NCBI GenBank assembly: GCA_029856045.1
Contig: JAHQWG010000039.1
Span: 1-64,000 of the forward strand
Length of the DNA stretch: 64,000 nt
Origin: Promethearchaeia archaeon
GTDB lineage: Archaea; Asgardarchaeota; Lokiarchaeia; Sigyniarchaeales; SOKP01
Direction: 5' to 3'
Positions 1 to 64,000 of the stretch are shown here, one piece after another. The notes beneath the pieces were generated by a model, which was not told the DNA's origin, ran no database searches, and saw nothing but the letters and a program-made list of their open reading frames with translations. A program made the position numbers and the translations under genes. Numbering within the stretch: position 1 is the first letter of the stretch; each line of letters opens with the position of its first letter.

Positions 1-2
1 AG

Positions 3-83
3 GTGTTCGACTATAACTATGCTTTTGAAACAGCAAAAAAGATATTATTCGGAAATGAAATTATAGTTTCACACAAAAAATAA
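3..83 (+). CDS. 3' end of a gene entering from upstream (partial, unknown product)
   Basis: Open frame from the window edge (VFDYNYAFETAKKILFGNEIIVSHKK*) ending at TAA 81-83, followed by a T20 tract. Confidence 0.55.
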   Translation: MFDYNYAFETAKKILFGNEIIVSHKK

Positions 84-90
84 TAACTAC

Positions 91-110
91 TTTTTTTTTT
101 TTTTTTTTTT
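91..110 (+). terminator. oligo(T)20 tract, probable archaeal intrinsic terminator between convergent genes
   Basis: 20 consecutive T starting 8 nt after the stop codon. Confidence 0.5.
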
Positions 111-171
111 ATGTGATTATATGGTTAATGAAATAAATAATTAAAAAATAAAAATTGAATTATTTAGATTT

Positions 172-1023
172 TTATTCCTTCCCTATTTTTTTTCTTACTT
201 TTTGTAAGTCCCTATCAATAATCCAACGAACCAATTTAGGAAAGTGTCTAAACATTCTCCAAGCTAATTTTGAAACGCCAGGAAGAATCATGAATTTCTT
301 TTTTAAAATTCCTTCGATAAATGGGTCTGCTATTTCCTCGGGACTGTAAATTTTACTACGTGCTGACATCATAAGACATTCTTTTGGTTTGGTTTCATTC
401 TCTTTTGCAAATGCAGGAGTATTAGTATCTGATGGGAATAATACAGAAAAATTTAAATTATAAGGTTTTAACTCATTTCTAAGAACTTCTGCTAAACCTA
501 AAATTGCAAATTTAGCTGGTGTGTACATAGCATAACCCATCATCGGATAATAGCAGACTAATGAAGAAGTAAATGAAATAAAGCCTTTTTTAGCCTTCAT
601 AAAATATGGTAAAATAATTAAAGTTGGAATTAATTGTCCATAATAATTCCCATTTATGTGAATTTTGAAATCATCCAGTACAAGGTTTTCGATATAATTT
701 GGAATCGCAAATCCAACAAAATTAAATAAATAATCAGGAATGCCATGTTTTTCTATAAATTCTGTTAAAAGTGGTTTCAATTGTTCCATTTTTGTCGTGT
801 CACAAGAAATCATCTCAATAAATTGTTTATCGTTAGTTTTTAAACTTTCTATTTCTTTAACAGCCTTTTTTAAGTTTTCTGTATTTCGTGCAATAATACA
901 AACACTTCCACCTAATTGAACGATATTTTTGGCTGTGGCTTTGCCCATACCAGTAGAACCCCCACTTACAATAACAACTTTTCCATCTAACGGCTGTTTT
1001 TTAATTAATTTTTCTTTTAGCAT
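172..1023 (-). CDS. SDR oxidoreductase, 3-ketodihydrosphingosine reductase (KDSR/FVT-1)-like
   Basis: SGGSTGMG Rossmann motif, catalytic YxxxK (YTPAK), and a KDSR-typical segment KFAILGLAEVLRNELKPYN...FPSDTNTPAFAKENETKP. Confidence 0.8.
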   Translation of the reverse strand: MLKEKLIKKQPLDGKVVIVSGGSTGMGKATAKNIVQLGGSVCIIARNTENLKKAVKEIESLKTNDKQFIEMISCDTTKMEQLKPLLTEFIEKHGIPDYLFNFVGFAIPNYIENLVLDDFKIHINGNYYGQLIPTLIILPYFMKAKKGFISFTSSLVCYYPMMGYAMYTPAKFAILGLAEVLRNELKPYNLNFSVLFPSDTNTPAFAKENETKPKECLMMSARSKIYSPEEIADPFIEGILKKKFMILPGVSKLAWRMFRHFPKLVRWIIDRDLQKVRKKIGKE

Positions 1024-1197
1024 AAAATTATCACTCTATAGTTATAATTTTTCAATTAAAATATAATTAAACTTTAATAATAAAAATATTATACTTAATT
1101 CTTAAGCTTCTCAATAAAAATTATTTTTAGCAATAGATTCCTTATTCGATTTTTCAATTTTAAAAAATATAAATTTCATATTTCAATATTTTATTTA

Positions 1198-2478
1198 ATG
1201 GCTAAAACAAGAACTATTAAAGAAATTAAACAAAAAATCGATAAGAACACAGCTGTCGTAATAACAGCGCAAGAATTCTTAGATAAAATTGCAGAGGGTG
1301 AAAAAATTGAATTCGAAGATGTTGATGTTATTACAACTGCGACAAAAGGATTAATGAGTGGAATTGCTGGAATATTTTCTTTTCGATTAGCCGAGCCAAA
1401 AAAATATAGAAAATTTAAAGAAATAACCTTAAATGGAATTCCTGGTTATGTTGGTCCATGTCCTAATGAGTTTTTAGGCGTAATTGATGTAATTGTATAT
1501 AGTACAACGCATAGTAAAACGAGAACCAATTATACAGGTGGCTTCTTATTTAGAGATCTCGTTGAAAATAAACCAATTGAAATGAAAGCAGAAACTGAAG
1601 AAGGAGTCGTAATAGAAAAAACTTTGAGCTTAAAAGAGATGCAATTTGCAAGACTAATGGGGACTCGTCAAGCAATAAAGAATTATAGTGCAATGATGAA
1701 TCCTACTAAAGATTATGTAGAAACTATTTTTTCAGCTCTTAAATTTGAGCCAAATAATTCTCAATTAACATTTTCTGGATGTGGAGCGTTAAATCCACTT
1801 CAGAATGATCCTAATTTTGAAACTATTGGAGTGGGTACTCCTTTATTAGTTAATGGAAGTATTGGCTATGTTATGGGACCTGGAACTAGAAATTATATTT
1901 TAAAACCAAATTTAATGACTATCGCAGATTTTGAGGGAATGAAACCCGAATATATGGGTGCGTTTATGACATCATATGGGCCAGAACCAATATGTTCTAT
2001 TGCAGTAGCATTTCCTATTTTGAATGAGAAGATTTTAAACACCATGGTTAAATCAGATAAGGATGTTCCTCTTCAAATTTTAAATTTAGTTGGAAGAGAA
2101 AAAATGGGTGAAATTACTTATGGAGATGTCTGGGATAATAATTTCCTAATAACATTTGATCCTAAAAAATGTATAAATTGCGAAACTTGTCCAGTCGAAA
2201 CTGATTGCCCAACCCATGCTTTTACTGTGGAAAAGGGCATTGATAAAACAAGATGTTATAATTGTGGAGCTTGTATTCAAATGTGTCCTGAAAACGCTTT
2301 TATTGGTGATTTAAAAAGAATTAAATTTGAAGGTAAGGAAGTTCCAGTCGTGTTGCGCCAATCAGATAGATTCGGAGCAATAAAATTAGCGGAAGAATTA
2401 AAATCACTAATTTTAAAAGGGGAATTTCCTTTAAAGGAGTCTATTGCAAAAATAAAATTTTATCAATATAAGATATAA
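1198..2478 (+). CDS. DUF39/homocysteine-biosynthesis family protein with C-terminal ferredoxin domain (methanogenesis marker 16 metalloprotein-like)
   Basis: VDVITTAT..MSG, GPCPNE, SGCGALNPLQNDP motifs; CxxCxxC...CP and CxxCxxCxxxCP clusters; C-terminal RQSDR. Confidence 0.8.
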   Translation: MAKTRTIKEIKQKIDKNTAVVITAQEFLDKIAEGEKIEFEDVDVITTATKGLMSGIAGIFSFRLAEPKKYRKFKEITLNGIPGYVGPCPNEFLGVIDVIVYSTTHSKTRTNYTGGFLFRDLVENKPIEMKAETEEGVVIEKTLSLKEMQFARLMGTRQAIKNYSAMMNPTKDYVETIFSALKFEPNNSQLTFSGCGALNPLQNDPNFETIGVGTPLLVNGSIGYVMGPGTRNYILKPNLMTIADFEGMKPEYMGAFMTSYGPEPICSIAVAFPILNEKILNTMVKSDKDVPLQILNLVGREKMGEITYGDVWDNNFLITFDPKKCINCETCPVETDCPTHAFTVEKGIDKTRCYNCGACIQMCPENAFIGDLKRIKFEGKEVPVVLRQSDRFGAIKLAEELKSLILKGEFPLKESIAKIKFYQYKI

Positions 2479-2488
2479 AAATTAAAGT

Positions 2489-2941
2489 TTGAAAAATATG
2501 TCTGAAATAAAAATTCCTAAATTTGACCAAGTGGGTATTGTTGTAAAAGATATCGAAAAAGCTGCGGAGATCTTTGGAAAGCTTCTTAACTTTAGAGCTA
2601 AACTAAATATCGTTGAACAAAGTAGCGATGTAAATTATAAAGGTCAGGAAGGAACTGTGAAAATGAAAAAAATTATGCAGCATTGGGGGGATAAACAGTT
2701 AGAAATTGTGGAAGTCGTAGAAGCCACAGGACCTAATGTTTATTCCGACGCGATCGAAGCAGGACGATTTGGATTACATCACCTAGGAACATATACCAAA
2801 AACGCAGACGAAATGTTAAAATTTTTCAAAGAAAAGTATGATATCGATGTTATCCAAAGCGGAAAAGCCGGGAAAGTTAATTTTTATTACCTAAATACCG
2901 AAAAAATATTAGGATTTATTCTAGAACTTATTAATATTTAA
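2489..2941 (+). CDS. VOC/glyoxalase family protein (methylmalonyl-CoA epimerase-like)
   Basis: DQVGIVVKD, QLEIVE, GLHHLG and LELI metal-ligand pattern; the real start may be ATG 2498. Confidence 0.75.
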   Translation: MKNMSEIKIPKFDQVGIVVKDIEKAAEIFGKLLNFRAKLNIVEQSSDVNYKGQEGTVKMKKIMQHWGDKQLEIVEVVEATGPNVYSDAIEAGRFGLHHLGTYTKNADEMLKFFKEKYDIDVIQSGKAGKVNFYYLNTEKILGFILELINI

Positions 2942-2970
2942 TATTACTAATCAAATGAATGTGAAAAATT

Positions 2971-4722
2971 GTGAGTAAAGAAAAAAAAGAAGAAAGTTAT
3001 AATGGTGGGGATTTATTAGTCCAATGCTTACTTAATGAAGGCGTGGAGTATATATTTGGCATTGTAGGAGGTCAATTATTAGCGATTTATGATGCGGTAA
3101 ATCGATGGGGTAAGGATAAAGGCATCGATACCATAATGACAAGACATGAGCAAGCAGCAGGACATATGGCTGATGGCTATGCAAGAGTTACCGGGAAAAT
3201 TGGTGTATGTATGGGTACCGTAGGACCCGGAGTGACACATTTAATACCTGCTGTCGCCGCCGCATACATGGATTCGATACCTCTCCTCGTTATAGGTGCC
3301 CAAATTTTAAGGGTAGAAGACCGTAAAGGTGTTTATCAAGGCGATGTTCAACAAATAGAAATGTTGAGACCAATTACTAAGTTTCAAATTAGAGTAGAGT
3401 TACCTAATGAAATCCCCGGTGCAGTTCGGGCTTGCTTTATTGAAGCTTTATCTGGAAGACAGCGCCCAGTTTTTCTGGAGATAAGAGAATCTGCTCTAAC
3501 GGGCAGAGTTAGTAAAGAAATTATGGAACAGATATGGAGTCCAGAATTGTACAGACCTCAAACAAAGCCTTTTGGGGATCCAAAACAAATTGAGAAAGCC
3601 TTAGAACTCCTTAAAAATGCGACGAAACCGTTTTTAGTTGCTGGGGGTGGCGTAATGAGGTCAGGAGCTTGGGAGGAGTTGAGGAAATTTTCAATTAAAT
3701 ACAAAATCCCGATTGGAACAACACCTAATGGGTTGGGAGCATTGGGAGAGGATGACGAAACATTTGTTGGCACGAGCGTGGGACCAACTTATATGCAAAA
3801 TACTGCCAAAACCGCGGATGTCGTGATGGCTGTTGGTTGTAAGTGGGATTTCACTTTATTTTTCGGAGGTGCACCTTTATGGGGACCCAATCAAAAAACT
3901 ATCCATGTGGACATTGATCCTCAAGTTATAGGATTAAACCGTAAGACGGATATTGGAATAGTAGCCGATGCAAAGGCGGCTTTAATCCAAATTTTAGAGA
4001 AAAGTAAAGATTATCTTAAAGAAAATCAATTTTCTGAATGGAATGTTCAAGTTCAAGAATATAAAGAAAAACGAAAGCAATTAGAATTAAAGCCAAAAAT
4101 TTCGGAAAAAGTTCCTATTCAAACACAAAGATTACTAAACGAAATCTTCAATTTCTTTCCAAAAGAAACGATTTTTGCAATAGATGGCGGTGATCTTGCT
4201 ACTTTTTGTTGGATGCAAGTTAATACAAAGCATAGACCTCCACGAAGTAATATAGCTTCTATTTCAATGGGTCATTTAGGAGTTGGGATTCCGTATGTAA
4301 TTGGCGCAAAATTTGCATTTCCAGATAAACCATGCGTAAATATAGTAGGCGACGGCTCATTCCTATTTAATGTCCAAGAACTCGATACAGCGATAAGATA
4401 CAAATTACCAATTATAAATATAATAGCAAATAATTATGCGTGGGGTATGATTAAAAGTGGGCAGAAATATGGCTGGGATAAACGATTTTATAATGTAGAT
4501 CTTATAGGAACTGACTATGCTCAAATTGCAAAGGGTTTTGGATGTTATGGTGAAACAGTTGAAAAACCAGAAGATATTAAACCTGCCTTTCAGCGGGCGA
4601 TAGATTCGGGATTACCTGCAGTTATAAATGTAATAATGGAGTTCAAAACACCAGATGCTACTAAAATACTCCAAACAATGAAAAAAGCAGTGATTAAAAA
4701 AGCACAAAAAGCAAATCGATAA
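2971..4722 (+). CDS. thiamine-diphosphate-dependent enzyme (acetolactate synthase-like / ILVBL-HACL-like)
   Basis: RHEQAAGHMADGYAR, GPG, and the TPP motif GDGSFLFNVQELDT...NN. Confidence 0.85.
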   Translation: MSKEKKEESYNGGDLLVQCLLNEGVEYIFGIVGGQLLAIYDAVNRWGKDKGIDTIMTRHEQAAGHMADGYARVTGKIGVCMGTVGPGVTHLIPAVAAAYMDSIPLLVIGAQILRVEDRKGVYQGDVQQIEMLRPITKFQIRVELPNEIPGAVRACFIEALSGRQRPVFLEIRESALTGRVSKEIMEQIWSPELYRPQTKPFGDPKQIEKALELLKNATKPFLVAGGGVMRSGAWEELRKFSIKYKIPIGTTPNGLGALGEDDETFVGTSVGPTYMQNTAKTADVVMAVGCKWDFTLFFGGAPLWGPNQKTIHVDIDPQVIGLNRKTDIGIVADAKAALIQILEKSKDYLKENQFSEWNVQVQEYKEKRKQLELKPKISEKVPIQTQRLLNEIFNFFPKETIFAIDGGDLATFCWMQVNTKHRPPRSNIASISMGHLGVGIPYVIGAKFAFPDKPCVNIVGDGSFLFNVQELDTAIRYKLPIINIIANNYAWGMIKSGQKYGWDKRFYNVDLIGTDYAQIAKGFGCYGETVEKPEDIKPAFQRAIDSGLPAVINVIMEFKTPDATKILQTMKKAVIKKAQKANR

Positions 4723-4782
4723 AAAATTTATTTATATTTTTTTTTATTAAATAGATACTTTAATTAGAAAAAAATCAATTTA

Positions 4783-5763
4783 TTAGATTTCAACAAGGAT
4801 TTTAATAAAATCTCTTTCTCCGGGTTTAAGAAATCTTTCAAAACCTGTTTGAATCTTATCTAAAGGTATTACATCTGTAATGAAAAGAGAGGGATTAACT
4901 TTATTATCTTCAAATAATTTTATTGCTCCTAATATATCTTCTTTATCGTGCCCCATACATCCTTTAAAGCAAATTTCTTTAGAATTAATTGTAAATATTG
5001 GAAAATCGATACTTCCCTTATGAATCCCTTCGAGTAGAATCGTTCCACCTTTTTTAATAAGATCCATAGCCATTTTTATCGTATTTTCATTTCCAGCACA
5101 ATCGAAAATAAAAGTAGATTTCCCGTGGGATTTCATAAATTTTTTAACCTTCACTACTTTAGGAGGAAAAACCTCAGTGGCTCCAATCTCTTTTGCTCTT
5201 TCCCTTAAAAATTCATGAGGTTCAATTACAATAATATATTCAGGATTCTTCTCTTTTATTAAAGTATTTAAAAAGGATAAACCAATAGAACCAGCTCCAA
5301 TAATTATGATTTTTTCATTATTTCCAATATTAGATAGTGTTATACCTCTAATTGCATTTGCAAAAGTTTCAATCAAAACAGCATCTCTATTGGAAAGTGA
5401 TTCTGGGGGATGAAATACATTATTTTGATTTACTTTTACATATTCGGCGAATCCTCCATCTTGAAAGATACCCATTCCAGCTACTTGCCCTATTTCAAGT
5501 GCAACGTTCACTGCAACAACTTTATCTCCTTTTTTCCAGTTTGATACATTTTCTCCAAGTTCTGCAATTTCTCCAGAGATTTCATGCCCCATAATTAAAG
5601 GTGTTTGATAAATTTTATAGATAAAATTAGAAATATCACTTCCACAGATTCCACAGTAATGAACTCTAACAATTACCTCATCAGGTCCCGGAACTGGTTT
5701 AGGATAATCATCTCTATAAACAATTTTTTTTATATCTTCAAATACAGCAGCCTTAATTTTCAA
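4783..5763 (-). CDS. Zn-dependent medium-chain dehydrogenase (threonine/sorbitol DH-like), lacking the 4-Cys structural Zn loop
   Basis: CGICGSD, GHE, GAGSIG. Confidence 0.85.
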   Translation of the reverse strand: MKIKAAVFEDIKKIVYRDDYPKPVPGPDEVIVRVHYCGICGSDISNFIYKIYQTPLIMGHEISGEIAELGENVSNWKKGDKVVAVNVALEIGQVAGMGIFQDGGFAEYVKVNQNNVFHPPESLSNRDAVLIETFANAIRGITLSNIGNNEKIIIIGAGSIGLSFLNTLIKEKNPEYIIVIEPHEFLRERAKEIGATEVFPPKVVKVKKFMKSHGKSTFIFDCAGNENTIKMAMDLIKKGGTILLEGIHKGSIDFPIFTINSKEICFKGCMGHDKEDILGAIKLFEDNKVNPSLFITDVIPLDKIQTGFERFLKPGERDFIKILVEI

Positions 5764-5945
5764 TCATCTTAATGTGATAATTTAAAAATTTATATTATTT
5801 ATTGAACAATCAAACAATCTTTGTTATTTAAAGTTTTAAATATTAATTATAAATAAATTTACAATCAATTAAAGTTTTAAATTAATAATTAAATTATTCT
5901 AAGAGAATCTAAAAATTAAATTTCAATATTTCGATATATTAAATT

Positions 5946-7100
5946 ATGAATAGTAAAGAAAGAGTTTGGGAAGCTCTTAACTTAAAGATTCCGGATAGAG
6001 TACCAATTCACGCTATTTTCGTTGATGGGAATATTGTTAACGAGGTTTTAGGAAAACCTCCACGAACAGCGTTTGATATTATAGACGAAATGGAACAGCA
6101 ACATCCTGATGATTGGGTTGAGCAAGTCAACGGAATTATTACTGAAATCGAAATTAATGTATTTTCAAGAGCGATGGAAACAGCAGCTGCTATAGGCTAT
6201 GATACATGTGGAGTAGGATATATTCCTTTTAAATTTGAAAGTAAGGAAGAAATGACAGACATTTTTGGGCGAAAATATAAAATAATTAACCTCGACGGAA
6301 ATATATTTCCAGATTATTATGGAGGCTTAATAAAAAACCAGGAAGATTGGGAAAATTGGCCAAAGCCTGATTTAAAAGAAATCTTTAGACGAGCTAAAAA
6401 GTTTTATAAAACAATTCAGCGTCGAAGCAAGAAATTTAAAAATGATATTTGTATCATGGTAACGGACGATTTCACATCAGTATTTCCCCCTGTTTGGCAA
6501 GGTATGGGGATGGGACCTTTCGTTAGAGCACTAAAAGGTAATCCTAAATTAATTGAAGAACGATTCGAGATGACTACAGAAATCGTCCTTGGGTTGTTTA
6601 AAACTTACGCTGAATGTGGTGCAAAGGTATTTTTTGAAGGAGCTGATATTGCATTCAGAAATGGACCCCTTATTAATCCCAAATACATTGATAAATATAT
6701 ATTGCCTTGCATGAAGAAAGTTACCGAAGCGATTCATGAATGGGGTGGTAAAATAATATTTCATTCTGATGGTGATATCACATCTCTTCTCGATTTCGTA
6801 GTTAAAGCTGGATTTGATGCACTACATTGCCTCGAACCACCATATGTAGATTTAAAGTTAGTAAAAAAGAAATTAGGTGATAAATTGTGCCTGCTAGGAA
6901 ATATTGATACTACACATATCCTAGTAAATGCCAATAAAAAGGAAGTTGAGGATGCAGTAAAACACGCAATTAAAATCTTAGGTCCCGGGGGTGGGTACAT
7001 TCTTTCTCCTTCTAATTCTCATCCTGCTATGTCATATCAGCGCATTAAATGGATGATTGAAGCTACTAAAAAATTTGGAACTTATCCACTTCAAATTTAA
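5946..7100 (+). CDS. uroporphyrinogen decarboxylase / MtaA-CmuA family protein
   Basis: N-terminal MNSKERV..AL..PDRVP, IFHSDG, GNID, GGGYILSPSNS. Confidence 0.8.
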   Translation: MNSKERVWEALNLKIPDRVPIHAIFVDGNIVNEVLGKPPRTAFDIIDEMEQQHPDDWVEQVNGIITEIEINVFSRAMETAAAIGYDTCGVGYIPFKFESKEEMTDIFGRKYKIINLDGNIFPDYYGGLIKNQEDWENWPKPDLKEIFRRAKKFYKTIQRRSKKFKNDICIMVTDDFTSVFPPVWQGMGMGPFVRALKGNPKLIEERFEMTTEIVLGLFKTYAECGAKVFFEGADIAFRNGPLINPKYIDKYILPCMKKVTEAIHEWGGKIIFHSDGDITSLLDFVVKAGFDALHCLEPPYVDLKLVKKKLGDKLCLLGNIDTTHILVNANKKEVEDAVKHAIKILGPGGGYILSPSNSHPAMSYQRIKWMIEATKKFGTYPLQI

Positions 7101-7118
7101 AATAAAAAATTTTAAATT

Positions 7119-7727
7119 TTATTTATAATTTGCAAAAGATTTTGCTATAGGTGGATTAATGATTTGTTGTTCAATAATAAAACTTTGACCACAATTTACA
7201 CAATAAGTTTTGCCATTTAAATTTAAGCGATCATTCATTTTCTCAGTGAATCTAATTCCACATTCTGGGCAATAGCTATATTCTAATCCTTGCTCATGTT
7301 CTGAAGATTTACCTGTTTTTTTAGGTAATATTATAATAGATTTCTTAAGGTAGCGGTTCTCTTCAATTTTTTCATTGTATATAGGTTCAACACTTTTCTC
7401 CGAGCTTGATTTACCTGTTAATATTTCATATAATTTCCTAAAGATTATATGGAGCCCTTTAAAAAGTTTCTCCAGTATATAGAAAAGACCCATAAATATA
7501 TATTTTAACAGATAAGCAAGACCCATAAATATATATTTTAACAGATAAGCAAGACCAATAAATATATATTTTAACAGATAAGCAAGACCAATAAATACTA
7601 GCACTATAATAGCCACTGCAAGTGCAAATCCTACACATGATATGATAATTTGCTGGATCGAACTTAAGCTACTAAACCAATTTATAAAATTTTGCATACC
7701 ATTCCAACCATAAAATGCTTCTAACAA
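7119..7727 (-). CDS. membrane protein with 11-aa tandem repeats and C-terminal zinc ribbon
   Basis: Hydrophobic N-half with F[IM]GLAYLLKYI x3; CPECG...CVNCG. Confidence 0.7.
   Translation of the reverse strand: MLEAFYGWNGMQNFINWFSSLSSIQQIIISCVGFALAVAIIVLVFIGLAYLLKYIFIGLAYLLKYIFMGLAYLLKYIFMGLFYILEKLFKGLHIIFRKLYEILTGKSSSEKSVEPIYNEKIEENRYLKKSIIILPKKTGKSSEHEQGLEYSYCPECGIRFTEKMNDRLNLNGKTYCVNCGQSFIIEQQIINPPIAKSFANYK
7485..7597. repeat. 33-bp coding tandem repeat, about 3.4 copies
   Basis: Unit aagacc[c/a]ataaatatatattttaacagataagc at 7485, 7518 and 7551, partial at 7584. Confidence 0.9.
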
Positions 7728-7909
7728 CTTTCTACTCGCTTTTTTTCATTTTTTTATTTAATATTTAAATTATACGTGAAGTTATTATTATTTGATTTTT
7801 AGACCAATTATTATCAAATAGTCCAATTTTTAGCGAAAGGAACTTAAATTTTAATTAACCTCGAATATATAAGAAAATATTAAAAAAATAATTAGAGGTA
7901 TGATTATTT

Positions 7910-8695
7910 ATGGATAAAATTTTAGAAGGAAAAGTGGGTCTAATCACTGGAGCGGGTTCTGGATTTGGGCGTGAAATCGCAATCACATTTGCAAGAGAGG
8001 GGGCAAACTTAGTGTTAAACGATATCGATTTGGAATCACTTGAAGAAACAAGGGATCTTATTTTGAAATCACATGATTGTGAAATACTTCTTTACCAAAT
8101 GGATATATCTGATGCAGATAAAGTGAAAGAAATGAGTAAGGAAGTATTCAAGAAGTTTAATAATGTATTTGTCTTAGTAAATAATGCTGGAATAAATGGA
8201 GGTCTTTATAAATCATTATCTTGCCCAAATGAGAATTATGATAGGGTAATGGATGTAAATCTTAAAGGTCCTTGGTTATTAGTTAAAAATTTTTTTCGGA
8301 AAATGAGGTTACAAAAATTTGCACCTGTTACAGGTAAAATAATAAATATTGCTTCATGTGCGGGTATAGAACCAAATCCAACTATTGGGGTCTATAGTGT
8401 AAGCAAAGCAGCATTGATTTGTTTTACTAGATTGTGGGCTCTTGAATTAGCACCGAGAATCACAGTTAATTCTATTTCTCCTGGGGTTCATATTACTAAA
8501 ATATATGATAATGATCCTGAATTGGCTCAAAAACTTTTAGATTTGAGAAATGTTAAAATCCCATTGAATAGATTTGGAACAAAAGCTGATGTTGCAAATG
8601 CTTGTTTATTTTTGGCTTCACCAGCATCTGATTATATCACGGGAGAAAACATAGTTATCGATGGTGGAATGACGACATCAATCAATAAGTTATAA
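7910..8695 (+). CDS. SDR oxidoreductase (FabG-like)
   Basis: TGAGSGFG, NNAG, YSVSK, ITGENIVIDGG. Confidence 0.9.
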   Translation: MDKILEGKVGLITGAGSGFGREIAITFAREGANLVLNDIDLESLEETRDLILKSHDCEILLYQMDISDADKVKEMSKEVFKKFNNVFVLVNNAGINGGLYKSLSCPNENYDRVMDVNLKGPWLLVKNFFRKMRLQKFAPVTGKIINIASCAGIEPNPTIGVYSVSKAALICFTRLWALELAPRITVNSISPGVHITKIYDNDPELAQKLLDLRNVKIPLNRFGTKADVANACLFLASPASDYITGENIVIDGGMTTSINKL

Positions 8696-8721
8696 ATATT
8701 TTGAGATTAAAGTAGATCATT

Positions 8722-9879
8722 ATGGAATTAAAAGAGCTTTTTAGTCCGGGAAAAATTGGAAATGTTCAAATTAAAAATAGAATTATTCGATCAGCCACAA
8801 CCGAAAGGTTAGCCAATAAAGATGGCACCATAAACGATAAATATATTAAAAATTATACAGATTTGGCTGAAGGAGGGATTGGATTGATAATTTCGGGATT
8901 TATCAATATAGAGTTAGGTTATTCGGTTATGCCTAACAGCCCAGCTTTATACAATGATTCATTCATCTCAGGACAAAAAAAGTTAGTTGATGCCGTTCAT
9001 GATTATTCTGATGTAAAATTTGCGGCTCAACTTGCGCATACAGGTCGTCAAACCTCACATCCAAAATTTGAAGCCGTTGGACCTTCACCAATTCCAGATA
9101 AGTCAGTCAACCGAGTACCTCGTGAATTAACAGACGATGAAATCAAAGAAATTATAAAAAAATTTGTAAATGCAGGTCGGAGGGCTTATGAAATTGGTTA
9201 TGATATGGTGCAACTACACGCTGCACACGGATATTTACTCAGTAATTTCATTTCTCCCTATTCAAATAAACGTACTGGGGAATATGGGGGAGATACTAAG
9301 AGGAGAACTAAAATCTTAGTTGATATTTATAACCAATTGAGAGAAGAGGTTGGAAAAAACTTACCTATTATAATTAAACTACAGACAGAAGATGGTGTTC
9401 CTGAAGGTATGACCTTAGAAGAGGGAAAGAAAATTGCCAGAATTGTTATAGACACGGGTTATAATGCAATTGAAGTGTCAGGAGGGATGGGAGAATCTTT
9501 AATTGGGACTAAAAATGCACTCCCTAGTAAACAAAATATTGGTCCAGAAGAAGAAAACTACTTTCTGCAAAGTATTAAAGAAATTAGACCATATATGAAA
9601 GATTGTGCCGCTATCCTTGTGGGTGGAGTTAAAAATCCTATAACTGTTGAAAAATTTCTTCAAGATAAAATAATTGATTTCATTTCAATGTGTAGACCAT
9701 TGATTCGCGAACCAGACCTTCCAAATCGTTGGAAAAATGGTGACATATCTCCAGCACATTGTATTAGTTGCAATTCTTGTTATATGTCTGCGTTAACAGG
9801 TCCTATTTATTGTACTGTTAAAGAGAATTTAAAAAAGAAGAGATTAAGAAAAGAACAAAGATTAAAAAAGAATAAATAA
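8722..9879 (+). CDS. NADH:flavin oxidoreductase (old yellow enzyme family) with C-terminal Cys cluster
   Basis: IKNRIIRSAT, HAAHGYLLSNFISP.SNKR..EYGG, CISCNSC. Confidence 0.9.
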   Translation: MELKELFSPGKIGNVQIKNRIIRSATTERLANKDGTINDKYIKNYTDLAEGGIGLIISGFINIELGYSVMPNSPALYNDSFISGQKKLVDAVHDYSDVKFAAQLAHTGRQTSHPKFEAVGPSPIPDKSVNRVPRELTDDEIKEIIKKFVNAGRRAYEIGYDMVQLHAAHGYLLSNFISPYSNKRTGEYGGDTKRRTKILVDIYNQLREEVGKNLPIIIKLQTEDGVPEGMTLEEGKKIARIVIDTGYNAIEVSGGMGESLIGTKNALPSKQNIGPEEENYFLQSIKEIRPYMKDCAAILVGGVKNPITVEKFLQDKIIDFISMCRPLIREPDLPNRWKNGDISPAHCISCNSCYMSALTGPIYCTVKENLKKKRLRKEQRLKKNK

Positions 9880-9907
9880 CATAATATTGAAGCAAAAATA
9901 AAGGAAA

Positions 9908-11284
9908 TTATTTATTTAATTGTAATATTTTCATTCGGTCAATTAATATTTTTATTGCATAAGCCGCCTCATGTGGTGTGAAGTATATGGTTGTTTTTTC
10001 TTTTTTTGCTAAATCTTTAAGATTTTGAAATCCTTCACTAAACATAATTAACGGGATTACCGGTTTCCCTCTTCCAGTATCATTCCACGCCCGAATTATT
10101 CCACGATAATGCTCATCAGATTTCATTTCTAGAAAGGGAGGTATTACAAGACATGAAACAGCTATATCTATTCCAGGGTCTTCGAGCATTGCTTTTGTGA
10201 TATTGTAATATTGTTCTTCTTCTGCTACTCCAATCATATCAAGTGGATTGACCATTTTTACTAATGATATTAATTGAGGTGCCATTTTTTCTTTAAGTTC
10301 TTTAGAGAATTCAGCAAGTTTTAAACCAAATTCTTCAGCCTTGTCGCTAAATAAAACAGAACTACCTCCACTATTAGTTAATACACCGATTTTTTCTCCT
10401 TTTGGAAGTGGCAAAAATGAGAATGTTTTAATTGCTGTAATATAATCAGAAACATTTTCACACATAACTGCTCCAGCTTGTTCTATAGCAGTTTTAAGCA
10501 TTTTATAATCTGTAGCCATAGAACCTGTATGACTGCTAGCAGCCTTCATTCCTGAAGTAGTTCTACCACCTTTTAGAGCAATTATTGGTTTTAATGGGAT
10601 GATGTTTTTCATTATTTCATAAAAGGCTTTACCATCAGTAATGGTTTCTAAATATATACAAATAATCTGAGTATTTTCATCTTCCTTGAAGAACTCGAGG
10701 ATCTCACCGAAAGATACATCAATATTATTTCCAATATTTGCAAACTTGGAACATCCCAAATCATGTTGTTCCATCTCATAAAAACATGCACATCCAAATG
10801 AACCAGATTGACTTACCATGCCAATATTGCCTTTAGGAGCTGATTGAATAAAGGAAGCATTAAGACCAATATCTATATTTTGTATTCCTACACAGTTGGG
10901 CCCCATAACTCTAATTCCAACTTCTTTACACTTTTTAGCTATTTCTGCTTCAATTTTCTTACCTTTTTCGTCTATCTCTCCAAATCCTGCAGACACAATA
11001 ATTATACGTTTAACTTTCTTCTCGATGCATTGATCCACGATTAATTCTACAATACTGGCAGGTACTAATATAATAGCAAGATCTATATCTTTTGGAACAT
11101 CTATAACGGAATTATAAGTTTTTAACCCGTGAATTTCTTGATTTCGAGGAGATATCAGAAATAATTCACTTTGGAGGTCTTTGTTTTCAAGAATGTTTAT
11201 TGTTACAGCATTTCCGAATTTTTTAGGATCGGCTGTTGCACCAATCACTGCAATTGTTTTTGGATAGAAAAAAAGTTTTGTCAT
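9908..11284 (-). CDS. acdA: acetate/acyl-CoA ligase (ADP-forming) alpha subunit
   Basis: AVIGAT, GPNCVG, SQSG, phospho-His motif ASSHTGS, TNSGG, NPLDM. Confidence 0.85.
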   Translation of the reverse strand: MTKLFFYPKTIAVIGATADPKKFGNAVTINILENKDLQSELFLISPRNQEIHGLKTYNSVIDVPKDIDLAIILVPASIVELIVDQCIEKKVKRIIIVSAGFGEIDEKGKKIEAEIAKKCKEVGIRVMGPNCVGIQNIDIGLNASFIQSAPKGNIGMVSQSGSFGCACFYEMEQHDLGCSKFANIGNNIDVSFGEILEFFKEDENTQIICIYLETITDGKAFYEIMKNIIPLKPIIALKGGRTTSGMKAASSHTGSMATDYKMLKTAIEQAGAVMCENVSDYITAIKTFSFLPLPKGEKIGVLTNSGGSSVLFSDKAEEFGLKLAEFSKELKEKMAPQLISLVKMVNPLDMIGVAEEEQYYNITKAMLEDPGIDIAVSCLVIPPFLEMKSDEHYRGIIRAWNDTGRGKPVIPLIMFSEGFQNLKDLAKKEKTTIYFTPHEAAYAIKILIDRMKILQLNK

Positions 11285-11288
11285 GTTC

Positions 11289-13193
11289 TTAATTTATCTC
11301 CTCATATATAGCGTCGTATTGGCATACACTAATGCATACTTTACATCCCCTGCAGATTTCTTGATTGATAATTGCTTTTTTCTCTTCTTTATTGAAAGAA
11401 AGTGCTGGACAACCAAATTGATTAACGCAGATAAGACATCCTTTGCATTTAGAGGGATCTACTTTTACAACGGGTATTTGAATCTGCTTTGATCGAAACT
11501 CTTTTTCTTCTAACAAGGAACAAAGATGTCTTGAGATGAAAACTCTTACACCTTGAGCTTTTAAAGCTTCTCGCAATTTCTCAACCATTTTATTTAAATT
11601 ATAAGAATCTTCTACCCATATATTTTCAGGTGGTACTCCACATCCACGAACAAGTTCTTCTATTACAACACGAGTTCCAGGTTCTTTTGTAATTTTTATT
11701 CCAGTCCCAGGGTTATCTTGAAATCCCGTCATACTTGTTGATCTATTATCTAATATTACAACTAATAAGTTATTTTGGTTATAAACAGCATTTATTAAAG
11801 CTGGAATTCCAGAATGGAAGAAAGTTGAATCACCTAGTATCGCTAGTATTGGATTTTCGGTTGAGTGAATCTTAGCAAATCCATTTGCCAGTCCAATGGA
11901 GCCACCCATACATATTTCAGTATCCACACATTCAAGAGGTTTATATACTGCCAGTGTATAACACCCAATGTCACTAGAGTTTATAAATTTTAATTTTAAT
12001 TCTTTCTCTAGTAATGTAATCGCATAAAAAGTAGAACGATGACTACAACCTGGGCACAACACAGGAAGTCGTGGAGGTAATGATATCTTAATATCAGGAA
12101 TAACGTTTTTTTTATATTCTATCCCAATGAAACTTGCCACTTTCTCCAAATATATTTCTCCTGAGAATTCTCCTTGTTGAGGGAAATAGTCTTTACCATG
12201 TATTTCAACTTCATTTACCAGTTTATTTTCATATGTAAGTTGTTTCAGAATGTTTTCTAGAATTGGTTCTAGTTCTTCAACCACTAATATTTTATCTACT
12301 GAAGAAAGTAATTTTCTAATGAGTTTTTTAGGTGGAGGATAGACCATGCCGAGTTTAAGGATGGAGACTTTATTCTCCAAGCCAAAATCGATGAGTGTGT
12401 CAATTAGTTGGGCATAAGGAATACCTGCAGCAATAAAACCGTAACGTATTCCATTGATTTTTTCTGAAGATAATTTAAGAGAATTGAAGGGAAATTCATC
12501 GGCAAGATTGGAGATCTTCTCAAACCGCTCGAGTAGTTTGGTGCGAAGTACACGCGAATGTGAAGGTAAACAAACCCAACGTGCGCGATCCCAATCAAAT
12601 CCATAAGGGCGATCAATATTTTGAATCTCTCCAAGTATAACATCACCTCGACCGTGATTCAAGCGAGTTGTTGTCCGGAATAGTACTATTGTATGATGCT
12701 CCTCGGAGAATTCAAATGCATATTTGATTAAATCCTTAGCCTCTTGAACAGTAGAGGGTTCAAATACAGGGATTAAAGCATGGAGCCCGAAATAACGATT
12801 ATCTTGCTCATTTTGGGATGAAAAACAGTTTGGATCATCAGCAGAAACCACTACCATTCCACCACGAGCACCTGCGTAACAGGCAGTCATAAATGCATCT
12901 GACGCAACATTTAATCCTACATGTTTCATTACAGCTACTGATCTTGCATTTGAAATAGACCCACCATACGCAACCTCAAACCCAACTTTTTCATTTATAC
13001 TCCACTCAATGTTTAAATGTGGATAATAAGGTTTCATCTTTGCAAGGGTGTCTAAGATTTCTGATGATGGAGTACCTGGATAACCCGCCCCAATTACAAC
13101 TCCAGCTTCAAGTATCCCTCGAGCAATAGCTTCATTACCAAGCATTATTACACGCTTACCAGGAATTTCTTCAGCAAAATAAGGAATACTCAT
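11289..13193 (-). CDS. iorA: indolepyruvate:ferredoxin oxidoreductase alpha subunit
   Basis: GNEAIARG, YPGTPSSEI, MKHVGLNVA, SSQNEQDNR, LCPGCSHR, DIGCY, GDSTFFHSG, C-terminal 2x[4Fe-4S]. Confidence 0.95.
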   Translation of the reverse strand: MSIPYFAEEIPGKRVIMLGNEAIARGILEAGVVIGAGYPGTPSSEILDTLAKMKPYYPHLNIEWSINEKVGFEVAYGGSISNARSVAVMKHVGLNVASDAFMTACYAGARGGMVVVSADDPNCFSSQNEQDNRYFGLHALIPVFEPSTVQEAKDLIKYAFEFSEEHHTIVLFRTTTRLNHGRGDVILGEIQNIDRPYGFDWDRARWVCLPSHSRVLRTKLLERFEKISNLADEFPFNSLKLSSEKINGIRYGFIAAGIPYAQLIDTLIDFGLENKVSILKLGMVYPPPKKLIRKLLSSVDKILVVEELEPILENILKQLTYENKLVNEVEIHGKDYFPQQGEFSGEIYLEKVASFIGIEYKKNVIPDIKISLPPRLPVLCPGCSHRSTFYAITLLEKELKLKFINSSDIGCYTLAVYKPLECVDTEICMGGSIGLANGFAKIHSTENPILAILGDSTFFHSGIPALINAVYNQNNLLVVILDNRSTSMTGFQDNPGTGIKITKEPGTRVVIEELVRGCGVPPENIWVEDSYNLNKMVEKLREALKAQGVRVFISRHLCSLLEEKEFRSKQIQIPVVKVDPSKCKGCLICVNQFGCPALSFNKEEKKAIINQEICRGCKVCISVCQYDAIYEEIN

Positions 13194-13846
13194 AATAAGT
13201 CCCTCCTAATAGATTTTCCTTTTTCAATACCCAATTGAAATGCAATTCGGTTTACTTCTTGAGACTTTTTGGGAATAAAACGTAAAATTGAATGTTTAAG
13301 TGAATCCTCCTTAATTGGTAATTTATCCGAACCCAAAATAATACCTAACATAACAATATTTAATGCCTTAGATGTCCCAGCTTTTAATGCCAATTTGTCT
13401 GCATCAAAGAAATATGTATTATAATGTAAATTTTTTAATTGTTGACATAGAATTTCGTTAGATGGATATTTAAAACCCATCTGGTTAACCATTGGAGGTA
13501 TAATGATTTTATTATTTACGAAGAAATATGTATTTGGTCCAGAAAAATTAAAGACTCGAAGTGCTTCGCTAATTTCGAATGCTAAAATAATATCAACTTG
13601 GCCTTTTGGAATCAACGGGCTGGCAACTTCAGGTCCAAACCTAATATAAGCGCTAACAGAACCACCACGTTGAGCCATTCCGTGTGTTTCAGCCGTTCGA
13701 ACTTGGTAACCATCCATTAAAGCTGCCCAAGCAAGAATTTGTGTGGTTCTAATGATACCTTGGCCACCTACACCAACATTAAGCACACTAAATCTTTTTT
13801 TCTCTATAGTCCAATTGTCTGGACCTTTATTTATTTGGATAACCAA
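13190..13846 (-). CDS. iorB: indolepyruvate:ferredoxin oxidoreductase beta subunit
   Basis: GVGGQG and ETHGMAQRGGSV; overlaps the iorA start by 4 nt. Confidence 0.95.
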   Translation of the reverse strand: MVIQINKGPDNWTIEKKRFSVLNVGVGGQGIIRTTQILAWAALMDGYQVRTAETHGMAQRGGSVSAYIRFGPEVASPLIPKGQVDIILAFEISEALRVFNFSGPNTYFFVNNKIIIPPMVNQMGFKYPSNEILCQQLKNLHYNTYFFDADKLALKAGTSKALNIVMLGIILGSDKLPIKEDSLKHSILRFIPKKSQEVNRIAFQLGIEKGKSIRRDLL

Positions 13847-14080
13847 TTCAATACACTTTTTTTTCTAATTTTTGAATAAGTAAATTTTTTTATTCTAAAC
13901 TCAAAAAATCAGGACCTCAAAATAATTTCCACTTAAAATATATTCATATATTCTTTATTTATAATATTACTAAAAGATATGTGGGATTAAAGTGGGTAAT
14001 TATTAGATTTTAACATGTTATGAAAAATAGAAAGCCTTTATTAAAACTTAAAAAATTTATTTTTCTTTTAAAAAAAGGTA

Positions 14081-15583
14081 TTATAATATTTCTTTTGTAT
14101 GTCCTGCAATTTTATCAATTTTAAAATAACGATATTTTATATTATTTTTAGGCAATGAACCAATTTTAGCTATTTTGTCAGTAATATAATCTGGAAAGAG
14201 GTATTTTGATAACTGAGAAAGTGTTTCTTTATTCTCAATACAATTCAGTAATTTCAGGCTTTCGCAAGAATAGAAAATCTCGGAAACTAAATCAAAATTG
14301 ATATCTTCTTCAAATTTTAAAAATGTTAAATTTCTATATATCTTTTGTATTATATTTTCTATAAAATTTGTATTTTCGAATATTTTTAATGAATTTCTCA
14401 TATAATGTATAAAAAGAGTATAATACGTTGCCTCTGAAGATATAGATCCATCAGGAAATTGTTTTACTCCTTCATTATTTATTCTTTCTTTTATAACTGC
14501 TAAGATTTTTTCGATATTTTTTAGCTCTAATTTTTCTGGCAATTCTAATAAAGAATAAATTTTTAAAATAACAGCAAGCTTACTGGTTTCCATTAATTTT
14601 AAATTATCAATACTGTAAAACTCCTCTTCTTCTTCTTTAATCAATTTCTGAACATAACTTGGCTCTATATGATCATATACAATTTCACATGCTTTTAAAA
14701 AATAATATACTTGATCAGTTTCTTCAATTAGTGGAGTATAAGTTTCTTCAATAATAGAATTATAAATATTATCTAAAAATTTTTCAATTATTTGTTTATC
14801 TAAGTCAATATTCAATTCATTTGCTAAGAAGATTCCACAATAGTAAATCTCTGGATTAGTTAAAGATACTATTGGTGTTGTAATTAACCATTTATCCATA
14901 TTATTTTTAATGAATGTTCTAATATTAGAGAAATCAAAATTGCTTTGAAGTTTGAAGAAATCAATAATACGATATATTAAATAATTTAATTGGAGTTTAA
15001 TTTCTAAATTATCAATATCTTCCAAATGTTCAATATCTTTCTTATTTCCACACAATTTTCCACATACATTATCCATTAAGCCTATATATTTTTGAAAATT
15101 CTCAAATTTATCAGATTTGTGTAAATCTTCCTTAAGCTTATTTAATTTAATAATTAAATCTAAAGGGAGCAAATTTAATTCTTTTAAATTTAGGATAATA
15201 GAACTATCAATAACACCCCCAATATAAAAAATGAAAAGTTCTAAAAAAATTTCATTTATAATAGGAATAATTTTAAACTTAAATACATCCATTGAAGTTC
15301 TAACATTTTCTTTGTAGTGTGCTTCAAGATATAATTCTTGAATTTTTCCACTGAGATATTGGGGATCAATCCCCAGTTTAATTAAATCATTATTTAAAAC
15401 ATTTAAAATGTCAGCAGAGAGATGTAAAATCTCAATTTCTTTTAAAATATTTTCAGACAATAAATTAGAAATTGATCTTTGTAAATAAGTATCAATACCG
15501 TCGAAAAATGCTTTAAATTGTTCAAGAAATGACAAATCTAAAATTCTAAATAAGCCTTGATAAAGCATTTTAATACAGAACAA
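14081..15583 (-). CDS. hypothetical all-helical protein (possible prenyltransferase-like alpha/alpha repeats in the C-half)
   Basis: 500-aa ORF; recurring E/Q-x-Y/F-Y helices (EIYYC, QVYYF, EATYY, EIFYS). Confidence 0.6.
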   Translation of the reverse strand: MFCIKMLYQGLFRILDLSFLEQFKAFFDGIDTYLQRSISNLLSENILKEIEILHLSADILNVLNNDLIKLGIDPQYLSGKIQELYLEAHYKENVRTSMDVFKFKIIPIINEIFLELFIFYIGGVIDSSIILNLKELNLLPLDLIIKLNKLKEDLHKSDKFENFQKYIGLMDNVCGKLCGNKKDIEHLEDIDNLEIKLQLNYLIYRIIDFFKLQSNFDFSNIRTFIKNNMDKWLITTPIVSLTNPEIYYCGIFLANELNIDLDKQIIEKFLDNIYNSIIEETYTPLIEETDQVYYFLKACEIVYDHIEPSYVQKLIKEEEEEFYSIDNLKLMETSKLAVILKIYSLLELPEKLELKNIEKILAVIKERINNEGVKQFPDGSISSEATYYTLFIHYMRNSLKIFENTNFIENIIQKIYRNLTFLKFEEDINFDLVSEIFYSCESLKLLNCIENKETLSQLSKYLFPDYITDKIAKIGSLPKNNIKYRYFKIDKIAGHTKEIL

Positions 15584-15766
15584 TAAACCCTTTTTAATAT
15601 ATCAAATAATCCAAAAATTAAATATTTTATCTTTTTTATCGAAAGAATTTACACATTATAGTTAGTTTAGTGAAACAAGTTAATAAGTTATTTTATGAAA
15701 TAAAAAAAGTTAAATTTGACAATTTATATTTACTTATCCAAATAATATGAATTATATTAAAAATAG

Positions 15767-16147
15767 ATGTTAAATTTGAAAGGAAAACATAAATTTTTTT
15801 TGTTACTTTTGCTATTCCAATTTTTTTTAATGGCAGTGGTTTTTTTTACCGTTAATAGTCTTATTACTTTTGTCAGTGCCCAAGCTGAAGCGAGCTCCTT
15901 TGATTATTATAATGCAGCAACTGCCTCGAGCTTAGCTTTCTCAGCAGCAATTTCCTTAGCAGCTTCTGTTTTAGGGAGTGCAATGGCTTTAAAAACCGTT
16001 GGTACCGCAGCAATTTCAGCTTTAGCTGAGCGAGAAGAAGTTTTTTTTAAATCTTTTTTAATTGTAGCTTTTTGTGAAGCGATAGCAATATACGGCCTAA
16101 TCATTGCAATATTATTGTGGACAAAAATACCTTCACCACCAGCCTGA
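15767..16147 (+). CDS. atpK: A/V-type ATPase proteolipid subunit K (c)
   Basis: Single hairpin with conserved Glu in AFCEAIAIYGLIIAILL; N-terminal signal-like extension. Confidence 0.9.
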   Translation: MLNLKGKHKFFLLLLLFQFFLMAVVFFTVNSLITFVSAQAEASSFDYYNAATASSLAFSAAISLAASVLGSAMALKTVGTAAISALAEREEVFFKSFLIVAFCEAIAIYGLIIAILLWTKIPSPPA

Positions 16148-16198
16148 AAAAATTCATTTTTTATATAAATTTTTAAAAGGTTTTAGAGAGGCGATAAA

Positions 16199-17254
16199 TT
16201 AACGAGCGTTATTGTACCTTCTTATGCTTACTCTTATATTAAAATGAGTCTTTTAAAACAACTAATTATTGATGATAAATCTTTGCAGAAATTAGAAGAA
16301 ATCAGTAATATTGAAGAATTTATTGAATTTATTAGTCCTTATTATCCTAATTTAAGCATCAAAGAATATACAATCGAAAAAATTGAGCAGGCTCTCTACC
16401 ATATTTATTTTAAGTTAGTTGGAAAAATTATGCAATATTCACCCCCAAATATGAGGAGTATTTTAAGAGATTATTTATTGAAATATGAAATAATGAATAT
16501 TAAGCAAATTATTCTAGGTTCAATTTTAGGTATGAGTATTGAAGAGAAAAAAAAAAATGTTAATTATTTAATTGAAGAATATTTAGAAAATGTAGATTTT
16601 ATTGAAGATTTGATTAAAATTTCATCCTTAGATGAGATTCAGTTATTTATGAAGCAAACTAGATATAATAAAGCTGTTAGAGAAGGTATTCTTTACTTTA
16701 AGAAAAATAATGAAATATTTGTCTTAGAAGCTTTCTTAGATCAATTATACTATAAAAATCTAATTAAAAAGAAACATACTTTCAATAAAAAAGAAAATGT
16801 AATGATTAATTTATTTGTGGATTATGTATCCGAGATATACAACTTAAATATAATATATCGGGGAATTAAAAATAAAATTGATAAAAAATTATTAGCCCAA
16901 TTTCTTTTAAATAATTATTTATTTTTAAACGCTTATAATATTAATTATTTATTATATCTTGATGATGTAAATGATTTTATTTCAGTAATTTATAATTATT
17001 TTAAAAAAAATAAGGAAATAAGTCCTTTTTTTAGGATATTCGGTCTTAATGAAAAGCATATTTTATTATCACTCGAAAAATTATTTCAAAAATATTATTT
17101 TAAAAAATTTCAAGTAAAGATTGATGATATTGATTTTTTAACAATATATAAAATCTTAGAATTGGTAATAAAAAAAGAAAATGAAATACGATTTATTATT
17201 ATACCAAAAGTAGTTAAAATCACTCACGAAAAATTTAGAAATTTAAAATCGTAA
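16199..17254 (+). CDS. atpC: A/V-type ATPase subunit C (V0 d-like); start uncertain (TTA 16199 or ATG 16244)
   Basis: Operon position; N-terminal PSYAYSYIK lies upstream of the first ATG; KYEIMNIK, EAFLDQLYY, EIYNLNIIYRG. Confidence 0.8.
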   Translation, partial: LTSVIVPSYAYSYIKMSLLKQLIIDDKSLQKLEEISNIEEFIEFISPYYPNLSIKEYTIEKIEQALYHIYFKLVGKIMQYSPPNMRSILRDYLLKYEIMNIKQIILGSILGMSIEEKKKNVNYLIEEYLENVDFIEDLIKISSLDEIQLFMKQTRYNKAVREGILYFKKNNEIFVLEAFLDQLYYKNLIKKKHTFNKKENVMINLFVDYVSEIYNLNIIYRGIKNKIDKKLLAQFLLNNYLFLNAYNINYLLYLDDVNDFISVIYNYFKKNKEISPFFRIFGLNEKHILLSLEKLFQKYYFKKFQVKIDDIDFLTIYKILELVIKKENEIRFIIIPKVVKITHEKFRNLKS

Positions 17255-17302
17255 ATAATATAATAGATAATTTCAAAAAGTAAAAGAAAAAGCTTTAGAA
17301 CG

Positions 17303-17620
17303 ATGGAGATATTTAAGTGGGTAAAGGATATTGAAAAAGTCCATGAGGATTTAATTGAAAATACTAAAAGAGAAAATTTCGCTGAAATTCAGAATTTAAA
17401 AAATCAACAAGAGAATCTTATAGAAAAAACTTCAATAGAAAATCAAAAATTTGTGAGTTTAGCTTTAAAAACTCTATCTGAAGAGGTTGACAATGAAATT
17501 AAAATAATAGGACAGAATTTAGATGTTGCTATTAAGAATCTTGAAATAAATTATCAAAAGAATCGTAAAAATTTAGAAAAATTAATCATTGAAAAATTGA
17601 GGTTTGATTTTAGTGTCTGA
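17303..17620 (+). CDS. A/V-type ATPase peripheral stalk subunit H (G-like)
   Basis: 105-aa charged coiled-coil protein within the ATPase operon. Confidence 0.55.
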   Translation: MEIFKWVKDIEKVHEDLIENTKRENFAEIQNLKNQQENLIEKTSIENQKFVSLALKTLSEEVDNEIKIIGQNLDVAIKNLEINYQKNRKNLEKLIIEKLRFDFSV

Positions 17621-17936
17621 TAATCAAAAAATTCATGTTATTGGAAATGAAGATATTGTATTAATGTTTAGTCTTTTGGGGATAGAAGGAACTGTTATTA
17701 AAAATAATGATAATTTTCTAGAAATATTTAATCTTTTGAAAAATAAATCAGAAATTGGAATGGTTATTATTGCAATGAATTTATCAACAGAAATTATCGA
17801 TTTTTTGATAGATTTCAAATTGGATAATAGAAAACCGCTCATATATTTACTGCCTGATGTATTTCAAGAAAATTTTGAAAAGAATGATGTATTTCTAAAT
17901 AAAATCTATGATTCTATAGGTGATATTATATTATAA
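17604..17936 (+). CDS. atpF: A/V-type ATPase subunit F
   Basis: KIHVIGNEDIVLMFSLLGI, IGMVII, PLIYLLPD; the start may be GTG 17613. Confidence 0.85.
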   Translation: MILVSDNQKIHVIGNEDIVLMFSLLGIEGTVIKNNDNFLEIFNLLKNKSEIGMVIIAMNLSTEIIDFLIDFKLDNRKPLIYLLPDVFQENFEKNDVFLNKIYDSIGDIIL

Positions 17937-18673
17937 AAAGAAGAGTTAAGAGTTCTGAATTAAAAGAATTAAAAGAAAGATTTGGCAAATTAGGATTATA
18001 TCTAATTGAACAATCTCGAGAAGAGATCAAAAAAATTAATGAAAAATTCTTGTTTCAAAAAGCAGATATTGAAAACAAATATAGAGAAAAAAATGTTGAA
18101 AATTCCCTTAAAATAAGAAATCAATATATCGAAGAGTATAATCAATATTTAAATAATTCATTATCTACGACTCTCTTGAAAATAAAAGAGAGATTTTTGA
18201 ATCTAAAAAATAGACTAGTTAAAGAATTAACGAATGACTTGTATCAATTAATAAAAGATAAGATAAATACAAATTATGATAATTATATAAAATTTTTACT
18301 AGAACTCATTAAAAAGAATACTTATAATTTAGATAAATATCAAGAAATAACTTTTTTTTTTAATTCTAAGGATTATAATTATTTTAGTAAAAATTTAGAT
18401 AAAATCCAAAACTTATTCAATAATTCAGTTGAAATTAAAAAAAATGACACTGAAATTATTGGAGGATTTAAGATTTTATTGATTGAAGGGAGACTAAATT
18501 ATGATTATTCAATTAGTAATTTAATTGATAAAAATTCAACATATATTGAAATGGAGTTTTCTAAAATTGTTTCTGATTCAGAGATTAAAGAAATAGAGCA
18601 TAAATTTGAGGATTTTATACGGAATCAGAAATTACGAATAACGGAGTATTTAAAAGAATATGACCGAATCTAA
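17933..18673 (+). CDS. atpE: A/V-type ATPase subunit E; probable non-canonical start (ATT 17930/ATA 17933), first canonical codon is TTG 18050
   Basis: Coiled-coil N-half; IIGGFKI...NYDYSI C-terminal signature; frame open from 17924. Confidence 0.75.
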   Translation: MKRRVKSSELKELKERFGKLGLYLIEQSREEIKKINEKFLFQKADIENKYREKNVENSLKIRNQYIEEYNQYLNNSLSTTLLKIKERFLNLKNRLVKELTNDLYQLIKDKINTNYDNYIKFLLELIKKNTYNLDKYQEITFFFNSKDYNYFSKNLDKIQNLFNNSVEIKKNDTEIIGGFKILLIEGRLNYDYSISNLIDKNSTYIEMEFSKIVSDSEIKEIEHKFEDFIRNQKLRITEYLKEYDRI

Positions 18674-20486
18674 TTATGGATATATATCTGCAATTAATGG
18701 TTCTTTAATTGAAATAAAAGGATTCGAAAGTCAAATAAGACTTCATGATTTAATTAAAATTTCTGAACAAAATATTTTAGGGGAAGTTATTCAAATATAT
18801 TCTAAATATGTAGTTGCTCAATGTTTCGAAAGTACAATAAATTTAAAATTAAAAGAAGAAGTTATTGACATTCATGAACCTTTATCTATGGAGTTAGGTC
18901 CGGGCTTATTAGCTAACATTTTTGATGGAATTCAAAGACCATTACAACAAGCTTTTAATAAATTCAAAGATGGAGGATTACCAAAAGGTCTAAAATTTTC
19001 ATCCTTATCAAGAACAAAAAAATGGCATTTTGTGCCATTAAAAAAAATAAATGATGTTGTAAATAGCGGAGACATAATTGGAACAGTACAAGAAACTCAC
19101 TTAATAGAACATAGAATAATGGTGCCTCCCAATGTTTCTGGAAAATTGTCTTTTATAGCTGAGGAGGGGAATTATACTATCATTGATGAGATATATAAAT
19201 TGAAAAAAAATGGTAAAGAGAAAAGTTATAGCATGCTTCAAAAATGGTCTATTACCAGAAGCAGACCTTATAAGAAGAGAATAAATCCTAATGAACCATT
19301 GATTACGGGGATACGTGTCATAGATTTATTGTTTCCTGTAGCAAAAGGAGGTTCTGTTGCTATTCCAGGTGGGTTTGGAACGGGCAAAACTGTCATCCAA
19401 CAGTCAATAGCTAAGTGGTGCAATGCTGATATAATTATTTTTGTAGGTTGTGGAGAAAGAGGGAATGAAATTGCCGATGTGTTGAAGCAATTTACTGAAT
19501 TAATAGATCCAAAAAGTGGACGACCTCTTCTAGAACGTATAATACTTTTTGCAAATACTTCAAACATGCCAGTTTCGGCACGAGAAGCCAGTATTTTTTC
19601 AGGAGTTACAATAGCAGAATATTATAGAGATATGGGATATGATGTTGCAGTTTTAGCCGATAGTACTTCTAGGTGGGCAGAATCTTTAAGAGAAATTTCG
19701 GGTTTATTGGAAGAAATGCCCGCAGAGGAGGGTTACCCTGCTTATTTACCGTCAAAGCTTTCCAGTTTTTATGAACGAGCAGGTGTTGTTAAAGCTTTAG
19801 GAAAAGATAATCTAGAAAATGAAATTACTGGTTCTTTAACAATAATTGGATCAGTATCACCTCCAGGTGGAGATTTTAGTGAACCAGTTACAGCAACTAC
19901 CAAACATTTTGTTCAAGCATTTTGGGCATTAGATGCTAGTTTAGCATATTCAAAACATTATCCGGCTATAAATTGGTTAAATTCATATTCTAATTATCCC
20001 GAATATATTTCAAATTGGTGGTACGAGAGAGATATTGATTGGTCAGAAGTGGATATTGATTGGTATGAATGTCGGAAAGAAATAAATGAAATTTTATCAA
20101 AGGAAAATGATTTAAAATATATTACACAATTAATAGGAGAAGAAAATTTACCAGAAGATCAACAGCTTGTTCTATTTATTGCAAAAACAATTCGAAATGG
20201 TTTTTTAATCCAGAATGCATTTGATAATATAGATAATTATACTGATGTAAGAAAATTATTGGGATTTATTAAAATAATTATTTTATTATACAAGGAGAGT
20301 AAAGAACTTTTAGATCAAGGTTTTATAATTGAAGATTGCAGAGCCATTAAAGAAATAAACGATATTTTAAGAATTGGTCAATCTATACCTAATAAAGACT
20401 TTAACCAAATTGAAAAATTGAAAGAGATATTACTAAATAGAATAGAATATATGAAATTAACACGTGGAGTTTCAAGCAAAAAATGA
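18660..20486 (+). CDS. atpA: A/V-type ATPase catalytic subunit A (copy 1, canonical motifs)
   Basis: P-loop [49 protein letters not shown]. Confidence 0.97.
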
Positions 20487-21874
20487 GTATATCATATAAA
20501 AAGATAAAACAAATAGTAGGGCCCCTTTTATTCTTAAAGAACGAACACGATGTTAAATATGGGGAAATAGTTAAAATTCGAACAGATGATAATAAAGAGC
20601 GTACTGGTCAAGTCGTTAAAATGAATGAAAATTTAATTATTATTGAATCTTTTGAAGAAACAACTGGATTATCCTCAGAAAATGCTGAAATTATTTTTAC
20701 TGGCGATTCTTTCAGATTAAAAATATCTAAAGATATGATTGGACGAACATTTAATTCATTGGGAAAACCGATTGATATTAAAACAAAAAAGGAATTGGAA
20801 TCTGGGATTTTAACAGATATTGAACGTGAAATTGATGGAATCCCTATTAATCCTTTTGCTAGAGAGTATCCTTCAGAAGTTATACAGACTGGGATATCTG
20901 TAATAGACGGTTTATTTACATTAATTAGAGGTCAAAAACTTCCCATTTTTAGTGGACAAGGATTGCCACATAATAAGTTAGCAGCTCAAATCGTAACTCA
21001 AGCAAAAGTTTTAACAGGAGAACCATTTTTAATAATTTTTTGTGGGATTGGTATTATTCAAGATGATGCAATTTATTTTTTAAATCGTTTTCAAGAAAGT
21101 GGAAATATCCAAAACATTATCTCATTTATAAATTTTGCTGAAGATCCTATTATGGAAAGACTAATTATTCCAAGAGTTGCATTAACGACAGCAGAATATT
21201 TTGCTTTTGAAAAAGACATGCAAGTTCTTGTCATTTTAATTGATATGACGAATTATGCCGAAGCTTTAAGAGAATTAAGTTCTGCTAAAGAAGAGATACC
21301 GAGTAGAAAAGGCTATCCAGGGTATTTATATTCAGATTTTGCTTCTATTTATGAAAGAACAGGAAAAATAAAGGGTAAGAAGGGTTCAATTACACAAATA
21401 CCAATTTTGACAATGCCAAATGATGACATTACACATCCAATTCCTGATACTTCAGGATACATTACTGAAGGACAATTAGTTCTTAGTCGAAATTTGCATA
21501 AAAAAAATCTGTATCCTCCATTAGATGTACTAGCTTCAATATCACGACTTATGAAAGATGCTATTGGAAAACAAAATACACGTGAAGATCATGCCGATAT
21601 TAGCTCTCAATTATTAGCTTCTTATTCCAGTGCCCTTGAAGTAAGAGACCTTATTTCAATCTTAGGAGAAGAAGGGTTGAGTTTAAATCAAAAAGCCACA
21701 CTAAAATTTGGAGATGATTTTGAGAAAAAATTCTTAAATCAAGGATTAGGGGAAAATCGCAATTTTTCAAAAACATTAACTCTTGCATGGGAGATCTTAT
21801 CAAATTTAGAAAAAAATCAATTATTTAGAATTCATAAAAAATTTATAGATAAATATTATCCAGAATTGGTGTGA
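20483..21874 (+). CDS. atpB: A/V-type ATPase subunit B
   Basis: [40 protein letters not shown], arginine finger SRLM. Confidence 0.97.
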
Positions 21875-21877
21875 ATT

Positions 21878-22513
21878 ATTAGTTTCAGAGAAATAAAACC
21901 TACTAAAACAAATTTAATTAATTTAAAGAAAAAATTAATTTTTGCCATTAAAGGAGAAAATTTTTTAGAATATAAACGAGAACAACTGATTGTACAAATT
22001 AAACAGTTTTGGTCTGAATATAAATTATATAAAAATAAATTTTTAGGTTTGTACAAAAATGCGCTATATAAATTATATCAAACTTATAAAGAAATGGGAG
22101 AAATCCAAGTTAATTTAATAAGCAAAATAAGTAGAATTCAGCACAATCCATTAATTAGTATAAAATATAGAAAAAGTTTTGGAATAATTATTCCTGACAT
22201 AAAATATGAAATAATACAAGAAGGACATCTCCCTGCATATTCATTTGAAAATACAAGTCACAATTGTGATGACTTGATAAATATTTTAAAAGATCTTTTT
22301 GAAGCCATGATCCATTTGGTAGAAAAAGAAGATTTAATGTTAAAGGTTGCTTTGAATTTTAAAAAAATAAATCGTAGGATAAGTGGTTTAAAAAAAAAGA
22401 TAATCCCTGAATTGCAAATAGAGATTAAGAAAATTAATGACATTTTGGAAGAAGTTGAAAGAGAAAATTTTGTTAGATTAAAAAAAACAAAAGATTTGAT
22501 TATTCAAAAATAA
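21878..22513 (+). CDS. atpD: A/V-type ATPase subunit D; probable ATT start (21875/21878), first canonical codon is TTG 22049
   Basis: The conserved N-terminal helix KPTKTNLINLKKKL...GENFLEYKREQL is encoded upstream of the TTG; C-terminal RRISGLKKKIIP...LEEVERENFVRLKK. Confidence 0.85.
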   Translation: MSFREIKPTKTNLINLKKKLIFAIKGENFLEYKREQLIVQIKQFWSEYKLYKNKFLGLYKNALYKLYQTYKEMGEIQVNLISKISRIQHNPLISIKYRKSFGIIIPDIKYEIIQEGHLPAYSFENTSHNCDDLINILKDLFEAMIHLVEKEDLMLKVALNFKKINRRISGLKKKIIPELQIEIKKINDILEEVERENFVRLKKTKDLIIQK

Positions 22514-22537
22514 AAAACTATCTAGAATGTGAGTTAA

Positions 22538-24817
22538 ATGAAGAATAAAAATGAGATGAGTTTAGTAAAAGTTACTATAAATAACAATTATAAAGATAGT
22601 ATCTTAAATCAACTTTCTAAAAAAAATATTATTTATATAAAACCCAAAGAAAAACCTAAAATAAGAGAAAAATCAGAAGAAAACCCACTATTGGAGAAAA
22701 TCATTATATTCAGACAAAATATTGAAACTTTATTTAGAAATCTTAAAATTAATAGATTTGATTTTCTTAATCTGGAATTTGATGAAAACGAAAGAATTCC
22801 ATTTGAAGTAAAGGATTTACACGAGTTAATTAACTTAACTCAAGAAGAGATAAATTTTTACACCAATCGTTTTAATGAATTGGAGAGATATATTGCTAAA
22901 GCAACAATTGAATTGGAAAATTTAAGCACCATAAAAAGTAGCTATGAATTTTTAGATAATTTTAATTTGATGCGAGAGAGTCCAACTTATTTTAAACAAT
23001 TGAAATTTAAAGTTTATACTACTTTCTCAAAAAATATAACTAATTTAAAAGCTCTTTTTGAATTCTCTGAGTTTCCAAATCTATATCAAACATATCAAAT
23101 ATCTGATGATAGAATAGTTTTTTATATTATATATCCAGAAGAAAGAGAAAATGAGTTAATAGAAAGAATTAATATTATCTATGCAGAAGAAATACCAATT
23201 TTAAGAAGATATTTAACTTCTGAAGGAATTAAATTTAGTAGAATCAATAGAGAAATTGATCTAATTAAAAATAATTTATCTAAATACCAGAGGGAATTAG
23301 AGAGGATAAGAGATGAGAACCTTCTAAAATTTGCAGCCATTGATGAAGTAGTTCAAAATTTAGAAAAATATAATTGGGCTGAACGACAATTTGATCAAAT
23401 ATCAACGGATCGTTTAACGTTAAAATTTTTTGTTCTTAAAAATAGAAAAAAAGAAGTAATAGATGAGATTCTAAAAAATTTCAAAGAAAAAACACTAGTT
23501 GATTCAATAAATATATCTAAAAAACATCCTGTTTTAGAAACTGAGAAATTTGAAAACATATTAGAGGAAAAAAAAGCTAAAGGAAAAAAAGAAATTAAAA
23601 AAGAACAATCTGAAATTGAAGCAAAAGATATTGATTTAAGAGCTCAAACTCCAACGATAATGAGAAATGTATTTTTTGTAAGGCCTTTCGAAACCATAAC
23701 AAAAATGTATGGTACTCCTTCTTACTATGAAATTGACCCAACCCCCTTTATTGCGGTGACATTTCCCATTTTATTTGGTTTAATGTTTGGAGATATAGGG
23801 CATGGAATATGTTTAATAATTGCGGGATTAATTGGTGCCATAAAATTTAGAGAAAAAAAAGGGAGTGATTTTTATAATTTATGTTGGATTATTTTCTATT
23901 GCGGCTGGGGCTCTATTTTAGGTGGGGCATTATATGGAGAATTTTTTGGAATGCATGATGTAGAAATATTTGGATATATATTTTTACATTTGGAGCCTAT
24001 TACAATTCCAATTCTTAACATTACCCTTTATAATCCCTTGGATAATATTATGATTACCTTTAAATTTGCAGTATTACTTGGAGTTTTTCATATTAATTTG
24101 GGCTGGTTTATACAAGCATTAAATTATTGGAAGCAAGACCGCAAATATCTTGCCTTTTCAGATTCTTTCATTAAAATATCATTATTGACTGGAGGTACAA
24201 TTTTAATTTTTGTATTTGGATTTAATATTAATATATGGTTTGAATACCCATATCCGATTTTATTGCCATTGGTTCCGGGGTTATTATTAATATTCTTAAA
24301 ACCTCTTGGAAAAGTATTTCGTGTATCTTTTTTAAAAGAAGAATCCTATGGAGGATTAATTGGTGAAGGTTCAATTGAAACATTTGAAACTTTAATATCT
24401 GTTATAAGTAATGCTGCTTCTTATATAAGATTATTAGCCTTAGCATTGGCGCATATCTCTTTAATGCTTGCTATTAAAGCGATGGTTGATTTAATTGAAG
24501 GAGAAGGATTTTTAATTATAAGCATCCAATTAGTTGGATTAATCTTTGGAAATTTAGTAGTTATTTTACTCGAAGGGTTACTTGTTTTTTTAAACGCTAT
24601 GCGGCTTCATTTTTACGAATTCTTTTTTAAATTCTTTCAGGGATCGGGAACTGAATTTATTCCTTTCCATTTAACCAGTGAATATTCAATTATTAATTTT
24701 AAAATGGATATTGAAAGAGATGTAATTACTGTAGATATAGAAAGAGAGATTGAAACAAAGAAAACTTTAGAAAAAATAAATAAGGCTAAAAAGTATATCT
24801 CAAAAAAATATTTATAG
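22538..24817 (+). CDS. atpI: A/V-type ATPase subunit I (a)
   Basis: PFE...MYGTPSYYEIDPT, FGLMFGDIGHG, essential Arg in SYIRLLALALAH, RLHFYEFFFKFF. Confidence 0.95.
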   Translation: MKNKNEMSLVKVTINNNYKDSILNQLSKKNIIYIKPKEKPKIREKSEENPLLEKIIIFRQNIETLFRNLKINRFDFLNLEFDENERIPFEVKDLHELINLTQEEINFYTNRFNELERYIAKATIELENLSTIKSSYEFLDNFNLMRESPTYFKQLKFKVYTTFSKNITNLKALFEFSEFPNLYQTYQISDDRIVFYIIYPEERENELIERINIIYAEEIPILRRYLTSEGIKFSRINREIDLIKNNLSKYQRELERIRDENLLKFAAIDEVVQNLEKYNWAERQFDQISTDRLTLKFFVLKNRKKEVIDEILKNFKEKTLVDSINISKKHPVLETEKFENILEEKKAKGKKEIKKEQSEIEAKDIDLRAQTPTIMRNVFFVRPFETITKMYGTPSYYEIDPTPFIAVTFPILFGLMFGDIGHGICLIIAGLIGAIKFREKKGSDFYNLCWIIFYCGWGSILGGALYGEFFGMHDVEIFGYIFLHLEPITIPILNITLYNPLDNIMITFKFAVLLGVFHINLGWFIQALNYWKQDRKYLAFSDSFIKISLLTGGTILIFVFGFNINIWFEYPYPILLPLVPGLLLIFLKPLGKVFRVSFLKEESYGGLIGEGSIETFETLISVISNAASYIRLLALALAHISLMLAIKAMVDLIEGEGFLIISIQLVGLIFGNLVVILLEGLLVFLNAMRLHFYEFFFKFFQGSGTEFIPFHLTSEYSIINFKMDIERDVITVDIEREIETKKTLEKINKAKKYISKKYL

Positions 24818-24843
24818 ATTTAAACTCCAGCCATTTAAGGAAT

Positions 24844-25290
24844 ATGATTGATCAAGATATAGAAAAAAAAAAATCTAAAAAGGGTATTATACTAAGACTA
24901 TTTTTTTTAATTGTTAATTTATTAATAGTGTTTTTCTTGTATAATCTCTTAAATGAATTTGGTGTAAATCCCTTTATAATTGCCTTAATACTTATTTTTG
25001 TATTTTTAGTATTTGCTGGACCTTTATTAAGTGGAAAAAGTAAATCTCTTTATTCAAGAATGTTTCCTGATAAAAAAAAGAAGGCAAGAGAAAAATTTCT
25101 AAGAAAACGAGAAGAATATGAAAAAAAAGATGAGATGAGACAATTTAAATTAAAACACATTAATCAAATTGATTTGGATTTTGAATACCGCAAGCCAATT
25201 ATTCATAAATGTGAGAAATGTGGTATGATAATTACGAAATTTGCAAAAAAATGCCCTATCTGTGGTAAAAAGATAGATTATTATGAATGA
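24844..25290 (+). CDS. two-TM membrane protein with C-terminal zinc ribbon
   Basis: Two hydrophobic helices, basic linker, CEKCG...CPICG. Confidence 0.7.
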   Translation: MIDQDIEKKKSKKGIILRLFFLIVNLLIVFFLYNLLNEFGVNPFIIALILIFVFLVFAGPLLSGKSKSLYSRMFPDKKKKAREKFLRKREEYEKKDEMRQFKLKHINQIDLDFEYRKPIIHKCEKCGMIITKFAKKCPICGKKIDYYE

Positions 25291-25322
25291 CAATATCTAT
25301 AATATAAAGATATGTAAAAAAA

Positions 25323-27116
25323 ATGACTAAATCTGAATATGGATACATTTCCGCAATTAATGGAACATTAATCGAAATAAAAGGATTAGAGGATAAAATA
25401 CGACTTCATGATTTAATTAAAGTTTCTGAGCATAATATTTTAGGTGAAGTCATTCAAAAATTTTCTGACCATGTAGTTGCTCAATGTTTCGAAAGTACCA
25501 TAAATTTAAAATTAAAGGAAGAAGTTATCGACATTAATGAGCCTTTATCTATGGAGTTAGCTCCTGGTTTATTAACAAAAGTTTTTGATGGAATTCAAAG
25601 ACCATTACAAAAAACTTTTAACAAATTCAAAGATGGAGGATTAAAGAGAGGTCTTAAATTTCCATCCTTATCAAGAACAAAAAAATGGCATTTTGTACCG
25701 ATAAAAAAATTAAATGACGATGTAATTAGCGGAGATATAATTGGTACAGTACAAGAAACTCATTTAATAGAACATAGAATAATGGTGCCCCCTAATATCT
25801 CTGGAAAATTGTCTTTTATAGCTGAGGAGGGTGAATATACGATCATTGATGAGATATATAAATTGGAAAAAGATAGTAAAGAAAAAACTTATAATATGCT
25901 TCAAAAATGGCCTATTACAAGGAAGAGACCTTATAAAGAGAGAATAGATCCCTATGAACCACTGATTACAGGGATGCGTGTAATTGATTTATTATTTCCT
26001 GTGGCAAAAGGAGGTTCTGTTGCTATTCCAGGTGGATTTGGAACCGGTAAAACTATAATTCAACAATCGATAGCCAAATGGTGCAATGCTGATATAATTA
26101 TTTATATTGGTTGTGGAGAGCCAGGGAATGAAATTGCTGATATTTTAAAACAGTTTACTGAATTAATGGATCCAAAAAGCGGACAACAATTATTTGAACA
26201 TATCATTCTTATTGCAAATACTTCAAATATGCCTGTTTCAGCACGAGAAGCCAGTCTTTTTTCAGGAGTTACAATAGCAGAATATTATAGAGATATGGGA
26301 TATGATGTTGCAGTTTTAGCCGATAGTACTTCAAGATGGGCAGAATCCTTAAGAGAAATTTCTGGTTTATTAGAAGAAATGCCTGCAGAGGAGGGTTATC
26401 CTGCTTATTTACCATCAAAACTTTCCAGCTTTTATGAACGAGCAGGTGTTGTAAAAGTTTTAGGAGATAACTATTTAGGTAATGAAATAACTGGTTCTTT
26501 AACAATAATTGGAACTATATCCCCTCCAGGTGGAGATTTTAGTGAACCAGTCACCGCAACTACTAAACGTGTTGTTCAAACGTTTTGGGCATTAGATGCT
26601 AAATTAGCTTACTTAAAGCACTACCCTGCTATAAATTGGTTAAATTCATATTCAAATTATCCGGAATATATCAAAAATTGGTGGAATCAGAATGATATTA
26701 ATTGGTCAGAAATAGATATTGAATGGTATGAATGTCGAAAACAAGTAAATGAGATTTTATCTAAGGAAAATGATTTAAAATATATTACTCAATTATTAGG
26801 AGTAAAGAATTTACCTGAAGATCAACAACTAGATCTATTTATTGCAAAAATAATTAAAAATGGTTTTCTTAACCAAAGTGCATTTGATAAGATTGATAAT
26901 TTTACTGATTTTAAAAAATTAATGGCATATATTAAGATTATTCTTTTATTATATAAAGAGGGAAAAGATCTTATAGAACAAGGTTTTATAATTGAAGAAA
27001 AAATTGATGAAGAGATCGTAAATGATATTTTAAGAATTGGTCATTCTATTTCTAATGAAGATATCTACCAAATTGAAAAATTAAAAAATAAATTACTTGA
27101 AATTACAAAACCTTAA
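25323..27116 (+). CDS. atpA: A/V-type ATPase subunit A paralog (copy 2) with GER->GEP substitution
   Basis: Colinear with and highly similar to 18660-20486; GGFGTGKT intact but GCGEPGNE. Confidence 0.92.
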
Positions 27117-27331
27117 TATTAATCTCTCTGATTCTTAAAAAAAAATAAATCCAATTTATAAAAAGTTATAATCTAAAGTGTTATTTAACACAATTTAGCT
27201 CTGGAAATTTTAATCTTTTTATTAATAAGAAATAAAAATTTAATTTATTGAATTTTATAATAAATAACTTTTTATTTTAAATTTTTAATGGAAAAAACAC
27301 TTCAGAAAATTTAATAAATGGTAATAATAAA

Positions 27332-29182
27332 ATGGAATATTTTGGATTTACTGGAAAACTTTTGAAGATAAATTTAACGGATAAATCAATATCTGAAGAA
27401 AAATTAAATCATAATTTTTCCCAAGAGTTTTTAGGTGGTGCTGGATATGCTTGTCGGTATTTATTTGAGTTAATTGATAAAGAAATAGATCCTTTATCTC
27501 CTCAAAATAAAATAATGATTATGACTGGACCGTTAAGTGGAACAGCAGCTCCCTCTTCCGGAAGGTTTGTAATCTGTTCAAAATCACCTTATACTAATTT
27601 ATGGAGTGAATCTAATTGTGGTGGGTTTTTTGGACCTGAATTAAAAAAGACTGGTTATGATGGGATAGTCATCACTGGAAAATCAGAACATCCGGTTTAT
27701 ATAAAAATATTTAAAGATAATGCCGAAATTTGTGATGCTTCACATATTTGGAGTAAAGGAATAATTGAATCTAATAAAATACTCAAAAAGGTATTTGATA
27801 ACTCAAAAGCAAGAGTTCTATGTATTGGGCAGGCAGGAGAAAATTTAGTTAAATATGCTATAGTAGCCGCTGAAGGTAGAGCAGCGGGACGAACAGGGTT
27901 GGGGGCGGTTTTTGGTTCTAAAAAATTAAAAGGGATAGCTGTTATGGGAAACAATTTAAAACCAAAAATAGCAAGACCTTCTGAATTTAAAGAAACTGTT
28001 AAAAAAATCAGTAAGTATATAACGAATTCTAATTTTACTAAAGCTTTTAGAGAATATGGCACAAGCATAGGAATAAGATCCGCTCATTCATTAGGAGATT
28101 TACCAATAAAATATTTCTCTAAGGGTGAATGGAGTGAAATAGATAAGATTTCAGGACAAAAACTTAAACAAGAATATTTAGTAAAAAATAGATCGTGTTG
28201 GAATTGCGTAGTAGGATGTGGAAGAATAGTAGCTATCAATAATAAAGATCACTCTCTGCCGGAACATGAGGGACCTGAATATGAAACGATTGCAGGATTT
28301 GGCTCAATGATTTTAAATGATAATTTACCTTCAATAATAAAAGCAAATTATATGTGTAATGATTATGGAATTGATACAATAAGTTCTAGTGGGACTATTG
28401 CATTACTTTATTACTTGTATAATCAAAAAAAGATTAAAAAAGAAGATATTGATAATTTAGATTTACAATGGGGTAATTCGGATTCTCTATTAAAACTAAT
28501 TGAAAAAATAGCATTTAGAGAGGGAATTGGAGATGTTCTTGCTGATGGTTCTAACGCTGTAGGAGAAAGATTTAATATATCTAGAGATGAAATAGCGACT
28601 GTGAATAATTTGGAAGTTCCATATCATGATATGCGGAATTGTTATGGAATGTCATTAACCTACGGATTTAGCCCAAGAGGTCCCTGCCATATGACAGGAG
28701 ATATCTATAAAATTGGAAAAAAAGGAAATGAAATAGATTTTTCATCGGTTGGTGTTAATAAAATTGATATGCACCAAAACAATAAAAAAATGGCTGAAGC
28801 ATGTGCAAGATTACAAGATTATCGCGCTTTCTATTCTAGTTTAATAATATGTAATTTTATAAATCCACCTCCTTCCTATTTCGTAGAATTATTAAATAGC
28901 TTGTTCGGAATTGACCTTGATTTAGAAAAAATTCAACTAATCGGTGAAAGAATCTTTACAATTAAAAGGCTTTTCAATATTAAAATGGGTTTAAATTCAA
29001 GAAATGATTATATTCCTAAAATTTTACGCACACCAGTTAAGGAAGGAGCTTCAATGGGTAAAGCGCCAGATTTTGATAAATTGAAAAATTATTATTATGA
29101 GGTTCGCAATTGGGATCCTCAAACAGGAATACCAAATAGTGAAAAAATAAAGGAATTGGGATTATTAGATTTAAGGATTTAA
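27332..29182 (+). CDS. aor: tungsten-containing aldehyde:ferredoxin oxidoreductase family protein
   Basis: KSP.T, GYDGIVI.G, IGQAGENLV, RAAGRTGLGAVFGSKKLK, CxxCxxxC, GPEYET, CNDYGIDTIS. Confidence 0.9.
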   Translation: MEYFGFTGKLLKINLTDKSISEEKLNHNFSQEFLGGAGYACRYLFELIDKEIDPLSPQNKIMIMTGPLSGTAAPSSGRFVICSKSPYTNLWSESNCGGFFGPELKKTGYDGIVITGKSEHPVYIKIFKDNAEICDASHIWSKGIIESNKILKKVFDNSKARVLCIGQAGENLVKYAIVAAEGRAAGRTGLGAVFGSKKLKGIAVMGNNLKPKIARPSEFKETVKKISKYITNSNFTKAFREYGTSIGIRSAHSLGDLPIKYFSKGEWSEIDKISGQKLKQEYLVKNRSCWNCVVGCGRIVAINNKDHSLPEHEGPEYETIAGFGSMILNDNLPSIIKANYMCNDYGIDTISSSGTIALLYYLYNQKKIKKEDIDNLDLQWGNSDSLLKLIEKIAFREGIGDVLADGSNAVGERFNISRDEIATVNNLEVPYHDMRNCYGMSLTYGFSPRGPCHMTGDIYKIGKKGNEIDFSSVGVNKIDMHQNNKKMAEACARLQDYRAFYSSLIICNFINPPPSYFVELLNSLFGIDLDLEKIQLIGERIFTIKRLFNIKMGLNSRNDYIPKILRTPVKEGASMGKAPDFDKLKNYYYEVRNWDPQTGIPNSEKIKELGLLDLRI

Positions 29183-29214
29183 ATAATTTAATTTAAATAA
29201 ATAATCCAAATGTT

Positions 29215-30885
29215 TTATTTCCTTTTTTTAACTTCTTTTTCTCTAAGAACTCGTCTTAAAATTTTTCCAATAGCGCTTTTTGGTAAAGACCGAACGAATT
29301 TCACTTTTCTAGGATATTTATAGGCTGCCATATTTTCTTTAGTCCAGTCGATAATCTCTTGTTCGGTGATTTTACCTTTGTATTCATTTTTAAGAGTGAT
29401 ATGTGCCATTATATCTTCACCTTTGATAGGGTCTTTTACGCCTATTACAGCACATTCTTGAATTGCTGGATGTTCATATAAAATCTCCTCAATTTCTCTT
29501 GGATATACAGAGTGTCCTTTGTATTTTATTAAATCTTTTACTCTATCAATTAGGAAAATGTATCCCTCTTCATCGAGTCTTGCAAAATCACCAGTTCTAA
29601 GCCATTTATAACCGCCCGCTTCAAAAAAAACTTTTTTATTTTCTTCAGGTCTATTATGATAACCAATCATAACTTGAGGGCCTGATACAACTAATTCTCC
29701 GTCATCTCCAATCGGTAAAAATTCTAACTTCTCATTAATAATCCCCACCAAAGTGCTGGCAACTGCATGACCGCAGCTACCTAATTTTTTCTTTGCCCAA
29801 GGAGGAGAAGTAGTCACATCTGGACTCGTTTCACTAAGTCCATATCCTTCACCTATGGCGAATCCAGTTCTTCTTTCCCATTCTTTGGCAATCTCAATTG
29901 GTAATGGTGCTGCACCCACATTAACATATTTCAAGCAAGAGAAATCTACATTTTCACCTAGAGGTGAATTTAAAAGATTTATAAACATAGTTGGCACACC
30001 GAGCATCGTATTTGGTTTATATTTCTTCATTATTTCAAAGATTTGACCGAGATCAAATGTTGGTAAGATGATTCCTTTTGCTCCAATTAAAGGATTAACT
30101 GCTAATTCACAGGTTTGTCCGTAGATATGATACCAAGGGAGCACAGAAATTGATTGAATATCTTCCTTAAGATATTTCTCTTTCATATAATCAGAGATTT
30201 GCTTGATTTGCAAAATATTTGCTATGATATTATAATGAGATAAACAAGCACCTTTAGGTAATCCAGTTGTGCCTCCAGTATATTGAATTACAGCGATGTC
30301 TTCCTTGGGATTAATCTTAATTTCAAAAGATTGAATGGGTTCGGGATTTTGATCCATTAAAGTATTAAAATGAACAATTTTATTAGTTTCTGGTTCTTTT
30401 GGAGTTTGACCTTCAATATTGATGAGAATTACTTTTTCTAGCGGTAGCTCATCTTTAACTTTATTATATTGTTGGAAAAATCTGTCAAGTATAATCAAAA
30501 TTTTAGCTCCAGAATCTTTTATTTGATAGGACATTTCTCTCGCAACAAATAATGGACTGATAGCTGTCAAGGTTGCTCCAATTGATAATATGGAAAAATA
30601 GCTAATGCTGAAATGCGGGCAATTTGGTAACCATAAAGCTACAATATCTCCTTTTTTAACTCCTAATTTTAACAGTGCACCAGCAAATCTTCTTGTTAAG
30701 CTATCGAGCTCTATAAAGGTATATTCCTTTCCATAGAAATCCATTGAAATTCTATCACCATATTCTAACCCTTTTTGAAATATATCACCCAAGGATAAAT
30801 CTTCAGGTATATCAATCTCTAAGGTGATTCCAGCCGGTAAATAATCCTTCCAATATCGGTTTTTAATATAATCTGGGAGATCCAT
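29215..30885 (-). CDS. long-chain fatty acid--CoA ligase
   Basis: YTGGTTGLPKG, EGYGLSET, RTGD, DRVKDLI, LPKSAIGKILRR. Confidence 0.92.
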   Translation of the reverse strand: MDLPDYIKNRYWKDYLPAGITLEIDIPEDLSLGDIFQKGLEYGDRISMDFYGKEYTFIELDSLTRRFAGALLKLGVKKGDIVALWLPNCPHFSISYFSILSIGATLTAISPLFVAREMSYQIKDSGAKILIILDRFFQQYNKVKDELPLEKVILINIEGQTPKEPETNKIVHFNTLMDQNPEPIQSFEIKINPKEDIAVIQYTGGTTGLPKGACLSHYNIIANILQIKQISDYMKEKYLKEDIQSISVLPWYHIYGQTCELAVNPLIGAKGIILPTFDLGQIFEIMKKYKPNTMLGVPTMFINLLNSPLGENVDFSCLKYVNVGAAPLPIEIAKEWERRTGFAIGEGYGLSETSPDVTTSPPWAKKKLGSCGHAVASTLVGIINEKLEFLPIGDDGELVVSGPQVMIGYHNRPEENKKVFFEAGGYKWLRTGDFARLDEEGYIFLIDRVKDLIKYKGHSVYPREIEEILYEHPAIQECAVIGVKDPIKGEDIMAHITLKNEYKGKITEQEIIDWTKENMAAYKYPRKVKFVRSLPKSAIGKILRRVLREKEVKKRK

Positions 30886-31076
30886 TAATATTCACTTATG
30901 ATCATGCCTTTTAGATTTTGAAATATTATATAATTGCTGTTATTGACTTTAGATAAAGTTTTAATAATATTAGGTGACTACTTTTGTATATTTATACTTA
31001 ATTGAAATTTATAATAACCACATTAAATATTGGAAAAAAAAGAAAATAAAATTGAAGGATTCAGAAATTTAAAAGA

Positions 31077-31304
31077 TTAAAAGATGCTTCCAAAAAAACT
31101 ATTTATATCAAATAGAAACTCATATTGTTTATTGCACTCAACGCAAACATACTGTAATTCATCATAGTATCGATCTTCATTATTCAATAATGATTGGTGA
31201 ATGAATTTTAATTGTCCTCCACATTCGCACTTATGTTTCCTTGTAATTTCATACTCCTCGGCAACTGAAGATACTTTTAATGCATTTGAAAAATCTCGAA
31301 CCAT
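31077..31304 (-). CDS. small putative Zn-binding hypothetical protein
   Basis: 75 aa with CECGG...CVEC; preceded by a GAGG RBS-like sequence; follows the aminotransferase. Confidence 0.65.
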   Translation of the reverse strand: MVRDFSNALKVSSVAEEYEITRKHKCECGGQLKFIHQSLLNNEDRYYDELQYVCVECNKQYEFLFDINSFFGSIF

Positions 31305-31342
31305 CCCTTAAGTTAAACCTCTTTTAACAATCATTCATTAAT

Positions 31343-32803
31343 TTATTCTTTTTTTACATTATTTAAGGAAGTTTTTAAGACACTCTCGAATTTTTCACAT
31401 GCAAAATCGGCGTCTTCTTCAGTAATATTCAATGGAGGTTTAATCTTTATAACATTTCGCATTAACATTTGTCCAGTACCAGAAAAGATTGGCATACTTG
31501 GTCCTAAAAAGATTTGTTGTTTGGGTCCTTCTAAAACCATTTCTTCTAATAACTCCGTAAAAGGTTCTCTGGATTTTTGATCCTTGACTAATTCAATTCC
31601 AATGAATAAGCCAGGACCGCGAATATCACCTATAACTTCATATTTTTCTTGAAGTTCAAGTAATCTTTTTGTAATTTGCTTTCCTCTGGCTTCACAATTC
31701 TCCCCTATCTTTTCTTTCTCGAGAACTTTAATAGCAGCAAGTGACGCTGCTAAACTTATGGGTGTGGAGCTAAAAGTAGTATGTTCTTCCGTTGGAGTGT
31801 AACGTTTCTTAATTTTTGGCGATGCAATCATCGCTCCTAGAGGGAAACCGCCTCCAATTGCTTTAGTAAATGCCATCATATCTGGAGATACATCAATTCC
31901 TAGTTCTTTTTCATACTTTTCGGTCAATGTAAAATATTTTCCAGTCCTCCAAACACCCGTTTGACACTCATCATAAATTCTAAATATTTTTTCTCGTTCG
32001 CAAACATCTTTTAATTTTTTGAGAAAATTAGGAGGGAAGGCAATATGGCCTCCTGCTGCTTGCCATGGCTCTAGTATAACTCCTGCGAGTTTTTTGGGGG
32101 CCATTCCCATTAAATATTTCTCGACCAAATCAAAGCATTCTAAATTACATTGAGGATCCCTTTTACCATAGAGTCCATTTTTATATTTCCATAAACATCG
32201 ATAACAATAAGGGTGAGGAACTCTGGTGAAATGGTCAGTTCCAAAGGCCGAAAATCGTGTGACCGCATGAAATGGTTGTGATACACCAAATGTTGCTAAT
32301 GAGGTGCCGTGATATCCGTGGAAAAATGTTAAGAAATGATCTGCGCCCCTCCCTGCAATGATCGCTAATTTTATGGCAGCTTCAATAGCTAAACCTCCAC
32401 CTTGGTTATTTACAACAACTCTTCCATCTTTCAGCTTTCCTGGAGCTAGTTCAGCCAATTTATTACAAAATTTAGCGCGAGCAGGAGTTAAACATCCTGA
32501 TCTTACGTGAGTTAATCTTTTCATCTGTTCATATACAGCATAATTAACATCCGGATGTGCAAATCCTAAGGCAAGAGTCCAATTCATTGATGTACAATCA
32601 AATATTTCCTCTCTTTCACCAGTTTTATTATCTTTTACAATAACCCAGGGTGAACCGGGCTCTTTCGCTTCGATTATCGTTTTAGGCTCAACAAAATTAT
32701 TTAGCGAATGTTTATCAAAATTCTCTATTTCTTCTAAGGAAATATCAGATGAGATTCCTTCTAATTCTTCCTTATCAATATATTTTGGATTAATATCTAC
32801 CAT
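31343..32803 (-). CDS. class III PLP-dependent aminotransferase
   Basis: LGFAHP, GYHG, ILEP, DECQTG, PDMMAFTKAIGGG, GDIRGPGLFIGIELV. Confidence 0.92.
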   Translation of the reverse strand: MVDINPKYIDKEELEGISSDISLEEIENFDKHSLNNFVEPKTIIEAKEPGSPWVIVKDNKTGEREEIFDCTSMNWTLALGFAHPDVNYAVYEQMKRLTHVRSGCLTPARAKFCNKLAELAPGKLKDGRVVVNNQGGGLAIEAAIKLAIIAGRGADHFLTFFHGYHGTSLATFGVSQPFHAVTRFSAFGTDHFTRVPHPYCYRCLWKYKNGLYGKRDPQCNLECFDLVEKYLMGMAPKKLAGVILEPWQAAGGHIAFPPNFLKKLKDVCEREKIFRIYDECQTGVWRTGKYFTLTEKYEKELGIDVSPDMMAFTKAIGGGFPLGAMIASPKIKKRYTPTEEHTTFSSTPISLAASLAAIKVLEKEKIGENCEARGKQITKRLLELQEKYEVIGDIRGPGLFIGIELVKDQKSREPFTELLEEMVLEGPKQQIFLGPSMPIFSGTGQMLMRNVIKIKPPLNITEEDADFACEKFESVLKTSLNNVKKE

Positions 32804-32926
32804 TTTTATACATTCTCAATATATTTTTAATAAAAATAATATCCTATATTTTATCTAAAATGATATCATTTAAGAATTATAATATTAAGCTACTTTAATG
32901 GAGTAAAACAAATATTATAATCTAAG

Positions 32927-34561
32927 ATGATAACAAAAGATTACTTCTTAGGATTGGATTGTTCAACTCAAAGTCTCACGGGAATCATTATTGATTTTAA
33001 AAGTAAAAAACCCGTTATTTCAAGATCACTCCCTTTTAGTGAATATTTTCCTCATTATGATACAGACCATGGGATTATAAAATTTGAGGATGAAAAGGTT
33101 GTTCATTCATATCCACTTATGTGGGTCGAAGCTTTGGACTTGATTTTTTCTAAATTTAGAGAAGCAGCAATTGATTTGAGTCTGATAAAAGCAATTTCAG
33201 GAAGCGGACAACAACATGGTACCGTATATTTAAATGAAAAATTTTTTAAAGCGCTTAAAAATCTTGATTCCAGCAAGAGTCTAAAAGAACAACTCGAGAA
33301 TGTATTTTCTAGGGAGACTGCACCTATTTGGATGGATTCCAGCACTAATAAACAATGTGAAGAGATTAGAGAAACACTTGGGGGAAAGAAAGAGATTATT
33401 AAATTTACTGGCTCAGATACATTTGAACGTTTCTCTGGACCGCAGATAAGAAAATTTTATCAGGAAAATCCAGAAGCTTATAAAAGGACAAAAGTGATTC
33501 ATCTTGTAAGTTCATTTATGGCTTCAGTTTTATTAGGCGATAATGCTCCAATTGATCATGGAGATGGAGCAGGAATGAATTTAATGGACATTAAAACGAA
33601 AAATTGGAGTGATAAAGCATTAAAAGCAACAGCCCCTAATTTAAAAGATAAGCTTCCAGATTTAATTGAGTCTTATCATATTATAGGAACGATCTCTCCC
33701 TATTTTGTCAAAAAATATGGCTTTAATTCTAAGACCATTCTTTTACCTTGGTCTGGCGATAATCCAAATAGTCTTATTGGTGTTGGATTAATCGAGAAGG
33801 GAAAGGCAGCAATTAGTTTAGGTACAAGCGATACGTATTTTGGTTTTATGGAAAAATTACATATAGATCCTCATGGAGAAAGCCATGTATTTGGTTCTCC
33901 AACAGGTCATTATATGAGCTTAATCTGCTTTAAAAATGGCGCTATTGCCAGAGAAAAGATTAAAAATAAATTTAATTTGAGTTGGGATGAATTTTCTAAA
34001 ATATTAGAAAAAATACCTCCAGGAAATAATGGAAATATAATGTTACCATATTTTCTTCCTGAAATTGTCCCGCATATATTAAATCCCAAAGTATATAGGT
34101 TTGGTTTTGATGAGAATAATAAGGATGCAAATGTTCGGGCTATTATCGAATCACAGATATTATCAATGAAACACCATTCTGAATGGATTGGAGAAAAGCC
34201 AGACATTATTTATGCTACTGGAGGAGCTTCAAAAGATATTGCAATACTTCAAATTATTGCGGATGTTAATGATGTTGATGTCGTTCAATTTGAAATCAGT
34301 GATTCCGCTGCATTAGGAGCAGCATTAAGGAGTGCTAAAACTTATTACGATAAAAATGGAGTTAAAAAATCGTGGTCAGATATTGTAAAAGATTTTACTT
34401 CATTGAGAGGAACTGTTATATCTCCTCGAAAAAAATATCGAAAATTGTATGATGATATGGTTCTTTTATATAAGGAATATGAAGATTTTGTGCTGCGTGG
34501 TGGAATAAATCCAGAAAAACATCGCCAAAAATTTAAGGAAATATATTTTAAAAAGAATTAA
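32927..34561 (+). CDS. FGGY carbohydrate kinase, eukaryote-type D-xylulokinase (XYLB/XKS1-like)
   Basis: GLDCSTQ, MWVEALD, SGSGQQHGTVY, WMDSST..QC, ERFSGPQIRK, LVSSFMAS, GDNP, SLGTSDT, TGGAS. Confidence 0.85.
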   Translation: MITKDYFLGLDCSTQSLTGIIIDFKSKKPVISRSLPFSEYFPHYDTDHGIIKFEDEKVVHSYPLMWVEALDLIFSKFREAAIDLSLIKAISGSGQQHGTVYLNEKFFKALKNLDSSKSLKEQLENVFSRETAPIWMDSSTNKQCEEIRETLGGKKEIIKFTGSDTFERFSGPQIRKFYQENPEAYKRTKVIHLVSSFMASVLLGDNAPIDHGDGAGMNLMDIKTKNWSDKALKATAPNLKDKLPDLIESYHIIGTISPYFVKKYGFNSKTILLPWSGDNPNSLIGVGLIEKGKAAISLGTSDTYFGFMEKLHIDPHGESHVFGSPTGHYMSLICFKNGAIAREKIKNKFNLSWDEFSKILEKIPPGNNGNIMLPYFLPEIVPHILNPKVYRFGFDENNKDANVRAIIESQILSMKHHSEWIGEKPDIIYATGGASKDIAILQIIADVNDVDVVQFEISDSAALGAALRSAKTYYDKNGVKKSWSDIVKDFTSLRGTVISPRKKYRKLYDDMVLLYKEYEDFVLRGGINPEKHRQKFKEIYFKKN

Positions 34562-34604
34562 AAAAACTTAAAGGTTTAGCCCATGTGTTTTTTATCCTAA
34601 AATT

Positions 34605-37600
34605 CTATATAATTTCAACCATTTTAACTGGTTTTATTATAACTGGGCCAATTAAGCCCGAAGGCATAAATTCCTTTTTCCTTTTATGATTTTTCCAATT
34701 TTTCCCTCCTTTTTTACCATACCCAATCAATCGATTACGCAATGTTGGAGTTATTATAATTTCAATAATATTTTCTCCAGTTTTAACATAATCGCTAATA
34801 TCTACTTCATATGGATAAACCAATAATGGTTGAGTATCAATATTGTTAATTTTTACAACTGCAACGTCGTGAACTCGACCGAGATTTAAAATTAATTTTA
34901 AGTCTTCTTGGATGTATTTTTCATCTAATGAGAATTTTGATGTATAAACACCTTTACTTGAGCAATATTTTAATTCCATTATATTACACCAATCTTTTAA
35001 TTCCTCAAAATAAATTTGAATAGGTGTGAAATTACCCAAATGATCTCGTAGCTGAGTTTTAAAATCCCATTTTTTAAGTGGAATAGGAGGAGGTATTTCA
35101 TTTTGGATTTTTATAACTTTCTCAGAATCATTGCTTAATTTTACTAAAAATTTACCAGTAGTTTCAATTAATCCAAAAATTTTATTATTAATTCTTTTAG
35201 TTTTGATTGGACTCTCGACAACATGAAACTCTTCTTTACTTTTCCTAAATTCTATGATATAAGAATCATAAGCATCAAAATGTAAATGCATTTTAATATG
35301 ACCATTTTCCTGTTTATACTGGACTGCTTGACTAATTTCTCCTGTCCATGGATTTAATATAAAAGGAATTTTGTCAAAATGAGAAAATATCATTGAGATA
35401 TTTATCGGTTGATTGGTTGAATGACGAAGGAAATAACAGTCAGAATTTTCTGTAGCCTTATGAATGTAATAAATTGAAGGTTGTTGTCCCTCATATAAAA
35501 TTCCAGGTTTAATTTCTAAATATTCTATAATATATTGAGATATATTTATAGAACTCTCAACGTAATAAGATTTCTTCTTTTCAATTAAATTCTTAATAAT
35601 GCCTTCTATCTCTTTATCATTTACTTCAAAATCTAAATATCCGGGTTGTTTTTTAGGTAAAATATTGATGAATATAATTGGGATTCCTGATGCAGCAATA
35701 TCATTTAGTTTACTTGCTAAATCAAGTGAAATAGCATCAACACTCGGTAGTATTAATACCTCAAATTTAGCTCCCCCTATTAAAATTTTATTTTCCTTAA
35801 CTTTACTATTTAATATACTTTCTTCATTGACGTGTGTATAATAAAAACCATTTGCAGTTAGGTTATCTGCTAAATTTATTAGAGATAAAGTCCACTTGTC
35901 ATTGCTGTCTAAATTTTTCTTATTTTTTAAATAGGCGTTAGTCTGACCTTTTGCTAAAGGAGCATCATTTTCATCCAAATACCCACCGACCAATTCTTCT
36001 TTTTTTAATATGGAATCACAATAATTAAATACTGGATAAAAGATTGCAACATTAGATACAGTTTTCCCGTGTTGTAATACATATTGGCATCTAGTTATAT
36101 ATTTATTCATTAGAGGAAAATACTCAGAAAATGGATTCATTCGACTAAAATTTGATGAAAAATTCATTAAATTTGGTAAATAAGGTGTAGAAAATCCACA
36201 ATAACCAGGGTATGGAAACAATGGATTCTGATAAGGGAAACCATGATATATCATCTGATTAATTCCTGAAATAAATAATCTATCTGCAGCAACTTTCCAC
36301 TTAAGTGGGGTTGTCATGTAATCTCTCTGATTCCATACAATGGATTCAGCCGTGACAATGGGTTTCTCATATATTAAACCTGCAGAACCAGCTAATTTCA
36401 AAAAATCAATAATTCCTCCAGCATAAAGTTGTTCGGTTTCGGGTATATGAGCAATTCCAAAACATTTTAAAGTATCTGTTCTAATACCATAAGCTTGAAT
36501 TCGATTTTTTAATTTATACTTATTGGCCCAATCTGTCATTGTTTGAACAAACTCTTCACAAAATAAGTCTGAAATTGTTTTTTCAAAATCATATCTAATT
36601 TTATCTCCGCTATCATCTTTAAAATCAAAACAAGGAGTTTCGCCACCAATAAATGCTTGGAGATATTTATTATCTCTATTTGGAACAAAACATACCGGAA
36701 GAAAGGGTGTTAAATCATATCCTCGTCGCTTTTTAAATTGTTCTAAAAAATTATCTGTCCATAACCAATCAGAACTTAATTCCAAACTATCTGTGAAAAA
36801 TGCCCTTAAAGTATTCCCATAATAATTCCCAAAATATTTCTTTCCTTCCCCTAGATGTACATCTAAATGCTTTCTAATAGAATTAGATGAGAGATGATCT
36901 ATAACCAAACTAACTTTTTCAGGAGAAGATCTGCAATCAAATAATGGTATTGATCCTGAAGGACCCTTGTAGAAAGCAAATATCTGCCAATCGCCTTCAG
37001 GTACTTGCCAATCTAAAATATTATTATATTCTACCTTATCAGTTAATATTATAATTGATTCTTTATCAAGATAAGCGGTCTCAATTTCTTTATATTTGAT
37101 TTCACCTGGTTTTCCTATCGGTTTAGCTGCTACAACAGCTTCTACTCTCATATCTTCCTTGAAAAATTCCCTCTGACCTAGCCCTACATTTGGTGGTTTT
37201 TGAAATTGTGGTAATTCACCTACATAGCGTATCGGGCCTTTTATAATTTTTTGCCCGATTAATAAAACTTTCATAGAATCATCTTTAGTAATGTGAGTAC
37301 CTCCAGCAGGCCAAGAAGAACCAATAGTGATGTCTATTATCATATCTCGTTTTGATGCTTCTTCCAAGACAACCTTAATCATTTCATAGTAATAGGGTTG
37401 CATAAACCTATGAGAACGAGCAACTCTTTTCATATCTTTTTTTTCCAATCCCATTGGAGAACCTATCATAAAAACTTGAATTTCGGCTCCTAAAAAACCC
37501 GCCTCATCCAATTCTTGGACTTCTTTTACCAATTCTTCTTGTTCTACATCTAATCCCGTCCACCACCAGCGCACTGTTGGACCAAAAGATTTAGGAGGTT

Positions 37601-37658
37601 GTATAAATTCATCCCAATCAATATCTTTTAGATTAAGCATCTTTTTTCGATATTTCAA
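34605..37658 (-). CDS. glycoside hydrolase family 106 (alpha-L-rhamnosidase-like)
   Basis: PTVRWWW, GSSWPAGG, FFTDSLE, WTDNFLEQFKKRRGYDL, GINQMIYHG, terminal PSGLIGPV. Confidence 0.85.
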   Translation of the reverse strand: MKYRKKMLNLKDIDWDEFIQPPKSFGPTVRWWWTGLDVEQEELVKEVQELDEAGFLGAEIQVFMIGSPMGLEKKDMKRVARSHRFMQPYYYEMIKVVLEEASKRDMIIDITIGSSWPAGGTHITKDDSMKVLLIGQKIIKGPIRYVGELPQFQKPPNVGLGQREFFKEDMRVEAVVAAKPIGKPGEIKYKEIETAYLDKESIIILTDKVEYNNILDWQVPEGDWQIFAFYKGPSGSIPLFDCRSSPEKVSLVIDHLSSNSIRKHLDVHLGEGKKYFGNYYGNTLRAFFTDSLELSSDWLWTDNFLEQFKKRRGYDLTPFLPVCFVPNRDNKYLQAFIGGETPCFDFKDDSGDKIRYDFEKTISDLFCEEFVQTMTDWANKYKLKNRIQAYGIRTDTLKCFGIAHIPETEQLYAGGIIDFLKLAGSAGLIYEKPIVTAESIVWNQRDYMTTPLKWKVAADRLFISGINQMIYHGFPYQNPLFPYPGYCGFSTPYLPNLMNFSSNFSRMNPFSEYFPLMNKYITRCQYVLQHGKTVSNVAIFYPVFNYCDSILKKEELVGGYLDENDAPLAKGQTNAYLKNKKNLDSNDKWTLSLINLADNLTANGFYYTHVNEESILNSKVKENKILIGGAKFEVLILPSVDAISLDLASKLNDIAASGIPIIFINILPKKQPGYLDFEVNDKEIEGIIKNLIEKKKSYYVESSINISQYIIEYLEIKPGILYEGQQPSIYYIHKATENSDCYFLRHSTNQPINISMIFSHFDKIPFILNPWTGEISQAVQYKQENGHIKMHLHFDAYDSYIIEFRKSKEEFHVVESPIKTKRINNKIFGLIETTGKFLVKLSNDSEKVIKIQNEIPPPIPLKKWDFKTQLRDHLGNFTPIQIYFEELKDWCNIMELKYCSSKGVYTSKFSLDEKYIQEDLKLILNLGRVHDVAVVKINNIDTQPLLVYPYEVDISDYVKTGENIIEIIITPTLRNRLIGYGKKGGKNWKNHKRKKEFMPSGLIGPVIIKPVKMVEII

Positions 37659-37768
37659 TTTTTCAAGATTAATTAAATTTTTATAATTGAAAAGAGTAAT
37701 TCTTTACCAATCAATTCAATTATCAGATAAATAAAAACTTATAAACTTCAAAGTTTAAATTCATAATT

Positions 37769-39079
37769 ATGTCGAGACGAGATATTGCTTGGTATGAAAA
37801 TCCTGAAATAAAAGGTTTATTTATCAAAGCAGCAAGCAATGCAATGCGTGGATACCATTCTCCCATAACAAGTCCCAAAACTACTTTTACTGGAACAAAC
37901 AGTTTAACTGATTTTATAAATCATTTAGGAGCATTTTTAAAGGATGGAGAAAAAAGGGTTTTGATAGTTGTTGATAAAGATTTGAGAAAGTTTGGAGAGA
38001 AGGTAGCTGAGCGATTGGCAACTTTAAAAGGCATTGATTCAAGGCTATTCGATAATGTTTTATCAGATGTTCCCAAATATACTGTTTCAGAAGGAGTAGA
38101 AATCTGTAAAGAATATGATCCAAAGGTAATTATATCTGTAGGAGGAGGTTCTGCTATTGATACCAGCAAAATGATTTTATTATATTATGAGAAACCGGAG
38201 ATTAATCTAAATAATTTAATGGCTCCAAGTTATTTAGGTCTTAGAAAAAAAGTATATTGGTTAGTTGCTATACCAACCACAAGTGGAACCGGAGCCGAAA
38301 CTACTTTTATTGCGGTTGTATCCGATACAGATCGAGACCCGCCAAAAAAGACTGAAGTTGTATTATATGAACTTTGTCCGGATTTCGCCGTATTAGTTCC
38401 TGAATTTGTAAAAACTATGCCTCCATACTTAACTATGGGGACAGGAATGGATGCTTTAGCACACGCTATGGGGAGTTATGTCTTAACAATGAGTACGGAT
38501 TTTTCAGATATGTGTAATTTAAAGGCCATTGAATTAATATTAAAATATCTTCCACGTTCTGTGAAAAGAGGAAATGATATGGAGGCACGAGAGAAAATGC
38601 AGTTAGCCGCTTATATCGCAGGATTGGGGTTTGGAAATGTTTCTGGTGGAATTGAACATTCAATGGGTCATTCATTTGGGGCTTTGTTTCACGTGCACCA
38701 TGGGGTATGTGTTGGACTATTTCTATGTGCTTCAATTGCATATCAATCGAAGGTAACAAATCGCTTTTTGGACTTAGCGAGGTTATTTAGCGTTAATACA
38801 GAAGGAAGAAAGCGTAATGAGATATTAAAAGAATTATTAGAAAAATTAAGAGAGTTCATGAGGTCGGCAAAGTGCCCTATTTCTATAAGAGAACTTGAAC
38901 AGCCAAAAATTTCCAAGGAAGATTATTTAGCCAATATTGATCAAATGGTTGAATTTGCATTCAATGATTATTGCACCTTATCTTCCTCACGTAAGATTGA
39001 TCCTCCTCAATATAGAAAGATTTTTCTTATGTCATATGAAAACAAAATAGAAGATTTAATGGATTTATATTATAAATAG
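37769..39079 (+). CDS. iron-containing alcohol dehydrogenase
   Basis: GGGSAID, IPTTSGTGAE, GMDALAHA, HSMGH...HHG. Confidence 0.92.
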   Translation: MSRRDIAWYENPEIKGLFIKAASNAMRGYHSPITSPKTTFTGTNSLTDFINHLGAFLKDGEKRVLIVVDKDLRKFGEKVAERLATLKGIDSRLFDNVLSDVPKYTVSEGVEICKEYDPKVIISVGGGSAIDTSKMILLYYEKPEINLNNLMAPSYLGLRKKVYWLVAIPTTSGTGAETTFIAVVSDTDRDPPKKTEVVLYELCPDFAVLVPEFVKTMPPYLTMGTGMDALAHAMGSYVLTMSTDFSDMCNLKAIELILKYLPRSVKRGNDMEAREKMQLAAYIAGLGFGNVSGGIEHSMGHSFGALFHVHHGVCVGLFLCASIAYQSKVTNRFLDLARLFSVNTEGRKRNEILKELLEKLREFMRSAKCPISIRELEQPKISKEDYLANIDQMVEFAFNDYCTLSSSRKIDPPQYRKIFLMSYENKIEDLMDLYYK

Positions 39080-39096
39080 AGAGGAGATGATAACAA

Positions 39097-40953
39097 ATGA
39101 CACAATTATTTGGATATAATGGAAAAATTGCATATATAGACTTAAGCAATCAGAAGGTTGATATTAAAGATCTTGATCCTCAAATTGCAGAAAAGTATAT
39201 TGGTGGAGTGGGTTTATCAGTAAAACTGACTTATGATCTCCTTACGGATAAAGATTATGAAATATTAAAATCAGATCCGTTTGCTGGTATTAACCCACTG
39301 ATTTTTGCAACTGGACCTCTAACAGGAACTGCTACACCTTCTAGCAGCAGATATTCAGTAACGGGGATATCTCCTTTAACGGGAATTTGGGGCGAAGCAA
39401 CGTCGGGGGGATTTTTCCCAATAGCGCTAAAAAGATGTGGTTTTGATGCAATTATTATAACTGGTAATGCTGATAAGCCTTTATATTTGTTTATAAATGA
39501 TGGTATCATTGAATTTAAAGACGCAAAAAATGTATGGGGCAAAAATACAAGGGAAACAATAGAATTAATTAAAAAAGAAATTAATGATGATAAGATTCGT
39601 CTTGCATGTATCGGAAAAGCTGGTGAAAACTTGGTAAAATATGCAGCGGTAATAAATGATGAGGGAAGGGCAGCGGGAAGATGTGGTCTCGGAGCTTTAA
39701 TGGGAAAAAAGAAATTAAAAGCGCTCATTGTTAAAGGAAAAAAAACCATAGAATATTATAGTAAAGATGAATTAATATCTAAAGGCAAAGCCTCATTAAG
39801 AAATATACATAATTCTTTTGCAGTTAATTTCTTTAGTCATTATGGCACATTAATATATTCTGATATGGGAATGGTTCTTGGGGATATTCCGGCAAATTAT
39901 TTCACAAATACGGAATTTGTTGCTGAAAACTTAACAGGACGGGCACTAAAAGAACAATACCCCGTTTTGAAATATGCATGTGCGGGATGTACAATAGGTT
40001 GTGGAAGAATAACAATTACAGAAGTAAACGGTGAAGAAATCGAAGTTCATGGACCAGAATATGAAACAATGGCAGCTTTTGGTCCAATGTGCGGAATCTT
40101 AGATTTTAATCCGATAATTAGGGCAAATCACATTTGCAATCTTGAAGGAGTAGATGTAATATCTGGTGGTGTTTCGATATCATTTTTAATTTATCTTGTT
40201 GAAAATAAAATCGCTTTGGATGAAATTAAAAAAAAATTATCGGATATTAACTTGGAGGAAATAAAATGGGGTAATGACAAAGTTGTACTAAAGTTATTAG
40301 ATAAAATTATTAAAAGGGAAGGAATTGGAGATGTTTTAGCAGATGGTGTCCGTATTATGGCGAAAAAATTGGGAGTAGATCCTGGTTTAGCTGCTCATGT
40401 TAAGGGTTTAGAAATTCCAATGCACGACCCTAGAGCATATGCAGGTCAAGCTCTTACATATTTGACATGTTGCACAGGAGCTAATCACAATAAAGGTGAT
40501 TTCTATAATATCGATGGAGATGCCGCATCATACCCTAAAATGAGAAAAGGTGATCGATTTGATATTAATGGTAGAGAAGCATCAGTTATGGCATATCAAG
40601 ATTTAACCAATATATATGATTCCAGTGTAATTTGTAATTTCACTCATGTAAATATTTCCACTATGTGTCAATTATTAAAAGCAACAACTGGCTTTGAATC
40701 CCTTGGGAAAAAGAAATTATTCATGAAAGCAGGGGAAAGAGGTTCAAATATAAAAAGATTGATTTCATGCAAATTAGGAATAACAAAAAAAGATGATGCC
40801 CTACCAGAAATTGTCACCAGAGTATTAGAGAGTGGTGGTACAGCTGGATTTAAATTGAATTTATCAGAAAATTTGAAAGAATTTTATAAAATAAGGGATT
40901 GGGATGATAATGGTGTCCCAACGAATGAAAAATTAGATGAATTGGAAATCTAA
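39097..40953 (+). CDS. aor: tungsten-containing aldehyde:ferredoxin oxidoreductase family protein
   Basis: SPLTG, IGKAGENLV, RAAGRCGLGA, CAGCTIGC, GPEYET, VKGLEIPMHDPR. Confidence 0.9.
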   Translation: MTQLFGYNGKIAYIDLSNQKVDIKDLDPQIAEKYIGGVGLSVKLTYDLLTDKDYEILKSDPFAGINPLIFATGPLTGTATPSSSRYSVTGISPLTGIWGEATSGGFFPIALKRCGFDAIIITGNADKPLYLFINDGIIEFKDAKNVWGKNTRETIELIKKEINDDKIRLACIGKAGENLVKYAAVINDEGRAAGRCGLGALMGKKKLKALIVKGKKTIEYYSKDELISKGKASLRNIHNSFAVNFFSHYGTLIYSDMGMVLGDIPANYFTNTEFVAENLTGRALKEQYPVLKYACAGCTIGCGRITITEVNGEEIEVHGPEYETMAAFGPMCGILDFNPIIRANHICNLEGVDVISGGVSISFLIYLVENKIALDEIKKKLSDINLEEIKWGNDKVVLKLLDKIIKREGIGDVLADGVRIMAKKLGVDPGLAAHVKGLEIPMHDPRAYAGQALTYLTCCTGANHNKGDFYNIDGDAASYPKMRKGDRFDINGREASVMAYQDLTNIYDSSVICNFTHVNISTMCQLLKATTGFESLGKKKLFMKAGERGSNIKRLISCKLGITKKDDALPEIVTRVLESGGTAGFKLNLSENLKEFYKIRDWDDNGVPTNEKLDELEI

Positions 40954-41028
40954 ATTAACCTTAATTTTTTTTTTTCTATATTTTTCTGTAAAAAAGAATC
41001 TCTATTTACGATTCGATTTTTCTTTCAA

Positions 41029-41253
41029 TTATAATACTTTAAAAAATTGGTCCAATCGTTCCTTACTTTGATATTTAATAAGTTTTCTTAATGATTTTTT
41101 ATCTATACTATCAGTTGCTAACAGAAAAGTCTTAAATTCTCCATCTTGCTCAAAGTTAGCAATTATTTCTATGGTTTTATCTTCTTCTATTTTTACACTC
41201 TCTATCGTATTAAAATCATATATTTGTCCAGATTTTAATTTAATTTCCACCAT
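41029..41253 (-). CDS. small hypothetical protein
   Basis: 74-aa ATG-started ORF in an intergenic gap. Confidence 0.55.
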   Translation of the reverse strand: MVEIKLKSGQIYDFNTIESVKIEEDKTIEIIANFEQDGEFKTFLLATDSIDKKSLRKLIKYQSKERLDQFFKVL

Positions 41254-41394
41254 TTTTTAAAACCATTTCACTTAGATGTGCTACCTTGTGAAGTAATTAT
41301 TACTTCAAATAAAGATAAAATCAATTTATTTTAATATAGAATTGATTTTAAAATTTTGTTAAAAAAAAATAAAAAAAATAAAAAATCAATAAAT

Positions 41395-43077
41395 TTACAT
41401 CATTCCAGGAGGCATTCCTCCCATTCCACCCATTCCACCCATTCCACCCATTCCTCCCATTCCTCCCATTCCACCTGGAGGCATTGGGGGCATAGCAGAT
41501 TTTGAGCCGGCTATTATATCGTCAATACGCAGGATAAGGCTTGCTGCTTCATAAGCAGATTTTATTGCTTGCTTTTTGACAACGGTTGGTTCGATAACAT
41601 TTAAAATCATCATATTTTTCTCGATTTTTCCCTTCTCCAGATTAATTCCCGCAAATTTATTTCCACTTTGATGAGCAGCTCTTAATTTAACCAAAATATC
41701 AATTTGATCAAGACCTCCATTTTCAGCAAGTGTAGTCGCAATAATATCTAAACTATCAGCAAATACCTCAACAGCTAATTGTTCTCTTCCTCCAAGAGTG
41801 GATGCAAATTTTCTTAATTGAATAGCAGTCTCTATTTCTGGAGCACCTCCACCGCCAACAATATTCTCATCTTCGATAACATCTTTAACTACGCTCAAGG
41901 CATCATGTATCGCACGTTCTGCTTCATCTACTATTAATTCTGTTCCACCACGGATTAAAATCACTACTGCTTTAGGATCTTTACATTTTTCTACAAAAAT
42001 CCAAGAATCTTTCATAATTTTTCTCTCTTCTACTAATCCCGCATAACCAAGTTTATCTTTGTGTAAATCATTAAAATTTGTGAAAATCATACCACCTGTT
42101 GCTTTGGAAAGCTTTTCTAAGTCAGATTTCTTGACTCTTCTTACAGCCAATACTCCTGCTTTAGCCAGAAAATGCTGAGCCATGTCGTCAATACCTTTCT
42201 GACAAATTACTACATTTGCACCAGTATTGATAACGTTATCCACCATATTTCGAATCATATTTTCCTCCTGATCAAGATATGCCTGTATCTGCTCTGGACT
42301 AGTGATCTGCAACTTACTATCAAATTCTGTTTTTGTAATCTCTATTGCAGATTGAAGCAATAAAATTTTAGCGTCTTCAACGATCTTTGGCATACCAGGA
42401 TTAACAACTTCTTTATCCAAGATAATGCCTTTAATTAATGTTGTTTCATCTATGCTTTCACCTTCCTTTTTCTGAATTTGAACCTTATCTAAATCTGCTC
42501 TCCATTCTCCATTTACTTGCTCCGCAACAGAGATCATGGCTTCTACACAGATATCAGAGAGTAAATCTCTTGATTCTGCAACCAATTTAGAAGACATGGA
42601 AGTCATTGCTATTTTCTTAAGTATATCCTTATTTTCTATAGTTGCTTTTTCAGACATATTATCCAAAATTTCTAAACCTTTATCAGCGGCTTTTCTGAAA
42701 CCTTCAGCAATTATTGTTGGGTGTATCTTTTGCTCTAATAATTTTTGAGAGCGTTTTAACAATTCACCAGCGAGTATTACTGCAGTAGTTGTTCCATCTC
42801 CAACCTCAGAATCTTGTGTTTTGCTCACTTCCACCATCATTTTTGCTGCTGGGTGCTGTACATCAATTTCCTTAAGAATTGTGGCGCCATCGTTGGTGAT
42901 TACAATATCGCCAAATTGGTCCACTAACATCTTATCCATGCCTTTAGGTCCAAGGCTAGTTCGAACAGCTTCAGCAATCGTGATTGCAGCCATTATGTTA
43001 TTACTTTGTGCGTCTTTACCCTTAGTTCTTTCAGTTCCTTCTTTTAAGATCAGAACTGGTTGACCACCTAGTTGCAC
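41395..43077 (-). CDS. ths: thermosome (group II chaperonin) subunit
   Basis: [31 protein letters not shown]-terminal (GGM)n tail. Confidence 0.97.
41413..41475. repeat. 9-bp coding repeat x7 encoding the chaperonin GGM tail
   Basis: cattcc[a/t]cc x7. Confidence 0.9.
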
Positions 43078-43217
43078 TTTTAAATTTCATCTCTTCCTTT
43101 TAAATTTCAAAATTTTTTTAATACTATTTAAATGATCTCAATGTCATATAGATTTTAAATTTTTCTCTATTTTAACCAAGAAATATTTAATTTCAAGAGA
43201 ACAAAAATTTAAAGAAG

Positions 43218-43385
43218 TTATTTTGAACGTTCTCTTCTTTTTGGCCGTAGATCCTTACTCCGGCATACTCTACACTTTACGGCTTTAATTGGATTATGCG
43301 CTCCACATTTTCTACATATTGAATGTTTGGCTAATAAATGATATGCGGCAATCTTCCTCTTAAGTGGATCATCGATGGGAGCCAT
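43218..43385 (-). CDS. rpl40e: 50S ribosomal protein L40e (55 aa, below the ORF-track cutoff)
   Basis: Hand translation MAPIDDPLKRKIAAYHLLAKHSICRKCGAHNPIKAVKCRVCRSKDLRPKRRERSK*. Confidence 0.92.
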   Translation of the reverse strand: MAPIDDPLKRKIAAYHLLAKHSICRKCGAHNPIKAVKCRVCRSKDLRPKRRERSK

Positions 43386-43588
43386 TTTTGAGCACTGTTT
43401 TGAAATTAATATAAAAAATTTTAGATACTTTCAAAGATACTTAATAATCTATAAAATTTTCGAAATTTTCTATTTAGTCTTAAGGTAAATCAAAAATTTA
43501 ATATTTGATTTTTCTTTCATTTGATTATAATAGAGATAAATTGAGATTAATAGTAGAAAAATACGAGAACCGAAAAGCCGAAAAGCAA

Positions 43589-43783
43589 ATGCCTAAAGAA
43601 ATTATCGATGAAAATCAATTCATAGAATTAAGTAAAATTGCTATTCATTGTAGAGTAAAGCGTGGGAAAGAAGATGTTAAATTAAAATTGAGAACTAAGA
43701 AGTATTTATATACTTACAAAACAGATATTAAAACTGCAGATGATCTGATAAATAAAATTGATTGTTCAATTATAGAATTGTGA
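43589..43783 (+). CDS. rpl38e: 50S ribosomal protein L38e
   Basis: MPKEI.D...F...CRVKR....VKLKLRTKKYLYT; the true start is ATG 43589. Confidence 0.88.
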   Translation: MPKEIIDENQFIELSKIAIHCRVKRGKEDVKLKLRTKKYLYTYKTDIKTADDLINKIDCSIIEL

Positions 43784-43811
43784 AAGAATGTATAAAAGGT
43801 AAAAGAAAATT

Positions 43812-44312
43812 TTAGATTTACCGGCAGATAAAACATGCATTAAATCGTCATTTTTATGTTCAAATTGTAAGCGAAAGTTAGAAAATAATGAGATATCTCA
43901 GTTTGATTTAGATATCGCAAGAGATCTTTTAGAAATAGAAGCTAAATACCCCTCATTAGAAAAGGCTTCTTTATATAGGACTATTGATTTTGGAGATGCT
44001 GTGATTTTTATTGTAGGAAAGGGAGATAAACTTAGATATAACACGGAGATTTTAAAAATTCTGAGAAAGAAATATAACGTTACATATATAATTTTAGTTG
44101 AAAAAACAAAAAAAATTAGACAAATTGTAGAGAGTTTAATCTCTCCGGGTAAATTGATTGGGTTAAATGAAATTTTTGTGCCTACGGGAGATGTTGAGTA
44201 TAAAGCAATGATTAGTAAGATTGATAAAGACAAAATTCTTTTTACCAAAGATGAGCTTGAAGAGCTTATTGAGGAGATATCTACTCAAATTATAAGAATT
44301 AGTTTTGAATAA
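43812..44312 (+). CDS. archaeal NusA-like KH-domain protein with N-terminal Cys motif; non-canonical start (ATT 43809/TTA 43812)
   Basis: Frame open from 43803: [40 protein letters not shown]..., continuous with track ORF 44001-44312. Confidence 0.7.
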
Positions 44313-44364
44313 AAAGATAATTTTTCTTTTTATTGATTGTTTCACTATATATAGAGGATTTCAT

Positions 44365-44727
44365 ATGGTTGCAATTGAATATAAACAAGTTATTTTAGTA
44401 AGGACAGATCTTGGAATGAGTGCAGGAAAGAAGTGTGTTCAATCCTGCCATGCAAGTGTTAGCTCGTCAGATTTAGTTAGAAAACGAGATAAAATAGTTT
44501 GGAAGCAGTGGATTAATCAAGGTCAAAAGAAAATTGTATTAAAAATTAAAACTTTAGAAGAGTTATTATCAATTTATCATAGAGTTTTAAAAGAAAAAAT
44601 ACTATGTTTTTTAGTTCAAGATGCTGGTTTAACTCAATTGGAACCTGGAACTATTACAGCCTTAGGTATTGGTCCGGCGAAATCAGATATATTAGATAAA
44701 ATTAGTGGAGAGCTTAAACTCTTATAA
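44365..44727 (+). CDS. pth2: peptidyl-tRNA hydrolase Pth2
   Basis: [44 protein letters not shown]. Confidence 0.95.
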
Positions 44728-44735
44728 CGATTAAA

Positions 44736-46085
44736 ATGGAAAAAATTCGACTTAGAGAAAATGAAAAATTCGTCGGAATCGAATATTATGGAACCATTGA
44801 GAGAGGAATAGGGGGTATTATTAAACATAAATTTAAGGATTTTATTGTTAGGGAGATTACACGAGAAAGAAAAATATTAGAAATAAGGGAAGATCGTCCA
44901 GAGGTAGTTTTCCTACCAACTGGTAATTATACTACTTTTAATGTTACCAAAATAAAACGAGACACATTAGAAGTATTAAATATTATTGCACATGAACTTG
45001 GTATTCCATCTGAGCAAATTTCTTATTCTGGGTTAAAAGACCATCGAGCGATTACTGTCCAACAAATGTCAGTTAAAGGTAATGTAATCGAGAAATTGAA
45101 AAAAATTAAAAAACAAAACATATTTATTAGAGAGATAAGGTCTACAAAACATCGCGTTAAAGTGGGAGACAATTGGGGGAATCACTTTTCAATTATAATT
45201 AGAAATATAGAAGATTATCAAAAATTAAGCAAGAATATTGAAGCAATTAATCAATTTTTAAATAAATATGGGTTCCCAAATTATTATGGCTTACAGAGAT
45301 TTGGAATCTATCGTCCAAATTCTCACCTTATTGGCAAATATATTTTACAAAAGAAATACAAGGAAGCTATAGAAGAATTTTTGATGAGAATTTATTCAAT
45401 TGAAGAGATAAAAAACATAGGTGGAAGGAAAGAAATTTCTGAGAGTATTGAACGACTGAATTCATTTGATGAAATCCCAAGAAAATTTGAATTTGAAAAA
45501 AATATCATTGATTACTTGGCTAAAAATGGAGAAGATTATTTTGGATGCTTAGTATCTATTTCTAAGGGTGTACTTAATTTAGTTATTAGTGCATATCAAT
45601 CTTATTTATTTAACACAGCTCTCTCTAAGAGAATTCAATTGGGTTATCCAAGATTTAAGCCTGTAAAAGGAGATTTAATTGGTATATTAGAGGATGAAAT
45701 GGGCCATCTAACTAAAATAAAGTATTTATACAATGGACATTTAAAAAAACCTTTAAAAAAGGCATTGAAAATTGATCGAGCAGCAATTATTTCCCCAATA
45801 ATAGGGTATGATTCGGAATTAAACCCCTCGCATTTAATGTCTAAAATCTATTTAAAAATATTGAAAGATGAAGCAATAATGAGAGATATTTTTAGCCTTC
45901 CGGAATTTCCAGCTTTAGATTTCCCCGGGACATATAGGCCCATATCTATAAAACCTAGGGGATTGAAAATTGTTAAAATCGATGATGATGATTTATTTCC
46001 TGGGAAAAAGAAAATGAGATTAGATTTTGACTTAAGAAAAGGTTCATATGCAACTTTATTATTGAGGGAATTCATGAAACAATAA
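44736..46085 (+). CDS. truD: tRNA pseudouridine(13) synthase
   Basis: DFIVRE, SGLKDHRAITVQ, GNHF, FPNYYGLQRFG, SAYQSYLFN, KGSYATLLLRE. Confidence 0.95.
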   Translation: MEKIRLRENEKFVGIEYYGTIERGIGGIIKHKFKDFIVREITRERKILEIREDRPEVVFLPTGNYTTFNVTKIKRDTLEVLNIIAHELGIPSEQISYSGLKDHRAITVQQMSVKGNVIEKLKKIKKQNIFIREIRSTKHRVKVGDNWGNHFSIIIRNIEDYQKLSKNIEAINQFLNKYGFPNYYGLQRFGIYRPNSHLIGKYILQKKYKEAIEEFLMRIYSIEEIKNIGGRKEISESIERLNSFDEIPRKFEFEKNIIDYLAKNGEDYFGCLVSISKGVLNLVISAYQSYLFNTALSKRIQLGYPRFKPVKGDLIGILEDEMGHLTKIKYLYNGHLKKPLKKALKIDRAAIISPIIGYDSELNPSHLMSKIYLKILKDEAIMRDIFSLPEFPALDFPGTYRPISIKPRGLKIVKIDDDDLFPGKKKMRLDFDLRKGSYATLLLREFMKQ

Positions 46086-46161
46086 ATTAATAAGATTATT
46101 TTGTTAAAGTTAAATATCACAATAGAAAAAATTTGAACTATATTAATAGGATTGATTAATT

Positions 46162-47484
46162 ATGTCTATGGATGAGATGGACGACTTTAGAAAAACTCAT
46201 TATACGAAAGATATAATTCCTGAGTTAATAGGAAAAGAAGTAATTCTTGGTGGATGGGTTCAAAATTATCGTGATTTAGGAGGACTGAAATTCATAATTT
46301 TACAGGATAAATTTGGCGAACGACAAATTACATTAAAGAAAGGCGTTGTTTCTAATGATCTTTTTGATATTAAAGTAGGATATCAATGGAATATAATGGT
46401 AAAAGGCATTGTTAAAGAATTTAAAAATGCACCTGGTGGAATAGAGATAATACCTTCCCAAATCAAGATTCTGAATAAAACTCCAGAAAAATTACCTATT
46501 GATATGACTGGAGAAACAGTTTCAGAATTGGATATTAGGTTAGATAACCGAGTTTTAGATTTAAGATCTAAGAAAAATCAAGCCATCTTTCGAATAAGGT
46601 CAGAAGTGATCAATTCAATAAGAGAGTTTCTTTTAAAAAATAATTTTACAGAAATTACAACACCAAAAATTATAGCTTCTGCAACGGAAGGTGGAACAGA
46701 ACTCTTTCCAATAATATATTTTGAGGAGGAGGCATTTTTATCTCAATCAGCTCAACTATATAAAGAACAATTATGTAGTGTTTTTGAGAACGTGTTTGAA
46801 ATAAGTCCTGCCTTCAGAGCCGAAAAAAGCCATACGAAACGTCATTTATGTGAGATTTTTACGTTAGATGTTGAAATGGCTTTTGCAAATATGCAAGATG
46901 TATTAAAATTACTTGAAGAAATGATTCAATTCATAATAAAAGACATTAGAGAAGTAAGATTGGATGATTTAAAATTTTTAAATATGGGAAAAAAAACAAT
47001 TGTTCCTAAAACACCGTTTCCAAGATATACGTATAAAGAGATAATTGAAAAAATTTCAAACGATTTTAATATAAATGTGGAATTCGGAGAAGATATCCCA
47101 ACTGAAGCTTATAGAAAATTAGGTGAAGTATTACCGGGTTATTATTATATTATTGATTGGCCAACATCGAGTAAGCCATTTTATATTTCACCCTATAAAG
47201 ATAAGCCGGAATTAACAGAATCATTCGATTTACAAAAAGGATATCTTGAACTCACATCTGGAGGAACGAGAGTTCATAATAAGGAATATTTAGAGAAAAG
47301 ATTAGAAGAAAAGGGTTTAAACCCCATATCTTTTGAATCTCATCTAAGAATGTTTGATTTTGGCATGCCACCTCATGCTGGGTTAGGGTTAGGTATTGAT
47401 AGATTAATTACTGTTCTCTGTGGACTTGAAGATATTAGAGAGGCTGTAATGTATCCAAGAACACCTGACCGATTAACTCCTTAA
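46162..47484 (+). CDS. aspS: aspartate--tRNA ligase, archaeal, probably non-discriminating Asp/Asn
   Basis: RDLGGL, APGG anticodon loop, [37 protein letters not shown]. Confidence 0.95.
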
Positions 47485-47508
47485 AAAATTCTAAAAATTT
47501 TTTATAAT

Positions 47509-48417
47509 TTGAGAAAAATGATTGAAGATTATATAAAAGCTGGAAAGGCGACTAAAAGCGCAAAAAAGTTAGCACGGGAACTCACCAAACCTGGGACTCC
47601 ATTTATTGAAATTTGCGATAAATGTGAAGAAGAAATAATTGAAAATGGAGCAGAATTGGCGTTTCCTTTAAATATTTCATTAAATGAAATTGCAGCTCAC
47701 TATAGTTCTCCAATTGATGATCAGAGTGTAGTACCTGAGGAAGGTTTATTAAAATTAGACTTTGGAGCGCATGTTAATGGATATATCGCTGATACAGCCA
47801 TCACAATTAATTTAAACCAAGATAAAAAATTTGATACATTTGTTACAGCTGCAGAAGAAGCATTAGATGCAGCAATTGAAAACTTTCGACCCGGTGTTAA
47901 ATTATTTGAGATAGGAGAAAAAATTTCAGAGAAGATCATTAAACATGGATTAAAACCGATAATGAACCTTGGAGGACACAGATTATTACAATATACTTTG
48001 CATGCAGGGGAATTTGTTCCTAATTTCAAAGATAAAACTTATAATCAAGAAATTAATATTGGGGATGCATATGCAATTGAACCATTTACCACAAACGGGT
48101 TTGGACGTGTAAAAGATGGAAAAAGTAGTTATATTTATAGATTTCATAAAGATATCAAAAAAAATATACCATATGAACTAAGAACTGCAATAAGCCAAAT
48201 TAAAAAAAATTTTTCTACACTTCCATTTAGCCCCCGAGCGGTTTTAAACAAAAATTTATTTCCAAAAAAAAAAATAATGCCAATTATAAATCGCTTAGCT
48301 GGTAAAGGAGCTCTTCAACATTATCCAATTCTTGTCGAAGTAAGAAATGGATTTGTCGCACAAGCAGAGCATACGGTTGTGGTCAAAGAAAATGAAACAA
48401 TAATAACCACTAAGTAA
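47509..48417 (+). CDS. map: methionine aminopeptidase type II
   Basis: AFP.NIS.NEIAAHYS, DFGAHVNGYIADTA, NLGGH, AIEPF, AQAEHT. Confidence 0.95.
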   Translation: MRKMIEDYIKAGKATKSAKKLARELTKPGTPFIEICDKCEEEIIENGAELAFPLNISLNEIAAHYSSPIDDQSVVPEEGLLKLDFGAHVNGYIADTAITINLNQDKKFDTFVTAAEEALDAAIENFRPGVKLFEIGEKISEKIIKHGLKPIMNLGGHRLLQYTLHAGEFVPNFKDKTYNQEINIGDAYAIEPFTTNGFGRVKDGKSSYIYRFHKDIKKNIPYELRTAISQIKKNFSTLPFSPRAVLNKNLFPKKKIMPIINRLAGKGALQHYPILVEVRNGFVAQAEHTVVVKENETIITTK

Positions 48418-48424
48418 AGAAAAT

Positions 48425-49291
48425 TTGAAAGAAAAAGTGAAAAATTATAATAAGTTATCTTTAATTATTCTCTGTGCAGGAGAAGGAAAAAGAATTCAAA
48501 AATTCTTTCCAAAAATTCCCAAATCTTTAATAAAAATAAAAAAACTCGATAAATCAATAGTAGAATATACTATAACGCAATTTTTAAATCTAAATTTTAA
48601 TAAAATTTATCTTATCTATGGATATAAAGCGAATATTTTTATTAACTATATTAAAGATTTGGAATCAAAAAATAAAATTGAAAACTTTCACTTAAATAAT
48701 TCAATTTTTCCTGTAAATGCGGAAAAGAATTACAAAAAAGGACCATTTCATTCATTTTTGGAGATTTTAAACGAACCTAATTTTATTTTCGATGATAATT
48801 TCTTCTTATTAATTCCAGGAGATACACTATTTGAAAATGAATTACTTAATACAATACTTGGATGCATTAAAGAAAAAATAAGGGAGAATGCTAATATGCC
48901 AATTATTTTTTATCGTGAATTTGATAAAAATTTAATAGAAATATATAAATTGAAAAAATGTTATTCTATTTCTGCTGTAAATATTTTAAAGCAAAAGAAT
49001 CATGAATTCTTAAAATCTATAGAAAAGATTGATATTAAATCCAAGAAATTAGAGGAACCTATTTTTCAAATGATTCCAGTTTATTTCTTCCCTTCTAAAT
49101 TTTTAAAAGAAATAAGAGATTCGATTGATATTAATCTAGGTGACTACTCAAATTTAAGGGAATTCATCAATAGCCTTTATTTAAAAGAAAAAAAAATTCT
49201 TACCTGCAAAATAAATAAATCTTTAAATTTTTTTGAAGTAGATACAATAGAAGATTTACAGTTTTTAGAAGCACATTATAAAGTAAAATGA
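48425..49291 (+). CDS. nucleotidyltransferase family protein (NTP_transferase)
   Basis: IILCAGEGKR...PKSLI, PGD, FEVDT.EDL. Confidence 0.75.
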   Translation: MKEKVKNYNKLSLIILCAGEGKRIQKFFPKIPKSLIKIKKLDKSIVEYTITQFLNLNFNKIYLIYGYKANIFINYIKDLESKNKIENFHLNNSIFPVNAEKNYKKGPFHSFLEILNEPNFIFDDNFFLLIPGDTLFENELLNTILGCIKEKIRENANMPIIFYREFDKNLIEIYKLKKCYSISAVNILKQKNHEFLKSIEKIDIKSKKLEEPIFQMIPVYFFPSKFLKEIRDSIDINLGDYSNLREFINSLYLKEKKILTCKINKSLNFFEVDTIEDLQFLEAHYKVK

Positions 49292-49301
49292 TTTGAAGAT
49301 T

Positions 49302-49311
49302 AAAAAAAAAA
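49302..49311 (-). terminator. oligo(T)10 terminator immediately 3' of the candidate ncRNA (minus strand)
   Basis: A10 on plus = U10 directly after the closing helix (...UAUCCCCC-U10). Confidence 0.55.
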
Positions 49312-49314
49312 GGG

Positions 49315-49946
49315 GGATAATAGTAGTTTTGCATTAGCAAACTTCAGAATCATTTGAATCCTCTTTTTTTTGATAAATTTTTAATTGAAATAGCGGAAAT
49401 TTTGGAAGATTCTAATTCATTTATCATTCTGGGATCTTGGGATATATCAAGATTATATATCTGAGATTTTTTTTCAAGTAGAACTTGTATTTTATAATTT
49501 CAGAGAAGTCAGTATTATGATTCTCTGTGTCAGAGTTTGGCAAACATTGCATATTATAATAATTGAAAACTAATTTTCACCGAATTTAACCATTATACAG
49601 TGAATCGAGAGCTTATACGATTAATATCTCAATATTTGATTCTTTGTAGCCGATTTTTATTTTAAAGAGAGGTTTTTTGATGGCTTTAGGTTTATTTGAA
49701 CGGAAACTAATTTTCTAATTACTTATCTTACTACCCATGAATCAATTAATTATATCAGAGAAGAACTTATTTGGTTCTCTGTATTATAGTTTGTTTAAGA
49801 AAGACTTTTTATTGATAGAACTTATGATTTAATTGAATAAAAGCCTAGTTTTTGAATTAATTTTTAACGAATTTAATGCAATAACTTTCTAAGGTTCCAG
49901 AAATTTTGTTAGAATATCAAACCAATGCAAACGGATACTATTATCC
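49315..49946 (-). ncRNA. candidate large (~630 nt) structured non-coding RNA of unrecognised family
   Basis: No ORF of 60 aa or more; 5' GGAUAAUAGUA pairs with 3' UACUAUUAUCC, followed by UUUGCAUUGGU/GCUAAUGCAAA with G.U pairs; many internal hairpins; upstream TATA box and downstream U-tract. Confidence 0.6.
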
Positions 49947-49969
49947 AAAATGATATAAGAAAATTCACA

Positions 49970-49977
49970 TTTATAAA
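49970..49977 (-). promoter_or_regulatory. TATA box (TTTATAAA) for the candidate ncRNA
   Basis: Lies 24-31 nt upstream of the 5' G (49946) of the closing helix, which is typical archaeal spacing. Confidence 0.5.
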
Positions 49978-50021
49978 TATTTAGAAAATATTTTAATAAG
50001 GTCTTATTATATTAAATCCAT

Positions 50022-50423
50022 ATGAGTGATAATTCTGATAAAATAACAATTAACATAAATATTATTGACTGTGGAACAATTAAAGCAACTTTTTATAGAC
50101 ATTTAAGTCCTTTTTCAGTTACGGAAATTTTAGAAAAATTACCACTTATTATTAGGGGGAGATTTAATTTTATAGGTTCGAAGACTCATTGGATGCTTCC
50201 TCAAATAGGTATATCAGTGGGTCCTGACTCCAAGGCAACGCTAACGGTTGAGAAAGGAGACATTGTTTATTGCCCCCAGACTGACAGTATTTATATCTTT
50301 GTAGAGAATGATAATCTTACAACAAAGATGAATAAAATGGGGAAAATTAATAATATAGAGGATTTAAATTTATTTTCTAATGCAAAGAATGGAACTAATA
50401 CCGAATTAAAATTAAGTAATTAA
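50022..50423 (+). CDS. cyclophilin-like fold protein (TM1367-like)
   Basis: SP..V..ILEKLP, VEKGDIVYCPQTDSIYIF, NKMG. Confidence 0.65.
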   Translation: MSDNSDKITININIIDCGTIKATFYRHLSPFSVTEILEKLPLIIRGRFNFIGSKTHWMLPQIGISVGPDSKATLTVEKGDIVYCPQTDSIYIFVENDNLTTKMNKMGKINNIEDLNLFSNAKNGTNTELKLSN

Positions 50424-50431
50424 ATGTTGAT

Positions 50432-51238
50432 TTATTCTTCTTTCTTTTGCCGATCTTCCAAATATCGAGTCCAATCGAAACCAAATATAAACATCATAAT
50501 TGTTATTGTAAGAATAAGCATAATACCTTCAATTATCACATCTTGAATTGGAGTTAATTCTGCACCAATCCCTAAAAGTCCTAGTCTCACCAATACTGGC
50601 CAAGTGCAATAGAACAAAGTCGTAAAAGTCTTCCCAATCCATCCAGGCAATAATGCCTTGTACCATTTATAATGAAGCAAACCAAGCGGAATATATAATA
50701 AATCATCTGGGGCAGGAGTAAGGGCAAATAGGAAAATGTATAGGGGAGTTCGTTTATCATTTTCTAAAACCAATTTTCCAAACCCACTTAAATTCTTCAT
50801 ACTTTTGGAACTTGAAACATCTATTAATTTCCCAGCCCCATATCCAGCGATATAGCCAGCTAACTCTCCAATAACACAACCTAATCCCCCAAATACAACA
50901 AAACCCATAATTTCCATCCAAAAATTACTATTAGCTAATATTTCTTCAAATAATAATCCCTGATTTCCGTATTTCATTAATAATGAATTTGATAATGTAA
51001 ATAAAATGAATGGAAAAGGAATTGGGAAGCCAATGCTTGCTGATCCAATCAAACAAACTAAAAAAGCAATAAATAAACCCCAGAAATAATTAGTATCTTC
51101 TGTTAGGACCACAAAAGAAGAGCGCACTGATATTACAAAGTCTTGGAATTCAGGAAAAACAAAAAAACACAAAAGATAAGCCAAAACTATCACATAAAAA
51201 AATATAAAAACATTTAATAATCGCTTGGATAGGGTCAT
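50432..51238 (-). CDS. DedA/VTT (SNARE-associated) family membrane protein
   Basis: FPIPFP, GELAGYIAG, FLFALTPAPDDL.YIPLG, GWIGK. Confidence 0.8.
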   Translation of the reverse strand: MTLSKRLLNVFIFFYVIVLAYLLCFFVFPEFQDFVISVRSSFVVLTEDTNYFWGLFIAFLVCLIGSASIGFPIPFPFILFTLSNSLLMKYGNQGLLFEEILANSNFWMEIMGFVVFGGLGCVIGELAGYIAGYGAGKLIDVSSSKSMKNLSGFGKLVLENDKRTPLYIFLFALTPAPDDLLYIPLGLLHYKWYKALLPGWIGKTFTTLFYCTWPVLVRLGLLGIGAELTPIQDVIIEGIMLILTITIMMFIFGFDWTRYLEDRQKKEE

Positions 51239-51382
51239 GATAAATTAAAATTAATTTGGGTTATTAATCTTATTTAGTAATGATTCAAGCTCTAATTCTC
51301 AAACACAATACTGATTAAAAAATTTCTAATGGAATAAAGGTAATAAATAGCAGAAAAAAGATTTCTTCTTAGAATCAATGAA

Positions 51383-51769
51383 TCATTTTGTAGATAATTC
51401 GATTTCAATTCTAGATATAATATCTTTATTGTTTTTGTTGTTTTTGTTGTTTTTATTGTTTTTGTTGTAATTTTCGCCTCTCATTCGAGAATCCCGGTTT
51501 TTCCCATAATTCCCATAATTCCCATAATTCCCATAATTACCATAATTACCATAATTATTATTACGAGAACTTATAGATATATTGCTAATATCGATTCCTG
51601 GATACATTCTTCTTTTTAGATCAACAGCGGTTTCGACAGCAGTTGCAATCTCGTCTCCTTCTCCTTTAATTAAAATAGTTCTTGTCCCGGAAGTGAATGC
51701 AAATATACCATCTGTCGTGTATTTGCCTTTGTCCCGTCGATTTCTTACGGTGATAACCTTGGGATTCAT
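51383..51769 (-). CDS. divergent Alba-family nucleic-acid-binding protein with low-complexity insertion
   Basis: ILIKGEG..IATAVETAV.L..R..P.I.I.NI.I and C-terminal ISRIEIEL match the Alba topology. Confidence 0.7.
   Translation of the reverse strand: MNPKVITVRNRRDKGKYTTDGIFAFTSGTRTILIKGEGDEIATAVETAVDLKRRMYPGIDISNISISSRNNNYGNYGNYGNYGNYGNYGKNRDSRMRGENYNKNNKNNKNNKNNKDIISRIEIELSTK
51425..51466. repeat. 9-bp coding repeat, (NNK)4+
   Basis: ttt[a/g]ttgtt units. Confidence 0.85.
51503..51556. repeat. 9-bp coding repeat, (NYG)6
   Basis: [c/a]ccataatt x6. Confidence 0.9.
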
Positions 51770-51906
51770 ATTTTAAAAAAAGATATTTAGAACTTAATAA
51801 TTAAAATTTGACTATACTAAATAAAAACCTTGTTATATTTAAATTATTTTTAGATTGTCAAAGCACAAGTAATTTGAAAATGAAGTATGATTTTTTTAAA
51901 GATGAG

Positions 51907-53058
51907 TTATCTTATTTTGAATTTTAATTTTTCTTCGATAATTGCAATCTCTTTTGAATAAGAACTTAGTCTTTCGTCCAAATATTCGATGATCTTTCTT
52001 TCGGCGGTATCTAAATAATCATAATAAGGGCGAATGACTTCCAATTTTTCATTGAATCTATCTTTAATCTTTCCTAACCATTCTTTTGGTTTCAGTAATT
52101 TCTTCTCGAATTCGCCTTGAATTTTTTTCTTTGCTTCCTCAAATTTCTTTTTAGCTTCAGATTTAGTAGATGTTTTATCTTTTAGGATTTTTTTCAATTT
52201 TCGTTTTGATTTTACTACTTCTTTCTCTAATTTTTCTCTATAATGCGGAACACGATATTTTTTTTCTAGGAATTTTGGATTCCATTCATACAGATAACGA
52301 TCTGCCTCCTCTTCAGCTAGTTCTTCTGAGGTTGTAATTTTTTTGTCTCTTTTTGCAACTAGGATTAATCCAAAATTTCTTTGTAATTGAGCCATCAATC
52401 TTTTTCGTAATATATTATGAATATATTGCAATATTTCTTTAATTTCTTTAAATTTTGGAAGTATTTCCTTAGCTTCATTATTAGCGTTATTTATTGCTTG
52501 ATCAACAGGAACATCAAATTTTAATTCTGCAAATGCATATTTTGAATAAATACCACGAGATGTATCAACAAGTCGTAAACCTTTAATTCCAGAAACATTA
52601 ATAGTGTGCTCTGTATGGTCATAAATAAGTCCTATGGCATATGGATTTGGACCTTGATATCCTAGTTGCGTTGAAGTATCAACTCTGGAGAAAAACCAGC
52701 CAAAGCCTGGATGCGTATGCCACCACCCTATAATAAAATCATCACTTTGTTCATTTAGGAATCTTTCATAAAGAGTTTCATCGATCTGAGCCATATCTGC
52801 ATATTGTTTTGTTTCAAATTTAACACCTGCACGACCACCAATGACCATCGGAATTGCATCCGAAATATAACAGATATTATCATTCTTAATATGTCCAATT
52901 AGAATTCCATATGCCTCTCTCCAATTTTTTGGCCTTATATCATTATTTGCATATCTCAAGGCGTATACTACAATTCTCCTATATGCTTTCATTGAGATAA
53001 TGCAAGGAGATTCTGGATCAACTTTTTTTGATGAAAAATTAATATATTTTCTTACCAT
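51907..53058 (-). CDS. JAB/MPN+ (JAMM) metalloprotease, Rpn11/CSN5-like, with long coiled-coil C-terminus
   Basis: EAYGILIG...GWWHTHPGFGWFFSRVDTSTQ..YQ...P.AIGLIYD. Confidence 0.85.
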   Translation of the reverse strand: MVRKYINFSSKKVDPESPCIISMKAYRRIVVYALRYANNDIRPKNWREAYGILIGHIKNDNICYISDAIPMVIGGRAGVKFETKQYADMAQIDETLYERFLNEQSDDFIIGWWHTHPGFGWFFSRVDTSTQLGYQGPNPYAIGLIYDHTEHTINVSGIKGLRLVDTSRGIYSKYAFAELKFDVPVDQAINNANNEAKEILPKFKEIKEILQYIHNILRKRLMAQLQRNFGLILVAKRDKKITTSEELAEEEADRYLYEWNPKFLEKKYRVPHYREKLEKEVVKSKRKLKKILKDKTSTKSEAKKKFEEAKKKIQGEFEKKLLKPKEWLGKIKDRFNEKLEVIRPYYDYLDTAERKIIEYLDERLSSYSKEIAIIEEKLKFKIR

Positions 53059-53196
53059 AATTTAGAATATCAAATTTTATAAGAGCAGACAATTCATGAA
53101 TTTTTTATATAGTATAATAAATCAAAAAAAATTATTAAAAACCTTCTTTATTAAATAACTTATTATTAATAAAAACGATAATTTCTCTCTTCAATC

Positions 53197-53775
53197 ATGA
53201 CGCAACCAATTATGAAGAATAAAATTGTTATTGGTTTTGTTGGATTAGCCGGAGCCGGTAAATCATCAGCTCTTGAAGGGATAAAATCCATAGGAACAAT
53301 AATTACAATGGGAGATGTAATAAGAAAAGAGGCAGAACTGAGAGATATACCTCGTACTTCTGAAAATCTTGGAATGATTGCAAAAGAATTGAGAAAAAAA
53401 TATGGGAATAATATTATCGCAAAAAAAAGTGTTGAGCTCATAAAAGAAAACCCATCTAATATAATTGTGGTAGATGGATTACGCTCAATGAACGAAGTGA
53501 ATATTTTTCGCGAGTTTTGGAAATTCCCAATAATATCTATTATTATCGATGAAGAGATTAGGATTAAACGCCTATTAGAAAGGAGAAGAGAAGATGATTC
53601 AATAAAAATAGAGGATATTAAAGAACGAGATGAGAGAGAAATTGAATTTGGCTTGAAAGAAGTTATAGAGAATTCAGATTATAAAATTAATAACAATTCA
53701 ACAATTACAGATTTACAAGAAAAAACACGAAAAATTATTTTTTCAATAATTAAGAAATCATCTAATTTATTCTAA
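53197..53775 (+). CDS. P-loop kinase, archaeal UPF0200 / dephospho-CoA kinase-like
   Basis: GLAGAGKS, MGDVIR, VDGLRS..E, RDEREIEFGL. Confidence 0.8.
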   Translation: MTQPIMKNKIVIGFVGLAGAGKSSALEGIKSIGTIITMGDVIRKEAELRDIPRTSENLGMIAKELRKKYGNNIIAKKSVELIKENPSNIIVVDGLRSMNEVNIFREFWKFPIISIIIDEEIRIKRLLERRREDDSIKIEDIKERDEREIEFGLKEVIENSDYKINNNSTITDLQEKTRKIIFSIIKKSSNLF

Positions 53776-54678
53776 TTGTTTTGCAATAAGTTTAGCAATA
53801 CTTACTTTACTCACAGGAGTATCAATAGAATCTGTTCCAATGATCTCATCGGCTCCTGCATTCAATATACGGTAGGCTGCATTTTCTAATAATAAAGCAT
53901 GGGTTCCCACTGCTAATATTTTATTTGCACCACATTTTTTAGAAATTTTAATTGCATTAGCCATAGTGCCTCCTGTCGCTATTATGTCATCTGAAATAAT
54001 TACATCATGTCCTGATAAATCTATATCAGCATACATTTCTATTTCTCCAGTTCTCACATCTCGTTCTTTTGAGAATAACTTTACAGGAATATTTTCTCCT
54101 AAATGTGCTGCAAATTGTTCTGAGCGGGCTACAGCACCCTTATCTGGTGCAATAACAATTGCATTTTTCAGATTCAATGTTTTCACGTAATTGGCAATTT
54201 CGGTCATTGGATCAAGATTTTTTGCGGGAATCGAGAAATCATTTAATATATCAGGTGCATGAACATCTACAGTATAAAATTTATCAATACCTAACGAGTC
54301 AATCATTTTCACGATTACACTAGCAAATCTAGTTTCTCCCGGTCTAAAGATTTTATCTTGGCGTCCGTAAGCTAGGTACGGAACTACTACTGTTAAATTC
54401 TGAGGATTCATTCTCTTCGCTGCAGAAATCATCATGAATAATTCTATAATCCTTGCATTTTGATTCTCCTTAATGCTCGCTCCTGTAGTTTGGATAATAA
54501 TAATATCATTTCCTTCGATTAGGGACTCATCATCAATATTTAGTCTAAGGTAATTTTCTCCGTCTGGGAATTTCTTCGTTTCTGTTGTTATAGTTTCAAT
54601 ATTGAGCAGCTTTGCAATTCTCATTCCTAACAACTGAGATGAAGGACCTATAATCAGATATTTACCCATTTTTTTCAC
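53767..54678 (-). CDS. prs: ribose-phosphate pyrophosphokinase
   Basis: FPDGE, PYLAYGRQDK, APDKGA, DDIIATGGTM. Confidence 0.95.
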   Translation of the reverse strand: MKKMGKYLIIGPSSQLLGMRIAKLLNIETITTETKKFPDGENYLRLNIDDESLIEGNDIIIIQTTGASIKENQNARIIELFMMISAAKRMNPQNLTVVVPYLAYGRQDKIFRPGETRFASVIVKMIDSLGIDKFYTVDVHAPDILNDFSIPAKNLDPMTEIANYVKTLNLKNAIVIAPDKGAVARSEQFAAHLGENIPVKLFSKERDVRTGEIEMYADIDLSGHDVIISDDIIATGGTMANAIKISKKCGANKILAVGTHALLLENAAYRILNAGADEIIGTDSIDTPVSKVSIAKLIAKQLE

Positions 54679-54719
54679 CTATATTATATTTTGCAGATGT
54701 TCATATTAAAATTATTTTT

Positions 54720-55436
54720 TTATAACTTTTTTAGAAATTTTAGTATCTCTTGAAATAGATTTTCTCTATTTCCTTTAAATGAATGCCCACCTGTCTCATA
54801 AATAAATACATTTTCATCATTTAATCCTAATTGCTCCTTAATCTTAGAAAGATTTTCAAAGGGAATTCTATCATCATCTTTGCATTGGGCGATTAGAATT
54901 CTATTATTATTTGAAGGATCCTTATTAAGATAGAATTTTGGACTTACATTTTTAATTACTTCTTCACCAAAATTTATTTTACTCTGACCAACTGTAGCAT
55001 AATCGTATCTTGTACATAAAGCAATAAGAATTTTTGCCCGAACATCTTTAAAACCTTGAGTTAGTATAATAGCTCCTCCATAACTTCTCCCAAAAAGTGC
55101 AATTTTTTTATCCAAAATTCGATTTTTCTGATTATCTAAAATCCAACTGATTATCTCTGGAAGAAAAAAAAAGATTTTATCAAAAAACTTAATCCAATTT
55201 CTCCCAGTTTGTTTTCCCGGTAATAAATCATAAGCTAATACATAATATCCAACCTTAGCAAATTTTTCGGTAAATGTTTTTACAAATTTACCATTTCGAT
55301 CTTCCATAAACGCAGGAATATTAATTATCCATGGAGCCTTTTCGGGAGTATCATTTGTATAATAAATAGATCCATTCAAAAAGATTTTTCCATCATCTAC
55401 TGGAATTGAAATATTTTCTGTTAAAATGTCTTCCAT
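54720..55436 (-). CDS. alpha/beta hydrolase
   Basis: GRSYGG nucleophile elbow, DDDRIP, GGH triad. Confidence 0.85.
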   Translation of the reverse strand: MEDILTENISIPVDDGKIFLNGSIYYTNDTPEKAPWIINIPAFMEDRNGKFVKTFTEKFAKVGYYVLAYDLLPGKQTGRNWIKFFDKIFFFLPEIISWILDNQKNRILDKKIALFGRSYGGAIILTQGFKDVRAKILIALCTRYDYATVGQSKINFGEEVIKNVSPKFYLNKDPSNNNRILIAQCKDDDRIPFENLSKIKEQLGLNDENVFIYETGGHSFKGNRENLFQEILKFLKKL

Positions 55437-55447
55437 ATTTTCTACCT

Positions 55448-55720
55448 CTATTGTAAATGCTTCAATACATGTTTCTCTAACGCACCAAAAGATTCCTTAT
55501 CAATTTGATATTTTTTGATAATATGGATAATTTTTTCATTAAGTAGATTATGTTCCGATTTACACGAACTTGATTCTAAAAATTCACTTCCATGAAGTAT
55601 ACCTACGGTATTTTCAGTAATTCGGATAAGCTCCGTTGCGATTATGCTATTAATAAAGATTAAATCTTCCAATCTATTTAGAATCTCTTTATTTTCATTC
55701 ATACCTTTAGTAATATGCAT
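55448..55720 (-). CDS. hypothetical helical protein
   Basis: 90-aa ORF co-oriented with the hydrolase. Confidence 0.55.
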   Translation of the reverse strand: MHITKGMNENKEILNRLEDLIFINSIIATELIRITENTVGILHGSEFLESSSCKSEHNLLNEKIIHIIKKYQIDKESFGALEKHVLKHLQ

Positions 55721-55797
55721 TTTTTTTTAAATCAATCCATTTTTTAAAGCATATTATCATATTTGAACAAATTAATTCAATTTAGAAATGTAAATAC

Positions 55798-55817
55798 AAA
55801 CCTTTAAATATCTAATT
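55798..55817 (+). promoter_or_regulatory. BRE/TATA-like element aaacctttaaatatctaatt (second acctttaaata at 55830-55840)
   Basis: Matches 56245-56264 at 19/20 positions. Confidence 0.5.
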
Positions 55818-55918
55818 TACCAGTTGCTGACCTTTAAATACTTTCTATTAACATTGTATAATAAAAATTTTAATAATACAAAAATAAAAAAAAACAAGGA
55901 GGTAAAAGAAAAAAAACT

Positions 55919-56131
55919 ATGTCTGCAGTTCCTGCTTTAACTGCCGCTGCTAGAAGGCGAAAGGCTAGAAGACGATGTCCCTATTGTGGCAATCATTTAG
56001 AAATATTTACCAGATATTGCAATGAATGTGGTCATGAAGTGCCAAGACCTTCAAAACGTGCAATTTATTTATTAGCTACGCTTGTTGCTATAACAGCTTT
56101 CTCAGTATTCATTATCATACAATTTATTTAG
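55919..56131 (+). CDS. small zinc-ribbon protein with C-terminal TM anchor
   Basis: GGAGG RBS; CPYCG...CNECG; hydrophobic C-terminus. Confidence 0.75.
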   Translation: MSAVPALTAAARRRKARRRCPYCGNHLEIFTRYCNECGHEVPRPSKRAIYLLATLVAITAFSVFIIIQFI

Positions 56132-56244
56132 TAATATAATGGGATATATCGAACCTTGAAAAATAATATAATTATTTAATTAATCAAATTAAAAATAGAT
56201 AAAATCTTAGAAAATTAACATAAATAAAAAATTTATAATATTCG

Positions 56245-56264
56245 AAACCTTTAAATATGTAATT
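56245..56264 (+). promoter_or_regulatory. BRE/TATA-like promoter of the ABC transporter operon
   Basis: gaaacctttaaatatgtaatt, followed by the inverted repeat TAAATGT-N12-ACATTTA (56284-56309). Confidence 0.5.
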
Positions 56265-56350
56265 ATATTTTAATTAAATTAAGTAAATGTAAAGTAAATT
56301 TAACATTTAAAAACTTTTTTACATAAAAAGAATAAAAAAGGAAAAAAAAA

Positions 56351-57166
56351 TTGCCGGATAAAAATATAATTGTAGTTCAAAATTTAAAAAAGTTTTTTGG
56401 AGATGTAAAAGCAGTAAATGGGATCTCCTTTGAAGTTCGTGCAGGGGAAGTCTTTGGTCTTTTAGGACCAAATGGTGCAGGAAAAACTACTACTATTAAA
56501 CTTCTCATGGGATTGCTCGAGCCCGAGCCTAATGGGGAGGAGATGTCTGTTTTTGGTTTAAATCCAGAACAAAATGAGGTGGAAATTAAACGTCGTATTG
56601 GATATGTGTCGGAAGAGCCTCTTATATTTAAATCTTTAACACCACGAAATTTATTTAATTTTATTGCTTCAATTAGGGGTTTAGATGAGGGAGAAACTAC
56701 AGAACGTGCAAGAGAATATTTGGAAAGTTTGGAAGCACTCGAATATTATGAACATCTTATTGCCACTTTATCACATGGAAATAAACAAAAAATGCAAATT
56801 ATTGCTGCGATTCTACATGACCCAGATTTACTTATTATGGATGAACCTCTTGCAGGTCTCGACGCAAAATCTGTTAGAGTAGTCAAGGAAATATTGGAAT
56901 TACATACTCAACAAGGTGGTTCAGTTCTTTTTTCTACCCACATTATGGAAGTTGCACAAGAATTATGTGATAGGATTGGAATATTAAATAAAGGTAAATT
57001 GGTAGGAATCGGTACAATTGAGGAGTTAAGACATCAAGCTAATAAATTAGGTGAAAATTTAGAAGATGTGTTTTTACGCCTTACTGAACAAGATACATCA
57101 GTTGAGGAGATTGTAAAAAAATTACATAAATCATATAAAAAGAGAATAAAGGAAGAAATGATTTAA
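56351..57166 (+). CDS. ABC-2 type exporter ATP-binding protein
   Basis: GPNGAGKTT, LSHGNKQK, MDEPLAGLD, FSTH. Confidence 0.95.
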   Translation: MPDKNIIVVQNLKKFFGDVKAVNGISFEVRAGEVFGLLGPNGAGKTTTIKLLMGLLEPEPNGEEMSVFGLNPEQNEVEIKRRIGYVSEEPLIFKSLTPRNLFNFIASIRGLDEGETTERAREYLESLEALEYYEHLIATLSHGNKQKMQIIAAILHDPDLLIMDEPLAGLDAKSVRVVKEILELHTQQGGSVLFSTHIMEVAQELCDRIGILNKGKLVGIGTIEELRHQANKLGENLEDVFLRLTEQDTSVEEIVKKLHKSYKKRIKEEMI

Positions 57167-57167
57167 T

Positions 57168-58919
57168 ATGGAAGAGCAAAAATTCAAATCTTACTCACTT
57201 TCAAAATACACTAACTACGAGATATTTCTTGAATCTCAGATTCAATCTGCCGGAGCTCATCAAGCTCGATTTTTAGAAAAACTCGAAAAAAATGCAAATT
57301 ACATTAGAAATGTATCAATGATGATGAAAGTTATTTACTCATTCCTCTTTGTTTTTTTACCCGTCTTACCATTAGTTACTTATTTGCAACTTGTGGATTA
57401 CCTTTATAGCAGAACATACACGATAGGAACCATATTATTTGTTGCTAGTTTTCTTTTTGGGATCTTTTTTGCGATGGTAATCATGTATCTTATTGTCTTA
57501 GGTATGTTGCCAATCAGCTCTTTAATGACAGGTAATGCTTTCAAATGGTTGCAAACTTTACCTATCCCAAAAAAAAATTTAAAAAAGTTAGGTTTTATGA
57601 CCATTTTTCGTTCTTTGAACATCCCACTTATTGTTTTGGGTGCTGCTTTTCCTATTATTATGCTTATTGGAACACAGAATATTTTGCTCTTCTTTATCTG
57701 CATTGCCACATCGATTCTCAATTTGATTTTTAGCTTTAGCGTGCTTGTTATTATTTCGGAACGCTTAAGTCGTATTTTGAATAATCCTAACCGCCAATCT
57801 AAAAAAGCAAGTTTAGCCAGAATTTTAAGTATGACTGGTTATATGATTATCGCTATGGGATCTGGATTCATTCTGTCATGGGGTATCAGCGCTATTGATG
57901 ACCTTCTTATCATTTTTGCCACATTTGAGCATTCTAATATATTAAATTTTATTTTAAGCTTAATCCCTTATCCATTTGCCCCAGGTTACTTAATATCATT
58001 GATTACCGCTCCAGATCAAATACCTATAGGACTATTATTTACTACTATTATTGGTGTCGTGATATTTATCTTTATAACATGGGGAGCTTATAAGGTTGCC
58101 ATTCGAAATCTAATAAGCGCAACATCTGCAGAACCTGAAGGAATTAAAGCTGGAGAACTTTTTATTCTCCCTGAAGAAGAAATCCAAGTTGAGATTAAAA
58201 CAAAATCTCCTCTTAAGTCATATATCCAAAAAGATCTGATTTCAGCATCTCGTGATTTTCAGACATTAATTTTTTTAATTATGCCAATTATAATTCCACT
58301 TATAATGATTTTTTCGATTGTTGGCCCATTTGGGAGTGATTTATCATCACCAACGGGTATAATGATAACTTGGTCGATAGTATTGATTTTCTCTATAATT
58401 GTACCTGCGATGTTAATATCGGGTCTTCTCAATATGGAAGAGTCTGGTGCAACCACACTAGCATCATTACCAGTTATTCCTCGAGATCAAGCGAAAGCTA
58501 AATTGATATTAATGTCAGTAATTCAATTAATATCATTTACTATACTTACAGTAGTGCTTACAATAATTACAAATTCGATATTATTATTGGTATTGTTTTT
58601 AGCTACAATTCCGATTGTTTGGGTTTTCTTATTTTTGATGTTCGAGATGAAGATACGATTATTTGGTAAAATGAAATACAAATATGTCATTGAAGAATTA
58701 AACAAAGAACATAAAGTAGGAAAGTGGTTTTTAATGCTTCTCATCCAAATCGTTCTGTATTTTGTGTTTTCAATTTTGAGTTTTACTTTATTTAATATAT
58801 TTGGAATAGAAGGTACGACACTTGGATTATTTATTATTGGAATCATGGGATTTATGAGTTTGGTTTTTTTGTTCACCAAAATGTTTCCAAAAATCGGGAA
58901 AATAGATTTAAAAAAATAA
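57168..58919 (+). CDS. ABC-2 type permease (multi-TM)
   Basis: About 14 hydrophobic segments in two halves (LQTLPI / LASLPV); directly follows the ATPase gene. Confidence 0.8.
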   Translation: MEEQKFKSYSLSKYTNYEIFLESQIQSAGAHQARFLEKLEKNANYIRNVSMMMKVIYSFLFVFLPVLPLVTYLQLVDYLYSRTYTIGTILFVASFLFGIFFAMVIMYLIVLGMLPISSLMTGNAFKWLQTLPIPKKNLKKLGFMTIFRSLNIPLIVLGAAFPIIMLIGTQNILLFFICIATSILNLIFSFSVLVIISERLSRILNNPNRQSKKASLARILSMTGYMIIAMGSGFILSWGISAIDDLLIIFATFEHSNILNFILSLIPYPFAPGYLISLITAPDQIPIGLLFTTIIGVVIFIFITWGAYKVAIRNLISATSAEPEGIKAGELFILPEEEIQVEIKTKSPLKSYIQKDLISASRDFQTLIFLIMPIIIPLIMIFSIVGPFGSDLSSPTGIMITWSIVLIFSIIVPAMLISGLLNMEESGATTLASLPVIPRDQAKAKLILMSVIQLISFTILTVVLTIITNSILLLVLFLATIPIVWVFLFLMFEMKIRLFGKMKYKYVIEELNKEHKVGKWFLMLLIQIVLYFVFSILSFTLFNIFGIEGTTLGLFIIGIMGFMSLVFLFTKMFPKIGKIDLKK

Positions 58920-59039
58920 TAATATAATTAATTCTTGTATTTCTTTTTTTATATATTTAATCTGCTAGATTCTTTTAATAGTGATGGAAACATCCACTAT
59001 TATTGCAAATTGAATTGGTTTTAAGTATATTTTATAAAA

Positions 59040-59213
59040 TTAAGCTTTTAATTGAATAATCTTTTCAATTTTCGAAATTATTCCATTAATTCCAATATCT
59101 TTACTAAATACATCCATTAAATCTAAATCAATATCATAATTAGAAAGATAGTCAATTTCTAAGCCGGTTATTAATATATCTTGAATTTTTACACTTTTTT
59201 TATATAAATATTG
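59040..59213 (-). pseudogene. start-less ORF remnant, possibly a PHP-domain fragment
   Basis: QYLYKKSVKIQDILITGLEIDYLSNYDIDLDLMDVFSKDIGINGIISKIEKIIQLKA*; GLEIDY resembles a PHP motif. Confidence 0.3.
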
Positions 59214-59215
59214 CC

Positions 59216-60439
59216 TTAAATCCTTTCAATGATTGTAGCAACCCCTTGTCCTCCACCCACACATGCCGTAGCGAGACCAAGGTTCCCTTCTTCAAATTGT
59301 AGAATCCTTGCAAGAGTTCCGATTAATCGCACACCCGTCATTCCCAATGGGTGTCCAAGAGCAATAGCTCCACCTTTCACGTTTATTTTTTCATGTGGAA
59401 TACCCAGCATTTTCTTTGCATATAATGGAACAATTGCAAATGCTTCGTTGATTTCCCAAAAATCGATATCCTCAACCCGTAATCCAGCGCGAGTAAGAGC
59501 TTTTTTACTTGCAGGAACAGGACCTTGTCCCATAACACTGGGATTAACACCTGCCCATGCCATCGCCTTAATTTTTGCTAGGGGTTTGATTTCGAGCTCG
59601 TCAGCACGAGACAATGATATAAGGACACAACATCCTGCCCCTGTATTCAATGGAGATGAATTTCCTGGGGTAATTTGAGCATTCCTTTCAATTCCTTCTG
59701 AAACAAGACGGAGTTTTTTCATAGTTTCCATATTGGATCCTTCTCGCATTGATTGGTCATATTTGATTATTTTTTTAGTACCATCTGGGAGAGTTATTTC
59801 GATAGGAAGGATTTCTCCGTCAAAAAATCCATCTTTTCGCGCCTTGACAGCTCTATTATGGGAAGTAAGACTCCAATAATCCATATCCTCCCGAGTTATA
59901 TCAAGATTCTGTTCCCATAATTTTTGTGCCGTCTGAACCATTGAGTATCCGGTTTTTAAATCGTATTTTGTATGGTTTGGATAGATTTTTTCATCGGTTA
60001 ATTCATAATGCCGGGCAGTTAAATCAGTTCCACGGGGAATTCTTGTCATATGTTCCATGCCACTTGCAATAACTATTTCTGAGTTACCTGTTGCGATCTC
60101 CATTGCCCCGATATGAATACTTGTCATACTTGATGCGCATTGTCTATCAATACCCATAGCAGCGACCGTTTCAGGTAATTCTGCTAAAAAAACAGTATGG
60201 CGTCCTCCATAAAGAAAGTTTTCTTTTACTTGATTAGCACAACCTGTGATAACTTCATCAATTTCGGCTGGATCGAATTTTGCTCTTGCGATTATTTCTT
60301 TAATTACTAAGGATAGTAATTTATCAGCTGGAATTTTATAAAAAACATCTCGCTCTGGTTGGTTGGGACGACTTCTAGACATTGGGGTACGTAAATAATC
60401 CACAATAACAACTTCTCTTAATTCTGGCATTTTTATCAT
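59216..60439 (-). CDS. acetyl-CoA C-acyltransferase (thiolase)
   Basis: DRQCASS, EINEAFA, GGAIALGHPLGMTG, CVGGGQG. Confidence 0.95.
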   Translation of the reverse strand: MIKMPELREVVIVDYLRTPMSRSRPNQPERDVFYKIPADKLLSLVIKEIIARAKFDPAEIDEVITGCANQVKENFLYGGRHTVFLAELPETVAAMGIDRQCASSMTSIHIGAMEIATGNSEIVIASGMEHMTRIPRGTDLTARHYELTDEKIYPNHTKYDLKTGYSMVQTAQKLWEQNLDITREDMDYWSLTSHNRAVKARKDGFFDGEILPIEITLPDGTKKIIKYDQSMREGSNMETMKKLRLVSEGIERNAQITPGNSSPLNTGAGCCVLISLSRADELEIKPLAKIKAMAWAGVNPSVMGQGPVPASKKALTRAGLRVEDIDFWEINEAFAIVPLYAKKMLGIPHEKINVKGGAIALGHPLGMTGVRLIGTLARILQFEEGNLGLATACVGGGQGVATIIERI

Positions 60440-60449
60440 TTAAACGATA

Positions 60450-61247
60450 TTATTTTCCAATAAAAAAGGGTTCCTTTTTTTCGTTTAATGCAAATACACC
60501 AATTTTATAATCTTCTGATTCAGCTGATTTTATTTGCATTTGTCTTTCATTTTCAAGATGTTCTTCAAGTGGTGTGCTAAGTGCTTCAAAAAATAATTTT
60601 TTAGTTCTTGCATAGGTTAAGGTTGGTCCTTTAGCAAATCTTTGAGCCCAATTTAGTGAAGCCTCTTCTAATTTTTCTGCAGGGACAATTTCATTAATAA
60701 ATCCAAGTTTTTTCATTTGTTCTGCAGAATAAGTATCTCCAAAAAAAGACACTTGTACAGCTTGTTGCCAAGGGATTTGGCGACTTAATAAGATTGTTCC
60801 AGCAAATCCAGGAATTAAAGCAAGTTTACAAAAGGATTGTCTAAATTTTGCATATTCTGAAGCAATTATAATATCACATGAAAGCGCAAGGTTCATCCCT
60901 GCTCCAACAGCCCATCCATTTACGGCTGCTATAACTGGTTTTGGATAAAGGCGCAAAATTAATGCAATTTTGTAAAGATCTCTTGTTAAATCATCCATTA
61001 ATTGACCTGGTGTTCCATTTTCAATACTTAACTTAAATTGTTTTATATCTCCGCCTGCTGAAAAAGCCTTTCCTGAGCCAGTAATTATTACACATCTTAT
61101 ATCACTATTGTCTCGAAGAGATTCTAAAACATCTAATAATTTTTTTCCCGTATCTTTATTTAATGGATTGGAATTCTCTGGATCAATGAATTTTATCGTT
61201 GCGATATTATCTTTGATTACTAATTTAATTTTTTCTTTCATCATCAA
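60450..61247 (-). CDS. enoyl-CoA hydratase/isomerase (PaaG-like)
   Basis: AFSAGGDI, PKPVIAAVNGWAVGAG. Confidence 0.9.
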   Translation of the reverse strand: MMMKEKIKLVIKDNIATIKFIDPENSNPLNKDTGKKLLDVLESLRDNSDIRCVIITGSGKAFSAGGDIKQFKLSIENGTPGQLMDDLTRDLYKIALILRLYPKPVIAAVNGWAVGAGMNLALSCDIIIASEYAKFRQSFCKLALIPGFAGTILLSRQIPWQQAVQVSFFGDTYSAEQMKKLGFINEIVPAEKLEEASLNWAQRFAKGPTLTYARTKKLFFEALSTPLEEHLENERQMQIKSAESEDYKIGVFALNEKKEPFFIGK

Positions 61248-61262
61248 TCTCCTTTTTTTTAT

Positions 61263-62483
61263 TTATTTGCCCCACATTCTAACCATTTCTCTTGAAATAA
61301 GGTATCTCATAATTTCTACAGTACCAGCTGATATTTGTCCAACTTTTGCATCTCGATAATAGCGTTCTAATGGATATTCTTCAGTGTATCCAAGTCCACC
61401 AACAACCTGTATGGCTTCTTGAGTAATTTTAACTGCATCATCTGCAGTTCGGGCCTTAATTGCAGCTACTGAAGCTCTACAATAATGACCATCATCAAGC
61501 ATTCTGGCAATTTGAATTACAGCCATTCTATTTATCTCTATAGACATAAACATTTCACTAAGTTTAAATGAAATCCCCTCAAATGAATAAAGAGGTTTTC
61601 TAAATTGCACACGTCTATGTGCGTATTTGTATGCCACTTCAAATGCACTTCTTGAGATGCCGATATATTGAGACGCAGTAAAAGTTCGTTCCCCATCAAG
61701 ACCAAAAAGCAATACATCTAATCCCGCATTTTCTTTATGAAGCACATTTTCAACTGACACCTTACAATTATTAAATCGCAGATGTGAATTAGGCATTCCT
61801 CTGCGTCCCAGATGTTTATAATCTTTGATAACTTCAAAACCAGGAGTATCAGTTTCAAATATAAATGCTGTAATACCTTGATGAGGTCTTACTTTATCAT
61901 TTGTTATTGCATATAAGCAAATATAATCAGCCACACTGCCATTTGTTATGAAACACTTCTCTCCATTGAGGATATAATGATCCCCTTCTCTTTTAGCTTT
62001 TAATTTCATTCCACCAATTGCATCAGATCCCCCTGTAGGTTCTGTTACACCTATCGCACCAATTTTTGTGCCATCAGCAATTCCTGAAAGAAATTTCTTC
62101 TTTTGCTCTGGAGTTCCAAATTCTATAACAGGACCAGCAAATAAACATGAAGATGCTCCAAATGTACTTGCTAAAGCATAATTGAAAGCAGTTAATTCTT
62201 CACCAAAAATAGTACGATATAAAACCCCTTTACCAAGACCTCCAGCCTCTTCTGGGATAATTATATTTAAATAAGGCTTCATTTTTCGTAAAGTTTCAAC
62301 TACAAGCTCATAATTTCTCTCCCTATCAATTTTTTCTACAACAGGTTCAACATTTTCTTTACACCACTTGCGTACTTCCATCCGGAAATTATTTTCTTCA
62401 TTGGAATAATAGTGCAGAGTTTTAGGCATACAAGAATATCCATATTCCAAATTCAAATCTTCAAAATGAACATGTCCTTCCAT
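61263..62483 (-). CDS. acyl-CoA dehydrogenase
   Basis: TEPTGGSD, LNGEKCFITNG, RVQF, AIQVVGGLGY, ERYYRDAK. Confidence 0.95.
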   Translation of the reverse strand: MEGHVHFEDLNLEYGYSCMPKTLHYYSNEENNFRMEVRKWCKENVEPVVEKIDRERNYELVVETLRKMKPYLNIIIPEEAGGLGKGVLYRTIFGEELTAFNYALASTFGASSCLFAGPVIEFGTPEQKKKFLSGIADGTKIGAIGVTEPTGGSDAIGGMKLKAKREGDHYILNGEKCFITNGSVADYICLYAITNDKVRPHQGITAFIFETDTPGFEVIKDYKHLGRRGMPNSHLRFNNCKVSVENVLHKENAGLDVLLFGLDGERTFTASQYIGISRSAFEVAYKYAHRRVQFRKPLYSFEGISFKLSEMFMSIEINRMAVIQIARMLDDGHYCRASVAAIKARTADDAVKITQEAIQVVGGLGYTEEYPLERYYRDAKVGQISAGTVEIMRYLISREMVRMWGK

Positions 62484-62634
62484 TTACATCACAATTAAAA
62501 TAGTACGATTTATTGAATTAGTAAATTATTAATTCGTTTAAAGGATATTTAAATTGTAATTCTTTAACATTTTTCTTACTTTTAAAAATATCTATAGAAA
62601 GGATTTAAAGTGTGAAAAAGTTTTTATAAAATTT

Positions 62635-64000
62635 TTAAAAGATAGTTGTCATTTTATAAGTGCCATAAACTTCTTTTAATATATCACAAATTTCCCCAGT
62701 AGTAGCATATACTTTTACGGCATTTATCAAATAAGGCATTAAATTCTCATCAGTTTTAGCAACTTCTTTGATTTTAATAAGTTTCTCATGCACAAGATTG
62801 TTATCTCTTGACTCTTTAATTTTCTTTAATTTATCAATCTGTTGTTGCTCAATTTCCGGATCTGATTTTAAAATCTCCAACTTTAAATCTTCTTTATCAA
62901 TTTGAAATTTATTTACTCCAATTACAATTTGTTCTCCCTTCTCAATGGATTGTTGTATTTTATATGCATTTTCTTGGATTTCTTTTTGAATATAACCGTT
63001 TTCTATCGCATTAATTGCGCCTCCTTGTTGTTCAATTTTTTTAATTATTTTAAACGCTTCCTCCTCCATTTGATTTGTTAGTGATTCCAAATAGTATGAT
63101 CCGCCAATTGGATCTATTACATTTCCAGCACCAGTTTCATATGCGATTATTTGTTGAGTTCGTAATGATAAACGTACAGAATCTTTACTTGGAAGACTTA
63201 GAGCTTCATCTCTACTACTCGAATGAATTGATTGAGCTCCTCCCAATACAGAAGCAAGAGTTTGAATGGCAACTCTTATTAAATTTACATCGGGTTGCTG
63301 AGCGGTTAATGAGGAACCGATAGTTTGAGCATGAAATCTTAATTGCATTGATTTTAAATTTTTTGCTTTAAATCTGTTTTTTATTATTTTAGCCCATATT
63401 CTTCTTGCAGCTCTAAATTTAGCAATTTCTTCAAAAAAGTCATTATAAGTACAAAAGAAGAAAGCTAATCGACTTGCAAATTGATCAATATCTAAACCCC
63501 GTTTTAATACTTCTTCCACATACGCTATTGCATTTGTTAAAGTAAAGGCAATCTCCTGAACTGCTGTTGCTCCAGCTTCTCGAATATGATACCCTGAGAT
63601 GCTTATTGTATTAAAATGAGGGAGTTTTTTTGAACAATACTCGATTACATCGGCGACTAACTTCATAGATGGGATGGGTGGGAAAATATAGGTATTTCTA
63701 GCAATATATTCTTTTAAAATATCATTTTGCACAGTTCCACGTAATTTATCTATAGATACACCTTGTTTTTCAGCCAATGCGATATACATCGCAAGAATTA
63801 TAGCAGTAGGAGCATTGATGGTCATAGAGGTGCTAACTTGGTCTAACGGAATACCTTCAAAAAGATCTTCCATATCCTTTAATGAGGAAATTGGTACTCC
63901 CGTCTTTCCAACCTCTCCTTGAGCTAAAATATGGTCACTATCAAAACCCATCTGGGTACATAAATCAAAAGCGACGCTTAGGCCAGTCTGACCATGTTCA
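62635..64000 (-). CDS. methylmalonyl-CoA mutase large (substrate-binding) subunit, 5'-truncated by the window edge
   Basis: GQTGLSVAFDL.TQMG.DSD, STSMTIN, QNDILKEYIARNT (Arg typical of MCM rather than ICM), SISGYHIREAG; no cobalamin-binding domain. Confidence 0.92.
   Translation of the reverse strand, partial: EHGQTGLSVAFDLCTQMGFDSDHILAQGEVGKTGVPISSLKDMEDLFEGIPLDQVSTSMTINAPTAIILAMYIALAEKQGVSIDKLRGTVQNDILKEYIARNTYIFPPIPSMKLVADVIEYCSKKLPHFNTISISGYHIREAGATAVQEIAFTLTNAIAYVEEVLKRGLDIDQFASRLAFFFCTYNDFFEEIAKFRAARRIWAKIIKNRFKAKNLKSMQLRFHAQTIGSSLTAQQPDVNLIRVAIQTLASVLGGAQSIHSSSRDEALSLPSKDSVRLSLRTQQIIAYETGAGNVIDPIGGSYYLESLTNQMEEEAFKIIKKIEQQGGAINAIENGYIQKEIQENAYKIQQSIEKGEQIVIGVNKFQIDKEDLKLEILKSDPEIEQQQIDKLKKIKESRDNNLVHEKLIKIKEVAKTDENLMPYLINAVKVYATTGEICDILKEVYGTYKMTTIF

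Follow-up and report, generated by a model that had tools for sequence, protein, structure and literature searches.

The ATPase operon and its second subunit A gene

The window, the whole 64,000-nucleotide stretch of DNA that was analyzed, carries a complete rotary ATPase operon of the A/V type in the order K-C-H-F-E-A-B-D-I (15767-24817). The operon continues with the membrane protein gene X and ends with a second gene for subunit A, which we call A' (Table 1). The genome, from a family that we take to be Loki-3/SOKP01 of the Lokiarchaeia, is in 55 contigs and is 100% complete. Subunit A is encoded twice in it, and B, D, I, K, C, E, F and H are each encoded once. We take the gene following D to be subunit I from its sequence character and operon position, and C, H/G, F and E are presumptive assignments from operon order and sequence character.

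Table 1. Coordinates of the ATPase genes and of the features of A' in the window
Feature	Position	Strand	Basis or remark
Subunit K (c): single hairpin, carrier Glu, N-terminal hydrophobic extension	15767..16147	+	
Subunits C (16244-17254), H/G (17303-17620), F (17604-17936), E (to 18673)	16244..18673	+	
Canonical catalytic subunit A, 608 aa, Arg267 at 19458-19460	18660..20486	+	
Subunit B, sole copy in genome; arginine-finger motif intact	20483..21874	+	
Subunit D (rotor shaft), probable ATT start	21878..22513	+	
Subunit I (stator a), presumed	22538..24817	+	ORF
X, membrane protein with two helices, ending in a zinc ribbon	24844..25290	+	
A', second subunit A paralog	25323..27116	+	PRK04192 745 bits (cut-off 470); TM 0.91-0.93 to solved A subunits
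A' P-loop Gly237-Thr244, intact	26031..26054	+	
A' catalytic Glu266	26118..26120	+	kept in 65/65 A' copies
Pro267 (CCA) replacing arm arginine	26121..26123	+	alignment of A' copies; E. hirae A-Arg262, E. coli beta-Arg182 position
A' Leu312	26256..26258	+	Leu in every A', Ile in every A
76-nt tract identical to 19594-19669 of A	26257..26332	+	possible recent gene-conversion tract, suggestive only
A' Val417	26571..26573	+	V/L/I in all A'; Phe in A
A' Leu431, adjoining adenine pocket	26613..26615	+	Leu in 63/65 A', never in A
A' Lys495, DELSEED-like rotor-contact loop	26805..26807	+	Glu throughout A (67/67); Lys or Arg in 49/65 A'

The A' frame (597 aa) is unbroken, without a stop or frameshift, and its product aligns with A without internal gaps at 81% identity (485/597). 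A reads GCGERGNE (AGA) where A' reads GCGEPGNE (CCA). A sequence-only reading of the window had reported this replacement, together with an intact P-loop, catalytic Glu, Walker B motif and 597-aa frame, and both codons and all of these elements are confirmed. The structure model of A' (pLDDT 87, pTM 0.90) has the four-part architecture of crown barrel, non-homologous region, nucleotide domain and helical C-terminal domain, and it superimposes on the solved A subunits of P. horikoshii (1VDZ/3M4Y), T. thermophilus (6QUM) and E. hirae (3VR4) with the scores given in Table 1. In the model, Pro267 lies just ahead of the arm helix. Because the alignment behind the model is rich in Arg copies, the fold indicates that Pro is tolerated and does not indicate function. 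A' is not a subunit B: its Walker A motif is intact and it scores 117 bits against PRK04196 (cut-off 349). Public databases name it 'V-type ATP synthase subunit A'. Since the arm arginine is absent, we file it as an A-derived paralog rather than as a catalytic A.

The two A genes differ in their setting within the operon. The end of E overlaps the start of A, and A is probably translationally coupled to E. Between X and A' lies a short gap (32 nt in this genome). Reading ~60 upstream regions by eye, we found no conserved promoter or ribosome site belonging to A', and a sigma-70 scan for an A' promoter, with a model ill suited to archaea, stayed at chance level. A position after X with no conserved signal would fit an output of A' that is lower than, or separate from, that of A.

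X accompanies the ATPase operon across the order and has moved to the operon front in one genome (G030). Its only family match is a weak one to rubrerythrin, and it is a candidate for an extra ATPase subunit in its own right. We considered X as a dedicated partner of A' and ruled this out, because operons that lack A', and those of the sister family, have X as well. Another feature of the operon is the start of D. At its apparent start, in the junction with B (21866-21880), D has no ATG, GTG or TTG; it probably begins at an ATT that a GGTG element within the last codons of B precedes by ~7 nt. Among ~38 relatives, the start codon column holds ATT, ATA or ATC, with ATG in five and TTG in two members of the sister family. 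Such a weak start could keep the output of the rotor shaft, present as one copy, lower than that of the 3:3 head subunits, and E may also start at ATT or ATA. Downstream of A' by 215 nt, on the same strand, lies a gene (27332-29182) related to one at 39097-40953. The two encode proteins of 616-618 aa that resemble tungsten aldehyde:ferredoxin oxidoreductases, and this neighborhood is not kept outside the genus.

Distribution, loss and constraint of A'

A' is real and conserved. Within the Lokiarchaeia family the Pro motif occurs in 80 of the 135 genomes and in 7 of the 13 genera, and none of 265 Asgard genomes outside the family has it; a reversed-pattern control gave 0 in the family. The family was also searched by protein and with the codon left open, so that the trait does not define the group, and the codon-open search returned Arg or Pro codons only among the matches listed. 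One operon-end copy (in G236) was missed by the pattern; it keeps the Pro and has the next Asn changed. Outside the Asgard archaea, exact-pattern searches, which would miss other spellings, gave four bacterial matches to the Pro motif (185,579 species genomes) and one metagenome match to a Thr variant. These lie in non-ATPase contexts, and we attribute them to chance.

The usual site of A' is the operon end, after I and X. In two genomes (G012 and G022) A' stands alone elsewhere and is more diverged. It has been lost cleanly in many near-complete genomes, several of which have X followed by the same flanking gene, and its presence changes at least 7 times on a tree of B and I. A' is thus dispensable. 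The sequence-only reading had missed this repeated loss. In every operon assembled whole, A' lies beside the Arg copy and never replaces it. Five genomes show A' only, and in the two that were examined (G003 and G214) the contig ends before the A gene. Each operon has one B, as does this genome.

Both copies are under purifying constraint. In a codon model of the 54 genomes with both copies (kappa fixed at 1), omega is 0.071 for A and 0.095 for A', and pairwise dN/dS counts agree (medians of 0.11 and 0.13). By part, omega for A and A' is 0.087 and 0.103 in the crown, 0.119 and 0.129 in the non-homologous region, 0.036 and 0.055 in the nucleotide domain, and 0.077 and 0.126 in the C-terminal domain. 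All four parts of A' are thus constrained, with values near those of A. Judged from these substitution rates, A' is slightly relaxed yet clearly in use.

The sequence-only reading had allowed that the substitution might be unique to this genome, with dN/dS near 1, as expected of a decaying duplicate. Identity between A and A' is 81% here and 55-71% in other genera, which resembles the outcome of a recent copy. However, the Pro motif is found in 80 genomes, the 65 full-length A' copies are all open frames (597-643 aa), their Pro is written with four codons (CCT 33, CCA 23, CCC 5, CCG 4), omega is below 0.1, and the A' subtrees mirror the A subtrees. A pseudogene would show dN/dS near 1, stops and a narrow range; omega is 0.095, with 65 open frames in 7 genera. 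The distribution and the dN/dS therefore refute a decaying duplicate, a sequencing error or an assembly echo, to which we give practically no weight, and the earlier judgment that the change is unlikely to be a sequencing error holds.

Several relatives have other unusual ATPase genes. In a genome that is 97% complete (G008), the sole A found (L045:8121-9977) has its catalytic Glu changed to Ile and an altered P-loop, and the operon lacks X; this is possibly a non-working ATPase head. G238 has a second, distant ATPase operon, A-B-D-C-K-I (L225:7726-9528), in which A is 46% identical and keeps the Arg, and G259 has a third A match. Canonical A genes of ~1150 aa in G192 (L232), G177 (L240), G021 and G034 are probably intein-bearing. 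Subunit I of G002 (L031:7748-10036) is split into frames of 633 and 123 aa, perhaps by an assembly error.

Residues that set A' apart from A

The replaced residue lies in the catalytic site. Position 267, the established equivalent of E. coli beta-Arg182, has Arg in the aligned P. horikoshii A. Because A-Lys243 aligns with E. hirae Lys238, position 267 corresponds to Arg262 of E. hirae A, an arm residue that holds the gamma-phosphate in V1 (PMC5095293). This residue is Pro in all 65 A' genome copies and in 34 further proteins; it is Arg in 67/67 A, in 8/8 outgroup sequences and in 61 further canonical copies.

The rest of the nucleotide site has been kept. Lys243/Thr244, Glu266, Asp334 and Arg338 are the same in A and A' of this genome. 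Across the 65 A' copies, the Walker A motif GxxxxGKT/S is always present, the P-loop Gly and K243, E266, E270, R308, D334, R338 and R373 are invariant, and the adenine pocket retains its aromatics (Y/F434 and F/Y521, each 65/65). The kept pocket supports the nucleotide binding that the sequence-only reading proposed for A'. Basic residues have been gained only at 427, 473 and 495, and none that could compensate for the arginine has appeared in the phosphate-binding motifs of the 65 copies.

The arm Pro is one of a linked set of changes. R267P and I312L are absolute, F417 has become V, L or I, S431 has become Leu, E495 has become K/R or another residue, and D273N marks A' in most clades. Among 95 database proteins outside the genome set, Arg goes with Ile312 in 61/61 and Pro goes with Leu312 and Leu431 in 34/34. 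The sequence-only reading missed this accompanying set at 312, 417, 431 and 495.

In the lineage of this genome (G000 and G002), A and A' differ at 29% of four-fold sites, whereas four-fold differences from any other genus are 46-60% (saturation is near 62%), and with the class columns removed the A and A' of these genomes group together (support of 99). The two copies have thus been homogenized after they split, and they nonetheless retain the class residues at 262, 267, 312, 399, 417, 431 and 495. The 76-nt identical tract in Table 1 begins one base past the base that makes I312L; as evidence of recent gene conversion, it is no more than suggestive. Selection would have had to purge any conversion tract that wiped out class residues, or else all of the class changes would have arisen twice. 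Both alternatives imply strong selection for two different proteins. With the class columns removed, A' monophyly has a p-AU of 0.06, and we name no donor lineage.

Changes on the rotor side bear on where A' acts. Position 495, which in our alignment matches the first Asp of the F1 DELSEED loop, lies in a rotor-contact loop whose mean charge goes from -3.5 in A to -1.6 in A'. The C-terminal tail of A' is ~8 residues shorter, and of the positions fixed in A, A' keeps 9/15 in the crown and 19/33 in the C-terminal domain, the rest being relaxed. The short tail, the C-terminal domain as the most relaxed part, the dispensability of A' with 7 changes on the B and I tree, and the diverged stand-alone copies in two genomes would all suit a protein that acts off the ring, as an assembly placeholder, a sink for spare B or a soluble nucleotide sensor. 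We consider this unlikely, as constraint nearly equal to that on A extends over all four domains, the stator-facing non-homologous region among them, and the rotor-contact loop shows a directed change from acid to base in most clades rather than decay. Conservation of this kind suggests that A' probably enters the ring. Given a single B gene and nearly normal constraint on all four domains, A' would most simply be placed at an A position of the same ring.

Residue 103 of subunit F (17910-17912) may be connected with the change in this loop. It is acidic in 44/53 genomes with A' and in 2/25 without (mostly Lys there), a charge complementary to Lys495 of A' as opposed to Glu495 of A. The residue was singled out post hoc among all operon columns, and 3-4 of 6 independent pairs agree and none oppose (p ~0.25). 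We treat the link as a lead only.

A proposed brake on ATP hydrolysis and its relation to known systems

Loss of the equivalent arginine has been characterized in E. coli F1. Wild-type enzyme has 42 units of activity, beta-R182Q has 0.020 and R182K has 0.25, that is, ATPase is ~2000-fold and ~170-fold down; synthesis and Pi binding are abolished and MgADP binding is spared (PMC3268026). By analogy, A' should bind nucleotide and barely turn over, as the sequence-only reading had proposed in calling it catalytically impaired. We think it likely that A' has lost activity and kept ADP binding. We know of no test of Arg-to-Pro at the arm position in a rotary ATPase.

We postulate that A' is a nucleotide-binding, phosphate-blind subunit in some A3B3 heads that brakes ATP hydrolysis, and we give this reading about an even chance; the same role had been suggested by the sequence-only reading, which is partly supported. 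A' would fold as subunit A and bind Mg-nucleotide, and without the arm arginine it would be unable to hold phosphate or to stabilize the transition state. As the product of an uncoupled gene at the operon end, it would fill one of the three A positions in some heads, sharing the single B with A. Its site would bind ADP or ATP without turnover, so that ATP-driven rotation stalls or crawls, and rotation that the proton gradient imposes could still get past it. The ratio of A' to A would then set the share of the enzyme pool that burns ATP. A small amount of A' would matter, because with random mixing 20% A' leaves 51% of heads pure. Locking by Mg-ADP without phosphate is a known brake of F- and A-ATPases (bioRxiv 10.64898/2026.10.01.756066).

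Some observations sit less well with a brake. The catalytic Glu is as invariant as in A, and a purely dead subunit need not keep it. A' is relaxed at some crown and C-terminal positions, and it is cleanly lost in many genomes. In addition, F1 without the P-loop Lys, the catalytic Glu or the Arg finger still rotates, 1000-10000 times slower (PMC5380711), so that 'dead' may mean 'slow'. A' might then be an active isoform, slow or one-directional, that forms A'3B3 heads under some conditions. This would account for the invariance of all other catalytic residues including Glu266, for an omega close to that of A, and for a Pro that is specifically fixed even where the neighboring Asn has changed (G236), and it accords with the robustness of F1 catalysis to loss of a single charged residue (PMC5380711). 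We find it doubtful, since even Arg-to-Lys cuts E. coli F1 ~170-fold and abolishes synthesis (PMC3268026), no compensating basic residue has been gained, and A' never replaces the Arg copy in operons assembled whole.

A NuoH-type pump is found in only 4/135 family genomes. The ATPase may therefore often work as a pump that consumes ATP, which would favor a brake; an H+-PPase is found in 110/135. We examined both as metabolic correlates of A', and neither tracks it. Rnf was not found in this genome. On contig C9 of G000, a cluster of NuoA/H/K/L/M-like genes (48585-54017) is cut by the contig end.

The same anatomy could serve synthesis instead. With one or two idle A' sites, a turn would yield 2 or 1 ATP rather than 3, H+/ATP would rise, and synthesis could proceed at a lower proton-motive force; if the phosphorylation potential is taken as 50 kJ/mol and the ring as c12, the threshold would fall from 130 to 86 or 43 mV. 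The changed rotor-contact loop is compatible with this, the H+-PPase could supply the gradient, and the arrangement would repeat in miniature the half-site loss proposed for the origin of alpha/B, for which Cross and Taiz provide a precedent (as cited in bioRxiv 10.64898/2026.10.01.756066). However, unless energy could be stored in the rotor from one step to the next, every working 120-degree step would remain uphill; a NuoH-type pump is absent from most of the family, and the kept nucleotide pocket suits ADP trapping better than idling. We regard this low gear as quite unlikely. Equally a long shot is the bolder form, in which Loki-3 archaea would swap idle A' into the ring to leave three, two or one working sites, both blocking ATP waste and lowering the required proton-motive force as a gearbox does. 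If it were true, A' would re-enact in living cells the step proposed to have produced the non-catalytic alpha/B.

To our knowledge, every rotary ATPase described has three identical copies of its catalytic subunit, and nucleotides or small accessory proteins act as the brake. A conserved, optional, phosphate-blind catalytic paralog would be a new control principle. Asgard archaea are relatives of the host that gave eukaryotes their V-ATPase. A' is apparently undescribed so far: we found no description of a Pro-type A' paralog in a literature search that covered few subscription papers, and broad ATP synthase phylogenomic papers do not mention it under the terms used. A' also offers a natural test object for how a ring behaves with one idle site and for whether loss of a site raises H+/ATP.

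A' resembles known components in part. With subunit A of A/V-type enzymes (NtpA/AtpA) it shares domain order, fold, P-loop, catalytic Glu, Walker B motif and adenine pocket, and it differs by the arm Pro, by the changes at 312, 417, 431 and 495, and by being a second copy beside one B. Like B and F1-alpha, which are ancient duplicates, A' descends from a duplicated catalytic subunit and was retained although a catalytic residue was lost. However, the Walker A motif is gone from B (PMC10656485), which is an obligatory subunit in 3:3 alternation, whereas A' is optional, keeps Walker A and the Glu, and by its surfaces would be expected at an A position. The E. coli beta-R182Q and R182K mutants have the same residue removed, although they are engineered, F-type and not Pro; we found no natural counterpart of them in the literature searched. 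Hybrid F1 in which one catalytic subunit is crippled has proved possible to make (PMC10266426), and a head containing A' would behave like such a hybrid ring. Lastly, the known brakes on hydrolysis (Mg-ADP inhibition, epsilon, zeta, IF1, AtpTheta, the gamma disulfide and V1 detachment; bioRxiv 10.64898/2026.10.01.756066) have the purpose that we propose for A', namely to stop the waste of ATP at low energy. A' is a full-fold subunit of 597 aa and not a small inhibitor such as epsilon, zeta, IF1 or AtpTheta. None of the known brakes is a full-length catalytic paralog within the ring, as A' would be.

What the first reader, a model, noticed from the sequence alone, without database searches (positions are those of the whole stretch)
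49315..49946. Candidate undescribed ~630-nt structured ncRNA with its own promoter and terminator
Seen: the largest gap in the window without a called gene (730 bp). On the minus strand the two ends pair: GGAUAAUAGUA/UACUAUUAUCC (11 bp perfect), then UUUGCAUUGGU/GCUAAUGCAAA (11 bp with 2 G.U). Internal helices also use G.U on this strand (AGGCUUUUAUU/AAUAAAAAGUCU, UUUCUGG/UUAGAAA, GAAUCUUC/GAGGAUUC), which indicates selection at the RNA level and fixes the orientation. A TTTATAAA box lies 24-31 nt upstream of the first G and a U10 tract follows the last helix. It lacks the RNase P P4 motifs, the SRP helix-8 motif and tRNA-like ends. Inference: a stand-alone large RNA gene of a class I do not recognise, sitting in a core translation/proteostasis neighbourhood. 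This is the best candidate for a new system in this window.
Basis: partly seen in the sequence, partly recalled or inferred. Interest (0 to 1): 0.88.

Follow-up and report, generated by a model that had tools for sequence, protein, structure and literature searches.

The report
New large RNA gene in Lokiarchaeia
The gene-free gap holds a previously undescribed, folded non-coding RNA gene (632 nt here, 350-790 nt in relatives) that almost every genome of one large family of Asgard archaea keeps in single copy at the same spot, so it probably has a core job, but that job and its expression are not shown here.

Summary
Confirmed and extended. Window 49315-49946 (-) is one member of a non-coding RNA gene family of a Lokiarchaeia family (GTDB SOKP01, inferred). 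It is found in 84 of 89 genomes that are at least 90% complete, normally once, and in all 13 genera.

Conserved features: a TATA box at about -31 to -24; a 10-bp stem joining the two ends, with compensatory changes (131 non-redundant copies: 1220 Watson-Crick, 27 G-U and 2 A-C pairs, which fixes the strand); a near-invariant CAWUGG just after the 5' arm; usually an internal U-rich stretch; a long 3' hairpin; and a terminal U-tract. The interior drifts about as fast as synonymous sites and varies twofold in length.

There is no Rfam match. RNase P, SRP, 16S, 23S and a permuted 5S lie elsewhere in the genome. No reverse transcriptase or Ro60 was found, and no Orc1/Cdc6 gene lies on this contig. 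It was not detected outside this family.

Best guess (inferred): a Y-RNA-like scaffold whose closing stem docks a protein, with U-rich parts bound by Sm-like proteins. Transcription was not shown, because the read-mapping call was lost. An earlier scan note reports the same family.

The parts
49315..49946 (-). Non-coding RNA gene, predicted primary transcript (632 nt to the end of the closing stem)
   Evidence: longest ORF inside is 42 aa and no internal ORF is on record as a gene
49970..49977 (-). Archaeal TATA box at -31 to -24; consensus in relatives AAGATTTAAATA (BRE plus TATA)
   Evidence: box positions are among the invariant columns of 48 diverse homologues
49936..49946 (-). P1 5' arm (family consensus GGACAAUAG)
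49315..49325 (-). P1 3' arm (family consensus CUAUUGUCC); compensatory changes at pairs 1-4 and 6-10
49922..49928 (-). Near-invariant motif GCAUUGG (core CAWUGG in 126 of 131), usually a few to about 13 nt after the 5' arm
49328..49338 (-). 3' strand of P2; in this genus it pairs with 49921-49931 and covers the motif
   Evidence: no consistent partner in most other genera
49347..49418 (-). 3' hairpin domain; in the main clade the equivalent long hairpin abuts P1
49501..49793 (-). Genus-specific repeated modules: three 22-nt copies (49772-49793, 49637-49658, 49518-49539) and two identical 12-mers (49704-49715, 49567-49578) that pair with each other in the predicted fold
49302..49311 (-). U10 tract, predicted aCPSF1-type terminator and oligo-U tail
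   Evidence: mechanism from PMC8716108
48425..49291 (+). Convergent nucleotidyltransferase-family gene (positional neighbour, not obligatory)
   Evidence: Pfam NTP_transf_3; missing between map and the RNA in genera g5 and g7
50022..50423 (+). Divergent cyclophilin-like gene (positional neighbour, not obligatory)
   Evidence: Pfam Cyclophil_like2, weak; not adjacent in genus g4, which keeps the RNA

Best explanation
Shown by comparison (about 90% sure): a vertically inherited, single-copy, stand-alone RNA gene of one Lokiarchaeia family, with its own TATA promoter and U-tract end, whose 5' and 3' ends pair in a sequence-conserved 10-bp stem. Inferred mechanism (about 35%): it works like a Y RNA, as a scaffold or tether. 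The closing stem is conserved in sequence well beyond what pairing needs, so it docks a core protein. The 3' oligo-U tail and the internal U-rich stretch are bound by Sm-like (SmAP/Lsm) rings. The CAWUGG hexamer beside the stem is the recognition element for a protein or RNA partner. The fast-evolving interior hairpins are exchangeable spacer or accessory modules. The neighbouring genes mark its position and are not its partners.
For: Present in 84 of 89 family genomes at least 90% complete, one copy each except two, and in all 13 genera. P1 pairs in 96-100% of 79 copies at each of positions 1-10, with several independent double changes. P1 has 27 G-U against 2 A-C pairs. In a 24-sequence alignment 79.8% of cells pair, against 40-49% for slid registers; 24 pairs have two-sided changes; 0 of 500 shuffles are as high. 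U6 or longer at nt 80-125 in 76% of copies against 6% in shuffles. Three Lsm genes in the genome. Length 352-790 nt. Whole-element identity within the genus is 86-91% against 89-90% at fourfold sites. It survives loss of either neighbour.
Against: No transcript, protein partner or target was shown. Ro60/TROVE was not found in this genome. This genus lacks the internal U-tract and buries the motif in an 11-bp helix. Three natural copies (L048, L053, L103) have lost the motif region. The structure was derived from the same sequences, which favours it over the slid controls. Mutual-information analysis of the interior was dominated by phylogeny.
Confidence: 0.35

Rival explanations
1. A sponge or decoy RNA, like CsrB/RsmZ or CrcZ, that titrates an RNA-binding protein through repeated hairpin modules; P1 only stabilises it.
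For: Repeated modules in this genus and repeated YGAGAC-type motifs in the main clade; length varies twofold; independent promoter and terminator.
Against: The repeated motif differs between genera. The strictly conserved parts (P1 sequence, CAWUGG) occur once per RNA.
Confidence: 0.22
2. A tRNA-end-binding RNA: UGG(U/A) pairs with the NCCA end of tRNAs, as in T-box antiterminators or the RNase P L15 loop, sensing or sequestering uncharged tRNA.
For: UGG is kept in 126 of 131 copies and is mostly followed by U or A. The neighbourhood has genes whose ORFs look like peptidyl-tRNA hydrolase, TruD and AspRS, plus methionine aminopeptidase (only the last was tested against Pfam).
Against: CA before UGG is even more conserved and is not explained. 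Variants CGG, AGG and UGU exist. No T-box or elbow-binding motif was found. The motif is paired in this genus.
Confidence: 0.12
3. A transcription regulator like 6S or 7SK RNA that binds RNA polymerase or an elongation factor through its closed ends.
For: Closed-end architecture; core single-copy distribution.
Against: No conserved central bubble; no Rfam similarity; restricted to one family although the polymerase is universal.
Confidence: 0.1
4. A diverged, expanded or circularly permuted version of a known housekeeping RNA (RNase P/MRP paralogue, SRP, 5S, tmRNA, intron-containing tRNA, C/D or H/ACA guide).
For: This lineage does permute its 5S gene. Ends that pair and a 3' hairpin stacked on P1 recall 5S and tRNA.
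Against: RNase P, SRP, 16S, 23S and 5S are all found elsewhere. No Rfam match in 21 loci. No box C, terminal ACA or K-turn excess. GC is 29%, against about 50-64% around the tRNA T-arms scanned. No bulge-helix-bulge was seen at P1 (inspection).
Confidence: 0.06
5. A DNA element (replication origin with ORB-like boxes, domesticated MITE, or factor-binding site) rather than an RNA.
For: Terminal inverted repeat; AT-rich; some short palindromes resemble ORB boxes.
Against: Two-sided changes between arms 350-800 bp apart and strand-specific G-U; a TATA box at a fixed distance and a U-tract on one strand only; single copy; no Orc1/Cdc6 gene on this contig; the ORB-like words vary as hairpin arms.
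Confidence: 0.05

Closest known systems
Y RNAs (Ro60 RNP; bacterial Yrn/YrlA), from my own knowledge
   Same: 5' and 3' ends form a conserved stem; variable interior; oligo-U tail; stand-alone gene.
   Different: Y RNAs are much shorter. P1 here lacks the Ro-binding bulged-C helix. No TROVE protein was found in the genome.
Large bacterial ncRNAs OLE, GOLLD, ROOL (PMC12286853, PMC12054373; abstracts)
   Same: Size class of several hundred nt; stand-alone; function not evident from sequence.
   Different: OLE is described as highly conserved and complex throughout; here only the ends and a hexamer are conserved family-wide. No Rfam match. Archaeal host.
Archaeal RNase P RNA (RF00373) and RNase MRP RNA
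   Same: P1 closes the molecule; 300-600 nt; own promoter.
   Different: No match to either model; RNase P RNA is at C27:158767-159094.
Sm-class snRNAs and yeast telomerase RNA TLC1, from my own knowledge
   Same: Short conserved 5' motif plus an internal A-U(n) stretch in most copies; TLC1 also has a fast-evolving scaffold interior.
   Different: The U-tract is absent in this genus. No target, no reverse transcriptase and no matching tandem repeats were found.
CsrB/CrcZ sponge RNAs, from my own knowledge
   Same: About 350-400 nt, poorly conserved interior, repeated modules.
   Different: No family-wide repeated binding word; a sequence-conserved end-to-end stem.

Membership tests
Any Rfam 15 family | Covariance-model score at the gathering threshold | tested here: not met
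   Best 23 bits against a threshold of 62 for the window; two chance-level hits in 20 homologous loci
RNase P / MRP RNA | Conserved core (CR-I/CR-V, P4 pseudoknot) as scored by the Rfam models | tested here: not met
   No hit at E up to 10 or 5; the genome's RNase P RNA lies on C27
SRP RNA | Helix 8 motif and S domain | tested here: not met
   SRP RNA at C27:163914-164235
5S rRNA (expanded or permuted) | Loops C and E and helices I-V; no other 5S in the genome | tested here: not met
   A complete permuted 5S gene is on C49
tRNA / tmRNA | Acceptor stem plus T-arm; tag reading frame | tested here: not met
   ARAGORN finds nothing on C41 and no tmRNA in the genome; median longest sense ORF 20 aa
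C/D or H/ACA guide RNA | Box C, K-turn, ACA three nt from the end, rRNA complementarity | tested here: not met
   Box C in 1 of 131, terminal ACA in 0, K-turns at shuffle level; no exact rRNA complement of the motif
Y RNA | Ro60/TROVE partner in the genome | tested here: not met
   PF05731 not found in G000 (100% complete by markers, 55 contigs)
Y RNA | Ends paired in a conserved stem with an oligo-U tail | tested here: met
Telomerase / retron / DRT RNA | Cognate reverse transcriptase and product repeats | tested here: not met
   RVT_1 not found; no tandem motif arrays
Sm-class RNP RNA | Single-stranded Sm-like U-tract | tested here: inconclusive
   76% of copies against 6% in shuffles, but absent in this genus
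Sm-class RNP RNA | Bound by an Sm/Lsm ring | not testable with these tools
   Three Lsm genes are present; binding needs an experiment
MITE / IS end | Many copies at unrelated sites | tested here: not met
   One copy at an orthologous site
Archaeal replication origin | Adjacent orc1/cdc6 gene | tested here: not met
   The three full-length orc1/cdc6 genes are on C27 and C8; origin activity itself was not tested
Expressed ncRNA gene | Discrete transcript with mapped ends | not tested

The most novel reading that the evidence does not exclude
An Asgard archaeal Sm-class guide RNP: a stand-alone RNA loaded with an Sm-like ring on an internal U-tract, whose 5' CAWUGG pairs with a substrate RNA in trans, an archaeal counterpart of the snRNP design.
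Probability: 0.1. Interest if true: 0.95.

Novelty: categorically new. Interest (0 to 1): 0.72.

Why it matters
Beyond rRNA, RNase P and SRP, I know of no large core RNA described for Asgard archaea, and eight literature searches found no description of this one. A single-copy gene kept in about 94% of genomes of the largest sampled Lokiarchaeia family suggests an unrecognised housekeeping ribonucleoprotein in relatives of eukaryotes. It gives a concrete handle on what RNAs Asgard Sm-like proteins bind.

Tried and rejected
Expression. Nine public runs, eight on record as RNA (salt marsh metatranscriptomes), hold 6-23% of the sampled words of 48400-50500, of which the element is 30%. The words are therefore not located and I do not count them as evidence. 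Look-ups of three internal ORFs found no contigs. The shortest metagenome contig hit was 1046 bp, so none marked transcript ends.

Missing-5S idea: rejected once the permuted 5S gene was found.

Replaced tRNA-Arg(CCU): one such gene lies near the syntenic site in G021, but G000 has its own on C51.

Homologues outside the family: the 5'-end model gave only weak hits in 26 genomes of six other Lokiarchaeia families, and those inspected were coding or lacked the element. The syntenic gaps after the NTP-transferase gene lack it. A loose pattern over the phylum was uninformative. Hits in bacterial genomes and viral contigs lacked the full element. Absence is only 'not detected with these motifs'.

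rRNA target of the motif: no exact complement, and only four G-U-tolerant matches, no more than chance.

Two-state switch through an internal copy of the 5' arm: weak (score 6.1 against 5.7 in shuffles) and positionally fixed only in the main clade.

U-tract in a hairpin loop: clear in some genera, weak overall (11.8 against 10.3).

Mutual information: confounded by phylogeny. Structure-aware MAFFT did not run. One preprint on non-coding RNA mining could not be opened; another does not mention Asgard or Loki.

Full report
Observation. The gap between the nucleotidyltransferase gene (ends 49291) and the cyclophilin-like gene (starts 50022) is 730 bp, and no ORF inside the element exceeds 42 aa. 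On the minus strand the ends pair perfectly over 11 bp, followed by a second 11-bp helix with two G-U pairs. A TATA box lies at -31 to -24 and a U10 tract follows three C after the stem. The fold is better than shuffles on both strands (z -3.7 minus, -2.7 plus), so energy alone does not prove much. Rfam gives nothing near threshold. The element is single-copy in the genome.

Relatives. A DNA search found full-length copies in three congeners (86-91%) and 5'-end matches in another genus at the same gene position. I then took the DNA next to the cyclophilin-like gene from about 90 genomes of the family and found the same layout in 12 genera: BRE and TATA, a 5' arm, the motif, 350-790 nt, the 3' arm, a U-tract. 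A model of the 5' end found it in the thirteenth genus, which was not in the training set and where the cyclophilin-like gene has moved away. In two other genera the nucleotidyltransferase gene is missing from the site. So the RNA is tied to neither neighbour. Across 89 family genomes at least 90% complete, 84 have it, normally once. Four of the five misses also lack the neighbouring gene in the assembly, and the fifth is a variant without the motif. Record titles name these genomes Promethearchaeota, including WGS project SOKP01, Loki_b31 and the AMARA bins. I infer GTDB family SOKP01 from this and from my own knowledge. Two closed genomes whose sizes match the cultured MK-D1 and L. ossiferum (own knowledge) belong to another family, where I could not detect it.

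Evidence for selection on an RNA. In 79 copies each of the first ten pairs of the closing stem is kept in 96-100%, with independent two-sided changes at several positions. One subclade shifts the register and extends the stem into the U-tract. Over 131 non-redundant copies the stem has 1220 Watson-Crick, 27 G-U, 2 A-C and 1 other pair; a DNA inverted repeat or the opposite strand would not give that bias. In the main clade a structure of P1, three internal helices and a long 3' hairpin abutting P1 pairs in 79.8% of cells, against 40-49% for slid registers, with 24 pairs changed on both sides and 0 of 500 shuffles as high. That structure came from the same sequences, so this test leans in its favour; P1 is the firm part.

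What is conserved and what is not. Family-wide: the promoter, the sequence of P1, the hexamer CAWUGG (126 of 131) and the terminal U-tract. A U-tract ends archaeal transcripts through aCPSF1, and the Lokiarchaeum orthologue works this way (PMC8716108). Common but not universal: a run of six or more U at nt 80-125 (76% against 6%), absent in this genus. Not conserved: the interior, which is about as divergent as fourfold sites within the genus and aligns at under 50% between genera. The window's copy is long, with repeated modules. In this genus the hexamer is buried in the second helix; in most genera it has no consistent partner. Three natural copies have lost the hexamer region but keep promoter, stem, 3' domain and terminator.

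What it is not. RNase P RNA, SRP RNA, 16S and 23S are on contig C27. The 5S gene seemed missing, which made an expanded 5S a serious candidate, but a complete circularly permuted 5S gene lies on C49. Twenty homologous loci gave no Rfam family. There is no excess of box C, ACA or K-turn motifs and no coding frame. No exact rRNA complement of the hexamer, no reverse transcriptase, no Ro60 and no orc1/cdc6 on this contig were found. Eight literature searches found no description.

Mechanism. Shown: a conserved RNA gene with a selected end-to-end stem. Inferred: a stem whose sequence hardly varies, although any pairs would close it, is most simply a protein-binding site. A variable interior between fixed ends with an oligo-U tail is the design of Y RNAs. 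U-rich single strands are the known ligand of Sm-like proteins (own knowledge), three of which are encoded here. I therefore favour a scaffold RNP at about 35%, with a sponge (22%), a tRNA-CCA-binding RNA (12%), a polymerase regulator (10%), a disguised known RNA (6%) and a DNA element (5%) as rivals; the rest is unassigned. No partner or target was shown.

Expression. Not shown here. An earlier AI note on another genome of the family calls the RNA very highly expressed. I confirmed its family and position claims independently, not its expression claim.

Verdict. A real, undescribed RNA gene family that fits no tested class. Interest 0.72: a specialist would notice a core large RNA in Asgard archaea, but it is confined to one family, lacks a function, and was seen once before in this scan.

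Noticed in passing
L192:1400-1580 (G000 C49, about 16190-16330, +); also L204-L206, L209-L212, L202, L203, L207: The 5S rRNA gene is circularly permuted: 3' half first, helix I capped by a tetraloop, with an outer stem and (in G000) a bulge-helix-bulge-like junction that would rejoin it. Family f3 and G244 have the normal order. Reported many times earlier in this scan.
   Followed up: partly
L071 (G041:C87, upstream of the cyclophilin-like gene): A second copy in G041 has the promoter, 5' arm and motif but stops about 120 nt in, at the internal U-tract, with no 3' arm found: a natural truncation, contamination or assembly join.
   Followed up: partly
L046:2013-2806 and L048:2031-2386: Longest (790 nt) and shortest (352 nt) members; L048, L053 and L103 lack the CAWUGG region.
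   Followed up: partly
L176 (G021, about 300 bp after the nucleotidyltransferase gene, opposite strand): A tRNA-Arg(CCU) gene sits near the syntenic position in the MK-D1-sized genome; not seen in the other f3 loci inspected.
   Followed up: partly
   Followed up: partly
window 51383-51769 (-): Alba-domain protein with a low-complexity tail of NYG and NNK repeats, 1.4 kb from the RNA gene.
   Followed up: no
L178 (G012, after the nucleotidyltransferase gene): A tandem array of a 21-nt unit running into an assembly gap.
   Followed up: no
L156 (G006 C1, about 428400-429030, -): A 770-bp gene-free gap with a TATA box and two long hairpins with C/U-rich loops; not a homologue by my tests.
   Followed up: no
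G026:C8:322795-322920: Partial second copy of the cyclophilin-like gene 2.3 kb downstream of the first, suggesting an insertion with a duplicated end.
   Followed up: no
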